From assembly GCA_012515125.1 (NCBI GenBank), contig JAAYYY010000081.1:1-58122 (forward strand): 58,122 bases of DNA. The letters are read 5' to 3'. Under the pieces are notes generated by a model that saw only the letters and a program-made list of their open reading frames with translations, was not told the origin of the DNA and ran no database searches. The stretch's first letter is position 1, and every line of letters starts with the position of its first letter. Below, piece after piece: positions 1 through 58,122 of this stretch. The position numbers were made by a program, and so were the translations under genes. This DNA comes from Chloroflexota bacterium (GTDB lineage: Bacteria > Chloroflexota > Anaerolineae > Promineifilales > Promineifilaceae).

Positions 1-2
1 CG

Positions 3-716
3 GCCCAGGCGCTGCCGGGCATCAACTCGGCCGAGCTGGCCGCCGCCATCGCCCGCCTGGAAAGCATCTTCCCCGACGAGCTGCGAGCGACGCTGCGCGA
101 GGCGACCGAGCAGTTGCCTGAACGAGCTGCAAAAGCGCATCGCCAGAAGATGCTGAGCCTGCTCCACCGCGCGGAGGTAGAGAGACGGCCCGTTTCCATC
201 CACTATCTGACCGGCTCTCGGGGAGGGCGCGGCCGCACCCGCACGGTGGAACCCTACGCCCTGATGCCCTACGGACGCTCGTGGCACCTCATCGCTTTCG
301 ACCATCACCGCCAGACGGTCTTACAGTTCAAGGTGGACCGCGTACAGGAAGCAACGCTGCTGGAGGGGCGCTACGAGATTCCCCGGGAGTTTGACCTCAA
401 CGCCTATCTCGGCGACGCCTGGGGATTGATGCGCGGCGCAGCCGGCGAGCCAGAGCACGTCGTGCTCCTGTTCAGGCCGCAGGCCGGGCGATGGGTCGCC
501 GAAGAGCAGTGGCACCATAGCCAGCAGAGCGAGGAGCTGCCCGACGGCCGCGTCCAGGTCGAGTTCTTCGTCGGCGTCACGCCCGAGATGGTGCGCTGGC
601 TGCTCTACTATGGGCCGGATGTGTACGTGGTCTCCCCGGAGTGGCTGCGAGAGGCAGTCGCGGCGGAACACCGCGCCGCGTTGGAGAAACAGGAGGCGAC
701 CCATTATGCCGGTTGA
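3..716 (+). CDS. WYL-domain transcriptional regulator, C-terminal portion (5' end lies upstream of the window)
   Basis: Frame 3 is open from base 3, with no stop before the annotated TTG at 114. The translation contains the WYL-domain core VSIHYLTGSRGG...RTVEPYALMPYGRSWHLIAFDHHRQTVLQFKVDRV followed by a WCX-like C-terminal region. No N-terminal HTH is visible, consistent with truncation by the window edge. The gene lies 90 nt upstream of cas3 and is co-directional with it. Confidence 0.8.
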   Translation, partial: AQALPGINSAELAAAIARLESIFPDELRATLREATEQLPERAAKAHRQKMLSLLHRAEVERRPVSIHYLTGSRGGRGRTRTVEPYALMPYGRSWHLIAFDHHRQTVLQFKVDRVQEATLLEGRYEIPREFDLNAYLGDAWGLMRGAAGEPEHVVLLFRPQAGRWVAEEQWHHSQQSEELPDGRVQVEFFVGVTPEMVRWLLYYGPDVYVVSPEWLREAVAAEHRAALEKQEATHYAG

Positions 717-806
717 CTACTGTGGAGATCCGTTTGTAGATGTGGGGCTGGCGACGCTGGCAGCCTTCGCCGGCAAACAGCACCCGCTCTCCTTTTACGG
801 TGACTG

Positions 807-3308
807 ATGGGCGACTGGGTTCCTTACTTCTATCAGGAACAGGTGTGTGAGTTTCTGCTTGGTGGCCGAAGTGTTGTCCTTCAGGCACCCACCGGTGCGG
901 GAAAGACGGCAGCGGCCCTGTTGCCGTTTTTGCACAGCCGCCAGAACCCGAGCCCAGACTGTTTTCCCCGCAAATGTATCTACTCCGTTCCTATGCGGGT
1001 GTTGGCTAACCAGTTCCACGAGGAATATAAAAAGATCACTCAGCGCGAGGGCTGGAAGGGAAAACTCAACGTCACCATTCAAACGGGTGACCGTCCCGAC
1101 GACCGCAAGCTAGAGGGCGATCTCATTTTCACGACAATCGATCAGACTTTGAGCAATTTTCTGAATATCCCCTACGCTCTGGGTACGGGCTCGGCCAACC
1201 TCAATGCCGGGGCGGTTATCTCCAGCTATCTTGTCTTTGACGAACTTCATCTCTATGACCCCGATTCCCTGTTGCCAACCACACTGGAGATGCTGCGGAT
1301 ACTGAAGGATGTGACACCCTTTGTGGTCATGACTGCTACCTTCTCGTCCTCCATGTTGAACGATCTGGCCCATCTGTTGGATGCAGAAGTAGTACCTCAG
1401 GATCATCACGCACGGTCGCGCATGGAGACAATCGGCGCACAGGTGGGCAAGCAGAGAAAGTTCTACACCGTGGATGAGCCCTTAACAGCGGCGCAGGTCC
1501 TTAACCATCGTGGTCGGCGCACCATCTGCATATGCAATACCGTCCGTTCAGCCCAGACCCTTTTTCAGGACTTGAAGCAGCTCTTGAAGAGTCAGGGCGA
1601 TGCGGAGACAGAGATTTGCCTGATACATAGCCGCTTCTATAAGGATGATCGCGACCGCAAGGAGGAATGGATTCGGGAGCAGTTTGGCTACCCGCAAAAA
1701 GAATATTCAGGCCCGCCATTAATCCTGATCGCTACGCAAGTTATCGAGGTGGGTGTAGATGCAACCTGTGACATCATGCACACAGAGCTAGCCCCAGCAG
1801 CAGCTCTGCTGCAACGGGCCGGGCGCTGCGCGCGTCGTGATCACGAAACAGGTGTCGTCTATATCTACCTACCTCGTGATGGCGAAGGGAATCCGGATTA
1901 CACGCCCTACTTCCTCCAGAGCCAATCTCGGGTGACATCCCGCGGCCGCTACCTGTGTGAGGCAACATGGGAAGCGCTCCAGGACCAGGAGTTCGCCGGT
2001 CGGCACATGTCTTTCAGTCTGGAGCAAAAGCTGATTGACCGGGTTCACACACCAATTGACCGCCAAATCCTGGAGGGAATAGCTGATACGCGGCTAAGCC
2101 GTCGGGACAAAATGCTGCGGGCCATGCAGTCACAGGAGCGTGGCCTAGCGCCTGATCTGATCCGGCAAAGCGACAGCCGATTCTTGTTCATCCATCCCTC
2201 GCCAGGTCGGGATGAAAGGCTACTGAGGAACCCGTGGGCCTATGACGGCTTTTCCTTCTATCCCGGGACGCTAGCTAAAGCATTTCAGGAGTTGTCTTCA
2301 AACGCGGGTGTCGAAGCGCCCTGGCTGATGCAAACCGCCCAGGCGACAGGACAGACCGACGAAGAAATACCGGCTCGACAGCAAATTGAATATCGCTGGC
2401 TTCCGCTGCAGGAGAGTAAGGAGGTGTATACGTCAGCGATCGTGGCCGTCCACCCATCTCTTGTGTCTTATGATACGGAGTTGGGGTTCCGCTTTGAGCC
2501 ATCTTACGGCAACCTTGAACCGCGCCGCCGGCCATCTCGACAACAGGCCCCAAGTTATAGCTACAGCCGCGAAACGTACGCCGAGCACGTTGCTGGCCTG
2601 TTCCGTGCCTATAACTCATCTCTCCGCGATCCAGAAAGCGGTAAATTCTGGTTACCGTTGAGGGATGAAATAGCTTACGTCATGCGTCGTCTAGAAAGCA
2701 AGCCGACATACGGGATGCCAGCCGGCATACTGGACGAAATGGCGCGCGCCCTTTTTGTCTGTCACGACCTGGGCAAGTTAAGCGTTACCTGGCAGGATTG
2801 GGCGCACCGGTGGCAGCGGCAATTAGGACGGTTCTATGGGGGAAGGGACATGAGCCTGCCTCCAGACTATATGGCGGCGCACACAGATTACGAGCCGACG
2901 GACGAGCAGAAGGCAGCACAAAGGCAGTTAGGAAAGCGGCCCAACCACGCTGGCGAGGGCGCGATGGCGGCGGTAAATCTGCTCTGGACACTAAGCCGGG
3001 AGAACAGACCACTGCTTCGAGCCGGGGTGACAGCCATCGCCCGGCACCATAACGCTTCAACCGACCGCTACCAAGCCTATAAAAGTCATCGCTCCGCTTC
3101 ACAGGCCTTTTCCGAAGCTCTGGAAGTCGTTGGATTGTCACTTGAGCTTACTAACCACATTTGGTGGGATCCCGATGGCGCGGAAGATCTTTCAGGGCTG
3201 CTCGTGCACTTCCACGGGACGAGTGTAGCAGAAGTATTGCTTTACCTGATCCTGGTGAGAATTCTACGCTTGGCCGATCAGCGCTCGCAGCTCGATCCTG
3301 GAGGATGA
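807..3308 (+). CDS. cas3: Cas3 helicase-nuclease with the SF2 helicase N-terminal and the HD nuclease C-terminal
   Basis: 833 aa. Helicase motifs: I LQAPTGAGKT, II VFDELHLYD (DExH), III VMTATFS, VI LLQRAGRCARR. C-terminal HD-type motifs: ETYAEHV, FVCHDLGKL, PNHAGEG, AIARHHNAS. Confidence 0.9.
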   Translation: MGDWVPYFYQEQVCEFLLGGRSVVLQAPTGAGKTAAALLPFLHSRQNPSPDCFPRKCIYSVPMRVLANQFHEEYKKITQREGWKGKLNVTIQTGDRPDDRKLEGDLIFTTIDQTLSNFLNIPYALGTGSANLNAGAVISSYLVFDELHLYDPDSLLPTTLEMLRILKDVTPFVVMTATFSSSMLNDLAHLLDAEVVPQDHHARSRMETIGAQVGKQRKFYTVDEPLTAAQVLNHRGRRTICICNTVRSAQTLFQDLKQLLKSQGDAETEICLIHSRFYKDDRDRKEEWIREQFGYPQKEYSGPPLILIATQVIEVGVDATCDIMHTELAPAAALLQRAGRCARRDHETGVVYIYLPRDGEGNPDYTPYFLQSQSRVTSRGRYLCEATWEALQDQEFAGRHMSFSLEQKLIDRVHTPIDRQILEGIADTRLSRRDKMLRAMQSQERGLAPDLIRQSDSRFLFIHPSPGRDERLLRNPWAYDGFSFYPGTLAKAFQELSSNAGVEAPWLMQTAQATGQTDEEIPARQQIEYRWLPLQESKEVYTSAIVAVHPSLVSYDTELGFRFEPSYGNLEPRRRPSRQQAPSYSYSRETYAEHVAGLFRAYNSSLRDPESGKFWLPLRDEIAYVMRRLESKPTYGMPAGILDEMARALFVCHDLGKLSVTWQDWAHRWQRQLGRFYGGRDMSLPPDYMAAHTDYEPTDEQKAAQRQLGKRPNHAGEGAMAAVNLLWTLSRENRPLLRAGVTAIARHHNASTDRYQAYKSHRSASQAFSEALEVVGLSLELTNHIWWDPDGAEDLSGLLVHFHGTSVAEVLLYLILVRILRLADQRSQLDPGG

Positions 3309-3309
3309 G

Positions 3310-5055
3310 ATGGATCTGGCGAATTTCCATGTAGACAAAGTGACAGGAACCCCTGCTGATACACTCCTGGCATTCGGACTGGCACAACTCATTGAACGAA
3401 TCGTTCCAGAATCGGCCGGCGATGTGGATCTGCGGATAGCGGATGTGGGCGATTCCTACCGCATCTCTCTACAAGGGGTTATCCGCCCGGAATGGGTGTC
3501 GCAGGCATCTTTCTTTCCGCTGTTCCAGGGTCTGGATACAGCCAAGAAGCAGTCTGCGCTACCAGAAGCACATCGGAAGGATTACGTTCGCCAGCAGCAG
3601 CGCAACCAGGCCTACTTCGAGGCGCGCGCGCGAGGGTTGACAGAGGCGGAACTGGCCGAACAGGGGCTGGCGCCACCTCCACCGGATTGGGCCGTTTGGG
3701 CTGTAATCAACCAGATGTCAGCGATCGATGCCTATAACGGACTAGCTGAACTTTGGTACAGCCATCGTGACTGCTTTCCGGCGCTGCTTACCATCATCCT
3801 ACAACTGTTCGGCACGCGCCCCAATGATTATGGTACAGCTCAAGCAGCGTGGACCGAACTTGCCAAAGCTCAGGGATTGACAGCCAAAGCCGTCGCAGCG
3901 CAGCTTCAGGTGGTGAATCCAGGCATGGGCAAAGGGGGCAACAAGAGCAAAGCGGACGGCCTGAGTATCGGCGGGCTTAGCGGCTTCTGGTTGGCCGAGT
4001 ATCTGAAATTCGCTGGGCTGTTTCAGTGCGCCCTGCCACGGACAGTCAAAGGGAAAAAGGACCGCAAAACATATATCTTGCGACCCAGAGTGCTCTCCTG
4101 GAGGACCCACGGACGAGTCCTGCCCCAGTTTCAGCAGAGCCTTCTTAGCAACTCGGCCATCAAGATGGATATTCTGGCCGTGCTTCAGTATTGCCGGGTC
4201 TTCCTGGAGCAGTGGAAAGCAGGCCAGGCAGGGGGCCGCTTTGCTTTCGCTCGTGGTCATCCCGGCGACCACATAGCAGGTGTCGAGGTCATTTACTATA
4301 AGCACCTGGGCAGCGCCCATGCCACGATGAATCTAAGCAGTCTGGCCCTACCACTGTGGCTCCCAGAAGTTAGAGACGTAGAAGACGCAACAATGTTTCT
4401 GGACCTGCTTGGGGAGCACAGCGCCATTGTCCGTGGCCTGGAGGAAGAGAAAGGCGATCAGTATGCGCTGCTACAGGAGTATCGCGACTTCCTCTCAGGA
4501 CGGGATCTGCACCCCTTCTATCGATTTACACGAGGCTACGCATCCCACGTCATGCGCACATTTGTAAGAGGCAAGATGCCTCGACAGTTTACCCTTGCCA
4601 ACCTGGAGGTATTGATCATGGCTCATAACCGGAATCTGGCCCCCATACTACAGAATGAAGGCTTCCAGCACATAGCCGAGGCTATCCGACGCAGCACAGT
4701 GATTCCCCAGTATCAGAAAGCACAGGGGCGAGATACCCTGTACGAGATTCGCTATGGGCTGGGCGATAAGTTGCTGCGTCATGCCCAATATGCCGATGAC
4801 TTTGTGCAAGAACTGAGCCGCTTCATCCACGACTATAATCATGAAAACGCCCAGAAAAGTGAAACCCGCAAACAACAGTATCGCAGCAACATTACCGTGG
4901 ACGATATAGCCGCCGTGGTTAGCTTGATTGACGAGTATGGCGCACCTACCGTCGCCAACCTGTTGGTCGCCTTTGGCTATGCCCGCGATCCGAAGATGGG
5001 TATGAAAGACATACCCGAACCGGATTTGGAAGAAGAAGCTGCTGAGTCGTTCTAA
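3310..5055 (+). CDS. Putative Cascade large subunit (Cas8-like), family not recognised
   Basis: 581 aa. The ATG lies 1 nt after the cas3 stop and is preceded by GGAGG. The size and the position between cas3 and cas7 fit a Cas8-type large subunit. I recognise no diagnostic motif. The C-terminal ~150 aa look helical and could double as a Cas11-like module. Confidence 0.5.
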   Translation: MDLANFHVDKVTGTPADTLLAFGLAQLIERIVPESAGDVDLRIADVGDSYRISLQGVIRPEWVSQASFFPLFQGLDTAKKQSALPEAHRKDYVRQQQRNQAYFEARARGLTEAELAEQGLAPPPPDWAVWAVINQMSAIDAYNGLAELWYSHRDCFPALLTIILQLFGTRPNDYGTAQAAWTELAKAQGLTAKAVAAQLQVVNPGMGKGGNKSKADGLSIGGLSGFWLAEYLKFAGLFQCALPRTVKGKKDRKTYILRPRVLSWRTHGRVLPQFQQSLLSNSAIKMDILAVLQYCRVFLEQWKAGQAGGRFAFARGHPGDHIAGVEVIYYKHLGSAHATMNLSSLALPLWLPEVRDVEDATMFLDLLGEHSAIVRGLEEEKGDQYALLQEYRDFLSGRDLHPFYRFTRGYASHVMRTFVRGKMPRQFTLANLEVLIMAHNRNLAPILQNEGFQHIAEAIRRSTVIPQYQKAQGRDTLYEIRYGLGDKLLRHAQYADDFVQELSRFIHDYNHENAQKSETRKQQYRSNITVDDIAAVVSLIDEYGAPTVANLLVAFGYARDPKMGMKDIPEPDLEEEAAESF

Positions 5056-5085
5056 CAGCTAAGGGATAATTAAGGAGATCATAAC

Positions 5086-6078
5086 ATGGCTAAGCAAGTA
5101 TATGCCCTTTCCGTTTCTGCCCAAGCTGTGCTCAACTTGCACAGCCTGAACAACGAAGGTGGAGAAGGTAATCAGATCCAGACCCGCATGGTGGATATCG
5201 TCTATTACGATAGCGATGGCCAGCCGATGCTGGCCAACGTCAACGCTATCAGCGGCGACATGTTCAAGCACATCCAGGCGGAGCATCTGCACCGCATCGC
5301 CACCGAAAAGAACTTGCCACTTTGTGCCGCCTGCCGTCGCTTCGACGCCAACCGTATGAGCGCCGATCCAGAGTTCCGCGAGTGGATCAAAGGCAAACCC
5401 ACCCAGGTGCAGGTCATTGACCGGCTGGTAAGCTACTGCGCGATAGACGACCTGGAAGGCAACTTGATTACGGAAGGAGCGCTTTCGGCGCCGCGTAAGA
5501 GCGTTGTCGAGTTTGGATGGGTCGTGGGCGTGCCTGGCGCTGTCACGTCTGAGGACTATTTTCATGTCAAGTACGCGCCGGATCGACGTGAGAAGCCAAG
5601 TGATAAAGACGAGCGTGAGGGCAACCTAGGGCAGGCTATCTTCCACCGGCCGGCCAACAGCGGGGTCTATGCCATTGTCAGTAACTTTGAGACGGCGCGC
5701 ATTGGTTACAACGATATTTCTCAGGCATATGTGTCAGACGTAGATCGAAAAACGCGCTATGCGGCCTTGCTAGAAAGCGTCCTCTACACATTTGTCGAGA
5801 TGAACGGGGCCATGCGTAACACGCAACTACCGCACCTCGTAGCCCTACACGGCGTGGTCGCCGTCAGCTACGGCGCCGCACCAGCCCCGACCATTAGCCC
5901 TCTCAATCCCAACTTCGTAACCGAAATAAAGGGGATCGCCGGCTCACTGAACAACTTGCACGGCGATGGACTCGTGAACGTGCACGAGTTTCGCAGCGTC
6001 CCGGAGCTGGCCGACATCATGAGTAGCCTGATTCAGGAGACCGAGCCGTACACGCTGCGAGTGGGCCAACCGGCCTGA
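5086..6078 (+). CDS. cas7: Cas7 backbone subunit, Csa2/DevR/Cst2-like (COG1857-type)
   Basis: 330 aa. AAGGAG lies 8 nt upstream of the ATG. The N-terminus AVLNLHSLNNEGGEGNQ...VNAISGDMFKHIQAEH matches my recollection of the Csa2/DevR/Cst2 Cas7 family (xLNxxxxxGN ... ISGxxxxH). Confidence 0.8.
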   Translation: MAKQVYALSVSAQAVLNLHSLNNEGGEGNQIQTRMVDIVYYDSDGQPMLANVNAISGDMFKHIQAEHLHRIATEKNLPLCAACRRFDANRMSADPEFREWIKGKPTQVQVIDRLVSYCAIDDLEGNLITEGALSAPRKSVVEFGWVVGVPGAVTSEDYFHVKYAPDRREKPSDKDEREGNLGQAIFHRPANSGVYAIVSNFETARIGYNDISQAYVSDVDRKTRYAALLESVLYTFVEMNGAMRNTQLPHLVALHGVVAVSYGAAPAPTISPLNPNFVTEIKGIAGSLNNLHGDGLVNVHEFRSVPELADIMSSLIQETEPYTLRVGQPA

Positions 6079-6088
6079 GGAGGCAACG

Positions 6089-6829
6089 GTGTGGTACATC
6101 GCCCAATATCACCCGTCTGCGCTCTTTAGTCTGCGGCCGGCCAATGCCACAACAAGTGGTGGCAAGACGCTGGTGACCCCAACACCGTACGCCGTGAAAA
6201 TGGCACTGCTGGATGTTGCCATTCGGGTCTATGGTCGCGCTTATGCTGAAAGCTGGTTTCCATATCTACGCGACCTTAAGGTGGCCATCCTGTTACCAGA
6301 TCACTTCGTCGTTATTAACACCTTCGTCAAGATCCTGCGACCTCATAAGACAGGTGCCAAGGACCATTTTGGCACGGGTCTGGAAGGTCCAATGGGCAAT
6401 ACGATCGCGTATCGGGAGCTGGTTCATTATGCAGGAGCTCTGCACTTGGCCATTCTGAGCGAGTCAGAGGACGCGCCTCCCCCTCTGACGACATTGCTAT
6501 CGCACATAAATTACCTTGGAAAACGGGGCGGTTTCGTGCAATGGCTAGGAACGCAGACCGTGGCGACGTTGCCGGATGATTATAGCCTCCTCAACCCAGA
6601 ACCAGGAGCCCCGTTCCTGGCCACTGGCCTCTTGCAGATGATGGACGACTGCGGACCGAAGATGACGTTTGCAGATGCCAATGTGTATAGCGGCAGGAGA
6701 CTTAGGGTAGGCGCGGCAAATGGGCGCCTCCTTCAACCTGTGGTGTTGCCATATCAATTGGAACGATCCAGCCGTTCCTTTAGTCTTTACGGTCGTATAT
6801 CAGACAAATCACGTTCGTCACTGTCTTGA
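6089..6829 (+). CDS. cas5: Cas5-like RAMP subunit
   Basis: 246 aa. GTG start 5 nt after GGAGG. The N-terminal segment LVTPTPYAVKMALLDVAI and the glycine-rich loop YLGKRGGFV are RAMP/Cas5-like. The position directly downstream of cas7 supports the call. Confidence 0.55.
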   Translation: MWYIAQYHPSALFSLRPANATTSGGKTLVTPTPYAVKMALLDVAIRVYGRAYAESWFPYLRDLKVAILLPDHFVVINTFVKILRPHKTGAKDHFGTGLEGPMGNTIAYRELVHYAGALHLAILSESEDAPPPLTTLLSHINYLGKRGGFVQWLGTQTVATLPDDYSLLNPEPGAPFLATGLLQMMDDCGPKMTFADANVYSGRRLRVGAANGRLLQPVVLPYQLERSSRSFSLYGRISDKSRSSLS

Positions 6830-6834
6830 AGACG

Positions 6835-7836
6835 ATGGCCTCTAATCTCACCATTACCCACCTACGCTTCGACGCCGTCGCCGAAGAAGGAATCCGGCTC
6901 AACGGTCTCATGGCCGGTAACTATCTGCGCAACGGCATGGCCTCGGTGATGTTGCGGGCGACCTGTACGGAGACGCACCGCACAGCCCGGCCGACGCCGG
7001 AACACGCCGCCCATTGCCCGGCCTGCTGGCTGCTGGCTGCCCATGTGGAGCCGGGTAAGGTCCGCCGGGCATACAGCATGGCGCCGCCGCTGCCGTCACG
7101 GCAGCAGGTGGAACCGGGCGAGCCGTTCTCCTTCGGCATCTCGCTTTACGGGGAAGGGCTGGGCTTCTTACCTTACTTTGTGCTGGCGCTGACAGAAGTC
7201 GGACGTCTGGGAGTAGGGCCAGGGAGAGGCAGTTTCCGCATCCGGCAGATACAGGCCGTCGAGCCGTTACGAGGGCTGATTCAGGATGTGCTGCGACCGG
7301 ATGCGCAACTCGTTCAGGTTCCGTCGCTCCATGTGGACTGGCAGGCGGCACATGCGGCAGCCTCGACACTTGCAGGTACGCTACGCCGCGACGAGGTCAC
7401 TCTGCACTTTCTGACGCCTGTTCGCCTGACCGAGCAGGAGCGGCTGGTGCGAATGCCCGATTTTGCCGTGCTTTTCCGGCGGCTTCTGGAACGCATTGAC
7501 GAGATGGCCCGCCAGTGGAATCTGGGCGGACGCCGCACCCCTGAGGAGCTGGAGTTACTGTACGGCTGCGCCGAACGTGTGCGCCTTGTAGATGCCGATG
7601 TGAAATGGATGGACTTAAAAAGCTACTCGGGTCGTACAAAGAAAGAGCGCTGGTTCAGTGGTTTTGTTGGTCAGGCAACGTACCGTTCCCAGGACTGGTT
7701 GAACCTATTACCATGGCTGGTCCTCGGCCAGGGTGTGCAGGTGGGGAAAGATACGGTTCGGGGAAATGGAATGTTCATGTTGGCACAGGGTGACGGGTAC
7801 TGGAACTGGCTTGGAGACTTGCAGGCAGTGTCGTAA
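6835..7836 (+). CDS. cas6: Cas6-like RAMP endoribonuclease candidate with a Cys/His-rich N-terminal insertion
   Basis: ATG at 6835, with an alternative TTG at 6826 that overlaps the cas5 stop. The C-terminal glycine-rich loop LGQGVQVGKDTVRGNGMF is typical of Cas6-type RAMPs. The N-terminal cluster is C-x16-C-x2-C with interspersed His (CTETHRTARPTPEHAAHCPAC). Confidence 0.55.
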   Translation: MASNLTITHLRFDAVAEEGIRLNGLMAGNYLRNGMASVMLRATCTETHRTARPTPEHAAHCPACWLLAAHVEPGKVRRAYSMAPPLPSRQQVEPGEPFSFGISLYGEGLGFLPYFVLALTEVGRLGVGPGRGSFRIRQIQAVEPLRGLIQDVLRPDAQLVQVPSLHVDWQAAHAAASTLAGTLRRDEVTLHFLTPVRLTEQERLVRMPDFAVLFRRLLERIDEMARQWNLGGRRTPEELELLYGCAERVRLVDADVKWMDLKSYSGRTKKERWFSGFVGQATYRSQDWLNLLPWLVLGQGVQVGKDTVRGNGMFMLAQGDGYWNWLGDLQAVS

Positions 7837-7890
7837 AAGAACAGCTTGACCGGCAGTAGACCAGCCAGAGACGGTCGGAGTAATTTCGAG

Positions 7891-8587
7891 TTACCTGTTC
7901 GGGTTCCTTAAGTGCTTCGTGCTAAAAGGCAGTCGAGCCCCAGTAAGTGCATCCATAACTCTGCCGGCTTCCGCCTTCGTCCAATACCCTCTCTTCGGCT
8001 TCTGGATGCCAAACTTCTTGCAGCGCTTCTCCACCGCCTGGTCCGACACGCCGAACAGCTTTGCGACCTCCGTCACCGGCATCCCCCAGACCAGCCCCTC
8101 CAGTTCATCCGCCGTTACGTTGAACCGGCGGCTAGCCTAGTCCGCGCACTTCGCCGAGCAGTATCTCCGGTGATCCTCGGGCGCCGGCGTCTCAAACGGC
8201 TTCCCGCAACGCTGGCACGTCGACGACACCGGCGCGGCCGGCCTGCCCGGGATACACGCTCGCAGCTCGGCGGGCGTGACCAGCGCTAGGTTCTCCGGCC
8301 GGACGCCGGTCCGTCGCCGTTCAGAAACAGACCTTCTCACCGGCAGCGAGCCGCCGGCCGAACTCGACGGACATCACATGCCGCTGGAGCGCGGCATAGC
8401 CGTCCCGTCGGGCGAGCGGATGGCTCGGGCAGGAGAAGTGCAGGTAGCCGCCGTGATTGTGCAGGTTGAGGGAGCTGAGGTCAAGGGCAAAGCGGCCGGC
8501 CGTCAGATGGGCATTCCCCTGGGGCCTTTCTGCTTCTCCATGTTCCGCAGCGCGGCTTCGGCAATCGTGCCCACGGCCCGGAACAGG
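7891..8587 (-). pseudogene. Decayed HNH-endonuclease-like gene: 5'-truncated by the IS, with frameshift(s) and an in-frame TAG
   Basis: One minus-strand frame is open from the IS junction (8587) and reads ...NHGGYLHFSCPSHPLARRDGYAALQRHVMSVEFGRRLAAGEKV. This matches the GY..P.HP.A..GYV.EHR.VM...GR.L...E.V module found upstream of HNH cores. Where HH.NG is expected, the frame breaks (stop at 8321-8323) and no HH is visible in any frame. A second frame continues RPENLALVTPAEL...CQRCGKPF...RRYCSAKCAD. An in-frame TAG at 8137-8139 is followed in the same frame by an HTH-like tail VTEVAKLFGVSDQAVEKRCKKFGI. Confidence 0.65.
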
Positions 8588-8611
8588 CTGTGCTGGCTAC
8601 TTCGCTTATCC
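8588..8611. repeat. IS terminal inverted repeat (left)
   Basis: CTGTGCTGGCTACTTCGCTTATCC, read directly. Pairs with 10025-10048. Confidence 0.8.
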
Positions 8612-8820
8612 AGAGCTGGAGTCACCGGAGTTTTCTAGCACACGCGCCTTCCTTTGCCAGGCTGGCAGCAGTTCTACTCGTTCGCATGCGGACAATGAAT
8701 GCTCTGATGAGGTAACCGATGTAACAACCAGGACGCCGGAATGGACCAACAGAGAAAGCGATCGCCGGCCATCCGCAACTACCTGGGAGCCTATCTCTCT
8801 TGTTTCCGATGCCCGGACAA

Positions 8821-9939
8821 TCAGTGCAGATTAGGGGCGCGAGAGTACGAGTGGTGAAGGCCACCGAGAATGGCCGTAGATGTAATCTTCGTGGCATCTC
8901 CGTCCGCCACCGGTTGAAAAGTGGGCTCGACCGGGTCTGGAATATGCTGCCGGAGCCCTTGATGCGGTCGAAGGTGATTATAGAAGCCGACGTACTCCTT
9001 CACCGTCCGCTGTAGCTGCTGTCGGTTCAGAATGAGCATGTGATCGACGCACTCTCGCTTCAAGCTTCCGATAAGGCGCTCACAGACAGCATTGGCACGT
9101 GGAGACTGAACAGGCGTCTTCAACTCTCTGATGCCCGCGCTCCTGGCGACGGCTGAAAACAGAAACCCGTACTTCTTGTCCCGGTCGCGAATCAGGTATC
9201 TCGGCCCCATGTCCCAAGGAGTCGCTTCCCTTAGCTGTTGCGCCGCCCAGTTGTCAGTAGGTGAGCGGGTCACAGCTGCGTGGCCAATGCGCCTCGTTTT
9301 CAGTTCGATGATGAGAAAGATGTAGAGCGGCCGAAATAGCAGGTCGTGGATGACAGTGAAATCGCACGCCCAGATGCCGGCAGTGTGATGCCTGAGGAAG
9401 GTGGCCCAGGTCTGACAAGAATTTCTGCCGCGCTTCGGCAGGTATCGCTGTACCGTCCGTTTGCTGATTTTGACGCCCAACTTCAGGAGTTCGCCGCGAA
9501 TGCGCTCTGCGCCCCACAAGCGATTCTCAGCCGCCATTTCTTTGATGAGGTCGATGGTTTCCTGGGGGATACGCGGCTCCGGCTTCCCTTTTCGCGATTT
9601 GCGTCGCCAGTACAAGCGGAATAGGTCCCGATGCCAGCGAAGAAGAGTGTCCGGCTGGACGATGTGCAGCGTGTTCTGCCAGTATCGGGTGAAATGAGCC
9701 AACAAGACGAGACGAATCCGGTCACCATTCGTTAGTTTCGGCCGTTTGACCTGCCGCCGGAGGACGATCAGTTGCTGACGAAGCATTGCGTTCTTGGCGA
9801 CCAGATCCGAACGACTGCGTGCCATGTCGGCTAGGATTCCGACCGCGAACGAGGCCGTCGTCGGTTTGGTCCAGTGTTTGAGGGTCTGATTCAGCCTGCT
9901 GCCAAGTAAGGCCCAGAGGATGACGATGTGAATAGCCAT
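8821..9939 (-). CDS. DDE transposase with integrase-core (rve) domain, IS3/IS481-superfamily-like
   Basis: 372 aa. HTH-like segment LWGAERIRGELLKLGVKISKRTVQRYL. Candidate DDE residues lie in WACDFT, IRDRDKKYG and ANAVCERLIGSLKRE. The C-terminal YNHLRPHQGL motif is typical of rve transposases. Confidence 0.85.
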   Translation of the reverse strand: MAIHIVILWALLGSRLNQTLKHWTKPTTASFAVGILADMARSRSDLVAKNAMLRQQLIVLRRQVKRPKLTNGDRIRLVLLAHFTRYWQNTLHIVQPDTLLRWHRDLFRLYWRRKSRKGKPEPRIPQETIDLIKEMAAENRLWGAERIRGELLKLGVKISKRTVQRYLPKRGRNSCQTWATFLRHHTAGIWACDFTVIHDLLFRPLYIFLIIELKTRRIGHAAVTRSPTDNWAAQQLREATPWDMGPRYLIRDRDKKYGFLFSAVARSAGIRELKTPVQSPRANAVCERLIGSLKRECVDHMLILNRQQLQRTVKEYVGFYNHLRPHQGLRQHIPDPVEPTFQPVADGDATKITSTAILGGLHHSYSRAPNLH

Positions 9940-10024
9940 GGCCGCATCGTATTACAGGATCGCGCAGCATGGCAGCCCAAATGGGTTGGCGTGGCACTTT
10001 GGAATCCTGGACGGAAATGACGTC

Positions 10025-10048
10025 GGATGAGTTAAGTAGCCAGCACAG
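10025..10048. repeat. IS terminal inverted repeat (right)
   Basis: The plus strand GGATGAGTTAAGTAGCCAGCACAG is the reverse complement of CTGTGCTGGCTACTTAACTCATCC. Confidence 0.8.
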
Positions 10049-10730
10049 GGAGGCCAGAGAGCCGCTTTATACGACCGACGTCCACGCATTTCTGGCCCAG
10101 GATATAACGCTTGTCGTGGAGGCTGCCTCGCAGGCTGTGTGCAGGGAGATTGCGCCGCAGGTGCTGGTGCTTGTCGCGGGAAAGGACCTCATGCCGATGA
10201 GTGTGGGGGCTTTTGCCGACGAGAGTTTTCTGCAACAGATGCGCGACCTGGCCCGCGAGCACGGGCGCTGCGTTTACCTGCCGTCGGGGGCGATTGGCGG
10301 GCTGGACGCACTCTCGGCCGGCGCTATCGACGAATTGGACGAGGTTGTCCTGACGACGACGAAGCCACCTCACGCGCTGGAGCGTGCGAGTATGGAGCAG
10401 GACGTGGATCTGACGACCATTACGGAGCCAACCTGTATTTACGATGGTCCCGCGATAGAGGCCGTGCGCCTTTTTCCCAAGAACGTCAACGTGGCTGCGG
10501 CGCTCAGTCTGGCGGGCGCCGGCGTAGAGCGAACACGGGTGCGAATCGTGGCCGATCCAGAGGCTACGGGGAATAGCCACCGCGTGGAGGCTCGCGGCCG
10601 TCTCGGGGCGTTCACGATCGAGCTACATCTGCACCCGTCGCCCGACAACCCGCGTACCAGTTATCTGGCTGTGCTGAGCGCCATCAGAACGTTGAAGAAT
10701 CTGAGCGAGCCGATACGGTTTGGCGGCTGA
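10049..10730 (+). pseudogene. nadX: L-aspartate dehydrogenase (NadX-like), 5'-truncated at the IS right end
   Basis: The C-terminal two thirds are present: LPSGAIGGLDALSAG, FPKNVNVAAALSLAG, DPEATGNSHRVEARG, DNPRTSYLAVLS. The N-terminal Rossmann GxGxxG segment is absent. The annotated ORF (9969-10730) takes its first 26 codons, including the ATG, from inside the IS. Confidence 0.75.
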
Positions 10731-10821
10731 CGCGAAGCAGTGGCCGGTCTACGCACGATCGGATATTGAGGATGGTCGCTCGCGGCGCCGATTTTAGCAG
10801 CGGGGTGTAAGAAGACTCGAC

Positions 10822-11268
10822 ATGGTAATCAGCTGGATTGTGGCTGCGCTCCATCTACTGGCATTAGGGATTGGCCTCGGCGCTATCTGGACGCGAAGTC
10901 GCGCCCTGAGAAGGCTGCCTGACGAAGACGCGCTGCGGCGGGCGCTGGTTGCCGATGCTTTCTGGGGCATCGCGGCCCTGCTGTGGATTTCGACGGGGCT
11001 GGCGCGGGCATTCGGCGGGCTGGAAAAGGGCAGCGCCTACTACCTGGGCAACAGCGCCTTCTGGCTGAAGATGGGCTTGCTCGGGCTGATCCTCCTGCTG
11101 GAAATCTGGCCGATGACGACGCTGATCCGCTGGCGCAGGCAGCGGTCTCGCGGCGAGGTCGATACCCGGCACGCCGGCACGTTCGCCGCCATCAGCGTGG
11201 TGCAGGCGGTGCTGGTCGTGGCGATGGTGTTCGTCGCGACGGCGATGGCCCGCGGGATTGGCGCATAG
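10822..11268 (+). CDS. Small integral membrane protein (about 4 TM helices; possibly DUF2214-like)
   Basis: 148 aa with four hydrophobic stretches. The family name is from memory only. Confidence 0.55.
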   Translation: MVISWIVAALHLLALGIGLGAIWTRSRALRRLPDEDALRRALVADAFWGIAALLWISTGLARAFGGLEKGSAYYLGNSAFWLKMGLLGLILLLEIWPMTTLIRWRRQRSRGEVDTRHAGTFAAISVVQAVLVVAMVFVATAMARGIGA

Positions 11269-11281
11269 GTCCGAAGCTCGG

Positions 11282-11968
11282 TCAGGGCGCCGGGTGCGGT
11301 CGCGTGTGCTCCAGGAACCAGGCATAGAGCGCCGGATCGGCATAGGTCGGCGTCCAGGAGTCGTGGCCGACGCCCGGATAAATCGTGAGCCGCGCCTGCC
11401 CGCCGCAGGCCTGGACCGCTTCGACCATCAACTGGCTCGCCCGCAGAGGAATGGCCTCGTCGGCCTCGCCGTGAAAGGCCCAGATCGGCAGATCCTTCAG
11501 GTCGCAGGCCAGCTCGGCCGGGGCCCAGCCGCAAATGGGGGCAACCGCGGCGAAGCGCCGGGGATAATGAGCGGCGAGCGTCCAGGCGCCTTCCCCACCC
11601 ATGCTGTTGCCCGTCAGGTAGACGCGACGGTCGTCTACATCGTAGTTGTGGATAATCTCCTCCAGCAGCGCATCGACGGCCTCCAGCCGGGGAGGCCACC
11701 GTTTGTCGTCGGGGCATTGGGGCGAGAGGGTGATGAACGGAAAATCGGGGCGCCGCTCCAGCAGGGCCGGCAGGCCCGTCCGTTTAACCGTGTCAATTTC
11801 TGAGCCGATTTCGCCCAGGCCGTGCAGATAGAGGATCAGGGGCCACTTCCTGTCCGGCTCCTGACCATAGCTTTCGGGCAGGAAGAGCAGGTAGTTGAGG
11901 GCGCCGGCTCCGGTTGAGACGCCCGCTCCCTGCGCGCCCGGCCTGATTTTGTCGTGGGAAAGGGTCAT
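11282..11968 (-). CDS. Alpha/beta-hydrolase esterase (phospholipase/carboxylesterase-like)
   Basis: 228 aa. Nucleophile elbow GNSMGG, HGEADE and GVGHDSW give a Ser-Asp-His triad in the canonical order. AGGAG Shine-Dalgarno upstream. Confidence 0.75.
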   Translation of the reverse strand: MTLSHDKIRPGAQGAGVSTGAGALNYLLFLPESYGQEPDRKWPLILYLHGLGEIGSEIDTVKRTGLPALLERRPDFPFITLSPQCPDDKRWPPRLEAVDALLEEIIHNYDVDDRRVYLTGNSMGGEGAWTLAAHYPRRFAAVAPICGWAPAELACDLKDLPIWAFHGEADEAIPLRASQLMVEAVQACGGQARLTIYPGVGHDSWTPTYADPALYAWFLEHTRPHPAP

Positions 11969-12040
11969 CTGTGGTCTCCTGTGTCGCGTGCCGCGCTTTC
12001 CGAGCTTCCGGTCGGGCAGACGCCGGGCTGGAAACCCGGC

Positions 12041-13747
12041 CTACGGAGCAGCGCCGGTTTCATCCAGCAGATAGACGCGCGCTTCATAGGGCCGGAGGAG
12101 CAGCCGGCCGGGGCTTTCGCCCGCCTCGGCCGGGTAGTTGGCGATGAGAAGACGGGCGTTGTCCAGGGAGGGGCCGGAGGGGGCGCTGAAGGCAGTCGTA
12201 TCCGCACTGAAGTTGAGGATGACGAGCAGGCGCTGCCTGTCGAGGGTGCGCGTGAAGGCGTAGATGCGCTCGTCGCCGTCGTCAATCAGCTCGTAGCTGC
12301 CATAGACGATAATCGGATGCGTTTTGCGCAGGCGGATCAGCCGCTGGTAATAGGCGAAGATGGAGTCGGGATCGCGGCGGGCCTCGGCCACGTTGATGGT
12401 AGTGTAGTTGGGGTTGACTTTGATCCACGGCGTGCCGGTGGTGAAGCCGGCATTGGGGCTGTCGTCCCACTGCATCGGGGTGCGCGCGTTGTCGCGGCTC
12501 CTGGCGTAGATCATCTCCATCACGCGCTCCGGCGCCATGCCCCGCTCTTCGACGTAGTCGCGGTACATGTTCAGCGTCTCGATGTCCCGGTAGTCGTCAA
12601 TGGAGGGAAAGCGCACGTTGGTCATGCCGATCTCTTCGCCCTGGTAGATGTAGGGCGTGCCCTGCAGCATGTGGACGAAGGTCGCCAGCATCTTGGCCGA
12701 TTCCACCCGGTAGCGCCCGTCATCGCCGAAGCGCGAGACGGCCCGCGGCGTGTCATGGTTGGACAGGTAAAGACTGTTCCATCCCATACCGGCAAGGTCG
12801 TTCTGCCAGCGGGTCATGACGCGCTTCAGATCGGCCAGCGGCGCCGGCCTGTAGAACCACTTAGAGGGGCTGCCCGGCTCCACGTCGAGGTCCATGTGCT
12901 CGAACTGGAAGACCATGTTGAGCGACCCTGTTTCCTCGTGGGTAAGCGTAGCGGCCTGGGCCGTCAGCACGTTAGGCGTCTCGCCGACGGTGATCAGGTC
13001 GTAGGCGGAGAGCACCTCGCGCTTCATCTCCTGCAGGAACTCTTCGAGGCGCGGGCCGTGGATGAAGTATTGGCCGCCGAACTCGTAGCGCTCGCCCGTC
13101 ACCGGCGGCGCGTCCGGCAGTCCGGGCACCTTGGAAAGCATGTTGATGACGTCCATGCGGAAGCCGTCGACACCCTTCTGCAGCCACCAGTGCATCATGT
13201 CGTAGATGGCAGCGCGCACGCGGGGGTTCTCCCAGTTCAAGTCAGGCTGCTTCTTCGAGAAGAGGTGCAGGTAATATTCGCCGGTGGCCTCGTCATATTC
13301 CCACGCCGGGCCGCTGAAGTAGGAGCGCCAGTTGTTGGGCTCACGGCCGTCTTTGCCGGGTCGCCAGATGTAGAAATCACGGTAAGGGTTGTCTTTGGAT
13401 TTGCGCGACTCCACAAACCAGGGGTGCTCGTCTGAGGTGTGGTTGACGACGAGGTCCATCATTAGCTTGATGCCGCGCCGGTGCAGCCCGTCGCGCAGCG
13501 CCTCCCAGTCGGCCATCGTCCCAAATTCGTCCATGATGGCCCGGTAGTCGCTGATATCGTAGCCGTTGTCGTCGTTGGGGGATTTGTAGACGGGGGAGAG
13601 CCAGACGACGTCGATACCCAGCTCCTGCAGGTAGTCGAGCTTCTGAATAATGCCCTGCAGGTCGCCGATGCCGTCGCCGTTGCTGTCGGCGAAGCTACGC
13701 GGATAAATCTGGTAGACGACGCTCTCTTTCCACCACGCTCGTTTCAT
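12041..13747 (-). CDS. GH13 oligo-1,6-glucosidase / alpha-glucosidase
   Basis: 568 aa. The N-terminus WWKESVVYQIYPRSFADSNGDGIGDLQGIIQKLDYLQELGIDVVWLSPVYKSPNDDNGYDISDY is the classic GH13 subfamily-31-type signature. Also present: GFRMDVINM, GETP and NHD. Confidence 0.9.
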   Translation of the reverse strand: MKRAWWKESVVYQIYPRSFADSNGDGIGDLQGIIQKLDYLQELGIDVVWLSPVYKSPNDDNGYDISDYRAIMDEFGTMADWEALRDGLHRRGIKLMMDLVVNHTSDEHPWFVESRKSKDNPYRDFYIWRPGKDGREPNNWRSYFSGPAWEYDEATGEYYLHLFSKKQPDLNWENPRVRAAIYDMMHWWLQKGVDGFRMDVINMLSKVPGLPDAPPVTGERYEFGGQYFIHGPRLEEFLQEMKREVLSAYDLITVGETPNVLTAQAATLTHEETGSLNMVFQFEHMDLDVEPGSPSKWFYRPAPLADLKRVMTRWQNDLAGMGWNSLYLSNHDTPRAVSRFGDDGRYRVESAKMLATFVHMLQGTPYIYQGEEIGMTNVRFPSIDDYRDIETLNMYRDYVEERGMAPERVMEMIYARSRDNARTPMQWDDSPNAGFTTGTPWIKVNPNYTTINVAEARRDPDSIFAYYQRLIRLRKTHPIIVYGSYELIDDGDERIYAFTRTLDRQRLLVILNFSADTTAFSAPSGPSLDNARLLIANYPAEAGESPGRLLLRPYEARVYLLDETGAAP

Positions 13748-13901
13748 GTTCAGAGCACTCCTTTTTGGGCGTAATTGAGGTCTGTAGCAACCGGTCTGGC
13801 CTCCTAGTAGGCCTCATGTGGAACCGATTCTCAGGGCTGCAACTATATCACGGGGCCGGGCTGGAAGCCCGCCCTCCACGGGCAGCCGTTTAATTTGATC
13901 C

Positions 13902-13930
13902 TTGACAAATGTGTACAGAAAGCTTATCTT
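13902..13930 (+). promoter_or_regulatory. Sigma70-like promoter candidate for the GH94 operon
   Basis: TTGACA (13902-13907), a 17-nt spacer, then TATCTT (13925-13930), in the 426-nt divergent intergenic region. Confidence 0.4.
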
Positions 13931-14004
13931 TTTCTTAGGTATTTTGCTATTTTCAGGGTCAGAAACCGGCAACTCTCCGAGTTTCCGTTTTTTTAGGCCA
14001 GGAG

Positions 14005-14018
14005 GTGAAACGTTTCAC
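14005..14018. promoter_or_regulatory. LacI-family-type palindromic operator candidate
   Basis: Perfect 14-bp palindrome GTGAAACGTTTCAC. It matches the generic LacI/GalR operator pattern TGxAAxCGxTTxCA. It lies between the promoter candidate and the GH94 start (14174). A LacI-family gene sits at 31122. Confidence 0.5.
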
Positions 14019-14173
14019 TTGCGGCCCGACCAAGCGAACACCTCTCTAAATCAACCAATTACCAGACAGCGCGCAGAGCAGCGCGGCCTGACGGCGGTGC
14101 GCCCACCCTTGCGAGGGTGCAGGGTTGTCCGGACCGCAGCGATTGAGCAGCCTCCCATTGTCTGGAGCGAGCG

Positions 14174-16555
14174 ATGGACCGGAAATTCGCCAGCGCCTAC
14201 GGCTATTTCTCCGACAACGGACGCGAGTACGTTGTCACGACCCCCTGCACGCCCCGCCCCTGGGGCAACATCATCAGCAACGGCGACTATGGCCTGATGG
14301 TCTCGCAGAACGGCTCCGGCTATAGCTGGCGCGGCAACGCGGGGCAGAACCGGATCACCCGTTCCTTTCAGGACCTGATCAAAGATAACTGGGGCAAATA
14401 CTTCTACATCCGCGACCGCCAAAGGAACGTTTTCTGGTCGGCTACCTACAAGCCGGTCATGCACCCCTTCCAATCGTTTTCCGCCGTCCACGGCATCGGT
14501 TATTCCGTCTTCAGCCAGGAAATCGAGGGGATAACGAGCCGGCTGACCGTCTTTGTTACGCCCGAAGACCCGGTGGAAGTCTACCGGCTGGAGCTAAAAA
14601 ACGGCGGCGAAGAAGCCCGCATGCTGGACGTCACCAGTTACGCCGAATGGGGGCTGGGCTTCGCGCCCGACGAGCACCGGGAGTTCCACAAGCTGTTCGT
14701 CGAGACCCGGGCCGACGTGGAGCGGGGCGCCGTCTACGCCCGCAAATGTCTGTGGGGCTTCCCGGACGAAGAAGGGCGGCACAACAACGTGGACTGGCCT
14801 TACACGGCGTTCATGGCGACGAGCGAGCCGCTGCGCTCCTTCGACTGTGACAAAGAGAGCTTCTTCGGCCTCTACAACAACGACGACCGACCGCAGGCGA
14901 TGCGCGACGAGCGGCTGGCAGGGCGTTGCGGGCGCTTCGGCGACCCCATTGCCGCGCTGCAGGTCGCGGTTGAGCTGGCGCCGGGAGAGTCCCGGACCAT
15001 CGTCTTTACGCTGGGCGCCGCCGAGGACGGTAAGGAAGACGCGGCTGAGCTGGCCAGTCGCTACACCGGCGTGGAGCAGAGCGCCGCCGCGCTGGAGGAC
15101 GTACACGCCTTCTGGTCGCGCTTCATTGACACGGAAAAGGTGGAGACGCCCGACGAAGCGCTCAATTTTATGACCAACGTCTGGCTCAAATACCAGTCGA
15201 TATCCTGCCGGCTGTGGGGCAAATCGGCGTTCTACCAGGTCTCGGCCGGCTATGGCTACCGCGACCAACTCCAGGACAGTCAGATATTCCTGGTCAGCGA
15301 GCCGGAGTACGCCCGGAAACAGCTTCTGATGCACGCCGCGCAGCAGTTCGTCGAAGGCGACGTGCTCCACTGGTGGTTCACGATTCGCGGCGGCGGGCCG
15401 CGCACCAACTGCTCCGACGATCTGCTCTGGCTGCCGTTTATTCTCGACGCCTACCTCAAAGAGACGGCTGATTATGGCGTTCTCGACGAGCGGATTCCCT
15501 ACCTGAACGGGCCGGAGGAGCCGCTGTACAACCACTGCAAACGGGCCATCGAGCGTTCTTTCTCCCGCTTTTCGCCGCGCGGCGTTCCGCTGATGGGCGA
15601 TCACGACTGGAACGACGGGCTGAGCGCGGTGGGCACCCTGTTGAAGGGAGAGAGCTTCTGGGTCGGTGAGTTTTTGTACATGATCCTCGGCAGCTTCATC
15701 CCCCTGGCGCGGCGGCGAGGCGACGAGGCGTTTGCCCGGCGCTGTGAGGTCGTCCGCGAGAGCCTGCGGGAAGCGGTGAACCGCTACGGATGGGACGGCG
15801 ACTGGTATCTGCAGGCGACGACCGACGCAGGGCTTCTGCTCGGCTCGGCGGAAAACGAAGAAGGGAAGATTTTCCTGATGCCCAACATCTGGGCCGTGAT
15901 CAGCGGCATCACCGACGAGGAGCGGGCGCAGACGGCGATGGCCTCTGTGACGCGCCATTTGCTAAAAGATTACGGCACGCTGTTGAACTATCCGGCGTTC
16001 ACCAGGCCCCGGCCCGATATTGGCTACGTTACCCGCTACGCGCCGGGGCTGCGCGAAAACGGCGGCGTCTACACCCACGCCGCCACTTGGTCGGTCTGGG
16101 CCTACACCCTCGTGGGGCAGCCGGAGCTGGCCTACGAAGCCTACCGGCGGATCTGCCCGCCCAACCGCAGCGCGGATATTGAGAGGTACTGGGCCGAGCC
16201 GTACGTGACGCCGGGCAACATCGACGGGCCGCTTTCGGAATATTACGGGCGGGCCGGCTGGACATGGTACACCGGGTCGTCGCAGTGGCTGCACCGCGTC
16301 GCCACCCATTGGATTCTGGGCATCAGGCCGCAGGAGGACGGGCTGCTGGTCGATCCGTCGATCCCAGCGGAGTGGCCCGGCTACCGGATCACCCGGCGGT
16401 TCCGCAACGCCGTCTACGAGATCGACGTGCGGAATCCGGACGGGGTCAGCCGGGGCGTGCGCTCGGCGACGGTAGACGGCCAGCCGCTGGACGGCAATCT
16501 GCTCCCGGCGTTTGGCGATGGCAAGACACATCAGGTGGAGATCATTATGGGTTGA
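14174..16555 (+). CDS. GH94 glycoside phosphorylase (cellobiose/chitobiose-phosphorylase-like size and N-terminus)
   Basis: 793 aa. N-terminus YGYFSDNGREYVVTTPCTPRPWGNIISNGDYGLMVSQNGSGYSW, and RTNCSDDLLWLP around the expected catalytic Asp. Confidence 0.85.
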   Translation: MDRKFASAYGYFSDNGREYVVTTPCTPRPWGNIISNGDYGLMVSQNGSGYSWRGNAGQNRITRSFQDLIKDNWGKYFYIRDRQRNVFWSATYKPVMHPFQSFSAVHGIGYSVFSQEIEGITSRLTVFVTPEDPVEVYRLELKNGGEEARMLDVTSYAEWGLGFAPDEHREFHKLFVETRADVERGAVYARKCLWGFPDEEGRHNNVDWPYTAFMATSEPLRSFDCDKESFFGLYNNDDRPQAMRDERLAGRCGRFGDPIAALQVAVELAPGESRTIVFTLGAAEDGKEDAAELASRYTGVEQSAAALEDVHAFWSRFIDTEKVETPDEALNFMTNVWLKYQSISCRLWGKSAFYQVSAGYGYRDQLQDSQIFLVSEPEYARKQLLMHAAQQFVEGDVLHWWFTIRGGGPRTNCSDDLLWLPFILDAYLKETADYGVLDERIPYLNGPEEPLYNHCKRAIERSFSRFSPRGVPLMGDHDWNDGLSAVGTLLKGESFWVGEFLYMILGSFIPLARRRGDEAFARRCEVVRESLREAVNRYGWDGDWYLQATTDAGLLLGSAENEEGKIFLMPNIWAVISGITDEERAQTAMASVTRHLLKDYGTLLNYPAFTRPRPDIGYVTRYAPGLRENGGVYTHAATWSVWAYTLVGQPELAYEAYRRICPPNRSADIERYWAEPYVTPGNIDGPLSEYYGRAGWTWYTGSSQWLHRVATHWILGIRPQEDGLLVDPSIPAEWPGYRITRRFRNAVYEIDVRNPDGVSRGVRSATVDGQPLDGNLLPAFGDGKTHQVEIIMG

Positions 16556-16665
16556 ACGTGACAGGAGATGACTGAAGGGCCGACCGGCCGGTATAGGGGT
16601 GGCGGCAGTCCCACAAGGAGCCGCCCGAGATGGTGTATCGGCAAAAGCATAAGGAGTTTAGAAGG

Positions 16666-18132
16666 ATGAAGAGCCATTCGAGATTGTTTTACCTGTTGGT
16701 GATGGTGGCGCTTATGGCCCTGCTCGTGGCCTGCGGCGGCACCAACGAGCCACCGGCCAATGCGCCGGCCGAGGAGACGAATACGACGGACGTGGCCGAA
16801 GAGCCCGCCGAGGAGATGGCCGAAGAACCAGCCGAGGAGCCGGCTGAAGAAGAAACAGTTGGCGACCCCGGCGCGGAGGTTACCCTGCGCTACGCCAACT
16901 GGAACCTGGGCACCGAGGAGGAGAACAACCTGCAGCGGCGCATGGTCCAGGCCTACATCGACGCCAACCCGCACGTGAGCGTGGAGTTCGTGGATATGTC
17001 GGCCGAAGGCGGCTGGGAAGCGGTGCTGACCTCGTACGCGGCGAAGGGCGAGCTGCCCGACGTGTTCATGGCAAACAACGTGCCGCTCTACGTGCAGAAC
17101 GGCTGGCTCGCCGACCTGACGGAGTATGTACAGGACGACCCGGCGTGGGCTAACGTCCCCGAGGCGCTGGTGGACACCGTCACCTATGGCGGTCGCGTCC
17201 TCGGCCTGCCCGCCGCGCAGTTCGTTATGGGCTACTTCGTCAATCAGGACCTTTACGAGGAAGCGAACCTCGACGCGCCCGCCTACGGCTTTACCGTGGA
17301 GGAGTTCGAGGATGCCGTCACTTCGCTGCACAACCCGTCCCAGGGCGTGCTGGGCCTGGACGAGTACGAGTTCATGATAGGCTGGTATCCTAACACGCAG
17401 GACCCCAACCTGAAGTGGTTCAGCTACGACGGCGAAAAGATGAATTACAACTCGGCTCCCTTCAAGGAGGGCATCGCTTTCGCCGGCGAGATGAAGCAGT
17501 ACACCTGGCAGGGTCAGACCGAGGAGCAACTGGCCAACTTCCAATCCACGGGGCCCTGGGAGCTGTTCCTCAACGAGGAAGTCGGCATGCGCTGGGACGG
17601 CTCCTGGGCGGTGCCCGGCATCGTGTCGGGCGCTAACTTTAACTGGGACTTCGTGGGTATTCCCGGCGGCAACCAGGCGATGGTCGCCGACGTGATCGTC
17701 GTCTCGGCGACGGCAGCCAACCCGGAAGAGGCGTTCGCCTTCGCCAGATGGATGACCTACTCGCCAGAAGCCTATGTCACTGAGGTGGAAATTGCCCGCG
17801 AGATGGGCACGGCTCCGAAGATGCCCGTCTCGGTTGACGACGAATCTCTGACCATATACAAGGAGTTTGTCGACGTGCCGGGTATTCACGCCGCCCTGGA
17901 CAACCTCGACAACAGCCTGGTCGAATCCCTGGCCAAAGTGATCCCCGGCTACATCAACGCCCGCTGGGAGGGCAAACCGGGCATCAACATTGGCGACCAG
18001 ATGGACGTGAACATGGCCTACATGTTCGCCAACGCCAACGAGGGCATGTACAAGTTTGAGGACTACTCTGCGCAGCTAGAGACGTTTGCCAACCAGATCC
18101 TGAGCGACGCCACTACGCAGATGAACCAGTAA
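16666..18132 (+). CDS. ABC transporter solute-binding lipoprotein (family 1, carbohydrate)
   Basis: I prefer the ATG at 16666, preceded by AAGGAG, over the ORF-track start at 16630. Lipobox LLVACGG is followed by an acidic AEEPAEE linker. A family-1 SBP body follows. Confidence 0.8.
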   Translation: MKSHSRLFYLLVMVALMALLVACGGTNEPPANAPAEETNTTDVAEEPAEEMAEEPAEEPAEEETVGDPGAEVTLRYANWNLGTEEENNLQRRMVQAYIDANPHVSVEFVDMSAEGGWEAVLTSYAAKGELPDVFMANNVPLYVQNGWLADLTEYVQDDPAWANVPEALVDTVTYGGRVLGLPAAQFVMGYFVNQDLYEEANLDAPAYGFTVEEFEDAVTSLHNPSQGVLGLDEYEFMIGWYPNTQDPNLKWFSYDGEKMNYNSAPFKEGIAFAGEMKQYTWQGQTEEQLANFQSTGPWELFLNEEVGMRWDGSWAVPGIVSGANFNWDFVGIPGGNQAMVADVIVVSATAANPEEAFAFARWMTYSPEAYVTEVEIAREMGTAPKMPVSVDDESLTIYKEFVDVPGIHAALDNLDNSLVESLAKVIPGYINARWEGKPGINIGDQMDVNMAYMFANANEGMYKFEDYSAQLETFANQILSDATTQMNQ

Positions 18133-18147
18133 GCGTAATCATGACGG

Positions 18148-18181
18148 GAAGGAGGGCGCTGCCGGTGCAGCGCCCTCCTTC
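18148..18181 (+). terminator. Strong stem-loop downstream of the SBP gene (attenuator or terminator candidate, no U-tract)
   Basis: Perfect 14-bp stem GAAGGAGGGCGCTG / CAGCGCCCTCCTTC with the 6-nt loop CCGGTG. It starts 16 nt after the stop codon. Confidence 0.5.
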
Positions 18182-18202
18182 ACAAGATCGGAGTGACGGC
18201 TA

Positions 18203-18869
18203 ATGAGCCCGGTCATTGAAGCTCAATTCTACACGCCTCGCCTGCCGGTCAACATCGTGGCGCTGCCCAACGGCTACGAGGCACAGGCAATGCGCGCCCT
18301 GATCGAAATGCTCGGCGGCGTGGTGACCATCCACTGGATTGGCACGCCGGGGGATTTCCTCAAGGTGTTGGGCCAGGGCGAGACGGCGCCCGTTACCTGT
18401 TGATCGCCGGGCACGGGGACGTAGCGGAGGGATTCTGGCTGGACCGCTACGCCGATTTCATCGACACCTTGATGCTGCGCGGCGAATACCTGCCGGCCGA
18501 GGCCATCGAGCCGGTCGTGGATCTGCCGGGCTGCACGGTCATCGCCACTTCCTGCGGAGGCGGCAGCGCGGCGATAGGCCGGGCCTTTACGCAGAATGGG
18601 CGCATCAATGCTTACATCGGATCTCGCGTCCATCCCGGCGGCGAGATCCACGTTTTATCGTGAACTTCTTCTTCAACGTGATGGTCAAGAAAATGTCGGA
18701 TAGAGACGCCTGGTACGGGGCGATGGTGGCGACCGATCATCCCAAGATCTACCAGACGAGCCTGTACCTGCCGGGCGGCATTGAAGAACGGTACGAGGGC
18801 GTTGAGGGCGGGGCGCCGGTATCTGTGCAGCCGGCCGAACCGTACCTGGTCTCTCACGCCGAGGAATAA
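18203..18869 (+). pseudogene. Hypothetical protein gene split over three frames (two apparent frameshifts)
   Basis: ORF 18203-18403 ends ...GQGETAPVTC*. The next frame continues RYLLIAGHGDVAEG... to 18663. A third frame continues ...FIVNFFFNVMVKKMSDRDAW... to 18869. Together they read as one ~220-aa protein. Confidence 0.55.
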
Positions 18870-18897
18870 GAGGCCAGCCTAACGCCGAGGGTAAAGA

Positions 18898-21792
18898 ATG
18901 GCGCCGAAAATCACGCGACTGATTGGGCTGCTGGGGATGGTTCTCCTCGTGGGTGCCTACCGGCCGCCGACCGGGCAGGATGCGACGGCCAGTGGCCGGC
19001 CTGCGCCGCTGGCTGTGCCGGCCGGGCAGGTCGTATCCGGCTCCCCCGTGGAGATTCGCGCCGAGGCGTATGGGCTGCGGCTCAGCGACCACGAAGCGGC
19101 GGCCCTCTACGAGAAGGGCAGCGTCTATCTGCAGCCGGGCGACCGGATCGCCTTTGACGTGACTATCGAAGAGGCAGGGCTGTATACGGTTTCCTTCGAC
19201 GCCGCCGCGCCGGAGTCCTTTCTCACCCGCCCGGAGGGGCAGCTGCTCATCGACGGCGACTACCCGTCGGCTGACACGCAGCGCATTGTCTTCCCGATCT
19301 TTTACGAGAACAGCCGGGAGGATTTCCCGACCGACCGCTACGGGCACGAGGCGTTGATCCGCCAGCAGCAGCTCGTGCGCTGGAGCAACGTGCCGTTGCG
19401 CGATGCCAACCTGAGCCTGCCCTACCCGCTGCAGATCGAGCTGGAGGCCGGCGAGCACCGCTTTGAGTTTGAGCTGAACGAGCAGACGCTGTTGCTGGGC
19501 AGCATCTACGTGGAGCCGTTCGCGCCGCTGCCAGGCTACGAGGAATATCTGGCGGAACATCAGGCGGCGGACACGAGCGGCGTGCTCATCGAGATGGAAG
19601 CCGAGCGCCCGTCGTACAAGAACGACACCGCAATCCGGCCGATCAACAGCCGCAGCCTGGACGTCACCCCCTACGATACCTCCCGCCTGCTCCTGAACAC
19701 GCTCGGCGGCGAGAACTGGGACCTCACCGGCAGCACGGTCTATTACGAGTTCACCGTGCCCGAATCGGGCATGTACCTGATCACCCTGCGCGCCCTGCAG
19801 GATGTCAAGAACAACTTCACCGTTTTCCGCCGGATCACGATCAACGACGAAGTCCTCTTCTCCGAGCTGAACGAGACGCCTTTTTATTATTCGACCTCCT
19901 GGTCGAACATCACTCTCGGCGACGAAGAGGGTCCCTACAAGGTCTATCTGGAGGAAGGGGTCAACGTCCTGGGCCTGGAGGCGACGATCTCGCCCTACCG
20001 CTCGGCTATCGAGAAGGTCACAAACGTGCTGCTCGACATTAACGAGCTATCCCTGGAGATCAAGCGGCTGACCGGCAATCAGATCGATCCGTTCAAGGAG
20101 TGGGTCATCTCGGACTACATACCGGACATTGAGGAACAGCTGCTGGCGATTGCGGCCGATCTGCAGGAAGACCTGGATATTTTGCGCACCATTCAGGGCA
20201 GCGGCGGCTCGCAGGAGATCCTGACCTACCAGATGGCGATCGACAACATCACCACGCTGGCCCAGGACCCGAACGAGATTCCGGCGCGCATGAACCGCTT
20301 CTCCGAGGGCACCGGCTCGGCGGCGCAGCTTCTCGGCGACCTGCTGCCACAGCTACAGAGCCAGCCGCTGACGCTGGACAAGATTTACATTCACTCGCCC
20401 GACGTACAGCCCGAAGAGACGGGTGCGAGCGCGCTCACCTCCCTCTGGGAAGGCATCAAGCGCTTCTTCCTCTCTTTCCGGCCCGATCCCTACCAGTCGA
20501 TTGGCGCGGAGGCGGGCGAGCTGGAGGTGTGGGTCAATCGCCCGCGCCAGTACGTGGATCTGCTGCAGCTACTGGCGGACGAAACTTTTACCGGCGAGAC
20601 GGGCATCAGCGTGAAGTTCTCGATTATGCCGGACGAGAACAAGCTGGTGCTGGCGAACGCTGCCGGCATCCAGCCCGACGTGGCCCTGGGCGTGAGCACG
20701 AACGTGCCTTACGAGCTGGCGATCCGCAACGCGCTCAAAGACCTGCGGCAGTTCGACGACTTCGACTCCTTCATCACCATCTACGAGCCGGGCAGCCTGC
20801 TGAGCTACGTCATCAACGAGTCAGTCTATGCGATCCCCGAGACGCAGGATTTCTGGGTGACGTTCTACCGGCGTGACATTCTGAACTCGCTGGGCATCCC
20901 GGTGCCGGATACGTGGGACGAGGTGATCGAGATTTTGCCGGAGCTGCAGCGCTTCGGCATGAACTTCAATACGGCCCTGTCCAGCGGCAGCGGCACGAAG
21001 GGCTACCTGCTCACGGCGCCGTATCTCTTCAATCATGGGGCCGATCTGTATGCCGAAAACGGCTTTGCTACGGGCATGGGCAGCGACGAGGCCATCGAGG
21101 CGATCCAGTTTATGGCCGAGAGCTTCACGATCTATGGCATGCCGCTGCAGACAGCCAACTTCTACGATAGCTTCCGCTACGGCAGCCTGCCGATCGGCAT
21201 TTCTAACTTCACGACCTATCTGCAGCTGTTGACGGCGGCGCCGGAGCTGAACGGCCTGTGGGAGCTGGCCCTCTACCCGGCGACCGTGCTGGACGATGGG
21301 CGCGAGCTGCGCTATGCGACTGGCTCGGCACAGGCCAGCATCATGTTCGAGAAGACGGACCAGCCGGAAGAGGCATGGGAGTTTATGAAGTGGTGGATGT
21401 CTACCGATACGCAGGTCGATTTCCAGCAACAGCTCATCCTCAATTACGGGATGGAGTATTTGTGGAACTCGGCTAACGTGGAAGCGTTCGCCTTTTCGCC
21501 GATTCCTGACAACCATAAGGAAGTGATCCTGGAACAATGGGAGTGGCTGCAGGAGCCGCTGAAGCTGCCGGGCAGCTATATGCAGGAGCGGGAGCTGAGT
21601 AACGCCTGGAACCGGATTGTCTTCGACGGGGTGAACCCGCGCGTCGCCATTGACGCAAGTGTCGTCACCGTCAACCGGGAGATCGCCCGCAAGATGGAAG
21701 AGTTTGGCTATATGCAGGACGGCCGGATCGTCAAAGAGTTTTCGATTCCGACGATAGAGACGATTGAGGGCTGGATGGAGAAAGGGAGTTGA
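18898..21792 (+). CDS. Giant extracellular solute-binding protein (964 aa): signal anchor, two CBM-like beta-sandwich modules, linker, family-1 SBP domain
   Basis: N-terminal hydrophobic anchor. Two segments follow the pattern of CBM6/35-like modules: IRAEAYG...[20 protein letters not shown] and EMEAERPSY...[16 protein letters not shown]. The C-terminal ~450 aa have SBP family-1 features ([17 protein letters not shown]). Confidence 0.7.
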
Positions 21793-21796
21793 GCCG

Positions 21797-22807
21797 ATGG
21801 TAGAACAGGAATCGCCACAGATATTCCCGGCGGCGACCGGCGCTCAGGCCCAGGCCGAGCTGCGCCGGGTCAGGCCGGTGGAGCGAGACGAGGTCGGCGA
21901 GCCGCGCCCCTTCCCCCGCCTCAGGCAATGGCTGAACCGCGAAGGCAGCGCCTACGCCTTTCTCTCGATGTACGCCGTGTTGTTTATCGTCTTTATCGTC
22001 GTGCCCGTCGTGGTCGCCATCGGCCTCTCGTTCACCTTCTTCGACACGATCCAGCCGCCGACATTTAACGGGCTGCGTAACTACATCGTCCTGCTCACCC
22101 AGGACGACATCTTCATGCGCTACGTGCTGCCCAACACGATCAAGTTTGCCGTGCTGGTCGGGCCGGGCGGTTACGTTCTGGCTTTTATGCTGGCGTGGAT
22201 TCTGGCCCAGCTGCCCAAGAAGCCGCGCACGGTGCTCGCGCTGATCCTCTACTCGCCGTCGATGACCACTGGCGTGGCGATGGCTGTGGTCTGGAAGACG
22301 CTGTTCAGCGGCGACCAGAATGGCTACCTGAACAGCTTCCTGATGGGGTTGAACATCATCCAGGAGCCTATTCAATGGCTGCAATCGCCTGACTACCTGA
22401 TGACGATCATGATCGTCGTCACCCTGTGGAGCAGCATGGGGATCGGCTTCCTGGCGATGCTCGCGGGGATTCTGGAGATTAACCCGGAGCTGTACGAAGT
22501 GGGTGCGCTGGACGGCATCAGCAACCGCTTCCAGGAGATCGTCCACATCACTATTCCGTCGATGAAGCCGCAGATGTTGTTTGGCGCCGTGATGGCGATC
22601 GTGGGCACGTTCCAGGCCGGGGCGATTGGCGTTACCCTTTCCGGCGGCAACCCGACGCCGCAATACGCGGGCCAGCTCATCGTCAATCACATCGAGGACT
22701 TTGGCTTTCTGCGCTACGAGATGGGCTACGCTGCCGCCGTATCCGTCGTGTTGTTGTTGATGGTGCTCTTTTTCGCCAGAGTCGCCAATAGATTGTTCGG
22801 GAGTTAA
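21797..22807 (+). CDS. Carbohydrate ABC transporter permease (pair A, first)
   Basis: ATG at 21797, after GGGAG. Six predicted TM segments. EAA-loop [28 protein letters not shown]. Confidence 0.85.
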
Positions 22808-22810
22808 GCC

Positions 22811-23734
22811 GTGGCTACGATAACGCGCAGACGCAGGCGCTCGCACAGCCGGTTCGCCAATATCCGCAACGCCGGGATCAATCCCAAGGGCTTCCACACG
22901 AGCCAGATCAAGTTCTACATCATCCTGCTGCCGCTGATCGTGCTCATGCTCCTGCCGATCATCTTCGTCTTCTCGCACGCCTTCAAGCCGCCGGACGAGC
23001 TGTTTGCCTATCCGCCCCGCTTCTTCGTCACCAGTCCGACGTTCAAGAACTTCACCGACCTTTTTTCGCGGATGTCCAACTCCGGCGTGCCGGTCAGCCG
23101 CTATCTGTTTAACAGCATCGTCATCACGGCGGTGACCATCGTCGCTTCGACCATCGTCTCGACGACGGCGGCCTACGCCCTCTCCAAGAAGCGCTTCAAG
23201 CTGAAGACGACGCTCTTTGCCATCAACACCGTGGCGCTGATGTTTGTGCCCATCGCCGTGATGATCCCGCGCTTCCTGATTATCGAGCGGCTGAACCTGA
23301 TCGACACCTTCCTGGTGCACATTCTGCCCGGCCTCGCCCTACCGGTGGGCCTCTTTCTGATCAAGCAGTTTATCGACGGCATTCCCGACGAGGTGGTGGA
23401 AGCGGCGCGCATCGACGGCGCTAACGACGTCTGGATCTACTGGTTCATCATCCTGCCAATGATCCGGCCGGCCATCGCCACCATCGCGATCCTGACGTTC
23501 CAGGCGACCTGGAACAACGCGGAGATTTCCACACTGTACATCAACAGCGAAAGCCTGAAGACCTTTGCCTTTTATCTCTCGACGCTGACGACGACGACGG
23601 CGGGCGCGAACGCCGTCGCCGGACAGGGCATGGCTGCGGCGGCGACGCTGATCATGTTCCTGCCCAACCTGCTCATCTTCATTCTGCTGCAAAGCCAGGT
23701 GATGAGCACCATGTCGCACTCTGGCCTCAAATAA
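22811..23734 (+). CDS. Carbohydrate ABC transporter permease (pair A, second)
   Basis: 307 aa. EAA-loop [26 protein letters not shown]. Confidence 0.85.
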
Positions 23735-23748
23735 GGAGGTCGCGAACG

Positions 23749-25755
23749 ATGAAACGGCTAATCTGGACCGGTTTATTGCTGGCGCTCCTGGCCCTGACGG
23801 CGGTCCCGGCGCGGGCCGACACGCCCTATACGACGTGGGCGCTCGGCCCCAAGGGATTGCTCGTCATGACCCAGGACGCCTACACGCCGCTGAACGAGGT
23901 AGACCTGCCGGTGTCCGGGCCCGAGGATATGTTCGTCACCAAAGAGGGCGTGATCTACGTGGCCGACGCGGGCAACGAGCGCATTGTCCGGCTGGACAAC
24001 AACTATGAAGTGGTCCAGTCGTATGGCGAGGAGGTGCTGGACAACCCGACGGGCATCTTCGTGGACGACGAGGGCGTGATCTACGTGGCCGACGCGGGGC
24101 TGGCGCAGATCGTCATCATCGGCGCAGACGGCGAGATCATCAACCAGTTTGGCCGGCCGACGGAGCCGCTGTTTGGCCGCAACCGGGAGTTTCTGCCGCG
24201 CAAGATTGCGGTCGATGCGCGCGAGAATCTGTACATCATCAGCGAAGGGTCGGTCAACGGCATCGTGCAGATGAACACGATGGGTAACTTCATCGGCTAC
24301 TTTGGGGCGAACTCGGCCTCGATGTCGCTGAAGATGATCCTGCAGCGCCTGTTCCTGACCGACGAGCAGCTGGCGCAGTTCATCCGCAACGAGGCGGCGA
24401 GTCCCTCTAACCTGACCATCGATCACCAGTCGCTCGTCTTTACGATTACCGCCGGCACTTCGCCCGAGAAGGCCATCCGGCGCTTCACTATTTCGGGCAA
24501 GAATATTTACCCGGACACGTGGGGCTCGACGGCCTTCCGGGACATCGACGTGAGCGAGACTGGCGTCGTTCTGGCGGTCGCTCCTGATGGGATCTTCGAA
24601 TATGACCTGAACGGCACGCTGCTTTTTGTCTTTGGCGCGCAGGACACGGGGAACCAGCGGCTGGGCACGCTGCGCAACCCCACAGCCATCGCCCGGCGCG
24701 GCGAGCAGATCATCGTCCTGGACAAGGACAAGAACGGCCTGGTCCTTTACGAGACGACGGCGTTCGCCCGCCAGGTGCATGAGGGCGTGCGCCTCTATAT
24801 GGGCGGCTATTATCAGGAAGCGAAGCCCTATTTTGAGGACGTCCTCGACTTCAACGGCTCCTTCATCATGGCCTACCAGGCGATTGCCGACGCTTACTTT
24901 AAGGAGTTCGACTACGAGAAGGCGCTGGAGAACTATCGCTATGCCGAAGACCGTGAAGGCTATTCGCAGGCGTTCTGGGAGCTGCGCAACCAGGTCTTGC
25001 AGCGCCGGCTGAGCCAGGCGCTGATGGCAATGGTCGGCCTCGCGCTCGTCTCGCAGGTAGCCACACGCGTCGACCGTCGCTACCACTGGAGCGATCCGCT
25101 CCGCACCCGGCTGGAGAGGCTGAAGGAGATCAAGCTGGTTGACGATCTCCGCTTCATGTTCCGCTTTATCAAGAAGCCGGCGGACAGCTTCTATTACATC
25201 AAGAAGAACAAGAGGGGCAGCCTGCTCTTTGCCTTTCTGATTTACCTTGCCGTCGTCGTCATTCGCGTGCTGTCGCTCTACGTGACCGGCTTCATCTTCA
25301 GCCCGTATGCCTCGCCCGCCGACATTAACGTGGAGAACGCCATCGTCACCACGGTTGGGCTGCTGTTCCTGTGGAACGCCGCCAACTATCTCGTCTCGAC
25401 CATCAGCGACGGCGAGGGGCGCGTGCGGCACGTGGTCATCGGCACGGCCTACAGCCTCTTTCCCTACATTCTGATTGCCCTGCCGGTCGCCCTGCTCTCC
25501 AACGTGCTGACCGAGAACGAGGTCTTCATCTACTCCTTCACCCTGAACCTGATGTGGGTGTGGATCGCCATCATGCTCTTCATCATGATCAAGGAGATCC
25601 ACAACTACTCCTTTTCGGAGACAGTCAAAAACGTGCTGGTGACGCTGTTCACGATGGCCCTCTTCCTGCTGACGGGCTACATCCTGTACGTACTCTTTAC
25701 CCAGCTATTTGACTTTATCACGGCGATTGCCCAGGAGCTGAGGTTACGTGCTTAA
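23749..25755 (+). CDS. Signal peptide + NHL-repeat beta-propeller + TPR-like segment + Yip1-type multi-pass membrane domain
   Basis: 668 aa. Repeated [14 protein letters not shown] / [17 protein letters not shown]-type blades. The segment [13 protein letters not shown]...[11 protein letters not shown] is TPR-like. The C-terminal ~200 aa have five hydrophobic helices, as in Yip1-domain proteins. Confidence 0.65.
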
Positions 25756-27925
25756 GATACCGCGGCTGATCGTTGCCCTGATCCTCGTCGTCCTCCTGCT
25801 CGGCGTGGGCGCTCTCCACGCGGCGCAGGATGGACCGTCGCTGGCCCCTATCGCGCAGGAGATCCCGGCCGAGAGCTATGAACTGGTGGGTGAAAACGAG
25901 AAGTTTCAACTCTATGCGAGCCAAGAGACGCTGGCCTTTAAGGTCGTGGACAAGCGCAACGGCTACATCTGGCACTCCAACCTGGACGAGGTAACGGAAG
26001 AAGACAACCTTAACCGGACCTGGACCGCCTTTGCCCAAAGCGGGATCAGCATCAACTACCTCGACCAGAGCGCGGACAACGAGCGAAATTCCATTACGGC
26101 TGCTGAACATACCCTCGAGTTTGAGCCGATCGAACAGGGCTTCCAGGCGTCAGTCACCTTTACGGACCCGTCTATCACCGTGGGCGTCGTCGTCCAGCTT
26201 GAGGCGGACGGCGTCCGTGTAGAGGTGCCGTTTGATCGCCTGCGGGAGGCTGACCCAGAGTACAAGCTGGGCATGCTCCACCTCTACCCGTTCTTTGGGG
26301 CGACCCGGGCGGACACAGTGCGGGGCTATATGTTCATCCCCGACGGCTCGGGAACGCTGATTAACCTGGCGGCCACGACCAAGGCGCGGAACATGTTCTA
26401 CGGGCGCTACTATGGGGCCGACCTGGGCATGATCGGCACGCTGCCCTACGACCCGCTCCTGAAGCGACCCTACCAGCTCTCTATCCCGGTCACGGGTATG
26501 GTCCACGGCGAAAAGGAACACGCCTTCATCGCCGTGGTCGAGAAAGGGGCCTCGTACGCCGAAGTGCAGGGCCACCCGGCGGGGGTCACGACGCAGTTCA
26601 ACTTCATCTACAACGCCTTCATCTACAACCAGAGCTACTTCCAGGCGACGAACCGAGCCGGGGCGGGCGTGACGGTGCTGCAGCCGACGACAAACGCCTT
26701 CGACGTGGTCGTCCATTACCGCCTGCTGACCGGCGACGAGAGCGACTACGTGGGCATGGCCCGCAGCTACCAGGCCTATCTGCTGGACAAGGGGATGCTC
26801 GACCGGAGAGTGGACGAGAGCGACGACATTGGCATCAGGCTGGAGTTCCTGGGAGCGGAGAAGGAGCGTATCCTCTTCTGGTATCGCTCGATTCCCATGA
26901 CGACGCTCGAGCAGATGGGGGCAATTCTGCGGGACCTGGAGATTGCTAATCCCGACGTCGTCTACTATGGCTGGCAGCCTCGCGGCGCCTCGACGAGCTT
27001 TCCGCGCACACTGAAGCTGGACCGCTCGCTGGGCAACACGGCCGGATTGCGGTCGCTGATCGAGGAGATCGAGGCGGCGGGGGGGCGCTTCCATCTCTAT
27101 CTCGATCCGCAGGCGGCGCTGTTGGACGAAGGCGGTTATTCGGCGCGCCGCGATCTGGCGATGGCGATCACCAACGTCAACCTGATGGGCTACAACCGCG
27201 ACAAGGTAAACTACTACCTGAATATGGAGGCCCTGAGCGACTATTACAGCGGGCTGAGCGAGGACATTTTCGCCGAGACGGAGGCAGGGCTGGCGCTCGA
27301 CGGCATCGGCTCCACGCTGTATAGCGACTTCAGGAGCGGCAGACGGTTGAACCGTGAGGGCGCGATAGCGGGCTACCAATCGCTGATGGAGGACGCCGGG
27401 GGCCACCTCGCCTTCTACCAGCCCAACGACTACATGTACGGCTACATGGACGCCTACTACGACATTCCTGTGAGCAACAGCGGCTACATCTATACGACGG
27501 AGGTCGTGCCGTTCCTGCAGATCGTGCTGGCGGGCTACGTTCCCTACTACGGCCCGGCGATGAACTTCTCCTCTAGCCTGCGGGCCGACCTGCTGCGCCA
27601 CGCCGACTTTGGCGTCTACCTCTCCTACTTCCTGACCCAGGAGCCGACGGCGAATATCCTGGGTACCCGCTCGGAGTGGATTTACACTTCCTCTTACGCA
27701 CAGTGGGGAGATGAAATCGAACAGACCTATGAATGGCTGAACAACCTGCTGGCGCCGGTCAAAGGGGAGCCCATCGTCGCCCGCGAGCGCGTCGCGCGGG
27801 GCGTCTTTGCCACCACCTACGCCAACGGCCGGCAGATTGTCGTCAACTACAACAGCAGTCCGTATTACAGCGGCGACCTGGCAGTGGAAGCGCAGGACGC
27901 GATTATCAGGGAGGTTGTGCCATGA
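25748..27925 (+). CDS. Membrane-anchored or secreted uncharacterised protein, DUF5696-like (assignment from memory)
   Basis: 725 aa. N-terminal hydrophobic anchor. The GTG start overlaps the preceding stop. No recognised catalytic motif. The central region (YGWQPRG...[11 protein letters not shown]...[14 protein letters not shown]) is compatible with a TIM-barrel carbohydrate-active fold. Confidence 0.5.
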
Positions 27926-28812
27926 CCCAACGTGTGAGCCGGCGCCGGTTGGGCCTGACGTACCGGGCCAGAGAGGCGCTGGGCGGCTATTCCTTTGTGC
28001 TCATCTGGATCGCCGGCTTTCTCATCTTTACGCTCGTGCCACTGGGGCAGACGCTTTATTACAGTCTGAACCAGGTGACGGTATCGGCGACCGGCATCAA
28101 CCTGCGCTTCGTGGAGTGGAACAACTACACGCGCGCCCTGTTCACCGATCCCACTTTCACCAGCCTGCTCATCGAATACGCCATCGAAACACTCGTCTCC
28201 GTGCCGATCATCGTCATTTTTTCGCTGATCATCGCCCTGTTTCTGAATCTCAAGCTGAAGTTCAAGGGGATCTTCCGCACGATCTTCTTCCTGCCGGTGG
28301 TGATCACCAGCGGGCCGGTCATCCAGGAGCTGGTGGCGCAGGGGGCTACGTCGGTGCCGGGACTGACGCTGCCGGAGAGCGTGACTTCTTTCATCGCCGA
28401 CCTGCCCGTCTATCTGCGCAATCCCATCGACTACCTGCTGACTTCGTTCATCCTGATCCTCTGGTTCTCCGGCGTGCAGATCCTCATCTTCCTCTCCGGG
28501 CTGCAGAAGATCGACAGCAGCACCTACGAAGCGGCGTCCATTGACGGCGCCTCGGCCTGGGAAGCGTTCTGGAAGATCACCCTGCCCTCGCTGTCGGGGA
28601 CGACCATTCTCGTGGCTGTTTACACGATCATCACGCTCTCGCACTTCTCGGAGAACAAGGTGATCAAGTATATCTACGGGCAGACCTACGCCGTCGGCGG
28701 CGGCATTGGCTACGCCAGCGCGATGTCTTTCCTCTACTTCTTTGTCCTGATCCTGCTGCTGGGGATCGTCTATTTCCTGTTGACGTATCGTGCGAAGGGG
28801 CAGTACGGATGA
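27922..28812 (+). CDS. Carbohydrate ABC transporter permease (pair B, first)
   Basis: The ATG at 27922 forms an ATGA overlap with the preceding stop. The ORF-track start at 27733 lies inside the upstream gene. EAA-loop TYEAASIDGASAWEAFWKITLPSL. Confidence 0.85.
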   Translation: MTQRVSRRRLGLTYRAREALGGYSFVLIWIAGFLIFTLVPLGQTLYYSLNQVTVSATGINLRFVEWNNYTRALFTDPTFTSLLIEYAIETLVSVPIIVIFSLIIALFLNLKLKFKGIFRTIFFLPVVITSGPVIQELVAQGATSVPGLTLPESVTSFIADLPVYLRNPIDYLLTSFILILWFSGVQILIFLSGLQKIDSSTYEAASIDGASAWEAFWKITLPSLSGTTILVAVYTIITLSHFSENKVIKYIYGQTYAVGGGIGYASAMSFLYFFVLILLLGIVYFLLTYRAKGQYG

Positions 28813-29789
28813 GAATCTCAATACCGCTGAACCGCATCAGGCCCGAGCTGACCAGCAGCCAAAACCGGGTGCGCTGGGAAAAGCTACGCAGTTTCCTCTT
28901 TGGCAGCCGCACCAGCTACGGCCTCGTGACCAACGTGCTGCTCTACATGGTGCTCATCGCCATCGGCTTCGTCTATCTCTACCCGCTGCTCTTCATGTTC
29001 GTCACCAGCCTGAAGAGCCCTACCGACCTGCTCAACCCGATGGTGCAGTGGATCCCGTCGGAAGTGTACGCGGGCAACTACGAAAAAGCGTTCCGGGTGC
29101 TCAATTATCCGCAAACGCTGGCGTCGTCGCTGCTGATCAGCGTCGTCCCGTCGCTCATCCAGGCGGTCGTCGCCTCCGTCGTCGGCTACGGGTTGGCCCG
29201 CTATCGCTTCCCGGGCAAGAACCTGATCCTGATCCTGCTGCTGGCGACGTTCATCATCCCGGCGCAGAACACGGTCATCCCGCAGATGCTGACCTACCGG
29301 CGCTATGGGCTGCTGGGCAGCATCTACTCGCTGATCCTGCCTGCGGTGGGTGGGCAGGGGTTCCGGAGCGCCATCTTTATTCTGATCTTCTACCAGACCT
29401 TCCAGTCGCTGCCCAAGGTGCTGGAAGAAGCGGCGCGGCTCGACGGCGCGTCGGACCTGACTATTTTTCTACGGATCGCCGTGCCGGCCGCCGTGCCGGC
29501 CTATATCATTTCCATCATCTTCTCCACCGTCTGGTACTGGAACGAGACCTACCTGACAGTGATCTTTCTCGAAGGCGGGATTCAATCCCTCCCGATGCAG
29601 TTGTCCAAGTTCGTGCAGGCCTATGAAAACCTGTACCCGCCGGGCACTGTCAATATCTTTGATCGTTTGAATGAGGCAGTTAAATTGAGCGGTACTTTTC
29701 TGAACATCCTCCCTCTGTTGATCATCTATTTTGTGCTGCAAAAGTGGTTCGTGGAATCTGTAGAAAGGTCAGGTGTTACTGGTCAATAA
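28809..29789 (+). CDS. Carbohydrate ABC transporter permease (pair B, second)
   Basis: ATGA start/stop overlap. EAA-loop LEEAARLDGASDLTIFLRIAVPAAVP. Confidence 0.85.
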   Translation: MRISIPLNRIRPELTSSQNRVRWEKLRSFLFGSRTSYGLVTNVLLYMVLIAIGFVYLYPLLFMFVTSLKSPTDLLNPMVQWIPSEVYAGNYEKAFRVLNYPQTLASSLLISVVPSLIQAVVASVVGYGLARYRFPGKNLILILLLATFIIPAQNTVIPQMLTYRRYGLLGSIYSLILPAVGGQGFRSAIFILIFYQTFQSLPKVLEEAARLDGASDLTIFLRIAVPAAVPAYIISIIFSTVWYWNETYLTVIFLEGGIQSLPMQLSKFVQAYENLYPPGTVNIFDRLNEAVKLSGTFLNILPLLIIYFVLQKWFVESVERSGVTGQ

Positions 29790-31125
29790 ACTCACAGCCT
29801 TCCTCCTGATAGCGTTGCTCCACCTGACCGGTTGCTCGGCGCCAGAGGACCACGCCACGGCGGGGACGATTCCGGCATCTCCGCCGGCCGTTGCCGCCGC
29901 CCCAGAACAGGCCGCCAATGAGGAGGTCATCGACTACGAGACAGCCGGCTCGTTCGCCTTCTTCTGGGAGCAGGCCAACACCGACGCGAGCAGCCCCGGC
30001 TATGGGCTGATCCGCGACCGCTACCCGGGCGCGCCCGGCGTCGCCAGTATCGCCGCCGTCGGCTTTGGCCTGACAGCCTACGCGGTCGGCGTGGACAAAG
30101 GTTACATCACGCTTGAAGAAGGGTACGAGCGCGCCAACGGCACGCTGGACACACTGCTGGGGATGGAGCGCGTCGAGGGCTTCTACTACCATTTTGTAGA
30201 CATGAACACGACCGAGCGCGTCTGGCAGAGCGAGGTATCGTCCATCGACACCGCGATTCTGGTCATCGGCGCGCTCGCCGCCGGAGAGTATTTCGGAGGC
30301 GACGTACAGCGCAAGGCCGCCGAGCTATATAGGGGCGTCAACTGGCCGTGGTTTGTGGACGCGTCGCGCCAGATGTTCTACATGGCCTACCGACCGGAAG
30401 AGGGTTTCTCCGGTCATTGGGACTACTACGCCGAACAGCTCATGCTCTACGTCCTCGCCGCCGGCTCGGAAAGCTACCCGGTAAACGACACGACCTACTA
30501 CCGCTTCACCCGCCACTACGCCCGCTACGGCGACGGCGAGGCGTTCATGCACTCCTGGTTCGGCTCGATTTTCACCTACCAGTACAGCCACGCCTGGATC
30601 GACTTCCGTGGCTACACCGACGCCGAAGGTGCGGACTGGTTCCAGAACTCGGTTGATGCCTCTCTGGCGCACGTCCAGTTCGCCACGGACGTGGACGAGC
30701 AGTACGAGACGCTGGGCCCCGACGCCTGGGGGCTGACCGCCTGCGACGGTCCCGACGGATACAACGGGCTCTATGGCGCGCCGCCGTCCGGGGCAGACAA
30801 TACGGCGCACCTGGTTGACGACACGGTGGCTCCGGCCGGCGCCATCGGCTCGATCATCTTTGTGCCCGAACATGCGCAGCGGGCGATGCGCAACTACTAC
30901 ACCATCGAGCCGCTGAAGGGGGAGTATGGCTTCCGCGACGCATACAACCTGACCGAGGCGTGGTACGCGCCCGACGTGATCGGCATCGACAAGGGCATCA
31001 GCCTGCTCATGCTCGCCAATCATGAGAATGGTTTTGTTCACCGCATCACGATGCAGAACGCGCAGATCCTGGACGGCCTGGCGCGTCTGGGAATTGAGAA
31101 GAACGGAATGGGTACCGGCTCATGA
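29773..31125 (+). CDS. GH144-like (glucoamylase-family, PF10091-type) lipoprotein; candidate endo-beta-1,2-glucanase
   Basis: 450 aa. Lipobox LHLTGCS. FFWEQAN...GYGLIRDRYPG...ASIAAVGFGLTAY...GFYYHFVDM...SSIDTAIL matches my recollection of the GH144 / putative-glucoamylase family. Confidence 0.65.
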   Translation: MLLVNKLTAFLLIALLHLTGCSAPEDHATAGTIPASPPAVAAAPEQAANEEVIDYETAGSFAFFWEQANTDASSPGYGLIRDRYPGAPGVASIAAVGFGLTAYAVGVDKGYITLEEGYERANGTLDTLLGMERVEGFYYHFVDMNTTERVWQSEVSSIDTAILVIGALAAGEYFGGDVQRKAAELYRGVNWPWFVDASRQMFYMAYRPEEGFSGHWDYYAEQLMLYVLAAGSESYPVNDTTYYRFTRHYARYGDGEAFMHSWFGSIFTYQYSHAWIDFRGYTDAEGADWFQNSVDASLAHVQFATDVDEQYETLGPDAWGLTACDGPDGYNGLYGAPPSGADNTAHLVDDTVAPAGAIGSIIFVPEHAQRAMRNYYTIEPLKGEYGFRDAYNLTEAWYAPDVIGIDKGISLLMLANHENGFVHRITMQNAQILDGLARLGIEKNGMGTGS

Positions 31126-32102
31126 CGACCATCGCAGACGTAGCCCGGCGCGCCGGGGTCAGTATCGCCGCCGCTTCCTATGCGCTCAACGGCACAGGGA
31201 CGATCAGCGACGACACGCGGAAACGGGTCCTGGCGGCAGCCGAGGAGCTGAACTATTACCCCAATGCGTCGGCCAGGAATCTCAAGCGCGGCCATACGAT
31301 GACGATCGGCGTCTTCATCACGCGCTTCGGCGGCAATTTCTACGAAGAGATTCTGGAAGGCATTCACGACGCCGTGCTGAAGACGGAGTACGAGCTGATG
31401 GTCTGCCCGGAGAGCCACTCTCCCCCCGCGCTGCTCACCCAGCGGCAGGTAGACGGGGCCATCGTCTTTGACTCGAAGACAAAGAGCGAGACGTTGCTCA
31501 AGCTTGCCTCCAAGCGTTTTCCGATCGTCACCCTGGACCGCTCCCTGGACTCCGAAAACATCTTCCCCCTGCTGCTGGACAATGAAAAGGGAGCGACCGA
31601 GGCTTTCTACCATCTCTACGAGCAGGGGGCGCGGCGCATCAGCTTCGTCTCCGGGGCGCCGGACTCGCTCGACAACTGGGAGCGGATGCGCGCCTTCAGG
31701 CGCGAGGCCGCCCGGCACGACGTTGACGTTCGCCTGCATTACGGCGACTTCACCGAGAAGTCTGGCTACCGGGTCGCGCAGTCGATCGTCGAAAGCGGCG
31801 TCCTGCCGGAGGCCGTTTTCTGCGCCAATGACCAGATGGCGATTGGTTTCATCAAGGCAATGAGGGAAGCCCACCTGCGCGTGCCGGAGGATATCGCGGT
31901 AGTCGGCTTCGACGACATTCTCATCGCCGCCTACATGCAGCCTTCGCTCTCCACGATTGGCGCCTCGCGCACGGAATGGGGCGCTACTGCGGCGCAGGTG
32001 CTGATCCGATTCCTTGAAAACGACCGTTCATTCCCCAAGCCCTTCCGGATCAGCACCCGGCTAATCGAGAGGGAATCGTCAAAGGTGAGACATCTTGAAT
32101 AG
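31122..32102 (+). CDS. LacI-family transcriptional regulator
   Basis: N-terminal HTH TIADVARRAGVSIAAASYALNG...RKRVLAAAEELNYYPNASARNLKRG, followed by a periplasmic-binding-protein-like sugar-binding core. Confidence 0.9.
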   Translation: MTTIADVARRAGVSIAAASYALNGTGTISDDTRKRVLAAAEELNYYPNASARNLKRGHTMTIGVFITRFGGNFYEEILEGIHDAVLKTEYELMVCPESHSPPALLTQRQVDGAIVFDSKTKSETLLKLASKRFPIVTLDRSLDSENIFPLLLDNEKGATEAFYHLYEQGARRISFVSGAPDSLDNWERMRAFRREAARHDVDVRLHYGDFTEKSGYRVAQSIVESGVLPEAVFCANDQMAIGFIKAMREAHLRVPEDIAVVGFDDILIAAYMQPSLSTIGASRTEWGATAAQVLIRFLENDRSFPKPFRISTRLIERESSKVRHLE

Positions 32103-34401
32103 CTTCTCTGTAAAAGATGGACATTTCTGGCTCGATGGTCAGCCGCAGCTGATCGAGGCCGGGGAGTTCCATTATTTCCGCACGCCAAAGGACCAGTGGC
32201 CCCACCGGCTGGGCCTGCTGAAAGAGGCCGGCCTGGATACCGTCGCTACCTACATCCCCTGGCTCTGGCACGAGCTTGACGAGGGCGTGACCGACCTCGA
32301 CGGCCACAGCCATCCGATGCGCGATCTGGCCGGGTTCCTCGACCTCGCGGCCGACATGGGCTTTCTGATCATCCCGCGCCCAGGGCCGTACATCATGGCG
32401 GAGACGATTAACGAGGGCATTCCGCCGTGGCTGTTCCGACGCTACCCACAGGCCGCCTTTATCAGCCAGGACGAAAAGGTCCAGAACCTGGCCAGCTATC
32501 TGCACCCGGACTTCCTGGCCTGCGTGAAGAAATGGTACGCTGCCGTGCTCGCCGTCCTGGCCCCCCGGCAGGTCACGCGAGGCGGGCGGATCATTATGTG
32601 GCAGATGGACAACGAGATGGGCATGGCCCATTGGGTCCGCAATATCTTCGACATCAACCCGGACACCCTCGCCCGCTTCGCCGCCTATCTCCGGCGCACC
32701 TACGGCGACCGGCTGCCGGCGCTTTATCCGGCGGACGATCTACCCGCCTTCCTGCGCGAGGGGGTTGTGCGCCCGGCCGAGCCGCACGGGACGCGTATCG
32801 TACACGATTACCGGCGCTTCTACCGGGAGTATCTGCGTGAATATGCCGAATTTCTCTGCACAGAAGCCCGCGCCAACGGCATGGAGGTTCCGCCCATCGT
32901 CAACATTCATGGCTTCTCCAACCACGCGGAGGGCCGATCCTTCCCCATCGGCCTCTCACAGCTCATCCAGGTCATCGAGATGCCGGGCATGGTCAGCGCG
33001 ACCGACGTCTATCCGATGCACATCGACGAGGGCAACTTCCACCAGCTTGTGTTCGTCAACGAGGCGACGAAGGCCGTGCAAAACCCCGAACAGCCCCTCT
33101 TTTCGGTCGAGTTCCAGTCGGGCGGCATCAACGACTTCAGCGGGCAGCAAACGTCGCTGCCGGACCTGCACAGCCGGCTCTGTCTCTCGGTGGGTATGCG
33201 CGCTTTCAACCACTACTCCTTCTTCGCAGGGGAAAACGACCCCGTTCTCAGCCCGGTGCGGCGCCACGACTGGGGGCCACCGGTGCGCCTCGACGGCACG
33301 GTGCGCCGCCACTACACTCGCTATCGCCGTCTCTGCAGCGTGTTGCGGTCCTATGGCGACGACCTGACTCTGGCCCAGCCGGTTACCGTCGCCACGGTCG
33401 GTTTCCTGCTCGACGACTTCATGACCGAGATTAACAACGCCTTTACCAAAGAGGAGACGCGCATCCTCACCCACCAGCGCCAATGTATCCTCTTCGACCA
33501 GATTGCACGCGGACTGGCCCTCACCCATCGCCCCTTCAGGGCCGTCGAGCTGGCCCGCGCCGATCTGGGCGTCGCCGAGACGCCCTTCCTCTGCGCAATG
33601 ATCGACAAGAAGTGCCCCGCTGCCGTCCAGCAGAAGCTGGTCGATTACGTGCGCGAGGGCGGGCGACTGTTCCTGGCGGGCCGCATCCCTGAGACGGGCG
33701 GCGACGGCGAACCGTGTACGATTCTCCAGAACGCGCTGGGCATCGAGCAGGTTGAGAGCGACCCGCAGCCGTTCGCCGAACGCGTTATCAGCGCGCTGTC
33801 TTATCCCTGGGTTCCCGTCACCTTCCTGGAGCGCTACAGCGGCGCGTTCGACGAGGTCTTCGCTACGGACGAAACCGGCAGGACGGTGGGCTTCATGCAG
33901 CAGCTCGGCGAGGGGGCGGTCATCCTGTTTGGCGCGGCTCTGCCCGCTTTCACGCTGGAAGACCTCGATATCTTCCACCAGCTCGCCCTGAAGCTGGACT
34001 GCGCTCCCGTTTTCACGCTGAGCGACTGGGCCGACGTGCGCCTCAGTCGCGGCGACGGGGGCAGCTTCCTCTACGTCAACAACTACCAGGACGACCCGCT
34101 CACCACGACGATCCAGATGAACGGCGAGATGCTCTTCGGCGGGAATCCCGTTTGCCTGCCGGCCCGCCGGGGGCTGATCCTGCCCCTCGAATGGCGGCCC
34201 GGCGAGGGCGTTCTCGTCCACTACATCACCGGCGAGGTCGTGGCGATCGAGGAGGACGAGAGCGGGATGACGTTGAGCGTCGTGCCCGACGAGTTCGCCG
34301 CCGAGCTGACCCTGACCGGCTACCGCACTGACGGCGACGATGGGCAGGTGCAGATCAGGCGCGCAGACGGCCGGATTGTCCTGCACAAGGACGGCAACTG
34401 A
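32095..34401 (+). CDS. GH35-like beta-galactosidase family protein
   Basis: 768 aa. GEFHYFRTPKDQWPHRLGLLKEAGLDTVATYIPWLWHE and WQMDNEMG (acid/base region) resemble GH35. TTG start. No signal peptide. Confidence 0.65.
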   Translation: MNSFSVKDGHFWLDGQPQLIEAGEFHYFRTPKDQWPHRLGLLKEAGLDTVATYIPWLWHELDEGVTDLDGHSHPMRDLAGFLDLAADMGFLIIPRPGPYIMAETINEGIPPWLFRRYPQAAFISQDEKVQNLASYLHPDFLACVKKWYAAVLAVLAPRQVTRGGRIIMWQMDNEMGMAHWVRNIFDINPDTLARFAAYLRRTYGDRLPALYPADDLPAFLREGVVRPAEPHGTRIVHDYRRFYREYLREYAEFLCTEARANGMEVPPIVNIHGFSNHAEGRSFPIGLSQLIQVIEMPGMVSATDVYPMHIDEGNFHQLVFVNEATKAVQNPEQPLFSVEFQSGGINDFSGQQTSLPDLHSRLCLSVGMRAFNHYSFFAGENDPVLSPVRRHDWGPPVRLDGTVRRHYTRYRRLCSVLRSYGDDLTLAQPVTVATVGFLLDDFMTEINNAFTKEETRILTHQRQCILFDQIARGLALTHRPFRAVELARADLGVAETPFLCAMIDKKCPAAVQQKLVDYVREGGRLFLAGRIPETGGDGEPCTILQNALGIEQVESDPQPFAERVISALSYPWVPVTFLERYSGAFDEVFATDETGRTVGFMQQLGEGAVILFGAALPAFTLEDLDIFHQLALKLDCAPVFTLSDWADVRLSRGDGGSFLYVNNYQDDPLTTTIQMNGEMLFGGNPVCLPARRGLILPLEWRPGEGVLVHYITGEVVAIEEDESGMTLSVVPDEFAAELTLTGYRTDGDDGQVQIRRADGRIVLHKDGN

Positions 34402-34406
34402 CGGCC

Positions 34407-35882
34407 ATGCGCTTGCTCTATATCGACATCGACAGCCTGCGGCCCGACCACCTGGGCTGTTACGGCTATCATCGCCAGACCAGCCCCAACATCGACCGGC
34501 TGGCCGGGGAGGGCGTGCGCTTCACGAACGTCTACGCCTCTGACGCGCCCTGCCTGCCGTCACGGACAGCCCTGTGGAGCGGGCGGACGGGCTTTCATAA
34601 TGGCGTCGTCAGCCACGGTGGGGCGAGGGCCCAGCCCTTCCCCCAGGGCCCGGACACCGGCGACCGCGCCAACGTCTTTACGACGACGGGCTGGATGGGC
34701 GCGCTGGCTAAGCTGGGCATGAAGACGGCGACGATCAGCCCCTTTGGCCAGCGCCACGCCGCCTGGCACTGGTATGCAGGCTACAACGAAATCTACAACA
34801 CGGGCAAGTACGGCGACGAGCTGGCCGACGACATCATGCCCGTCGCCTTCGACTGGCTGGAGCGCAACGGGACGGGCGAAGAGTGGTTCCTGCACGTGAA
34901 CCTCTGGGACCCGCACACCCCCTACCGCACACCGGCCTCCTTCGGCGAGCCGTTTGCGGACGAGCCGCTGCCCGCCTGGCTGACGGAGGACGTGTGGCGC
35001 CGGTCCTGGGAAGGCTTCGGCCCGCACAGCCCGCAGGAGCCGAACTGGTTGTGGGGCAAGGTCAACGAGCGCTTCCCGCGCCAGCCCGACCTCATTGATT
35101 CCATGGAAGCCATGCGCCAGTGGGTGAACGGGTATGACACCGGCATCCGCTACGCCGACGAATGGATCGGCCGGCTCATGGAGAGGCTGCACAGGCTGGG
35201 CATCTACGAGGAGACGATCATCGTCGTCAGCGCCGACCACGGCGAGAATATCGGCGAGCTGAACGTCTGGGGCGACCACCAGACGGCGGACCATATCACC
35301 TGCAACGTCCCGTTGATCATCCGCTACCCCGGCACAGGCGGGCAGGCGCGGGTGGACACGGCGTTCCACTACCATTTCGACTGGGCGGCGACGATCGTCG
35401 AGCTGCTTGGCGGCGACGTGCCGGCCAACTGGGATGCCGTCTCCTTCGCCCCGGCCTTCCGCATGGGCGAACAGGCGGGCCGCGACTTCCTCGTCACTTC
35501 CCAGGGAGCGTGGGCCTGCCAGCGTGGGGTACGCTTCCGCTCCGGCGGGCAGAATTACCTCTTTCTGCGCACCTACCACGACGGCTTCAAAGAGCTGGAG
35601 CCGCTGATGCTCTTTAACCTGGACGACGACCTCTATCTACAACAGGACCTGGCAGCGGAGGAACCCGGCGTGGTAGCCGAGGCCCAGAGCCTGCTGGAGA
35701 GCTGGACCACGGAGCAGATGTTGACGAGCGAGACAGACGTGGACCCGCTGATGACCGTACTACGCGAAGGCGGCCCGTTTTACACGCGCGGCTACCTGCC
35801 CCGTTACATCGAACGACTTAAACGCACCGGCCGCGAGGACCACGCCGTGCGGCTGGCCCGTATCCACCGCGATGAGCTATAG
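34407..35882 (+). CDS. Sulfatase-family (alkaline-phosphatase superfamily) enzyme
   Basis: 491 aa. N-terminus IDIDSLRPDHLGCYG. The formylglycine motif C-x-P-x-R is present as APCLPSRTALWSGR. No signal peptide. Confidence 0.8.
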   Translation: MRLLYIDIDSLRPDHLGCYGYHRQTSPNIDRLAGEGVRFTNVYASDAPCLPSRTALWSGRTGFHNGVVSHGGARAQPFPQGPDTGDRANVFTTTGWMGALAKLGMKTATISPFGQRHAAWHWYAGYNEIYNTGKYGDELADDIMPVAFDWLERNGTGEEWFLHVNLWDPHTPYRTPASFGEPFADEPLPAWLTEDVWRRSWEGFGPHSPQEPNWLWGKVNERFPRQPDLIDSMEAMRQWVNGYDTGIRYADEWIGRLMERLHRLGIYEETIIVVSADHGENIGELNVWGDHQTADHITCNVPLIIRYPGTGGQARVDTAFHYHFDWAATIVELLGGDVPANWDAVSFAPAFRMGEQAGRDFLVTSQGAWACQRGVRFRSGGQNYLFLRTYHDGFKELEPLMLFNLDDDLYLQQDLAAEEPGVVAEAQSLLESWTTEQMLTSETDVDPLMTVLREGGPFYTRGYLPRYIERLKRTGREDHAVRLARIHRDEL

Positions 35883-35906
35883 ACACCACAATCCCTGAGG
35901 CGCCAA

Positions 35907-38189
35907 ATGACAACCACTTTGCAAGAAACCGTCGCTTACTACAACAATCTGGACCCCGAAACCGAGAAGCGGGTCGATGCCCTTCTGGCGCAGATGACCC
36001 TGGTGGAAAAGATCGGCCAGCTCGTGCAGCTCAATCCCTTCGCCCCCTTTGACCCTGACGACTACGAGGCGAAAAAGCGCGAAGCGGAAGAAGCGGGCGC
36101 GCCGTTTGAGTATGAGCCCCGGCTGCGCGACGACATGGAGGATCTGCTGCGCGGCGGGCGCATTGGCTCTTTCCTCAACGTGATGACGCCGAAGGTGATC
36201 AACCATTGCCAGCGCATCGCCGTGGAGGAGTCCCGGCTGGGCATCCCGCTGCTCGTGGGGGCAGACGTGATCCACGGCTACCGCACTATCTTTCCCATCC
36301 CGCTCGCCGAGGCGAGCACCTGGAACCCCGACCTGCTGGAGCGCGCTTCGCGTGTGGCCGCCGAAGAAGCGTCCGCAGCCGGCGTGGACTGGATATTTGC
36401 GCCGATGGTGGACGTCAGCCGCGACCCACGGTGGGGGCGCATCGCCGAAGGGGCCGGCGAGGACCCGTTCCTGGGGATGGCGATGGCCCGTGCCCGCGTG
36501 CGCGGCTTCCAGACTACCGGCCTGACCAGCGGGCGCAACGTTGCCGCCTGCCCCAAACACTACGTGGGCTACGGCGCCGCCGAGGGCGGGCGCGACTACA
36601 ACACCGTCGATTTCTCCGAGCGCACCCTGCGCGACGTCTACCTGCCGCCGTTTAAAGCGGCATTCGAGTCGGGGGCGGGCGCCGTTATGAGCTCCTTCAA
36701 CGAGCTTGGCGGCCTGCCTGTGACGGCCAACCCCTCTATCCTGCGGACGATTCTACGCGACGAGTGGCAGTGGCCCGGCGTCGTCCTGAGCGACTACGAC
36801 GCCGTGCGCGAGCTGATCCCCCACGGCGTCGCCGCCAACCTGCGAGAGGCTGCCCGCCTGAGCATCCTGGCAGGGCTGGACATCGAGATGGTCAGCACCG
36901 CCTATCACGACCACCTTGCGGACCTGGTGACGGCGGGCGAGGTGCCCGAAGCGCTGGTGGACGAGGCGGTGCGCCGCGTGCTGCGCCTCAAGTTCCGCCT
37001 TGGCCTCTTCGAGCGCCCCTATACCGACGAGTCGCTACACGACGCCGTCATTCTCCAGCCGGCATTCCGCGAGCTGGCCCTGGAGACAGCGCGGGAATCG
37101 ATGGTTTTGCTGCAGAACGAGGACAACATCCTGCCCCTCTCCCCGGACGTCCGCCTGACGGTGATCGGGCCGCTGGCAGACAACCGCGCCGATATGTTGG
37201 GCTGCTGGTCTTTACATAACCACCCTGAAGACGTAGAAACCGTTCTGGAGGGGCTGTCTGCCTACCTGCCCGGCGACACCTGGAGCTACCAACCCGGCTG
37301 CCCCATCCGCGACGACCGGACGGACGGGAGCGGCATCGAGACGGACATCCCGGCGGCGGTCGCCGCAACGCGCGAGGCCGACGTGGTGCTCCTGGTGCTG
37401 GGCGAGAGCGCCGACATGAGCGGCGAAAGCCATTCGCGGACCACGCTGGGCCTGCCCGGCCGGCAGCAGGAGCTGGTTGACGCCATCGCCGAGACAGGCA
37501 AGCCGATGGTCTGCGTGTTGATGAGCGGCCGGCCGCTGGTCATCCCGCGTCTGGCGGCGCAGGTCAAGGGGCTGCTGGTCGCCTGGCACGCCGGCATCCG
37601 CGCCGGGCGGGCCGTCGCCGATCTGCTCTTCGGCGCGGCGAACCCGTCGGGCAGGCTCACGGCAAGCTGGCCGCGCTCGGAGGGGCAGATTCCGGTGTAC
37701 TACGCGCACAAGAGCACAGGCCGCCCGGCCGCCGAGTCGGGCACACGCCAGTTTGCCGAAGCCTTCAAATCGGTCTACATGGACGAGCCCAATTCGCCGC
37801 TGTTCCCCTTCGGCTACGGCCTCAGCTATACCACGTTCACCTATGCGAACCTGCAGATCGCCGAGTCTATGCTGGGGCCGGACGACACTTTGCGGGTCTC
37901 CGTGACGATTACGAACAGCGGCGACCGGGCGGGCGCGGAAGTCGTGCAGCTCTACGTGCGCGATCTCGTCGCCTGCGTCACCCGTCCCGTGCGCGAGCTG
38001 AAGGGCTTCCAGAAGATCTGGCTGCAGCCCGGCGAGCAGCGCACCGTCTCTTTTGAAGTCCCGGTGCGCGACCTCGGCTTTAGCGGCCTGGATATGCAGT
38101 ACACCGTCGAGCCGGGCGACTTCAAGCTGTGGGTAGGCCCCAACGCGGTCGACGGGCTGGAGGGGGCGTTCAGGGTGTGTGAGGCGTAG
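35907..38189 (+). CDS. GH3 beta-glucosidase (BglX-type, with C-terminal Fn3-like domain)
   Basis: 760 aa. GADVIHGYRTIFP, KHYVGYGAAEGGRDYN, the nucleophile region VVLSDYDAV, and the C-terminal module EVVQLYVRD...RELKGFQKIWLQPGE. Confidence 0.9.
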   Translation: MTTTLQETVAYYNNLDPETEKRVDALLAQMTLVEKIGQLVQLNPFAPFDPDDYEAKKREAEEAGAPFEYEPRLRDDMEDLLRGGRIGSFLNVMTPKVINHCQRIAVEESRLGIPLLVGADVIHGYRTIFPIPLAEASTWNPDLLERASRVAAEEASAAGVDWIFAPMVDVSRDPRWGRIAEGAGEDPFLGMAMARARVRGFQTTGLTSGRNVAACPKHYVGYGAAEGGRDYNTVDFSERTLRDVYLPPFKAAFESGAGAVMSSFNELGGLPVTANPSILRTILRDEWQWPGVVLSDYDAVRELIPHGVAANLREAARLSILAGLDIEMVSTAYHDHLADLVTAGEVPEALVDEAVRRVLRLKFRLGLFERPYTDESLHDAVILQPAFRELALETARESMVLLQNEDNILPLSPDVRLTVIGPLADNRADMLGCWSLHNHPEDVETVLEGLSAYLPGDTWSYQPGCPIRDDRTDGSGIETDIPAAVAATREADVVLLVLGESADMSGESHSRTTLGLPGRQQELVDAIAETGKPMVCVLMSGRPLVIPRLAAQVKGLLVAWHAGIRAGRAVADLLFGAANPSGRLTASWPRSEGQIPVYYAHKSTGRPAAESGTRQFAEAFKSVYMDEPNSPLFPFGYGLSYTTFTYANLQIAESMLGPDDTLRVSVTITNSGDRAGAEVVQLYVRDLVACVTRPVRELKGFQKIWLQPGEQRTVSFEVPVRDLGFSGLDMQYTVEPGDFKLWVGPNAVDGLEGAFRVCEA

Positions 38190-38203
38190 GGTTTTGAAGG
38201 GGG

Positions 38204-38626
38204 TTATTCGCCCTGCAGCGTCACGAGCAGCCGGCGCTCGCCGCCGCGGTCGCGGTGTTCGCAGAGGTAGATGCCCTGCCACACACCCAGGGCCAGCCGG
38301 CCGTGGCGGATGGGCAGGGTGAGGCTGCTGCCCAGCAGGACGGTCTTGATGTGGGCCGGCATATCGTCCGGCCCCTCGGCCGTGTGCTCGAAATAGGGGG
38401 CGTTCTCCGGCGCGAGGCGGTCGAAGTAGCGGGCCATGTCGGCGCGCACCGTCGGGTCGGCGTTTTCGTTGAGCGCCAGCGACGCCGATGTGTGCTGAAG
38501 GAGGAAGTGGGCCAGCCCGACCTCGAACTCCCGCAGCTCCGGGAGCTGGGCGACGATTTCCTCGGTAACGAGATGGAAGCCGCGCGGGCGGGGGCGCAGC
38601 CGCAGCTCGCGTTGCAGCCAGGACAT
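38204..38626 (-). CDS. yjbQ: YjbQ/UPF0047 family protein (secondary thiamine-phosphate synthase-type)
   Basis: 140 aa. [19 protein letters not shown]...[36 protein letters not shown]. Confidence 0.85.
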
Positions 38627-38628
38627 AG

Positions 38629-39387
38629 CTATTGCACGTAGGCTCGGTACTGGGCGACGAGGGGATCTGTGTCGCCGAGCAGGCCGAAGACGCCCTGAAT
38701 GATGGCGTGCACGTCGCTCTTGTGCGCGGCGTCGCTCAGAGTGCGCGCCGCCAGCAGGCTGTAGAGGGCAGCGCTGTAGTCGCGGCGGCGCAGGGCGCCG
38801 GCAGCCTGGTCGAGCTGGCTATCGGCTTCGCTCTTGCCGGCGCGCAGGGGGCGGCAGAGGAACCGGGCCAGCGGCAGTAGCTGGTTGGCGAGGCTGGCTT
38901 CCGGGCCCGGCGGAAAATCCTGCAGATAGCGCTCCGCCTCACAGCCGTTGCCCTGCCGGAGCAGCTCGCGCGCCTGGTGCAGCCGGCGGCCCGGGTTGCC
39001 GTCGCGTTCCGGCTGGGGCCGGGCCTGACGCTGGGGACGGGGCGCGGGGGCGTGAGCCATCACGCGCTGGAGGAACTGGCGCACGACGGGCTCCGGCTGG
39101 GCGCCGACGAACTCGTCGATCACCTGCCCGTTGACAAAGGCCTTCACCGCCGGAATGCCGCGGACGTTATAGCGCACGGTGATCTGCGGGTTCTGGTCTG
39201 TGTTGAGCTTGGCGAGGACGAAATTGCTGGCGGGCTCGCCGGCTATGCGCTCGAGGACGGGGCCGAGCATCCGGCAGGGTCCGCACCAGGGCGCCCAGAA
39301 ATCCACGACCACGGGGACGCGCTGGGAGCGCTGCAAGACCTCGCGCTCAAAATCAGCCTGGGTGACGTCAATTACCTTTCCGCTCAT
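38629..39387 (-). CDS. Thioredoxin-domain protein with C-terminal TPR-like extension (YbbN/CnoX-like)
   Basis: 252 aa. [18 protein letters not shown] active site. Helical C-terminal half. Confidence 0.8.
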
Positions 39388-39534
39388 AAAGACTCCTGTT
39401 GACGTTTGGCGATAGGATAGCGGGGGAACGTTGGATTGGCATATAAGGCCGGTGGTCGCGTTGGCGGCGCGGGCTGTTAACTCTGAATAGGATGATTGTG
39501 TCTGATTTCTTGGGGGCGGGCAGGGGCGCTGCCG

Positions 39535-39553
39535 GCCATTCTGGCAGGCGCGA
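39535..39553. repeat. Intergenic 19-nt motif, copy 1 (GCCATTCTGGCAGGCGCGA)
   Basis: Identical 19-mer at 44617-44635. The upstream ~25 nt are also similar (TGGGGGCGGGCAGGGGCG vs TGGGAGGGTGAGCAGGAT). The motif contains the inverted repeat GCCA-TTC-TGGC. Confidence 0.5.
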
Positions 39554-39757
39554 GCCAGAAGGCGGGAGAAGGCTGGTCAGATGGCGGGGCGGGGACTCAC
39601 CAGGTGGAGGAGGATGATCCCCAGGCGCCGAACTATGATACACTTGGAACGCTGGCTCTGTGCCTACGTATAGAATGATGAGAGAGCCGTGTTACGTGGC
39701 CTGGCCTGCGGCAACGTCAAGGTGGGCCGGGCAGGTTGCCTTACCTCGGAGGTCTGT

Positions 39758-40702
39758 ATGGCGGTTGTAACAGTATCCAATGTCAGCAAGCGTTTTGGTC
39801 GCGTCCGCGCGGTGGAGGACGTATCTTTTGAGGTCTTCCCTGGGGAGATCTTTGGGATACTGGGCCCGAACGGCGCAGGCAAGACGACGACTATTCGCAT
39901 GATGATGAGCATCTTCGAGCAGGACGGGGGCACTATTACGCTATTCGGCGAGCCATTCCGTGAAGAGCACAAGCAGCGCATCGGCTATATGCCGGAAGAG
40001 CGGGGGCTGTATAAGGACCAGAAGCTGGAGCCGACGCTCGTTTTTCTGGCGACGCTCAAGGGACTGGACGATAAGACGGCGCGCGCCCGGCTGGAGCCGT
40101 GGATGCAGCGGCTCGACCTGTGGGAGCACCGCAACAAGCAGGTGCAGGAGCTGAGCAAGGGTATGCAGCAGAAGGCGCAGATTATCGCCACGCTGATCCA
40201 CGAGCCGGACCTGGTGGTCATCGACGAGCCGTTCACGGGCCTCGACCCGGTGAATACGCGCCTGGTCAAGGAGATTTTCCAGGAGCAGCGGCAGGCAGGC
40301 CGGGCCATCATTATGTCTACCCACCAGATGCACCAGGTGGAGGCGCTCTGTAACCGCATCGTGCTCATCAGCCGGGGGCGTTCGGTGCTCTACGGGCCGG
40401 TGTCGGAGATCAAGCGCAACTTCGCCGGCAACGCCATCATCCTCGAAGGGGAAGGGACGTTCGACCAGCTGCCCGGCGTGCTCGACGCCCGGCGCGAGAA
40501 CGGGCTCTGGCACCTTTCCCTGGGCGCAGGTGTGAGCCCGCAGGAGATCTTCCGGGCGCTCGCCTCAAACCCGGAGGTAGCGATCACGCACTTTGAGGTG
40601 GCCGAACCCTCGCTGGAAGACATTTTCGTCAACGTGGTGCAGGAAGAGGGCGGACTGGCGCCCACCGAGGGACAGGCGGCAAGAGAGGTGGAACATGCGT
40701 AA
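39758..40702 (+). CDS. ABC transporter ATP-binding protein (ABC-2/NatA-like)
   Basis: ATG at 39758 (MAVVTVSNVSKRFG). Walker A GPNGAGKTT, signature LSKGMQQK, Walker B LVVIDEPFTGLD. Confidence 0.9.
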   Translation: MAVVTVSNVSKRFGRVRAVEDVSFEVFPGEIFGILGPNGAGKTTTIRMMMSIFEQDGGTITLFGEPFREEHKQRIGYMPEERGLYKDQKLEPTLVFLATLKGLDDKTARARLEPWMQRLDLWEHRNKQVQELSKGMQQKAQIIATLIHEPDLVVIDEPFTGLDPVNTRLVKEIFQEQRQAGRAIIMSTHQMHQVEALCNRIVLISRGRSVLYGPVSEIKRNFAGNAIILEGEGTFDQLPGVLDARRENGLWHLSLGAGVSPQEIFRALASNPEVAITHFEVAEPSLEDIFVNVVQEEGGLAPTEGQAAREVEHA

Positions 40703-41906
40703 CCTGTGGCTGACCGCCCGTTATGAGTTTCTCAAGCGGGTGCGCACACGCAGCTTCCTGCTCAGCACGCTGGGGGTGCCGGCGCTGATCATCGTCGTCG
40801 GCCTGATCGGGGCCATCTCGGCGTCGGTGGGCGAAAGCGACCTACCCCTGGGCTATGTGGACAATGCGGGGCTGCTCGACCCGTCGCTGTACGCGGAGCC
40901 GCACCTGGACGAGATGGACGACCGGCTGGAGCTGATCGCCTACGAGGACGAAGCGGAGGCGCGAGCCGCGCTTGAAGCGGGCGCCGTTCAGGGCTACTAC
41001 GTGGTGCCGGCCGGCTATCCGCAGAACCTGCAGATAGAGGCCTATTATCTGGAGGAGATGCCCAGCGGAGGAGACTTTGCCGATTTTGTGCGCGCCAACC
41101 TGCTGGCCGAGGCGAACCTGCCCGAGGGGGCCAGTTCCTGGCTGCTGGAAGGGCCGGAGCTGACGGTGCGCGACATGAACAGCGGGCGGGAGATGAACGA
41201 CGACGCGATTGGCAACGTCATACTCTCCTTCATCGGCGGCTTCTTCTTCTTCTTTGCCGTCCTGGGCTCGGCCGGCTTCCTGGTGCAGGTAGTGGCCGAC
41301 GAGAAGGAAAACCGGACGATGGAAATGCTGATCACCAGCATGAGCCCGTTCCAACTGATTGCGGGCAAGGCGATTGGCCTCATCGGCGTGGCACTGACGC
41401 AGATTGCGCTGTGGGCGCTGTCTATCGCCGTGGTCATCGTGATCGCCGCACGGTTTGTCGATTTCCTGGCGGGGCTGACGGTGCCGTGGTCGTTCCTGCT
41501 CGTGTTCGCGCTGTACTTCCTGCCGGCCTACGCACTCATCGCGGGCATGATGATCGCCATTGGCAGCGTGGTCACGGAAGTGCAGCAGGGGCAGCAGATA
41601 TCGGGGATTCTGAATCTGCTCTTCATCGCGCCCTTCTTCTTCTTGCCGCTGATTCTCTCCAACCCGAACAGCCCGATCCTCGTCTTCCTGACGCTCTTCC
41701 CGACGACGTCGTTCATGACGGTGGCCCTGCGCTGGGGCCTGGGCCTGCCGACCTGGCAGATTATCGCAAGCTGGGTCATTCTGGTGGTGACGGCGGCGCT
41801 GAGCATCTGGTTTGCCGCGCGCATCTTCCGGCGGGGCATGCTGCGCTACGGGCAGCGGATGGAGATGCGCGAGGTGATCGCCGCCCTGCGCGGCGCGGAG
41901 GTATAG
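40695..41906 (+). CDS. ABC-2 family permease (NatB-like, large extracytoplasmic loop), copy 1
   Basis: The ATG at 40695 overlaps the ATPase stop by 8 nt. N-terminus MRNLWLTARYEF, one TM, a ~170-aa loop, then five TM segments with an ENRTMEML motif. Confidence 0.8.
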   Translation: MRNLWLTARYEFLKRVRTRSFLLSTLGVPALIIVVGLIGAISASVGESDLPLGYVDNAGLLDPSLYAEPHLDEMDDRLELIAYEDEAEARAALEAGAVQGYYVVPAGYPQNLQIEAYYLEEMPSGGDFADFVRANLLAEANLPEGASSWLLEGPELTVRDMNSGREMNDDAIGNVILSFIGGFFFFFAVLGSAGFLVQVVADEKENRTMEMLITSMSPFQLIAGKAIGLIGVALTQIALWALSIAVVIVIAARFVDFLAGLTVPWSFLLVFALYFLPAYALIAGMMIAIGSVVTEVQQGQQISGILNLLFIAPFFFLPLILSNPNSPILVFLTLFPTTSFMTVALRWGLGLPTWQIIASWVILVVTAALSIWFAARIFRRGMLRYGQRMEMREVIAALRGAEV

Positions 41907-41911
41907 AGAAC

Positions 41912-43147
41912 ATGCGTAACGTCTTCGTGATTGTCAGGCAGGAAATCGTCACTCTGCTGACCAACCGCACGTTCTGGATTATGACGACGGCCTTTCCGGC
42001 GTTGATCCTGCTCTTCAATCTCGGCACCTTCTGGTTGGCCGACGACGCGGGGTCAGACTCGGGCTCGATGTTTGGGGCGGACGACGTGCAAACGCTGGGC
42101 TATGTGGACCAGAGCGGCGTGATTCGCGAGCTGCCGCCGGGCATCCCGGCCGGGATGGTGCTCGCCTACCCTTCGGTCGAGGCGGGCGAGGAAGCGCTGG
42201 CGGACGGCGAGGTGGATGCGCTGGCGATCCTGCCAGCAGACTTCGTGGAGAGCGGCGAGATCACGGTGGTGCAAGCGGAGTTCAACCCGTTCAGCGCTGG
42301 TTCCGAGAGCTTCTTCTCTTACCTTGCCGCCTATAACCTGACGGGCGACGTGGGACTGGCGGCCGGGCTGCAGGGGCCGCTGAACAACGTGACGGGGCAC
42401 GACCTGGCGCCGGCTGAGCCGGGAGAGGAGGGGGATGAGTCCAGCTCGCCCATCGCGGGGATGGTCCCCTTCGCCGTGCTGTTCATTTTCTTCTTCCTGC
42501 TGACGATGAGCAGCGGCTATATGCTGAGCAGCGTCTCGCGGGAGAAAGAGAACCGGACTGTGGAAGTGCTGCTGGTCAGCGTCAGCCCGCGCCAGCTCAT
42601 GCTGGGCAAGCTGATCGGCCTGAGCATCATCGCGCTGCTGCAGATGCTCGTCTGGGTGGGCGGCAGCTTCCTCATCCTGCAGGCAACCGGTCTCTTCAAC
42701 CTGCCGCCCATCGAGCTGGGGCTGCCGGCGAGCTTCTTCATCTGGGGCGTGATCTATCTGGTACTGGGCTATCTGCTCTATGCGTCGATGATGGGGGCGG
42801 TGGGCGCGCTGGCCCCGAACGCACGCGAGGCGGGCCAGTTTACGTTTGCCATTATACTGCCGTTGATGATCCCGCTGTGGTTCAACTTCAGTATTATGGA
42901 AGATCCCGGCGGCACGCTGGCGACGGTGCTCAGCCTGATCCCGCTGACGGCTCCGGTGACGATGATGACGCGGTTGGCGGTCGGCGACGTGCCGTTGTGG
43001 CAGCTTCTGGTCAGCGTGGGGCTGCTGGCGGTGACGACCTATGGCTTCGTGTTGCTCTCGTCGCGCTTCTTCCGCGCGGACACGCTGCTGTCTAACGCGA
43101 CGCTGAAGTGGAACCGGCTGCTGACGGCCTGGCGCAATCCGGCCTGA
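41912..43147 (+). CDS. ABC-2 family permease, copy 2 (paralogue of the preceding gene)
   Basis: ATG at 41912 (MRNVFVIVRQEI). Same architecture as copy 1, with ENRTVEVL. Confidence 0.8.
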   Translation: MRNVFVIVRQEIVTLLTNRTFWIMTTAFPALILLFNLGTFWLADDAGSDSGSMFGADDVQTLGYVDQSGVIRELPPGIPAGMVLAYPSVEAGEEALADGEVDALAILPADFVESGEITVVQAEFNPFSAGSESFFSYLAAYNLTGDVGLAAGLQGPLNNVTGHDLAPAEPGEEGDESSSPIAGMVPFAVLFIFFFLLTMSSGYMLSSVSREKENRTVEVLLVSVSPRQLMLGKLIGLSIIALLQMLVWVGGSFLILQATGLFNLPPIELGLPASFFIWGVIYLVLGYLLYASMMGAVGALAPNAREAGQFTFAIILPLMIPLWFNFSIMEDPGGTLATVLSLIPLTAPVTMMTRLAVGDVPLWQLLVSVGLLAVTTYGFVLLSSRFFRADTLLSNATLKWNRLLTAWRNPA

Positions 43148-43174
43148 GAGGGGGCCTGCAAACAAGTTATCACA

Positions 43175-43208
43175 GGAGCGTGGCCAGGGATGGCCGCGCT
43201 CCTTTTTT
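43175..43208 (+). terminator. Rho-independent terminator
   Basis: Stem GGAGCGTGGCCA / TGGCCGCGCTCC (one G-U pair), loop GGGA, followed by TTTTTT. It starts 28 nt after the permease stop. Confidence 0.8.
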
Positions 43209-43225
43209 GAAGGGGATTCCTGCAA

Positions 43226-43975
43226 ATGCTGATCATCGCCGCCGGCGACGGCCGGTTTGACGTGGACGCCGTCGTCTTCGATAAGGATGGCACGCTGGTC
43301 GATTTTAATCATATGTGGGGGCCGCGCGTGGTGCGCTGGGTGCAGGCGCTGGCGGAGCAGGCCGGCTGCCCGGCGTGCATCGACCCGCTCTACAGCGTGC
43401 TCGGCTTTGACCCGGAGCGGATGGAGGCGGTCCCCGACGGGCCGGTGGCCACGGCCTCCACGGCCGACATCTACGCGCTGGCGGCCGGGGTGCTCTTCGA
43501 GCATGGGCTGGGCTGGTACCGCGCCCGGCCGCTGGCGATAAGCAGCGCGGAGACGACGATAGCGGCGCCGCCGCAGCCGGCGGAGATCCGGCCGCTGGGC
43601 AACGTGAAGGGCGCGTTCCGCCGCCTGCGCGCGGCTGGCCTGCCGATTGCCATCCACACGAACGACGACCGGGCGCTGACCCAGGAGACGCTCGAACAGC
43701 TCGGCGTGGCCGGGGAGGTGGCAGTGATGGCCTGCGGCGACGACGAGCTGCCGCCGAAGCCGGACCCGGCGGGGCTGCGCTGGATTGCGGCGGAGCTGGG
43801 CACGACGCCGGAGCGGCTGGTGTTCGTGGGGGATAGCGCCGCCGACATGCTGGCGGCGCGCAACGCCGGGGCCGCCGCCGTGGGCCTCGCCAGCGGCTCG
43901 GGCACCCACGCCGGCCTCGAAGCGCTGGCCTCGGCGCTGATCAGGAGCATCGACGAGCTGCGGGTGGTCGGCTAA
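43226..43975 (+). CDS. HAD-superfamily hydrolase (phosphoglycolate-phosphatase-like)
   Basis: 249 aa. Motif I VVFDKDGTLVD. Later HTNDDR and VGDSAADMLAARNAG. Confidence 0.8.
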   Translation: MLIIAAGDGRFDVDAVVFDKDGTLVDFNHMWGPRVVRWVQALAEQAGCPACIDPLYSVLGFDPERMEAVPDGPVATASTADIYALAAGVLFEHGLGWYRARPLAISSAETTIAAPPQPAEIRPLGNVKGAFRRLRAAGLPIAIHTNDDRALTQETLEQLGVAGEVAVMACGDDELPPKPDPAGLRWIAAELGTTPERLVFVGDSAADMLAARNAGAAAVGLASGSGTHAGLEALASALIRSIDELRVVG

Positions 43976-44565
43976 CCCTTCAGGGCAAGCTGGGCTATCG
44001 CGCGCCACACCGGGTCGTCGGGGCCGCGCTGCATGAGCTGCAGCTCGGCAACGGGCACATGCCAGCGCTCCTGCTCCCATTGTGTTTCCTGCAGCCGGGC
44101 TTCCGCCGCCGCCAGCTCGGCCGGGGTAAGGCGCTGGGCGAGCGTCAGGTGGGGTGTGTAGCGACGGTGCTTGTCTTCGCCGGCGATGTTCAGGAGAACG
44201 CTGCGCACGGCCAGCAGCCCGCGCGTGGGGCGCACGCCGAGGTAGAGCACGCGGTCGCCGAAGCGCCGGATGCCGCCGAGCTGCAGGGTGAAGGGCGGCA
44301 TCTCTTTCTGGTGTTGCTGGAGGCGGTGAATGAGAACAGTTTCGTTTTCGGGGGTGGCCCGGCCGGAGCGCCAGTAGGTTCCGGCGAGGGTGACATGGGG
44401 CGGAGTGATAGCCGCCGTGACCGGGTCGAGCTGGGCGCGCAGCGTCTGGATTTCGTCGGCCAGCTCGCCGTGGAGAAAGGCGCCGACAAAGATGCGGTAG
44501 TCGCCGCTGCGCTGTCTGTGCGGCCCGGGCTGCGGGCGGGTGCGTCGCCGTCGTTGTCCTCTCAT
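43972..44565 (-). CDS. 2H phosphoesterase / 2'-5' RNA ligase (LigT-like)
   Basis: Two HxT motifs: PPHVTLAGT and TPHLTLAQR. The start codon is uncertain because the N-terminus is Arg-rich. Confidence 0.75.
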   Translation of the reverse strand: MRGQRRRRTRPQPGPHRQRSGDYRIFVGAFLHGELADEIQTLRAQLDPVTAAITPPHVTLAGTYWRSGRATPENETVLIHRLQQHQKEMPPFTLQLGGIRRFGDRVLYLGVRPTRGLLAVRSVLLNIAGEDKHRRYTPHLTLAQRLTPAELAAAEARLQETQWEQERWHVPVAELQLMQRGPDDPVWRAIAQLALKG

Positions 44566-44616
44566 GGGCTACCTCCGTTGTCGAGCCGAGCTGGGAGGGT
44601 GAGCAGGATCACACCT

Positions 44617-44635
44617 GCCATTCTGGCAGGCGCGA
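44617..44635. repeat. Intergenic 19-nt motif, copy 2 (GCCATTCTGGCAGGCGCGA)
   Basis: Identical to 39535-39553. Here the inverted repeat extends to CTGCCA-TTC-TGGCAG. It lies 65 nt upstream of the cutA start. Confidence 0.5.
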
Positions 44636-44699
44636 TCCGGGGGCGCGGCTACAATAGGACTGTAACCGCAAGCGGGCGAAAAGGAAACTGGAGGCGACG

Positions 44700-45026
44700 A
44701 TGAGCGAATTTCTGCAGGTGCTGACGACGATGGGGAGCCGGGCCGATGGGGAGGCGATAGCGCGCGCGCTGGTGGCGCGACGGCTGGCCGGCTGCGTGCA
44801 GGTGATTGGCCCCATCCACAGCACCTACTGGTGGGAAGGGGAGATCGAAACGGCGGAGGAGTATCTGTGCCTGGTGAAGAGCAGCCGGGAGGCTTACCCG
44901 GCGTTGGAAGCGGCGATCCAGGAGCTGCATCCCTACGAGGTGCCGGAGATCGTGGCGCTGCCCATCGAGGCGGGCAGCCGGGCGTATCTGTCGTGGCTGC
45001 AGGGGGAGCTGCGGGCAGCGGCATGA
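44700..45026 (+). CDS. cutA: Divalent-cation tolerance protein CutA
   Basis: 108 aa. RRLAGCVQVIGPIHSTYWWEGEIETAEEYLCLVKS...HPYEVPEIVALPI. Confidence 0.85.
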   Translation: MSEFLQVLTTMGSRADGEAIARALVARRLAGCVQVIGPIHSTYWWEGEIETAEEYLCLVKSSREAYPALEAAIQELHPYEVPEIVALPIEAGSRAYLSWLQGELRAAA

Positions 45027-45211
45027 CATACGGCCTATCGTCACTGTAACCTGAAATACTTTACAAATTCAGAAATGGGATATAATCAACCTGTCGCTCG
45101 TGCGCGAGCGGAAGAGGTTTATCAGCGGTGTTCATGGGAGCCAGTCCTCTTTTTTGACCCTGAGTCCCATCACCACCCTCAAAAATCATCTTTATCCTAT
45201 GTGGAGGATGT

Positions 45212-46891
45212 ATGAAAGAAACGGTGTTCTTGCGGCGCGCCAGAACGGTGCGCCCTGTCGTTCTTCTGTTACTCCTGATGACGATTGTCGTCATGGTGGC
45301 CTGCGGTGGGGAGCCGGAGGTGGAAATCACGCCGGAACCGACGGCGCAGGTTGTCGAGTCGCCGACCGAACCGCCGGCGCCGACCGAACCGCCGGCCCCG
45401 GCTGAGACTGAAACGCCGGAAGGGCCGCAGGCGGTAGGCAGCCTGGAAGAGGTGCGTAACGCCGTCGTCCAGATTGTCGCGGAAGGCTCTTTTGTCGATC
45501 CGCAGGTTGGGCTGAGGTTGAACACGGCCGGCAGCGGCAGTGGTTTCATCATTGACCCGTCCGGTATCGCCGTGACTAACAACCACGTCGTTACCGGCGC
45601 GGCGCTGCTGCGCGTTCACGTCACCGGCGAGGACCGCCCGCGTAACGCGCGCATCCTCGGCGTCTCGGAATGCTCGGACCTGGCGGTTATCGACATCGAC
45701 GGGGACGGCTTCCCGTACCTCGACTGGCACGAGGGTAATGTCAACGTGGGGCTGGACGTCTATGCGGCGGGTTTCCCGCTGGGCGACCCGGAGTTCACGC
45801 TGACGCGGGGCATCGTCTCGAAGGCGCGGGCCAGCGGCGAAACGAACTGGGCGTCGGTGGACAACGTGATCGAGCACGACGCGACGATCAACGCGGGCAA
45901 CTCCGGCGGCCCGCTGATCAGCGCCGAGGGTAAGGTAGTCGGCGTGAACTACGCCGGAGCGAGCAGCACGAACCAGTACTTCGCCATCGGGCGGGACGAA
46001 GCGCTGCGAGTCATCGACCAGCTGCGCAGCGAGCAGGACGTGACCTCTATCGGGATCAACGGCACGGCCGTAGCCGATTCGGAGCAGGGTATCTACGGCA
46101 TCTGGGTCTCCTCAGTGGACTCGGGCTCGCCGGCCGACCGGACGGGTATCGAAGGCGGCGACATCATCACCATGCTGGAAGGGCTGGTGCTTTCCACTGA
46201 TGGCACGATGTCTTCGTACTGCGACATCCTGCGTAGCAATCGCCCGGACGACGTTCTGAGCGTGGAAGTGCTGCGTTTTGAGACCCAGCAGGTTCTGGAA
46301 GGGCAGATCAACGGCGACGAGCTGGTGGTCACGGTGGACTTCTCGACGGCGCTGCAGGACGAAGTTGCCGAGAACGACCCGGCGGACAGCTCCACGGGGG
46401 CTGCCGGGTATGAGAGCTATGCGACGGTGACTGACGACACGGGCGCGCTGCTGGTGGAAGTGCCCACGGCCTGGGCGGACATTGACGGCGCCGAGTGGTA
46501 CCTGGACGACGGCACCTACCTGGGCCCGTCGATTACGGCGGCGCCGAGCCTGAACGGCTTCTGGTCGAACTGGACGACGCCGGGCGTCTTCTTCGCGGCG
46601 ATCACGGACGTGGATGCCGGGACGGCGCCGTCGGAGTATCTGGATCCGCGCGTGGAGGCGTTCTCTGGTCCATGTGAGTACGCAGGCCGTTCAGACTACA
46701 GCGATTCGCTGTACTCGGGACAGTACGATTACTTCACTAACTGCGGCGGCGAGGGCGTTGTGTACGTTGCGCTGGCGGTGACGCCTCTGGACGGCAGCAA
46801 CTTCTTCATCATCGTGGAAGTGCAGGTGGTGACGCAGGCCGACCTGGAGGCGCTGGACCACGTGCTCAATAGCTTTATTCTGTTCAACTAA
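45212..46891 (+). CDS. Trypsin-like serine protease lipoprotein with PDZ domain (S1C/HtrA-like) and extra C-terminal domain
   Basis: Lipobox VMVACGG and a Pro/Thr/Glu linker. Triad contexts TNNHVV, CSDLAVID and NAGNSGGPL. PDZ-like segment GIWVSSVDSGSPADRTGIEGGDII. Confidence 0.85.
   Translation: MKETVFLRRARTVRPVVLLLLLMTIVVMVACGGEPEVEITPEPTAQVVESPTEPPAPTEPPAPAETETPEGPQAVGSLEEVRNAVVQIVAEGSFVDPQVGLRLNTAGSGSGFIIDPSGIAVTNNHVVTGAALLRVHVTGEDRPRNARILGVSECSDLAVIDIDGDGFPYLDWHEGNVNVGLDVYAAGFPLGDPEFTLTRGIVSKARASGETNWASVDNVIEHDATINAGNSGGPLISAEGKVVGVNYAGASSTNQYFAIGRDEALRVIDQLRSEQDVTSIGINGTAVADSEQGIYGIWVSSVDSGSPADRTGIEGGDIITMLEGLVLSTDGTMSSYCDILRSNRPDDVLSVEVLRFETQQVLEGQINGDELVVTVDFSTALQDEVAENDPADSSTGAAGYESYATVTDDTGALLVEVPTAWADIDGAEWYLDDGTYLGPSITAAPSLNGFWSNWTTPGVFFAAITDVDAGTAPSEYLDPRVEAFSGPCEYAGRSDYSDSLYSGQYDYFTNCGGEGVVYVALAVTPLDGSNFFIIVEVQVVTQADLEALDHVLNSFILFN
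45361..45396 (+). repeat. Perfect 18-bp tandem duplication inside the protease linker (encodes PTEPPA x2)
   Basis: GCCGACCGAACCGCCGGC occurs twice in tandem (45361-45378 and 45379-45396). Confidence 0.9.
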
Positions 46892-47487
46892 GCGTTGGTA
46901 ACGGTGGGGGCGCTCTGCGTAGCGCCCCCACCCTCTCCACCATCCAGCAGGGAGAGGGAGAGGCCGAGGGCGAGCAGGGCCGGCAGGGGGCGCGAGCGCA
47001 GCAGGGTGAGGGAGACGATCAGAAAGAAGATGGGTATGGCGTCGAAGTTGATCAGGTAGTTGAGGTGAAGCACCCAGTTGCCGACCAGCCAGAGGGCGAG
47101 GACGACGAGGCCGAGGAGCGTGCGCCGCTGCCGGGCAAAGAGGAGCGCCAGCCAGAGGCCGGCCGCCAGGTGGAAGAAGAGGAAGATGGGCTGCCAGAAG
47201 GCGATCCAGCGCTCATAGTCGCGCAGGCCTAAAGCCTGGGTGAGGGCGGAGAGCAGGTAAAAGAGGGGGAAGTAGGTGGCGTATTTATCGTTCTCCAGCA
47301 GGTCGCTCTGGAGGACGCGCTCGTAGGGGTTTTCGCCCTGGAGGAGGCGCAGGCCTTCGAGCCAGGCGTAGTAGATGTCATCGCCGATGCTCTCCACGCC
47401 CCAGGCGGGGGTGTGCAGCCAGACGCCGGCCGCCAGCAGGAGCAGGACGAGTATGAGCCAGGCGATGGTGATCGTTCGTGCGGGCAC
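46888..47487 (-). CDS. Polytopic membrane protein of unknown function (resembles the N-terminal part of DUF2029/GT-C-like proteins)
   Basis: 199 aa with about five hydrophobic helices. Its stop overlaps the convergent protease stop by 4 nt. It may be a truncated gene. Confidence 0.45.
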   Translation of the reverse strand: MPARTITIAWLILVLLLLAAGVWLHTPAWGVESIGDDIYYAWLEGLRLLQGENPYERVLQSDLLENDKYATYFPLFYLLSALTQALGLRDYERWIAFWQPIFLFFHLAAGLWLALLFARQRRTLLGLVVLALWLVGNWVLHLNYLINFDAIPIFFLIVSLTLLRSRPLPALLALGLSLSLLDGGEGGGATQSAPTVTNA

Positions 47488-47592
47488 GAGAAGCCTCTTT
47501 TGGGTAGGCCAGACGATGGGATCCTAGATCGTGGGTGTAAGAATGGGGTTACTTTGGGGAAAATGGCGATTGTGTTGGATGAACAGATGTTC

Positions 47593-47598
47593 TATAAT
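47593..47598 (+). promoter_or_regulatory. -10 box (TATAAT) placed 7 nt before the ATG of the radical SAM gene (leaderless-type arrangement)
   Basis: TATAATgttcagtATG. No Shine-Dalgarno sequence between them. Confidence 0.4.
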
Positions 47599-47605
47599 GT
47601 TCAGT

Positions 47606-48799
47606 ATGGAAGGACAGCAGCTGGGACCGGTGGAGAAATTGACGCTCTTTGCCGAGCATATGGCGCTGGAGCCGGATGAGGAAGGCGGCGCGCCTCCGGC
47701 CGGGCCTCTGCCGTGCGGCGCGCCTCCGGCGCCCCGGCGGGGCAAGGACGACCACCTGCCGATCACCAACGTGACGATGTCCAACGGGCGCAAGATGCCG
47801 GTGCTGAAGACGCTGCTGACCAGCGCCTGCGAGCGCAACTGCTACTATTGCCCGTTTCGCGCCGGCCGGAATTTCCAGCGGGCGACGTTCCGGCCGGAAG
47901 AGCTGGCGAACACGTTTGTGGATATGCACCGCGCCGGTCTGGTAGAAGGGATGTTTCTCAGCTCGGGCATCATTAAAGGGGGCGTTTCTACCCAGGACCG
48001 GCTGCTAGACGCCGCCGACATCCTACGCAACCGGCTGGGCTACCGGGGCTACCTGCATCTGAAACTGATGCCGGGGGCGGAGCGCGACCAGGTGGAGCGG
48101 GCGATGCAGCTTGCCAGCCGTGTCTCCACCAACCTGGAAGCGCCGACGAGCGAGCGGCTGGCCCGGCTGGCCCCGACGAAGCAGCTTGTGGAAGAGCTGC
48201 TGCAGCCGCTACGCTGGGCGGAGGAGATTCGCCGGACGCAGCTTCCGCATAAGAGCTGGAACGGGCGCTGGCCCTCGACCGTGACCCAGTTTGTCGTCGG
48301 CGCGGCGGGGGAGAGCGACCTGGAGCTGCTGACGGCGACCAGCTACCTGTACAATCGGCTGCATCTGCGGCGGGCCTATTTTTCCGGCTTTCACCCGATT
48401 GCGGACACGCCGCTGGACGGCCTGCCGCCGACCGATCCGTGGCGGGAGCACCGGCTCTATCAGGCCAGCTTCCTGCTGCGCGACTATGGCTTCGACCTGG
48501 AAGAGCTGCCCTTCACCGGCGACGGCAACCTGCCGCTGCACCACGACCCCAAGCTGGCGTGGGCGCAGCAGACGCTGATCAGCCGGCCGGTGGAGCTAAA
48601 CCGGGCGGACCGCGAGCAATTGCTGCGCGTGCCCGGTATCGGGCCGATCAGCGCCGACGCGATTCTGCGCGCGCGCCGCCAGCGCACGCTGCGCGATCTA
48701 TCAGACCTGCGCCGCCTTGGCGTCGCGACGAAGAACCTCGCGCCGTTCGTGTTGCTGAACGGGCGGAGGCCGCTGCAGCAGCTGCCGTTGTTCGCTTAG
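47606..48799 (+). CDS. Putative DNA modification/repair radical SAM protein (TIGR03916-like) with C-terminal helix-hairpin-helix
   Basis: CxxxCxxC cluster as CERNCYYCPF. C-terminal LLRVPGIGPISADAILRAR. I prefer the start at 47606; in-frame alternatives upstream are the ATG at 47597 and the ORF-track start at 47531. Confidence 0.7.
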   Translation: MEGQQLGPVEKLTLFAEHMALEPDEEGGAPPAGPLPCGAPPAPRRGKDDHLPITNVTMSNGRKMPVLKTLLTSACERNCYYCPFRAGRNFQRATFRPEELANTFVDMHRAGLVEGMFLSSGIIKGGVSTQDRLLDAADILRNRLGYRGYLHLKLMPGAERDQVERAMQLASRVSTNLEAPTSERLARLAPTKQLVEELLQPLRWAEEIRRTQLPHKSWNGRWPSTVTQFVVGAAGESDLELLTATSYLYNRLHLRRAYFSGFHPIADTPLDGLPPTDPWREHRLYQASFLLRDYGFDLEELPFTGDGNLPLHHDPKLAWAQQTLISRPVELNRADREQLLRVPGIGPISADAILRARRQRTLRDLSDLRRLGVATKNLAPFVLLNGRRPLQQLPLFA

Positions 48800-48803
48800 T
48801 GGC

Positions 48804-49985
48804 TCAGGGCTCAAAGACGGCGTTGACCGTCATCCCCCAGCGAAGGCGGGGGTCGCCGTCGTCCAGCCGGATGCGCACCGTGTAGAGCACGTCGCCGCTG
48901 CGCTCTCCGTAGACGCGGGCGATGGAGACGACCGTGCCGCGCAAGCGGAGGTCGGGCAGGGCGTCGGGGGTCACTTCTACCTCCTGGCCCGGCTCCACGA
49001 GGACTACGTCCAGCTCGGTCAGGTCGCGCGTCTCGACGATCCAGGCGGAGAAGTCGGCCAGGGTCACGACGGGCAGCCCGGCGGCGACGGTCTCGCCCGG
49101 CTGCCAGTCGTGCAGGTCGACGACGGCGCCGCCGAAGGGGGCGATCAGCCGGGCATTGTCCAGCGCCCGCTGGGCAGCGGCGACCTGGGCCGTGGCGACC
49201 TCCAGCCGGGCCTCGGCCAGCGCCAGGGCATCGGGGTCGGGGCCGTTCTCGCGTTCGTCTGCCTGCCGTTGGGCGTCGTCCAGCTGCGCGGCAGCCAGAT
49301 CGACGGCCGCGCGGGCCTGATCGAGCTGGTATTGCAGCGTATCCCGGTCGTAGACGGCGGTATTGTAGGCGCGCAGCGCGTCGTCGTAGGCGCTCTGCGC
49401 CGCTTCGCGGGTAGGATTGTCGGGGTCGAGGTCCTGGACTTCCTCCAACTCCTCTTCGGCGTCGTCTAGCGCGTTACGGGCATCGCGCACGGCGAGGTTG
49501 AGATCGTCTAGCTGCTCCTGGAAATCGTCGTTATCCAGGTCGTCGAGCGCGCGCCGGGCTTCGGTCAGGGCGACGCGGGCCTCGACAACAGCCTGCCGGG
49601 CCTGCTCGCGGGTGAGGGCGGCCGTGTCGAGCAGCTCGTCGAGGGCCTGCTCGGCGGAGAGGCGCTCCAGCCGGGCCTGGCTCAGGGCGGCTTCCAGCGG
49701 CTCCAGCTTGCTCAGGCGGGCGAGGGTATCCCCCTGGGCCACCTCGTCGCCCTCCTCCACGAGCAGATCGCCCAGCTCGCCGCCGGCGGGGAAGCTGAGC
49801 GCCGTCCAGCGTAGCGGAGCCACCCGCCCTTCGGCGCTGACCACGCCGCGCCCGGCGACGACGGGGAGCGCGGTCGGCTCTGGCGTTGCTTCCTGCCAGG
49901 GCATGGCGTCGCAGCCCCACAGAAGCAGGGAGAAGAGCAAGAGCGTCGCGATCTGAATAAGGCCTTTGTGGCGATGGATGAACAT
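48804..49985 (-). CDS. HlyD/MacA-family periplasmic adaptor
   Basis: I prefer the ATG at 49985 (AAGAGGAAACC upstream); the alternative is 50021. Signal/lipobox-like LLLWGCD, a long Ala/Glu/Leu/Arg coiled-coil hairpin, and a C-terminal beta-barrel. Confidence 0.8.
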   Translation of the reverse strand: MFIHRHKGLIQIATLLLFSLLLWGCDAMPWQEATPEPTALPVVAGRGVVSAEGRVAPLRWTALSFPAGGELGDLLVEEGDEVAQGDTLARLSKLEPLEAALSQARLERLSAEQALDELLDTAALTREQARQAVVEARVALTEARRALDDLDNDDFQEQLDDLNLAVRDARNALDDAEEELEEVQDLDPDNPTREAAQSAYDDALRAYNTAVYDRDTLQYQLDQARAAVDLAAAQLDDAQRQADERENGPDPDALALAEARLEVATAQVAAAQRALDNARLIAPFGGAVVDLHDWQPGETVAAGLPVVTLADFSAWIVETRDLTELDVVLVEPGQEVEVTPDALPDLRLRGTVVSIARVYGERSGDVLYTVRIRLDDGDPRLRWGMTVNAVFEP

Positions 49986-50013
49986 GGTTTCCTCTTGATT
50001 ACGTACAGGCGGC

Positions 50014-52425
50014 TCACTCATAGGCCAGCACCTCGCGCACGGTGAGCCGGGAGGCGTTATAGGAGGGGACGACGCTGGCCAGGACGGAGAGCAGCAGAAC
50101 CAGCCCCAGCCAGATCAGGTTGCCCAGGGCAGTAAAGTCGAGGGTGGCGTTGCGGTCGAAGATGATCTGGAACATGGCGTCGGCGAGCTGCTTGCTGAGA
50201 GCCAGCCCGACGACGCTGGAGAGCAGCCAGGAGATGAAGCCGATGAGCACGCCCTCCAGCAGAACGATGGCGACGATGGAGCGGTTGGCGGCGCCGATGG
50301 CGCGCATGACGCCGATCTCGCGGGTGCGCTCCATGACGTTGAGGCTCATCGTGCCCATCAGGCCGATGCTGCCCACCGAGGCCATGAGGAAGGACATGAT
50401 CAGCAGGAAGGTGGTGAGGATGTTGAGCCCTTCGGAGCTTTTTTGCTGCAGGGAGCGCCCGGCACTGATGTCGTTGATTTCGTAGCCCAGCGCAGTGAGT
50501 CGCGCTTCGATCTGGCGGCCCAGCGCCTCCTGCTGGGCGAGGGTGAGATCCTGGTCCTCGGACATGATCCGGTAGGAGGCGGAGCGGCCATACATACTGG
50601 TCTCGCGGGCCAGGGCGTCGTAATTGGTATAGGCGATCGGCCCGCCGGTGCGCCCGCTGAACTGGAAGAAGCCGACGATGACCCAATCGGTTTCTTTGAG
50701 GCCGATGCGCAAGCGAATGGCGTCGCCGACCTGCAGCTCGGGATAGATTTCCTGGAACAGCTCGCTGAGGGTGATGGCGTTCTGGTCGGCCGGCAGCAGC
50801 CAGCGGCCTTCGAGCAGGATCGGCTCGATCAGCGTACTGTCGGGCGGCGGGGCGAGGAGCTGGAGGGTTTCGCCGGCCCGGCCGTCATCGACGACGACGC
50901 TGGCAAGGGCGCCGGCCCAGCCCTCGGCCAGGGCGACGCCGGGTATCTGCAGCAGGTCGCCGGTGACGCGCTCCAGGCGATAAGGCTGGTTGAGGGTCAG
51001 GTTCACGTCGGCGAGCACGTAGCGCCCGAGGCGATCCACGTAGGCTTCGATAGAGTGGCGCACGTTGAAGGTGGCGATGAAGATCGCACCGCCGAGGGTC
51101 AGCGTCAGCAGGGTGAGGGCCAGACGGCCCCGGCGGCGCAACGTGTTGCGCAGGGAGATGAGGACGGGGCGGGGAAGGCCGCGAATTCGGGCCAGCAGGC
51201 GATAGAGACGGCCGGCGTCCTCGACCTGCGCCGAGGTTTCGCCGCTGAGGGCTTCGCGCACCGAGATGCGCGTGCCCTGCAGGATGGGGACGCTGCCGGC
51301 AAGCTGGGGGACGAGGAGGGCGACGGCGGCCTGAATAATGAAGGCAAGCGGGACAACCCGGTATTCCTGGATACGAAAGTTGACCTCCGCCGACAAGTAG
51401 CTGAGCATGGCCCACGCCGCCTGGACGGAGAGGGGCATGGCGACCAGCAGGGCGATCAGGCTGAAGACGAGGACGAGGATCATGTAGAGGCCGATAATCT
51501 GCCCGCGACTGGCGCCCAGGGTCTTCATGACGCCGATCTGCTCGACCTGCTGGTTGAGCAGGGCGGAGAAGGTGTTGGTGATCAGAAAGGCGCTGAGGAA
51601 GACGACGAGAAAGCCGAGCAGGAAGATGACGGCGACGACGGCGTCGACGTAGACGACGTTGGGGTGCTCCTGGCTCATGCGGGCCACCGAGCCGCTTGTC
51701 TCGTAGCCGTTGCGGTGGAACTCGTCGAGCACGGCGTCGGCGACGGCACGGATGGCGGCACGGTCGTTGCGCCCTTCGCGGACGGTGGCGTAGAGTGTGT
51801 TGTAGCCCCCGGGCTGCTCCAGCCAGGGGAGTGAATCGACGGTGACGTAGCCCTGGATGCCGGCAAGAAAGAAGCTGCCGTCGCCGCCGGTGGCGCCAAT
51901 GGTCTGGTCGTGGACGATGGCGGCAAGGCGCATGTGACGGATGGTGCCGGAGGGCAGCTTGACGACAAGCTCGTCGCCCAGGGCCGCCCCGGTTTCGTCT
52001 GCCCGGTTCACGTCGAGGGCGATTTCTCTATCGGCCAGGGGCCAGGCGCCTTCGACAAGGATGGGCCGGCCGATGGGGGTCGCGCCGCCGGCGTCGAAGT
52101 CCTGGGCTTTCACGGCGATAGGCCGCCACTCACCGGAGGCTGTGCGGACCTGCAGGCTGGTGATCCAGGCGCCTTCGGCGGCGGCAATCGGGGGCATGCG
52201 GCGAATGTGCTCGACAAACTCGTCGTCGAAGAGGGCGGCGTTGATCTGGACGTTGGCCGGGTTGATCGCCTCGTAGCTGGCGCGGATGTCTTCGGCGAGG
52301 ATGACGTAGACGGTGGTGATCATGCCGATGGCAAAGAGGCCGACGGCGATAGAGGCGATGACCAGCAGGGAGCGAATCCGGTGGCTGGTAAGATCGCTGA
52401 AGACTTTGTGCCAGCGCGGGCGCAT
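50014..52425 (-). CDS. FtsX/MacB-type ABC permease with duplicated FtsX domains
   Basis: 803 aa. Two repeats, each of one TM, a large extracytoplasmic domain and three TM helices. The start overlaps the upstream ATPase stop (TAATG). Confidence 0.85.
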   Translation of the reverse strand: MRPRWHKVFSDLTSHRIRSLLVIASIAVGLFAIGMITTVYVILAEDIRASYEAINPANVQINAALFDDEFVEHIRRMPPIAAAEGAWITSLQVRTASGEWRPIAVKAQDFDAGGATPIGRPILVEGAWPLADREIALDVNRADETGAALGDELVVKLPSGTIRHMRLAAIVHDQTIGATGGDGSFFLAGIQGYVTVDSLPWLEQPGGYNTLYATVREGRNDRAAIRAVADAVLDEFHRNGYETSGSVARMSQEHPNVVYVDAVVAVIFLLGFLVVFLSAFLITNTFSALLNQQVEQIGVMKTLGASRGQIIGLYMILVLVFSLIALLVAMPLSVQAAWAMLSYLSAEVNFRIQEYRVVPLAFIIQAAVALLVPQLAGSVPILQGTRISVREALSGETSAQVEDAGRLYRLLARIRGLPRPVLISLRNTLRRRGRLALTLLTLTLGGAIFIATFNVRHSIEAYVDRLGRYVLADVNLTLNQPYRLERVTGDLLQIPGVALAEGWAGALASVVVDDGRAGETLQLLAPPPDSTLIEPILLEGRWLLPADQNAITLSELFQEIYPELQVGDAIRLRIGLKETDWVIVGFFQFSGRTGGPIAYTNYDALARETSMYGRSASYRIMSEDQDLTLAQQEALGRQIEARLTALGYEINDISAGRSLQQKSSEGLNILTTFLLIMSFLMASVGSIGLMGTMSLNVMERTREIGVMRAIGAANRSIVAIVLLEGVLIGFISWLLSSVVGLALSKQLADAMFQIIFDRNATLDFTALGNLIWLGLVLLLSVLASVVPSYNASRLTVREVLAYE

Positions 52426-53522
52426 TATTCCGACCTCCGCCGGCGGAAGAGGCCCGGCCGGGGAGCAGGCTGGGCGGCGCGCTGGCAGGGGAAGGGCGCC
52501 GGGCGGGCGGTGTTGGCGAGCAGCGGCAGAAGGCCGTCCTGCGGCAGGGCGAGAAGGGCGGCCCCCTGCCGGCCGGCGCGCACGTCACAGTCGACGGAGA
52601 GGGGGTCGATGAGGCTGCTGCCGGTGAGCTGCACCGTCTCGCCGTTGTTCAGGAGCAGGTCGCCCTGGGTGAGCAGATAGACGACGTCCGGCCGCTCTTC
52701 GGCGCGGGGGAGCGGCGCGCCGGGCGCAAGCTGCACAGGGGCGGCCCGCTTGCTGAGCGCGAGCAGGGGGGTATGCGGCGCGTCGGGGAAGGCCGCCGTC
52801 AGCGCCTCGTTGACCAGCTCGCCGTCGGAGATGAGCAGGGTGCGATGGGTGCGCCGGACCAGCGAGCGGTCGTGGGTGACGAGGAGGATCGTCTTGCCCT
52901 GGGTCAACAGCTCTTCAAAGATATGCATCACCTGTTCGGCGGTTTGCGTGTCGAGGTTGCCGGTCGGCTCGTCGGCAATGAGAATGGGCGGGTCGTTAGC
53001 CAGGGCGCGGGCGACGGCGGCGCTCTGCTGCTGGCCGCCGGCGACGGCCCCCGGCAGCTTGTGGGCCAGGCCCTCGAGCCCGACGCGCCGGAGCAGGGCC
53101 ATGGCGCGATCCTGCCGCTCGGCCGGGGGGTAGATGTTGCAGAAGTCCATCGGCAGCATCACGTTTTCGACGAGGGTGAGCATGGGCAGGAGCTGGAAGA
53201 ACTGGAAGACGATGCCCAGGTTGCGGCCCCGCCAGACGGCCATCCGGCTTTCCGGCATCTGGTGGACGGGCTGGCCGCCGACCTCGACGGCGCCGGCCGA
53301 GGGGCGGTCGATGCCGGTGATCATGTTGACGAGCGTGGATTTGCCGCTGCCCGAACGGCCGACGATCCCGACGAACTCGCCCTGGTGGATGTCGACGTCG
53401 ATCCCTTTGAGCACGGTGGCCTGGCCGGCCGCCGTCTCGAAGGTTTTTTCGATGCCCTTCATGCGGATAATGGGGCTGCCGGGCGTGGTGTAGCGGACGG
53501 GGGTTTCAAAACGTTCAGCCAT
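52425..53522 (-). CDS. ABC ATP-binding protein with a ~130-aa C-terminal extension of unclear fold (possibly a cNMP-binding-like/cupin barrel)
   Basis: I prefer the ATG at 53522 (ATGGCTGA overlap with the upstream gene). Walker [10 protein letters not shown], degenerate signature [15 protein letters not shown], Walker [13 protein letters not shown]. The tail ...[29 protein letters not shown]...[14 protein letters not shown] follows the NBD. Confidence 0.8.
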
Positions 53523-54246
53523 GGCGCGCTCGCAGCCGGCCGTCTTCAATCTCCAGGGTGCGGGAGACGCGCGTCGCCAGCCCCCGGTCGTGCGTGACCA
53601 TGACGATGGTCTTGCCCTGGCGAACCAGCTCCTCGAAGATGGCGAAGATCGCTTCGGCGGTGACGGAGTCGAGGCGGCCGGTCGGCTCGTCGGCGGCGAT
53701 GATGGGCGGGTCGTTAGCCAGAGCGCGGGCGATGGCGACGCGCTGCTGCTGGCCGCCGGAGATCTCGGCCGGCAACTTGCGGGCGTGCTCTTCCAAGCCG
53801 ACCTGGCGCAGCAGCTCCAGGGCGCGCTCGCGGCTCTGCTGCCGGCGATAGAGGCCGGTGAAGTCCATCGGCAGGAGCACGTTGTCGAGCAGAGAGAGGC
53901 CGGGCAGGAGGTGGAAGGACTGGTAGATGACGCCCATGTTCTCGCCGCGCCACTGGGAGAGGCTGCTTTCGCTGAGGCGATTGAGGTGGACGTCGCCGAC
54001 GAGCACTTCGCCCCGGGTGGCGTGATCGGCGCCGGTGATCATATTGATCAGGGTGGTCTTGCCGGCGCCGGATTTGCCGAGCACGGCGACAAACTCACCG
54101 GGCCAGATGGCGACGCTGACGTCATGCAGGGCGGGGAATGGGCCGGCGGGCGTTTCGTAATCTTTCGATACGTTGTCCAGATGGATGAGCGGCGCGGCGC
54201 TCCCCGCCGGCGGCGAATTGGCGTCTCGTTGCTGGGCTGTAATCAT
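53515..54246 (-). CDS. ABC ATP-binding protein (MacB/LolD-like NBD)
   Basis: ATG at 54246 (MITAQQRD). Walker [10 protein letters not shown], signature [15 protein letters not shown], Walker [13 protein letters not shown]. The 436-aa ORF-track version runs through the divergent promoter region and into tetR, so I reject it. Confidence 0.85.
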
Positions 54247-54286
54247 AGGTCTTCGTCCATAAAACGCAGAAATGGCTCTCGCTTTA

Positions 54287-54320
54287 TGAACAGGTTGTCG
54301 TAAAATAAACAGACTGTTCA
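54287..54320. promoter_or_regulatory. Inverted repeat in the exporter/tetR divergent region (TetR operator candidate)
   Basis: TGAACAG (54287-54293) and CTGTTCA (54314-54320). The extended imperfect arms are AACAGGTTGT ... ACAGACTGTT. Confidence 0.4.
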
Positions 54321-54405
54321 ATCGGAACCGCCTGATTATAGAGTTGCGCGCGCTTCTGTCAATAGTTCGGTATGATCGGGAGGCGACCTTATTCAGGAGA
54401 TTATC

Positions 54406-55023
54406 ATGAACGACCGGGACAGCAGGAAAGACCGGCGGGTAAACCGGACGCGCCGCCAGCTTCGCGACGCACTGATGGAGCTGATTCTGGAGCGGGGGTA
54501 TAACGCCGTCACCATCGAGGATATCACCGAGCGGGCCGACCTGGGGCGGACGACCTTTTACCTGCACTTCCGGGACAAGGAAGAGCTGCTGGTGGAGAGC
54601 CTGGAAGCGATCGCCGAAGAGCTGAAAGCGCAGGTGGCGCAGCTGACGGAGCGGGAAGGGGCGGAGGGCGAAGCGTGGTTCAACCCGGTGGCTATCGCCT
54701 TCCATCACGTGGAGGAGAACCGGGATCTGTACCGGATCATCTTGCAGGGGGAAGGGAGCAACAAGGCGGCGAGCCGGGTGCGCGAGATCATCGAGGAGGC
54801 GGCGCCGGAGCTGTTCGAGCGGCACATGGGCGGGCGCGCAGGCGGTGCGCCAGACGTGCCGGGGGAGCTGGCGGCGGGCTACTTTGCCGCCGCGCTGATG
54901 GGCTTCATCATGCTCTGGCTGGAAAAGGAGCTGCCGTACAGCGGGGAGGAAGCGGCCGAGCTGTTTCTGAAGCTGTTCTTCGAGGGGGCGGCGGGGGCGC
55001 TGAAGCTGGGGGGGCGGGAGTAG
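54406..55023 (+). CDS. TetR-family transcriptional regulator
   Basis: 205 aa. [50 protein letters not shown]. Confidence 0.9.
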
Positions 55024-55114
55024 AGTCGTTTCCTAGGCCGGCGGCGCGGACCGGATTCTCTATGCAAGGTGCCTAACGTCCTACATCAAAGAGCCAGATA
55101 ACACTAAATTCCCC

Positions 55115-56718
55115 TTAAGTCGCGGGCCCGTCGCCCTCCTGCTCCTCGAATTGCTTGAGCTTGCTGGCATCAAACTCCAGGTAATCTACCACCTGTCGTG
55201 TAACGCCGATGTTGTGTTCGATTAATAGCGCCAGCAGTTTATCGCCGTCAATTAAGGTAATAGGAGCCGCACCACGCTCAAAAGCAGCCACCTGAGTGCC
55301 GCGACTGAATCCACCAGTGGTAACAATCGTACCACGGACGGCATTAAAGCGGTGAAGAGAGCCCCGCAGTTCATCGAGCACACGGCGACCAACGTTGCCA
55401 CGCCGCCGTTTCACCTGTACGACCTCGCGCACACTGCTGATGCCGAGATCTATCTCTGCGACCACATCGACGCCCTTGTCGTTTACAGGAGAGGTCGTTT
55501 CTACATCCCGATAACCCATCTCTTCCAAAAGGAACTTCACCAACTGCTCAAATTTATACGGATCCATCTCTTCGAGATAAGCTGCGAGCTGTTGCCGTGT
55601 TTCCTCGCGGATTTCCTGCGCTAAGCGGCGCAGCTCAGCGCGCTTATCAAGAGACCCGACAGGCTGGCCGGGCACAAGCTGTGCATAACGTTCTAAATAA
55701 GCCAAGCCCGCCTCGGTGACTTCGTATACCTGTCCCCTTCGCGCAATGAAATCACGGGCAATCAGGTTCGTCAGGCGGTCGTAGAGGGAACCCTTTATTG
55801 GTGTATCGCTCTGATAGCCAGTATAGGTATGGCAAAACTCAGTGTACGCCGGGAGGAAATCACTACGCCGTCCAGGTCCTCTTTCGGCAACAAGTCGCAG
55901 GATTGTGAGTATGCCCTCATAGCTATCGATTTCGGCAGTAGTGGCACCACTAACGTCCTCAAGAAATTCTTTACCTCTCGTCGTGATGCGCAAGATGCCT
56001 TCCTCATCTTCACTCAATAGTTGGTGTTTGGTTGTCAGATACCAGCTTCCGCGCAGATGACGCGGATTCAGCTCGTGATTTGATTCCTTCCAGACACGTA
56101 ACGCCAACTTGGCTTCATCGCCGGTCAGGCGGCGCGATATCCATTCATCGGGATTCCTCCAGTCAACTTGCTCTTGAGGGTTTCCGCGGTGCTCGTATAT
56201 CTCACTAGAAGTGCGGCGGAATAGGGTATAAGGCACTCCATTCATAATGCGCAAGAAGTGGCAGGCATTAGCATAAACCGGCAAGCTGGGCGTCAGCGAC
56301 CGTGTTTCCGCGAGTTCGCTTTCGTCTCGGTCTCCAATGGAGACTGCCTCATCGGCTGTAATCTGTGATTGGCTGCTTGCCCGTATCTGACTATCCATCA
56401 GGCGCACGGTCCGTTTCACTTCTATTGGATCCAGTGTAGCGGTCGATTTGCCCTCGCTTGTGAGGCCCCACAAACCTCGACCGACATTCGCTAATAGGCC
56501 GTATTTCCTGAGATAAGTACACGTCCAGGCCAAGCGATACTGACTTCGCTCGTGCTGCTTTTTCCAGGGGCATGCAGAATGGCAAGCTGCGCTGGGGCCA
56601 ACCCCATCACGTCGGCAACCTCATGAACCATTTCGTCCAAAGTTGCAGTCCCGCCAAGATTGCGTAACGCCTGTAATAGCGGATTCATCATCTGGTCAAA
56701 GCGGGGAATATCTGTCAT
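55115..56718 (-). pseudogene. Long Mrr-like type IV restriction endonuclease, interrupted by one frameshift (or a sequencing error)
   Basis: The N-terminal ORF (56718-56491) has an Mrr_N-type start MTDIPRFDQMMNPLLQALRNLGG. The main ORF (56533-55115) continues in another frame with (YR)LAWTCTYLRKYGLLANVGRGLWGLTSEG. It ends in a PD-(D/E)xK Mrr catalytic domain: KFEQLVKFLLEEMGY...NDKGVDVVAE...EVVQVKRRR. The region is visibly AT-richer than its flanks. Confidence 0.7.
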
Positions 56719-56872
56719 TTGCTACGCTCCTGTCCTGCTATGGCACAGAAGATTCCGCCATTAACTGGCTACCTGCTCCGCCGGGCCCCTTGAAGAACTT
56801 CCTACACCTCATTTTACCAGACATCAGCTTACCATAAAAACTCCCCGTTTACGTCCTGCTACTATTTGGGCT

Positions 56873-56878
56873 TATAAT
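56873..56878 (+). promoter_or_regulatory. -10 box (TATAAT) placed 7 nt before an ATG (leaderless-type arrangement)
   Basis: TATAATgctcgttATG. TTTACG lies 19 nt upstream. Confidence 0.35.
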
Positions 56879-56885
56879 GCTCGTT

Positions 56886-57251
56886 ATGGAGACCCGTTTC
56901 ATCGGCGAGCCCATCCAGGTGGAGTTTGACGAGGCGCCGCTTCTGGAGAAGAAGCCGGGCTGCCCGGACCGTTTTGTGTGGGGAGAGCAGCGGTTTACGG
57001 TTGTGGAAATGCTGGCGGAGTGGCATGATTACGAGCGGCGGGGGCGCATGTCGCGCAATATGCAGCCGGCGCATCTGGAGCGGGCCCGCGTAAAGGGCTC
57101 GTGGGGCGTGGGGCGGGATTTCTATCGCGTGCGCACGGTCGAGGGCCGTGTCTTCGAGATTTACTTTGACCGCGCGCCGATAGACGCCGATCGCGGCAGC
57201 AGCGGTTGGACGCTGCGGCTGGAACGGTTCGCCGGCACAGACGACGAGTGA
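56886..57251 (+). CDS. Small conserved hypothetical protein (possibly DUF6504-like; from memory)
   Basis: I prefer the ATG at 56886, because the ORF-track ATG at 56877 overlaps the TATAAT box. The translation METRFIGEPIQVEFDE...FVWGEQRFTVVEMLAEWHDYERRG...GRDFYRVRTVEGRVFEIYFDRAP reads like a small beta-rich protein. Confidence 0.5.
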   Translation: METRFIGEPIQVEFDEAPLLEKKPGCPDRFVWGEQRFTVVEMLAEWHDYERRGRMSRNMQPAHLERARVKGSWGVGRDFYRVRTVEGRVFEIYFDRAPIDADRGSSGWTLRLERFAGTDDE

Positions 57252-57274
57252 CCACATAACCGGAGAGGAAAACA

Positions 57275-57964
57275 ATGGACGTATCGATAGCGTACCGGCC
57301 GGCCTATTCGCTGGGCACAATTACCCTGGGCGGCAACGAAGAGGTGCGGGTGGAAGGGGGCTCGATGGTGGGGATGTCGGCGGGCATCACGCTGGAGACG
57401 GCGGCGACGGGCGGCTTCTTCAAGTCGCTGGGGCGGGCGCTGCTGGGAGGCGAGAGCTTCTTCCAGAACACGTACCGGGCGCCGGCTGGGGGCGGCGAGC
57501 TGATGGTGGGGCCGGCGCTGCCGGGCGACCTGATCGTGCTGACGCTGGCGGGCGAGAGCCTGATGGTCCAGTCGGGCTCCTACGTGGCCTCGGAGATGGG
57601 CATCGAGGTGGATACGCGGTGGGGCGGGGCGAAGACCTTTTTCGCCTCGGAAGGGCTGATCATGCTGCAGGCCTCGGGCAGCGGGAAGCTGGTGCTGTCG
57701 TCGTACGGGGCGATCCACGAGCTGGAGCTGGGGCCGGGGCAGCGCTATACGGTAGATACGGGCCACCTCGTCGCCTTTGACGAGGCAATGGGCTTTGAGG
57801 TGCGCCGCGTGGGCGGGCTGAAGTCCACGCTGTTCAGCGGCGAAGGGCTGGTGGTAGATCTCGCCGGGCCCGGCCGCGTGCTGATGCAGACACGCTCGGC
57901 CGACGCCTTCCTCTCCTGGCTGATCCCGCAGATCCCACAGCGGAGCAGCGGCAGCAGCCAGTAG
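57275..57964 (+). CDS. AIM24/TIGR00266-family protein (DUF124)
   Basis: 229 aa. RVEGGSMVGMS...GGFFKSLGRALLGGESFFQNTY...SGSYVASE...FASEGLIMLQASGSGKLVLSSYGAI...VDTGHLVAFD...GEGLVVDLAGPGRVLMQTRS. Confidence 0.8.
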   Translation: MDVSIAYRPAYSLGTITLGGNEEVRVEGGSMVGMSAGITLETAATGGFFKSLGRALLGGESFFQNTYRAPAGGGELMVGPALPGDLIVLTLAGESLMVQSGSYVASEMGIEVDTRWGGAKTFFASEGLIMLQASGSGKLVLSSYGAIHELELGPGQRYTVDTGHLVAFDEAMGFEVRRVGGLKSTLFSGEGLVVDLAGPGRVLMQTRSADAFLSWLIPQIPQRSSGSSQ

Positions 57965-58122
57965 AGGAGCGGCTAGCCGTCGAAGCGGCGCAGGAGCGCC
58001 ACGAGGACGTCGATCGCCAGCAAGGCCGTTCCTGATTTCACCTCGTTCATGACATGCTCCGCATAGGGAAAGAGCAGTCTGCCGCCGGCTCAGGCGCGGG
58101 CGTGGCGGCCCCGCAGGGCGTC

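Follow-up and report, generated by a model that had tools for sequence, protein, structure and literature searches.

Positions 1-7,836 of the window, the 58,122-nt stretch of Chloroflexota DNA analysed here, very probably carry the regulator and effector genes, and so one half, of a complete type I CRISPR-Cas locus that is adaptive and of a Chloroflexota-wide variety, with Cascade subunits nearest to those of subtype I-A. In full, the locus consists of an array, a leader, cas4-cas2-cas1 (minus strand), a 205-nt divergent promoter region, a WYL regulator gene, a 33-aa ORF and cas3-cas8-cas7-cas5-cas6 (plus strand). Type I features are present throughout, namely a Cas3 with intact motifs, cas8, cas7, cas5 and cas6, and, in near-identical contigs, an adaptation module and array. 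The locus is a poorly annotated and uncharacterised I-A-like variant of type I rather than a new kind of system, the I-A-like assignment resting on profile labels and the nearest solved structures and not on phylogeny. Its import is small for biology and larger for method.

Adaptation genes and array beyond the window edge

Within the 58-kb window we found neither cas1, cas2 and cas4 nor a CRISPR array, and the repeat of the near-identical contigs had no match there with up to 3 mismatches allowed. An earlier sequence-only reading had described the module as interference-only, lacking adaptation genes and array, which is true for the window but untrue for the locus. Contig L004, 100% identical to window positions 1-8031, reaches 2.4 kb further left and stops inside cas4; L001 is 99.82% identical over 13.3 kb and has the downstream insertion sequence (IS) and genes in common with the window; L005 is 99.9% identical, and six samples agree over the locus at 99.4-100%. 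On the near-identical contigs, Pfam-supported cas1 (347 aa), cas2 (93 aa) and cas4 (196 aa) genes lie directly 5' of the full-length WYL gene, as a divergent operon that begins 205 nt upstream of it, and the array follows cas4. Inspection of the DNA upstream of base 1, which had been proposed as a check, thus shows an adaptation module and array in near-identical contigs, which was the decisive half of the condition under which the earlier reading would fall. "Interference-only" is an edge artefact because the adaptation genes and array lie just beyond the left window edge, and the lesson for method is that no gene should be declared "lacking" from a locus whose first base is also the first base of the window.

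At L005:9-338, five 37-nt repeats with 73-74 nt spacing run up to the contig end. The contigs that show the array match the window at 95.6-99.9% identity, the 100%-identical L004 ending within cas4. Four more metagenome contigs carry the same 37-nt repeat with differing spacers, and the cas4-proximal spacer is not alike between strains that are 97% identical; since leader-end spacers differ between such close strains, recent acquisition is indicated. Two spacers searched against IMG/VR by exact match gave 0 matches.

That the module might be an orphan effector using a distant array, or the remainder left after an IS deleted cas4-cas1-cas2 and the array, had also been put forward, and the probability of either is now negligible. 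In their favour are the 58 kb of window without these elements, an IS with an rve-type transposase 750 nt downstream of cas6, and some relatives that hold adaptation genes or an array beyond cas6, at the place taken here by the IS. However, cas1-cas2-cas4 stand immediately upstream in contigs that match the window at 99.8-100% identity, the array is there too, and the divergent upstream arrangement is also found in two relatives with no IS there (L007 and L010). Because adaptation genes and array sit upstream in near-identical contigs, both readings are refuted for the sampled population. The IS itself, missing at the corresponding position in 7/7 relatives, is a 1.46-kb element with 24-nt inverted repeats and ends at 8588 and 10048. 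The gene that it interrupts is nadX, at the 5' end, and the cas locus is untouched; with the element so bounded, removal of the adaptation module by the IS was ruled out.

Operon organization and the WYL regulator

Six co-directional genes had been reported, and their ORFs are indeed found on one strand (+), from 1..716 to 7836. The gaps from the WYL gene to cas5 measure, in order, 90, 1, 30 and 10 nt, which bears out the tight packing claimed, except that the "90-nt gap" is occupied by a 33-aa ORF (706..806, +). Shine-Dalgarno (SD) sequences precede cas8 (GGAGG), cas7 (AAGGAG) and cas5 (GAGGAGG), whereas neither cas3 nor either candidate start of cas6 has one. The described overlap of cas5 and cas6 amounts to 4 nt if cas6 starts at TTG 6826, but becomes a 5-nt gap with ATG 6835, the start chosen by gene callers on six contigs.

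The regulator gene (1..716, +) is incomplete. Its reading frame runs unbroken from base 3 (the ORF call spans 114-716), and codons 1-105, helix-turn-helix (HTH) included, of what is a 338-aa protein in L001, L004, L005 and L006 fall outside the window; residues 106-338 map to window positions 15-713 by tblastn. Its identification as a WYL regulator stands, with matches to Pfam WYL (3.6e-18) and WCX (1.9e-19) and to the PADLOC CRISPR-associated WYL profile (3e-37). In adjoining cas3 and matching this profile it resembles other WYL regulators near CRISPR-Cas loci, and an HTH-WYL-WCX protein lies directly 5' of cas3 in 8/8 loci. It differs from them in its C-terminal tail, which appears here as the separate 33-aa ORF. 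This ORF has its own GGAGG SD, is called as a gene on 6/6 near-identical contigs and ends ...SFYGD, and in L007, L008, L011, L012 and L013 the WYL protein itself reaches cas3, ending ...FFGD, FYGG, FFGS or DFFA. Judged from these sequences, the ORF is probably the detached C-terminus of the WYL protein. Stop codon and cas3 start overlap in a TGATG junction, and the ORF probably couples translation into cas3, which has no SD of its own. A separate ORF for the WYL tail in this lineage could change regulation.

The module had been described as more AT-rich than everything to its right. The GC content of cas3-cas6 is 56.3% versus 63.5% for positions 10,049-58,122, but "everything" is an overstatement, as GC at 55-57 kb is also ~54%. 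This low GC, the IS and a pseudogene just downstream, and the WYL tail in a separate frame would fit a decaying or silenced locus, a split-regulator remnant of horizontally acquired DNA amid IS debris. We consider this improbable, given that 9/9 cas ORFs are full-length and collinear with those of relatives, catalytic motifs are intact, the six samples are nearly invariant across the locus, and the variation of leader-end spacers indicates recent acquisition.

A single-chain Cas3 with a C-terminal HD domain

Cas3 (807..3308, +; Pfam DEAD, Cas3-like_C_2 and Cas3_HD) is a single 833-aa ORF in which an SF2 helicase (residues ~1-400) is followed by an HD nuclease (~590-833). The usual order of Cas3 domains is HD and then helicase, so that this order is reversed; in the relatives Cas3 is likewise one chain with the helicase first (805-836 aa). 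The protein exceeds the cutoff of TIGR01587 (cas3_core; 173 bits versus 102, 6.9e-51), and the motifs said to be catalytically intact are all in place: APTGAGKT (Walker A), DELH, TAT, QRAGRCAR (motif VI) and the HD pair at residues 653-654. The closest solved relative of the helicase is the P. furiosus I-A Cas3' (7TR8, 3e-26), and the Cas3g profile scores about equal to other Cas3 profiles over this N-terminal half. With TIGR02621 the score is 197.6 against a cutoff of 400, and only model positions 14-406 of 854 are aligned. The C-terminal part matches stand-alone Cas3-HD profiles only (PDLC00940, PDLC01254 and Cas3a2), and the HD segment had no match among PDB sequences. Because the C-terminus matches the stand-alone Cas3'' HD and not the I-G Cas3, the protein looks like a fusion of cas3' and cas3''. 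Such a fusion suggests a simple route to the "C-terminal HD" layout otherwise tied to subtype I-G.

Cas8 and a candidate internal Cas11

The 581-aa large subunit (Cas8; 3310..5055, +) had been called unrecognisable, and no match was found for it in Pfam or NCBIfam, nor among PDB sequences with the single sequence or a 33-sequence profile. An existing PADLOC profile, on the other hand, does match it (PDLC01417, "Cas8a, CAS-I-A, effector_LS"; E 1.8e-67, profile positions 63-544 of 555). In the Foldseek check that had been suggested for this protein, its AF2 model (pLDDT 86.8, pTM 0.85) retrieves from the PDB at E<0.001 only the I-B Cas8b chains 8H67_L and 8IP0_J and the I-A Cas8a chain 7TR6_C. 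The best match is 8H67_L, aligned over the whole length, and the predicted fold resembles 7TR6_C and 8H67_L about equally. None of the Cas8b sequence profiles matches Cas8, and the Cas8u/Cas8g and Csb1 profiles match neither Cas8 nor Cas7. For both Cas8 and Cas5, PDB relatives were reached through structure comparison only.

A separate cas11/csa5 ORF is found neither in the window nor in L001-L013. Within cas8, the segment CTGGAGGTATTGATCATG at 4603-4620 places a GGAGG (4605-4609) before an in-frame ATG (M437), the start of a putative 145-aa cas11-like small subunit (4618..5055, +) that is all-helical in the AF2 model. At the homologous cas8 site, 8/8 loci whose Cas8 proteins are 40-63% identical retain an SD-like GGAG(G) lying 5-8 nt before an ATG in frame; in L009 the amino acids at the internal start are altered and GGAG-N6-ATG is still present. 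The conservation of these signals suggests a hidden, internally translated cas11 inside cas8, which offers a testable candidate for an I-A-like system. An internal start in the large-subunit gene that gives the small subunit has been reported for I-B, I-C and I-D (PMC9638904).

Cas7, Cas5 and Cas6

Cas7 (5086..6078, +), the Cascade backbone protein, had been placed in the Csa2/DevR family, and scores over cutoff with Pfam DevR (PF01905, 3.2e-64) and TIGR01875 confirm this. With the I-A equivalog TIGR02583 (Csa2) it stays under cutoff (101.8 versus 212.6, 3.8e-29). Searched against the PDB, the Cas7 family profile (A3) matches I-A Cas7 structures only (3PS0, 9CP1 and 7TR6).

Cas5 (6089..6829, +; 246 aa) had no match in Pfam or NCBIfam, nor among PDB sequences with the single sequence or a profile, and is matched over its full length by PADLOC PDLC01390 ("Cas5a, CAS-I-A"; 4.1e-61). 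Its AF2 model (pLDDT 86.6) finds the P. furiosus I-A Cascade chain 7TR6_P as the top Foldseek match (6e-8, TM 0.57), and also A. fulgidus 4MJK. Cas6 (6835..7836, +; 333 aa from the ATG), identified as the pre-crRNA endoribonuclease, matches Pfam CRISPR_Cas6 (4.1e-14) and PADLOC PDLC01477 (1.9e-61), and an identical protein has precomputed AF_1859_N and CRISPR_Cas6 domains.

Repeats and proposed mechanism

The repeats of the window genome and of L007-L010 (5 repeats, both orientations compared) end ACUGAAA(C/G), and that of L011 ends ACUGAAAU on the tool-printed strand. Whether repeats fold into a Cas6-type hairpin had been posed as a check. In all four that were folded, those of the window genome and of L007-L009, a hairpin of 4-5 bp forms and ends 8 nt short of the 3' end. 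The stems differ in sequence (ACUCG/CGAGU, ACCC/GGGU, AUCC/GGAU), but none of these hairpins, taken singly, exceeds shuffled sequence in stability (z -0.2 to -0.9).

In the mechanism we propose, the array would be transcribed from the cas4-proximal leader, and Cas6 would cut at the 3' base of the small conserved hairpin in each 37-nt repeat to leave a predicted 8-nt 5' handle, ACUGAAAC. This predicted handle resembles the AUUGAAAG-type handles of I-A. Cas5 would bind it, and Cas5, several copies of Cas7, Cas8 and Cas6 would assemble on the crRNA, the Cas11-like subunit, probably from the internal cas8 start, being a likely member of the complex. Cas8 would read the PAM, an R-loop would form, and the single-chain Cas3 would unwind and then degrade the target DNA. 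Cas1-Cas2-Cas4 would insert new spacers at the leader end, and the HTH-WYL-WCX protein may control the divergent promoters. We infer the cleavage site, the composition of the complex, the internal Cas11 and the role of the WYL protein.

Comparison with type I subtypes

A type I effector module that includes a WYL regulator, an intact C-terminal-HD Cas3 and a Csa2/DevR-type Cas7 and has a non-textbook layout had been recognised from the sequence, and profile and structure matches agree. Likeness is greatest to I-A as known from P. furiosus, Sulfolobus and Thermoproteus (7TR6/7TR8, 9CP1, 3PS0): Cas8 and Cas5 match CAS-I-A profiles, the Cas5 model is nearest to 7TR6_P, the Cas7 profile reaches I-A structures only, the Cas3 helicase is nearest to the P. 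furiosus Cas3', and Cas6 carries an AF_1859_N domain. However, I-A has split cas3'/cas3'' and a separate csa5/cas11, whereas here Cas3 is one polypeptide and the separate small-subunit gene is absent; Cas8 has 581 aa with a helical C-terminal domain versus 333 aa in the P. furiosus chain; and the I-A systems compared are archaeal, whereas this host is bacterial (Chloroflexota), with all effector genes in a single operon headed by the WYL regulator. Set against canonical archaeal I-A, the fused cas3 and the missing cas11 gene let the suggestion of an atypical variant survive, if weakly.

Subtype I-B (8H67, 8IP0) supplies the best fold match to Cas8 (Cas8b 8H67_L), likewise has no separate cas11 gene, and has a Cas7 of the same DevR/Cst2/Csa2 superfamily. 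It differs in that profiles for Cas8b, Cas5b or Cas7b do not come out on top for the window proteins, the Cas7 profile does not reach I-B Cas7 structures, and the gene order is another, cas3 being first and cas6 last in the window locus.

With I-G (formerly I-U; the Thioalkalivibrio/Geobacter Cas3g-Cas8g-Cas7-Csb2 systems; PMC9638904) the locus shares the order cas3-cas8-cas7-cas5/6, an HD domain C-terminal to the helicase and the lack of a cas11 gene. I-G Csb2 is a fusion of Cas5-like and Cas6 domains (PMC9638904), whereas here Cas5 and Cas6 are separate ORFs, and in L010 and L013 the two genes even have unrelated genes between them; Cas7 is of the DevR/Csa2 type, not Csb1; Cas8 matches Cas8a and not Csx17/Cas8g; cas4 and cas1 are separate; and the C-terminal half of Cas3 does not align to Cas3g profiles. 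The idea of a mosaic with I-G is not supported, given these separate genes and the Cas3 C-terminus, and the nearest relatives of Cas8, Cas5, Cas7 and the Cas3 helicase all lie in I-A. In transposon-associated type I systems (CAST) the effector sits inside a transposon that carries tns or Mu genes, and active Cas3 and adaptation genes are mostly missing. An I-A/Mu-like transposon-associated variety is mentioned in PMC12669027; a reading of the window locus as CAST- or Mu-associated was ruled out, Cas3 being intact, cas1, cas2 and cas4 present, and the IS a single-gene, non-conserved element.

Distribution among Chloroflexota

Recurrence of the gene order in related genomes had been proposed as a check, and in seven Chloroflexota relatives (L007-L013; Cas8 identity 40-63%) WYL-cas3-cas8-cas7-cas5-cas6 is kept, always with cas1-cas2-cas4. 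Arrays of 5 to 67 repeats, with units of ~36-37 nt, occur in 5/7 of them within the DNA fetched. Counting the window locus, the layout is conserved in 8/8 loci across Anaerolineae, Caldilineaceae and Oscillochloris. At 90% identity the families comprise at least 809 clusters for Cas8 and 1362 for Cas5, and of the listed members that have a name, nearly all are annotated "hypothetical".

This breadth might argue for a distinct type I variety that is due its own name, defined by an I-A-derived Cascade, a single-chain C-terminal-HD Cas3, no cas11, an obligatory WYL regulator and the order cas1-cas2-cas4. Also in its favour, neither Pfam nor NCBIfam has a model for Cas8 or Cas5, two defining features of I-A (split cas3 and separate csa5) are absent, and we found no paper describing I-A-like Chloroflexota systems in the literature covered, which did not extend to the 2015 and 2020 classification papers; the text and supplement of the 2025 classification make no mention of the layout. 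We nevertheless regard such a variety as rather unlikely, since CAS-I-A profiles already match Cas8 and Cas5 full-length (E ~1e-61 to 1e-67), so that curators had filed the family under I-A, and since a 2011 paper had described, for Cas8a1/8b/8c, large subunits that have a long C-terminus and go without a separate gene for the small subunit (PMC3150331). Slightly more credible, if still tentative, is that the Chloroflexota cassette is a coherent, widespread lineage, unnamed and uncharacterised, that arose from I-A when cas3' fused with cas3'' and cas8 took up the small subunit; it would then be an evolutionary intermediate between archaeal I-A and the I-B and I-G layouts. For the I-A-like variant that we favour, the practical consequence is that automated pipelines will under-call these Chloroflexota loci, because Cas8 and Cas5 escape Pfam and NCBIfam and nearly all of their listed homologues with a name are "hypothetical".

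Gene content and continuation of the locus

Bases 1-7836 hold six ORFs that share one direction, which profile searches assign to a WYL regulator (1-716; Pfam WYL and WCX), cas3 (807-3308; Pfam DEAD, Helicase_C and Cas3-like_C_2 plus a weak C-terminal Cas3_HD, NCBIfam concurring), cas8 (3310-5055; 581 aa), cas7 (5086-6078; Pfam DevR/Csa2, E 3e-64, NCBIfam concurring), cas5 (6089-6829; 246 aa) and cas6 (6835-7836; Pfam CRISPR_Cas6). The 581-aa and 246-aa proteins had no match in Pfam or NCBIfam, and PADLOC-DB was the source of the curated cas profile set used for both. An earlier sequence-only reading had recognised nothing in the large subunit, but it matches nearly the whole profile of 'Cas8a, CAS-I-A, effector_LS' (E 1.8e-67), and the 246-aa protein matches 'Cas5a, CAS-I-A' at full length (E 4.1e-61). 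The gene spacing and the Shine-Dalgarno (SD) sequences of cas8, cas7 and cas5 agree with the earlier description, and the Cas3 helicase motifs are intact (APTGAGKT, DELH, TAT and QRAGRCAR), with the HD dyad at residues 653-654.

Since the WYL frame is already open at base 3, the window starts within the WYL gene. Homologues of cas1, cas2 and cas4 and tandem or spaced repeat arrays are indeed absent from the whole 58-kb window. Public assemblies queried for the identical Cas3 protein gave 23 contigs, including three that continue left of base 1: L004 (100% identity to window positions 1-8031), L005 (99.9% identity) and L001 (99.82% over 13.3 kb), the last also carrying the IS, nadX, DUF2214, hydrolase and amylase genes. 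In near-identical contigs the WYL gene is completed to 338 aa, and on the opposite strand, 205 nt past it, lie cas1, cas2 and cas4, whose products (347, 93 and 196 aa) all show the corresponding Pfam domain. Past cas4, L005 has an array in which GTTTCAGTACTCGCTATCGAGTCGAATGCTCTGAGGC occurs five times, every 73-74 nt, and which runs off the contig end (within L005:1-346), and the left end of L001 sits within a variant copy of this repeat. The proposal of an interference-only module thus arises from where the window happens to begin: contigs 99.8-100% identical to the window hold the adaptation genes and array just left of base 1, where the sequence-only reading had itself said that they would count against it. 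Its observation was real but incomplete; its central interpretation does not survive. The locus is a complete and probably active type I CRISPR-Cas system, and belongs to an I-A-like variety common in Chloroflexota.

Subtype assignment

The Cas8 model (pLDDT 86.8, pTM 0.85) has just three PDB matches at E<0.001, namely Cas8b from two I-B Cascades (8H67_L and 8IP0_J) and Cas8a from the I-A Cascade of P. furiosus (7TR6_C), with the fourth-best match at E 0.12. The Cas5 model (pLDDT 86.6) lies nearest to I-A Cas5 (7TR6_P; E 6e-8, TM 0.57) and second to A. fulgidus 4MJK, a 26-sequence Cas7 profile retrieves I-A Cas7 structures only (3PS0, 1e-7; 9CP1, 2e-7; 7TR6, 5.5e-5), and among solved structures the Cas3 helicase comes closest to P. 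furiosus I-A Cas3' (3e-26). The last 433 residues of Cas3 hit HD profiles of stand-alone Cas3'' (PDLC00940, 5e-8; PDLC01254, 6e-8; Cas3a2, 1.6e-3) and no Cas3g profile, the Cas3g models aligning to the helicase half only. In I-A loci cas3'' follows cas3', and on the simplest reading Cas3 would be a fusion of these adjacent genes rather than a graft from I-G. Neither a split cas3 nor a separate csa5/cas11, both textbook traits of I-A, is present, and the locus is accordingly classed as I-A-like and not as canonical I-A.

Recurrence among Chloroflexota

Counted as clusters at 90% identity, Cas8 has at least 809 relatives; among the matches listed, all that bear a name are called 'hypothetical', and all with a stated organism come from Chloroflexota. 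Cas5 has 1362 relatives, and Cas7 has 4271, named 'DevR family' or 'Cst2'. The variety is already represented in curated cas profiles and is poorly annotated by general databases.

We compared seven relative loci with Cas8 identities of 40-63% (MAGs of Anaerolineae, Caldilineaceae and Oscillochloris, and four metagenome contigs). All seven keep the order WYL/WCX-cas3-cas8-cas7-cas5-cas6, with Cas3 of 805-836 aa, and all possess cas1-cas2-cas4, divergent upstream in L007 and L010 and directly 3' of cas6 in the others. Arrays of 5 to 67 repeats (~36-37 nt each) accompany five; of the remaining two, one contig stops soon past cas4 and the other shows none in the 1.5 kb after it. The adjacency of cas5 and cas6, previously likened to the Csb2 linkage of I-G, is not a functional linkage of that type, since unrelated small genes separate the two in L010 and L013. 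These are a DUF6883, DUF4926 and HTH_3 gene (L010:13559-14551) and a TumE-domain gene with a 103-aa ORF (L013:13821-14585), both resembling toxin-antitoxin-like or regulatory pairs.

A candidate cas11 within cas8

The Cas8 model is helical throughout residues 357-556; an extended helical C-terminus was noted in 2011 for Cas8a1, Cas8b and Cas8c in loci without a small-subunit gene (PMC3150331). At M437 the cas8 DNA reads CTGGAGGTATTGATCATG (4603-4620), an internal GGAGG-N8-ATG, and despite 40-63% protein identity all eight loci (the window included) have an SD-like GGAG(G) 5-8 nt ahead of an in-frame ATG at the homologous site. The residues there are altered in L009 (LTEIIM) with GGAG-N6-ATG kept, while in L008 both the SD and the ATG are shifted by a codon. 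Across 33 homologues, L432 and E433 do not vary. This internal start is possibly that of a 145-aa Cas11-like small subunit, comparable to the Cas11 that is reported to be translated from inside the large-subunit gene in I-B, I-C and I-D (PMC9638904).

Repeats and spacers

The 37-nt repeat of the L005 array occurs with other spacers in four further metagenome contigs, and close strains carry arrays that share the repeat and differ in spacers (L005:1-346, L015:3438-3548, L016, L017 and L014). The cas4-adjacent spacer differs between L005 and L015 (L015:3438-3548), a strain ~97% identical, a difference consistent with a leader near cas4 and with spacers still being acquired. L001 and L014 have a variant repeat with the end ...GCTCCTAGAC, and in L017 the array end adjoins a gene with an HExxH motif and may mark either the trailer or a second array.

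Compared in both orientations, five repeats (window genome and L007-L010) are alike when read toward an ACUGAAA(C/G) end; that of L011 ends ACUGAAAU on the tool-printed strand. The four folded (window genome and L007-L009) each give a hairpin of 4-5 bp followed by exactly 8 nt of 3' sequence, with stems that vary (ACUCG/CGAGU, ACCC/GGGU, AUCC/GGAU). Taken singly, none of the hairpins outperforms shuffled sequence (z -0.2 to -0.9), and the argument lies in a position that is kept while the base pairs change, not in energy. Cas6 enzymes that generate 8-nt 5' handles usually act on repeats of this geometry, and cleavage by this Cas6 would be expected to leave such a handle.

The WYL tail

Between WYL and cas3 lies a 33-aa ORF (706-806) with its own GGAGG SD, ending ...SFYGD, whose TGA overlaps the cas3 ATG; the arrangement is present in six contigs from different samples. 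In five relatives (L007:5330-5490, L008:7360-7505 and the WYL 3' ends of L011-L013) the WYL protein itself reaches cas3 with a tail F-x-x-F-F/Y-G-D/G, and therefore in the window lineage the tail is out of frame with the WYL body. Possibly the conserved codons of this tail also serve as the SD of cas3.

Surroundings

The 1.46-kb IS has 24-nt inverted repeats (88% complementary; 8588-8611 and 10025-10048) around an IS481/IS3-like rve transposase (8821-9939, minus strand). It lies outside the cas locus, and none is found at the relatives' loci. Its right end falls inside the 5' part of nadX (ORF 9969-10730); measured against aspartate dehydrogenase profiles, the nadX product is 30-50 residues short at its N-terminus. 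Between cas6 and the IS is the minus-strand remnant of a small gene (7950-8330), with a zinc-ribbon-like CxxC...CxxxC and then an HTH (...MPVTEVAKLFGVSDQAVEKRCKKFGI...), which an in-frame stop interrupts; database searches gave it a single weak hit, to an RWP-RK-like HTH.

The AT-richness noted earlier holds for cas3-cas6 (56.3% GC versus 63.5% right of the IS), but a 55-57 kb patch is also ~54% GC, and the cas region is therefore not the sole AT-richer island. This patch contains a Mrr-type restriction endonuclease (55115-56533, minus strand; Mrr_N and Mrr_cat, 3e-28). A carbohydrate-utilisation cluster at 12041-23000 (GH13 alpha-amylase, GH94 phosphorylase and a pair of solute-binding proteins, of which one, with 964 aa, is unusually long) is ordinary chromosomal context, and the remaining window genes serve sugar utilisation and transport.

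What the first reader, a model, noticed from the sequence alone, without database searches (positions are those of the whole stretch)
18898..27925. Uncharacterised five-gene cassette: 964-aa SBP with two CBM-like modules, permease pair, NHL-TPR-Yip1 membrane protein and a 725-aa DUF5696-like protein
Seen: the genes are tightly linked, with gaps of 4-14 nt or overlaps. The SBP is about twice the normal size. Its extra N-terminal ~450 aa contain two segments that look like CBM6/35-type beta-sandwiches. The next-but-two gene joins a secreted NHL beta-propeller and a TPR-like stretch to a five-helix Yip1-type membrane domain. That architecture has no assigned function in bacteria that I know of. 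The last gene encodes a membrane-anchored 725-aa protein with no recognisable catalytic motif and a central region compatible with a glycosidase-like barrel.

Inference: this may be a surface glycan capture, processing and import machine. The CBM-SBP would tether a polymer, the DUF5696-like protein would be an undescribed glycoside hydrolase or lyase, and the NHL-Yip1 protein would organise or sense. I recall seeing similar gene sets (large SBP, Yip1-family, DUF5696) in Firmicutes genomes annotated only as hypothetical, but I cannot verify that here.
Basis: partly seen in the sequence, partly recalled or inferred. Interest (0 to 1): 0.7.

Follow-up and report, generated by a model that had tools for sequence, protein, structure and literature searches.

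The report
Conserved eight-gene sugar-uptake operon with unknown accessories
The five genes are real, but they are the middle of a strictly conserved eight-gene sugar-import operon of single-membrane bacteria, here sitting among beta-1,2-glucan enzymes, and three of its proteins (a giant binding protein, a propeller-Yip1 membrane protein and a GH129-like surface protein) have never been studied.

Summary
In detail: five tightly linked + strand genes with the stated domains. The unit is drawn too small. In 80 genomes from Chloroflexota, Bacillota and one Mycoplasmatota MAG, plus more distant metagenome contigs, the order is always SBP(500 aa)–SBP(964)–permease pair–NHL/TPR/Yip1–DUF5696–second permease pair. 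Start/stop overlaps are conserved and a LacI operator (TGAAACGTTTCA) is shared.

An AlphaFold model of DUF5696 (pLDDT 93.7) is a three-domain (β/α)8 glycosidase fold closest to GH129 and GH101. A family profile also reaches GH129 by sequence (E 4e-7). It is not a GH129 member, and the candidate catalytic aspartates (D518, D572) are common but not invariant.

The extra half of the big SBP models as two CBM6/35-like β-sandwiches plus a helical bundle.

In this window the flanking enzymes are the known β-1,2-glucan set: a GH144 lipoprotein, a Cgs-type GH94, a GH35 β-1,2-glucosyltransferase-like protein and GH3. The big SBP's binding domain is closest to Lin1841. Some Paenibacillus loci pair the same core with other hydrolases.

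Best reading: a surface capture, processing and dual-import machine, here for β-1,2-glucan. The roles of DUF5696 and the Yip1 protein are inferred. I found no paper that mentions DUF5696.

The parts
13902..13930 (+). Promoter-like site (TTGACA-17-TATCTT) in the divergent region between GH13 (- strand) and GH94
   Evidence: It is a consensus match only; the region is not enriched in such sites over shuffles.
14005..14018 (.). Perfect 14-bp palindrome GTGAAACGTTTCAC, a putative LacI-family operator about 155 nt upstream of GH94
   Evidence: The core TGAAACGTTTCA (up to 1 mismatch) recurs directly upstream of SBP500, LacI, GH3 and GH94 genes in about 20 Bacillota loci and in L041.
14174..16555 (+). 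[quoted passage not shown]
   Evidence: Pfam GH94. PDB 8rf9 E 6e-161. No signal peptide.
16630..18132 (+). SBP500: lipoprotein solute-binding protein and first gene of the conserved eight-gene core
   Evidence: Pfam SBP_bac_1/8. Lipobox LLVAC. About 75% identical to PDB 22hh-22hl. Conserved position in loci.
18148..18181 (+). 15-bp perfect stem with a 4-nt loop, directly after the SBP500 stop codon
   Evidence: Read from the sequence. A role as attenuator or mRNA stabiliser is inferred.
18203..18869 (+). Doubly frameshifted ORF of about 220 aa inserted between the two SBP genes; not part of the conserved core
   Evidence: Three-frame translation and tblastn. A homologue sits at the same place in L002 and elsewhere in L027. 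No Pfam hit.
18898..21792 (+). SBP964: signal/anchor, two CBM6/35-like beta-sandwiches (about aa 51-207 and 230-363), a helical bundle (about 368-487), and a CUT1 solute-binding domain (about 540-964)
   Evidence: (best PDB hit Lin1841, E 2e-13).
21797..22807 (+). Permease 1 (MalF-like, BPD_transp_1)
   Evidence: 69% median identity between Chloroflexota and Bacillota orthologues.
22811..23734 (+). Permease 2 (MalG-like, BPD_transp_1)
   Evidence: 63% median cross-phylum identity.
23749..25755 (+). NHL-TPR-Yip1 protein: cleavable signal peptide, extracellular NHL beta-propeller (about 30-340), TPR (about 345-415), a probable extra TM helix (about 425-445), a basic loop, and a five-helix Yip1 domain (473-657)
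   Evidence: The extra TM helix is my own hydropathy estimate from the sequence.
25748..27925 (+). DUF5696 protein: N-terminal membrane anchor, beta-sandwich, (beta/alpha)8 barrel and C-terminal beta-sandwich; a GH129/GH101-like fold
27922..28812 (+). Permease 3 (BPD_transp_1); its start overlaps the DUF5696 stop (ATGA)
28809..29789 (+). Permease 4 (BPD_transp_1) and last gene of the eight-gene core
29773..31125 (+). GH144-type endo-beta-1,2-glucanase homologue; a lipoprotein, so extracellular
   Evidence: Pfam PF10091. PDB XcSGL 8xul E 5.5e-57 and CpSGL 5gzh E 3e-34. Lipobox LTGC.
31122..32102 (+). LacI-family regulator
32095..34401 (+). GH35 protein closest to the beta-1,2-glucosyltransferase IaSGT; cytoplasmic
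   Evidence: 7vkw, E 6e-66.
34407..35882 (+). Sulfatase/alkaline-phosphatase-superfamily protein; cytoplasmic
   Evidence: Present in several related loci.
35907..38189 (+). GH3 beta-glucosidase; cytoplasmic

Best explanation
The five genes are the centre of one LacI-controlled operon. Its invariant core is eight genes: a lipoprotein SBP, a giant CBM-bearing SBP, permease pair 1, an NHL-TPR-Yip1 membrane protein, a membrane-anchored GH129-like DUF5696 ectoprotein, and permease pair 2.

In this organism the operon serves uptake of beta-1,2-glucan and sophoro-oligosaccharides. The proposed sequence of events is as follows.
1. The polymer is held at the cell surface by the two CBM6/35-like modules of SBP964.
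2. It is cut by the GH144 lipoprotein. DUF5696 either processes it further (a non-beta-1,2 feature, presumably alpha-linked, or ring opening) or holds it.
3. The oligosaccharides are captured by the Lin1841-like binding domain of SBP964 and by SBP500.
4. They are imported through two CUT1 permease pairs powered by an ATPase encoded elsewhere.
5. In the cytoplasm they are degraded by GH94, GH3, the GH35 SGT-like enzyme and a sulfatase-family enzyme.
6. The Yip1 protein is proposed to be a membrane scaffold that holds the ectoproteins on the most conserved permease pair. YknW, a Yip1 family protein, does this for the YknXYZ transporter.

Shown: gene content, folds, predicted localisation, synteny, translational coupling and the operator.
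Inferred: the substrate, any catalysis by DUF5696, physical complex formation, and which SBP serves which permease pair.
For: Synteny and coupling:
- The eight-gene order is the same in every locus with enough flank, among 80 genomes of Chloroflexota, Bacillota and one Mycoplasmatota MAG.
- The same order appears on contigs that carry DUF5696 relatives at 28-30% identity.
- The median Yip1-to-DUF5696 overlap is 8 nt and the median DUF5696-to-permease 3 overlap is 4 nt, over 78-79 loci.
- The shared operator sits upstream of SBP500, LacI, GH3 and GH94.

DUF5696:
- The model has pLDDT 93.7.
- Foldseek gives GH129 at E 1e-31 (TM 0.66/0.71) and GH101 at E 1e-19.
- The family profile against PDB sequences gives ZgGH129 at E 3.8e-7 and NagBb at E 4.9e-5.
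- Conserved polar residues sit just after the predicted barrel strands: D453, D518, N560/Y562, D572 and N606.

SBP964:
- The N-terminal half models as two beta-sandwiches that hit CBM35 and CBM6 structures.
- The binding domain is closest to Lin1841, the sophoro-oligosaccharide binding protein.

Flanking enzymes:
- GH144 homologue, Cgs-type GH94, IaSGT-like GH35 and GH3.
- This is the same set as the Ignavibacterium album SGL gene cluster (PMC8861115).

Localisation.
Precedent: YknW, a Yip1 family protein, modulates assembly of an ABC transporter complex (PMC4887032).
Against: - There is no biochemical evidence for any component.
- D518 is D in 68, E in 7, N in 2 and G in 2 of 79 operon orthologues. 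D572 is D in 73, E in 4, N in 1 and M in 1. The L080 protein lacks both.
- In the wider 68-sequence family alignment D518 is D in only 49% of sequences. A strictly catalytic role at these positions is therefore doubtful.
- The GH129/GH101/GH31/GH36 fold class acts on alpha-linkages, which a plain beta-1,2-glucan lacks.
- An extracellular GH144 enzyme already explains depolymerisation.
- Two Paenibacillus loci and one metagenome locus combine the same core with GH16/GH2, GH2/GH123 or DUF4434 instead of beta-1,2-glucan enzymes. The core is therefore not tied to that substrate.
- The similarity of SBP964 to Lin1841 is modest (52 bits).
- No ATPase gene for the system lies in the window.
Confidence: 0.55

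Rival explanations
1. The eight-gene core is a substrate-agnostic glycan-import platform of single-membrane bacteria. The beta-1,2-glucan enzymes beside it in this window are only one of several interchangeable enzyme sets, so the core proteins recognise a more general feature or a different glycan.
For: - L063 carries GH16 and GH2 after the core.
- L079 carries GH2 and two GH123 genes.
- L084 carries DUF4434 and an FAD enzyme.
- None of these three has GH144 or SOGP genes.
Against: - The great majority of the 80 loci, in both phyla, carry GH144, GH35-SGT-like, GH3 and GH94 genes next to the core, and so does L086.
- The SBP964 binding domain is 56% identical across phyla, which suggests one conserved ligand class.
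- The same LacI operator is shared.
Confidence: 0.2
2. DUF5696 is a non-catalytic pseudo-glycosidase. Its barrel pocket binds or threads the glycan, or its most conserved N-domain motif ([10 protein letters not shown]) docks it to the Yip1 protein or the permeases. All hydrolysis outside the cell is done by GH144.
For: - The canonical beta4 and beta6 acidic positions are not invariant, and both are lost in L080 although the operon there is intact.
- The only invariant acidic residue (D199) lies in the N-terminal beta-sandwich.
- A GH144 lipoprotein is present.
Against: - Acidic residues are kept at position 518 in 75 of 79 orthologues and at position 572 in 77 of 79.
- Conserved polar residues line the C-terminal face of the predicted barrel, as in active glycosidases.
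- N-domain loops contribute to active sites in related families. This is my own recollection of GH31/GH36 structures and was not tested here.
Confidence: 0.3
3. The NHL-TPR-Yip1 protein is a sensor or regulator rather than a structural subunit. It would gate transporter activity in response to an extracellular ligand bound by the propeller, as in the PknD sensor domain.
For: - The NHL propeller is most similar to the PknD sensor domain and the designed proteins derived from it.
- It is extracellular and joined to a polytopic membrane domain.
Against: - It has no kinase, HAMP, GGDEF or other output domain.
- Transcription control is already provided by LacI with a conserved operator.
- Its gene overlaps the DUF5696 gene in most loci, which fits stoichiometric co-assembly.
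Confidence: 0.15
4. The cluster exports or builds a glycan, for example a cyclic glucan, rather than importing one.
For: [quoted passage not shown]
- The SBP964 N-terminal half has weak Foldseek similarity to BcsB.
Against: - SBP-dependent BPD_transp_1 systems are importers (established knowledge of type I ABC importers).
- There is no glycosyltransferase domain in the cluster.
- The regulation is catabolic (LacI) and the partner enzymes are degradative.
Confidence: 0.03

Closest known systems
Beta-1,2-glucan utilisation clusters (Listeria innocua lin1838-1843; the Ignavibacterium album SGL cluster with IaSGT)
   Same: - GH144 endo-glucanase homologue, Cgs-type GH94, GH3, GH35 SGT-like enzyme and a LacI regulator.
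- A CUT1 transporter whose SBP is related to Lin1841.
   Different: - The papers read here on those clusters mention no DUF5696 or Yip1-type protein.
- They describe an ordinary-size SBP (Lin1841 is 397 aa in the PDB chain), not a 964-aa CBM-bearing one, and they mention no second SBP or second permease pair.
GH129 (NagBb alpha-N-acetylgalactosaminidase; ZgGH129 3,6-anhydro-D-galactosidase) and GH101 endo-alpha-GalNAc-ases
   Same: - Predicted three-domain architecture: beta-sandwich, (beta/alpha)8 barrel, beta-sandwich.
- Foldseek E 1e-31 to GH129 and 1e-19 to GH101.
- Profile-level sequence homology to GH129.
- GH101 enzymes are also surface enzymes that feed an ABC importer in bifidobacteria (my own knowledge, not tested here).
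   Different: - Only 13-15% identity.
- A separate Pfam family, with no GH129 model hit.
- The catalytic positions are not strictly conserved.
- The genomic context points to glucans, not GalNAc or carrageenan.
- No activity is known.
YknWXYZ of Bacillus (the Yip1-family protein YknW as an accessory of an ABC transporter)
   Same: A bacterial Yip1-domain membrane protein is encoded with an ABC transporter, and YknW is reported to modulate assembly of that transporter (PMC4887032).
   Different: - YknXYZ is a MacB-type exporter with a membrane fusion protein.
- Here the partners are SBP-dependent importers.
- The Yip1 domain here carries a large extracellular NHL propeller and a TPR region.
Sus-like polysaccharide utilisation loci of Bacteroidota and Gram-positive PULs
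   Same: The logic of surface binding, surface cleavage, import and regulator encoded together.
   Different: - No SusC/SusD.
- The binding modules are fused to the SBP itself.
- There are two ABC importers and a Yip1 membrane protein.
- The hosts are single-membrane bacteria.

Membership tests
Pfam DUF5696 (PF18952) | Full-length match to the family HMM above the gathering score | tested here: met
   570.5 bits against a cut-off of 25.6, covering profile positions 3-611 of 612.
CAZy GH129 | Significant sequence similarity to characterised GH129 members | tested here: inconclusive
   The single sequence finds nothing in the PDB. The 68-sequence profile reaches ZgGH129 at E 3.8e-7 and NagBb at E 4.9e-5, but only over part of the length. 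Pfam returned only DUF5696 at E<=0.01.
CAZy GH129 | Three-domain fold with a central (beta/alpha)8 barrel | tested here: met
   AlphaFold model with pLDDT 93.7. Foldseek TM 0.66/0.71 to 5opq and 0.63/0.72 to 5wzr. The structure is predicted, not solved.
CAZy GH129 | Invariant catalytic nucleophile Asp and acid/base residue in the barrel | tested here: inconclusive
   ZgGH129 D486 aligns within a few residues of D518. D518 is D in 68 of 79 orthologues and D572 in 73 of 79, and the wider family is more variable. No superposition was available.
CAZy GH129 | Alpha-GalNAc-ase or 3,6-anhydro-D-galactosidase activity | not testable with these tools
   Needs an enzyme assay.
CUT1-type ABC sugar importer | Cluster B solute-binding protein plus two BPD_transp_1 permeases | tested here: met
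   Two SBPs and two permease pairs.
CUT1-type ABC sugar importer | MalK/MsiK-type ATPase encoded with the transporter | tested here: not met
   The only ABC ATPases in the window belong to ABC-2 and MacB-type systems. A shared orphan ATPase is usual in such bacteria (established knowledge).
CBM6/CBM35 | Match to the family HMM | tested here: not met
   CBM_35 E 0.24 for module 1 and nothing for module 2. BLASTP finds no similarity between the two modules.
CBM6/CBM35 | Beta-sandwich jelly-roll fold superposable on CBM6/35 modules | tested here: met
   Foldseek gives 3wnp at 3e-6, 4qaw at 8e-6 and 2y8k at 3e-5, and the isolated CBM6 modules 2cdp and 1uxz at TMt 0.53-0.57. The model has pLDDT 82.
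CBM6/CBM35 | Carbohydrate binding | not testable with these tools
   Needs binding assays.
Yip1 domain (PF04893) | HMM match above the gathering score and five transmembrane helices | tested here: met
   49.7 bits against 28.6, at aa 473-642. Hydrophobic segments at 487-657.
NHL-repeat beta-propeller | NHL repeats detectable by profile and similarity to solved NHL propellers | tested here: met
   Pfam NHL 32.3 bits against 20. PDB hits PknD 1rwi at E 4e-13 and Pizza designs at E 3e-24.
Beta-1,2-glucan (SGL/SOGP) gene cluster | Co-located homologues of GH144 SGL, GH94, GH3 BGL, GH35 SGT and a Sopn-binding SBP | tested here: met
   compared with PMC8861115.
Beta-1,2-glucan (SGL/SOGP) gene cluster | Demonstrated activity or binding on beta-1,2-glucan | not testable with these tools
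   Needs biochemistry. The ligands of PDB 22hh-22hl (an SBP500 orthologue) could not be looked up.
YknWXYZ-type four-component transporter | MacB-type permease/ATPase plus a membrane fusion protein partnered with the Yip1 protein | tested here: not met
   The operon has only type I importer permeases and SBPs. The resemblance is functional analogy only.

The most novel reading that the evidence does not exclude
The eight-gene core encodes a previously undescribed multi-subunit surface machine of single-membrane bacteria. In it, a Yip1-type membrane scaffold with an NHL propeller physically couples a CBM-bearing SBP and a GH129-like ectoenzyme to two ABC importers. DUF5696 would found a new glycoside hydrolase or transglycosylase family acting on a beta-1,2-glucan-associated linkage, for example opening or trimming cyclic or alpha-1,6-closed glucans. 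This would also give the first function for a bacterial NHL-Yip1 protein.
Probability: 0.3. Interest if true: 0.8.

Novelty: new variant of a known kind. Interest (0 to 1): 0.62.

Why it matters
- DUF5696 is a large family: 4,220 clusters at 50% identity have E<=0.001, and at least 584 matches were confirmed in a species-level genome set. It has no known function.
- In every case examined it sits in the same eight-gene operon with an equally uncharacterised NHL-Yip1 membrane protein and a double-size SBP.
- Working out this unit would assign function to three orphan protein types at once.
- It may add a glycoside hydrolase family in the GH101/GH129 fold class.
- It would show how bacteria without an outer membrane, such as the Chloroflexota abundant in activated sludge and soil and many Bacillota, capture and import soluble bacterial glucans such as cyclic beta-1,2-glucans.
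- It would test whether Yip1 proteins are general assembly factors for bacterial ABC transporters.

Tried and rejected
- Literature searches for 'DUF5696', 'PF18952' and the PDB code '22HH' found nothing. A search combining beta-1,2-glucan with Chloroflexota names gave only general papers. The LpSOGP paper does not describe its gene neighbourhood.
- The single DUF5696 sequence against the PDB gave only noise.
- A barrel-only profile (A5) against PDB sequences, meant to map the catalytic residues, found nothing relevant. The catalytic mapping therefore rests on the low-confidence end of the HMMER alignment and on the positions of predicted secondary-structure elements.
- The 68-sequence alignment was too diverse for the search for related loci, so a 13-sequence alignment was used.
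The SBP964 N-terminal model therefore rests on a shallow alignment, mostly of Chloroflexota sequences.
- BLASTP between the two beta-sandwich modules shows no detectable duplication.
- NCBIfam gave no informative names.
- Promoter and terminator scans were not enriched over shuffles.
- No CRISPR array lies between cas6 and the transposase gene.
- The export/biosynthesis reading and chance juxtaposition were both considered and rejected, on importer architecture and on synteny.

Full report
**1. Observation**

The window holds five co-directional ORFs at 18898-27925. Pfam assigns them as follows.
- The 964-aa protein has SBP_bac_1/8 only at aa 556-843.
- Both 300-aa proteins have BPD_transp_1.
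- The 668-aa protein has Yip1 (E 5e-13), NHL and TPR.
- The 725-aa protein has DUF5696 (E 6e-171).

The junctions are a 4-nt gap (using the ATG at 21797), a 3-nt gap, a 14-nt gap and an 8-nt overlap. Independent gene calls on other metagenome contigs that carry the identical protein give the same lengths: 668, 725, 296 and 326 aa.

**2. Localisation**

- SBP964 has an N-terminal signal or anchor sequence.
- The Yip1 protein has a cleavable signal peptide, so its NHL propeller and TPR region are outside the cell. A probable extra TM helix (about 425-445; my hydropathy estimate) and a basic loop precede the five Yip1 helices.
- DUF5696 has one N-terminal anchor helix, which the model shows as helix 4-25.

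**3. The real unit is larger**

I scanned species-representative genomes with a DUF5696 alignment. This gave at least 584 confirmed matches, and the best 80 loci were kept: 49 from Chloroflexota, 30 from Bacillota (Bacillaceae, Paenibacillaceae, Lachnospiraceae) and one Mycoplasmatota MAG.

BLASTP of the window's proteins against all ORFs of these loci shows the same order wherever the contig is long enough: SBP500, SBP964, permease 1, permease 2, Yip1, DUF5696, permease 3, permease 4. Contigs that carry DUF5696 relatives at only 28-30% identity show the same arrangement.

The median intergenic distances are:
- minus 8 nt for Yip1 to DUF5696;
- minus 4 nt for DUF5696 to permease 3;
- small values for the other junctions.

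The window's DUF5696 stop overlaps the permease 3 start (ATGA at 27922-27925). So the 'five-gene cassette' is the middle of an eight-gene, two-transporter operon. The recollection of similar sets in Firmicutes is verified.

**4. Regulation**

- A perfect palindrome, GTGAAACGTTTCAC, lies at 14005-14018. It is downstream of a promoter-like site and about 155 nt upstream of GH94.
- Its core, TGAAACGTTTCA with up to one mismatch, occurs 51 times in 1.6 Mb of loci.
- Most of these copies are intergenic and lie directly upstream of SBP500, LacI, GH3 or GH94 genes in Bacillota and in L041.
- A LacI-family gene sits in the cluster.

The regulator-operator pair is therefore conserved across phyla, and in Bacillota the transcription unit starts at SBP500.

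**5. DUF5696**

- The family is large: 4,220 clusters at 50% identity with E<=0.001.
- AlphaFold with a 68-sequence alignment gives pLDDT 93.7 and pTM 0.91. The model has an anchor helix, an N-terminal beta-sandwich (45-330), a (beta/alpha)8 barrel (about 360-670) and a C-terminal beta-sandwich.
- Foldseek against the PDB puts GH129 first: ZgGH129 at E 1e-31 with TM 0.66/0.71, and NagBb at E 8e-27. GH101 follows at E 1e-19, then GH36 and GH31.
- A profile of the family also reaches ZgGH129 (E 3.8e-7) and NagBb (E 4.9e-5) by sequence. This is true remote homology.
- Identity is only 13-15%, and Pfam keeps the families apart.
- The ZgGH129 residue mutated in the Michaelis-complex entry (D486) aligns within a few residues of D518, which directly follows predicted strand beta4. 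D572 follows beta6.
- Among 79 operon orthologues D518 is D in 68, E in 7, N in 2 and G in 2. D572 is D in 73, E in 4, N in 1 and M in 1. L080 lacks both.
- In the wider family alignment D518 is D in 49% of sequences.
- The only invariant acidic residue is D199, in the motif [10 protein letters not shown] of the N-domain. R536, N606 and N700 are invariant or nearly so.

My conclusion is that DUF5696 has a glycosidase fold with a conserved pocket face, but its catalytic competence is open.

**6. SBP964**

The model of aa 25-545 has pLDDT 82.4. It shows two beta-sandwiches (protein residues about 51-207 and 230-363) and a helical bundle (about 368-487).

Foldseek hits are CBM35- and CBM6-containing enzymes, isolated CBM6 modules (TMt 0.53-0.57) and BcsB. 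Pfam does not detect the modules. The 'CBM6/35-like' claim is therefore supported at fold level only. The C-terminal binding domain is closest to Lin1841, the sophoro-oligosaccharide binding protein (E 2e-13).

**7. Context**

| Gene | Closest match | Predicted location |
|---|---|---|
| PF10091 protein | GH144 homologue (XcSGL, E 5.5e-57); has a lipobox | Cell surface |
| GH35 protein | Beta-1,2-glucosyltransferase IaSGT (E 6e-66) | Cytoplasm |
| GH3 | Beta-glucosidase family | Cytoplasm |
| Sulfatase-family protein | Pfam Sulfatase | Cytoplasm |

This is the enzyme set of the published I. album SGL cluster (PMC8861115). SBP500 is about 75% identical to an SBP in PDB 22hh-22hl, whose ligand I could not retrieve.

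Two Paenibacillus loci and one metagenome locus carry the same core with GH16/GH2, GH2/GH123 or DUF4434 instead. The core can therefore be combined with other enzyme sets.

**8. Constraint pattern**

Median identity between the window's proteins and their Bacillota orthologues:

| Protein or region | Median identity |
|---|---|
| Permease 1 | 69% |
| Permease 2 | 63% |
| SBP964 binding domain | 56% |
| Permease 4 | 50% |
| Permease 3 | 47% |
| Yip1 membrane domain | 43% |
| NHL region | 39% |
| SBP964 N-terminal half | 36% |
| DUF5696 | 34% |
| SBP500 | 34% |

The SBP964/permease 1-2 importer is the most constrained part. This fits a role as the hub that several partners contact, although that reading is an inference.

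**9. Mechanism**

The best-supported model has these steps.
1. The CBM-like modules capture the polymer at the surface.
2. The GH144 lipoprotein cleaves it.
3. DUF5696 processes or holds it.
4. Two SBP domains capture the oligosaccharides.
5. Two CUT1 permease pairs import them, using an ATPase encoded elsewhere. No MsiK-type gene is in the window.
6. Cytoplasmic enzymes complete the breakdown.

The Yip1 protein is proposed as an assembly scaffold. [quoted passage not shown]

Gene content, folds, localisation, synteny and the operator are shown. The substrate, catalysis and complex formation are inferred.

**10. Novelty**

No paper in the searchable library mentions DUF5696 or PF18952. The system is an ABC-importer glycan utilisation locus, which is a known kind. 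It carries three uncharacterised and invariably linked components, so I rate it a new variant of a known kind, with interest 0.62. Existing PDB entries for the SBP500 orthologue suggest that someone is already working on part of this locus.

Noticed in passing
window 18203-18869: An ORF of about 220 aa, broken by two frameshifts, is inserted between the two SBP genes. Its translation has 'LLIAGHGD' and 'ATSCGGG' motifs that resemble a His/Cys hydrolase. A homologue lies at the same position in L002 and elsewhere in L027. Most loci have only 30-100 nt here. No Pfam hit.
   Followed up: partly
window 18148-18181: A perfect 15-bp GC-rich hairpin without a T-tract lies immediately after the SBP500 stop codon. 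It may set the ratio of SBP to downstream gene expression.
   Followed up: no
window 14005-14018; loci L041, L050-L077: The LacI-type operator palindrome TGAAACGTTTCA is conserved between Chloroflexota and Bacillota upstream of the operon's genes. Sharing a regulator-operator pair across phyla suggests the whole regulon moved by horizontal transfer.
   Followed up: partly
window 16630-18132: The 500-aa SBP is about 75% identical to the chain of PDB entries 22hh-22hl ('Extracellular solute-binding protein family 1', five entries). I could not find the ligand, the organism or a publication.
   Followed up: partly
window 21797-23734 vs loci L049-L080: Permeases 1 and 2 are 69% and 63% identical between Chloroflexota and Bacillota. 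This is far more than the second permease pair (47-50%) or any other protein of the operon.
   Followed up: partly
window 31122-32102 / 32095; loci L001-L048: Most Chloroflexota loci carry a second, divergent GH144-like gene (about 410 aa, 33-37% identity) between LacI and the GH35 gene. The window lacks it.
   Followed up: no
window 807-7836: A type I CRISPR-Cas gene set is present: Cas3 helicase/HD, an unassigned 581-aa protein, Cas7/DevR, an unassigned 246-aa protein and Cas6. No repeat array lies in the 1 kb downstream.
   Followed up: partly
window 8821-9939 (-): An IS-type transposase (rve integrase core with an HTH) lies between the cas genes and the sugar locus.
   Followed up: no
window 34407-35882: A cytoplasmic sulfatase/alkaline-phosphatase-superfamily enzyme is conserved in several of these loci in both phyla. 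It could remove phosphoglycerol or similar substituents from imported glucan fragments; this is speculation.
   Followed up: no
window 48804-54825 (-): A MacB-type ABC exporter set is present: a HlyD-like membrane fusion protein, an FtsX/MacB permease and two ABC ATPases. A DrrA/ABC-2 pair lies at 39689-41906. Both are unrelated to the sugar operon.
   Followed up: no
window 42053-44080 (-): A 675-aa ORF with no Pfam match.
   Followed up: no
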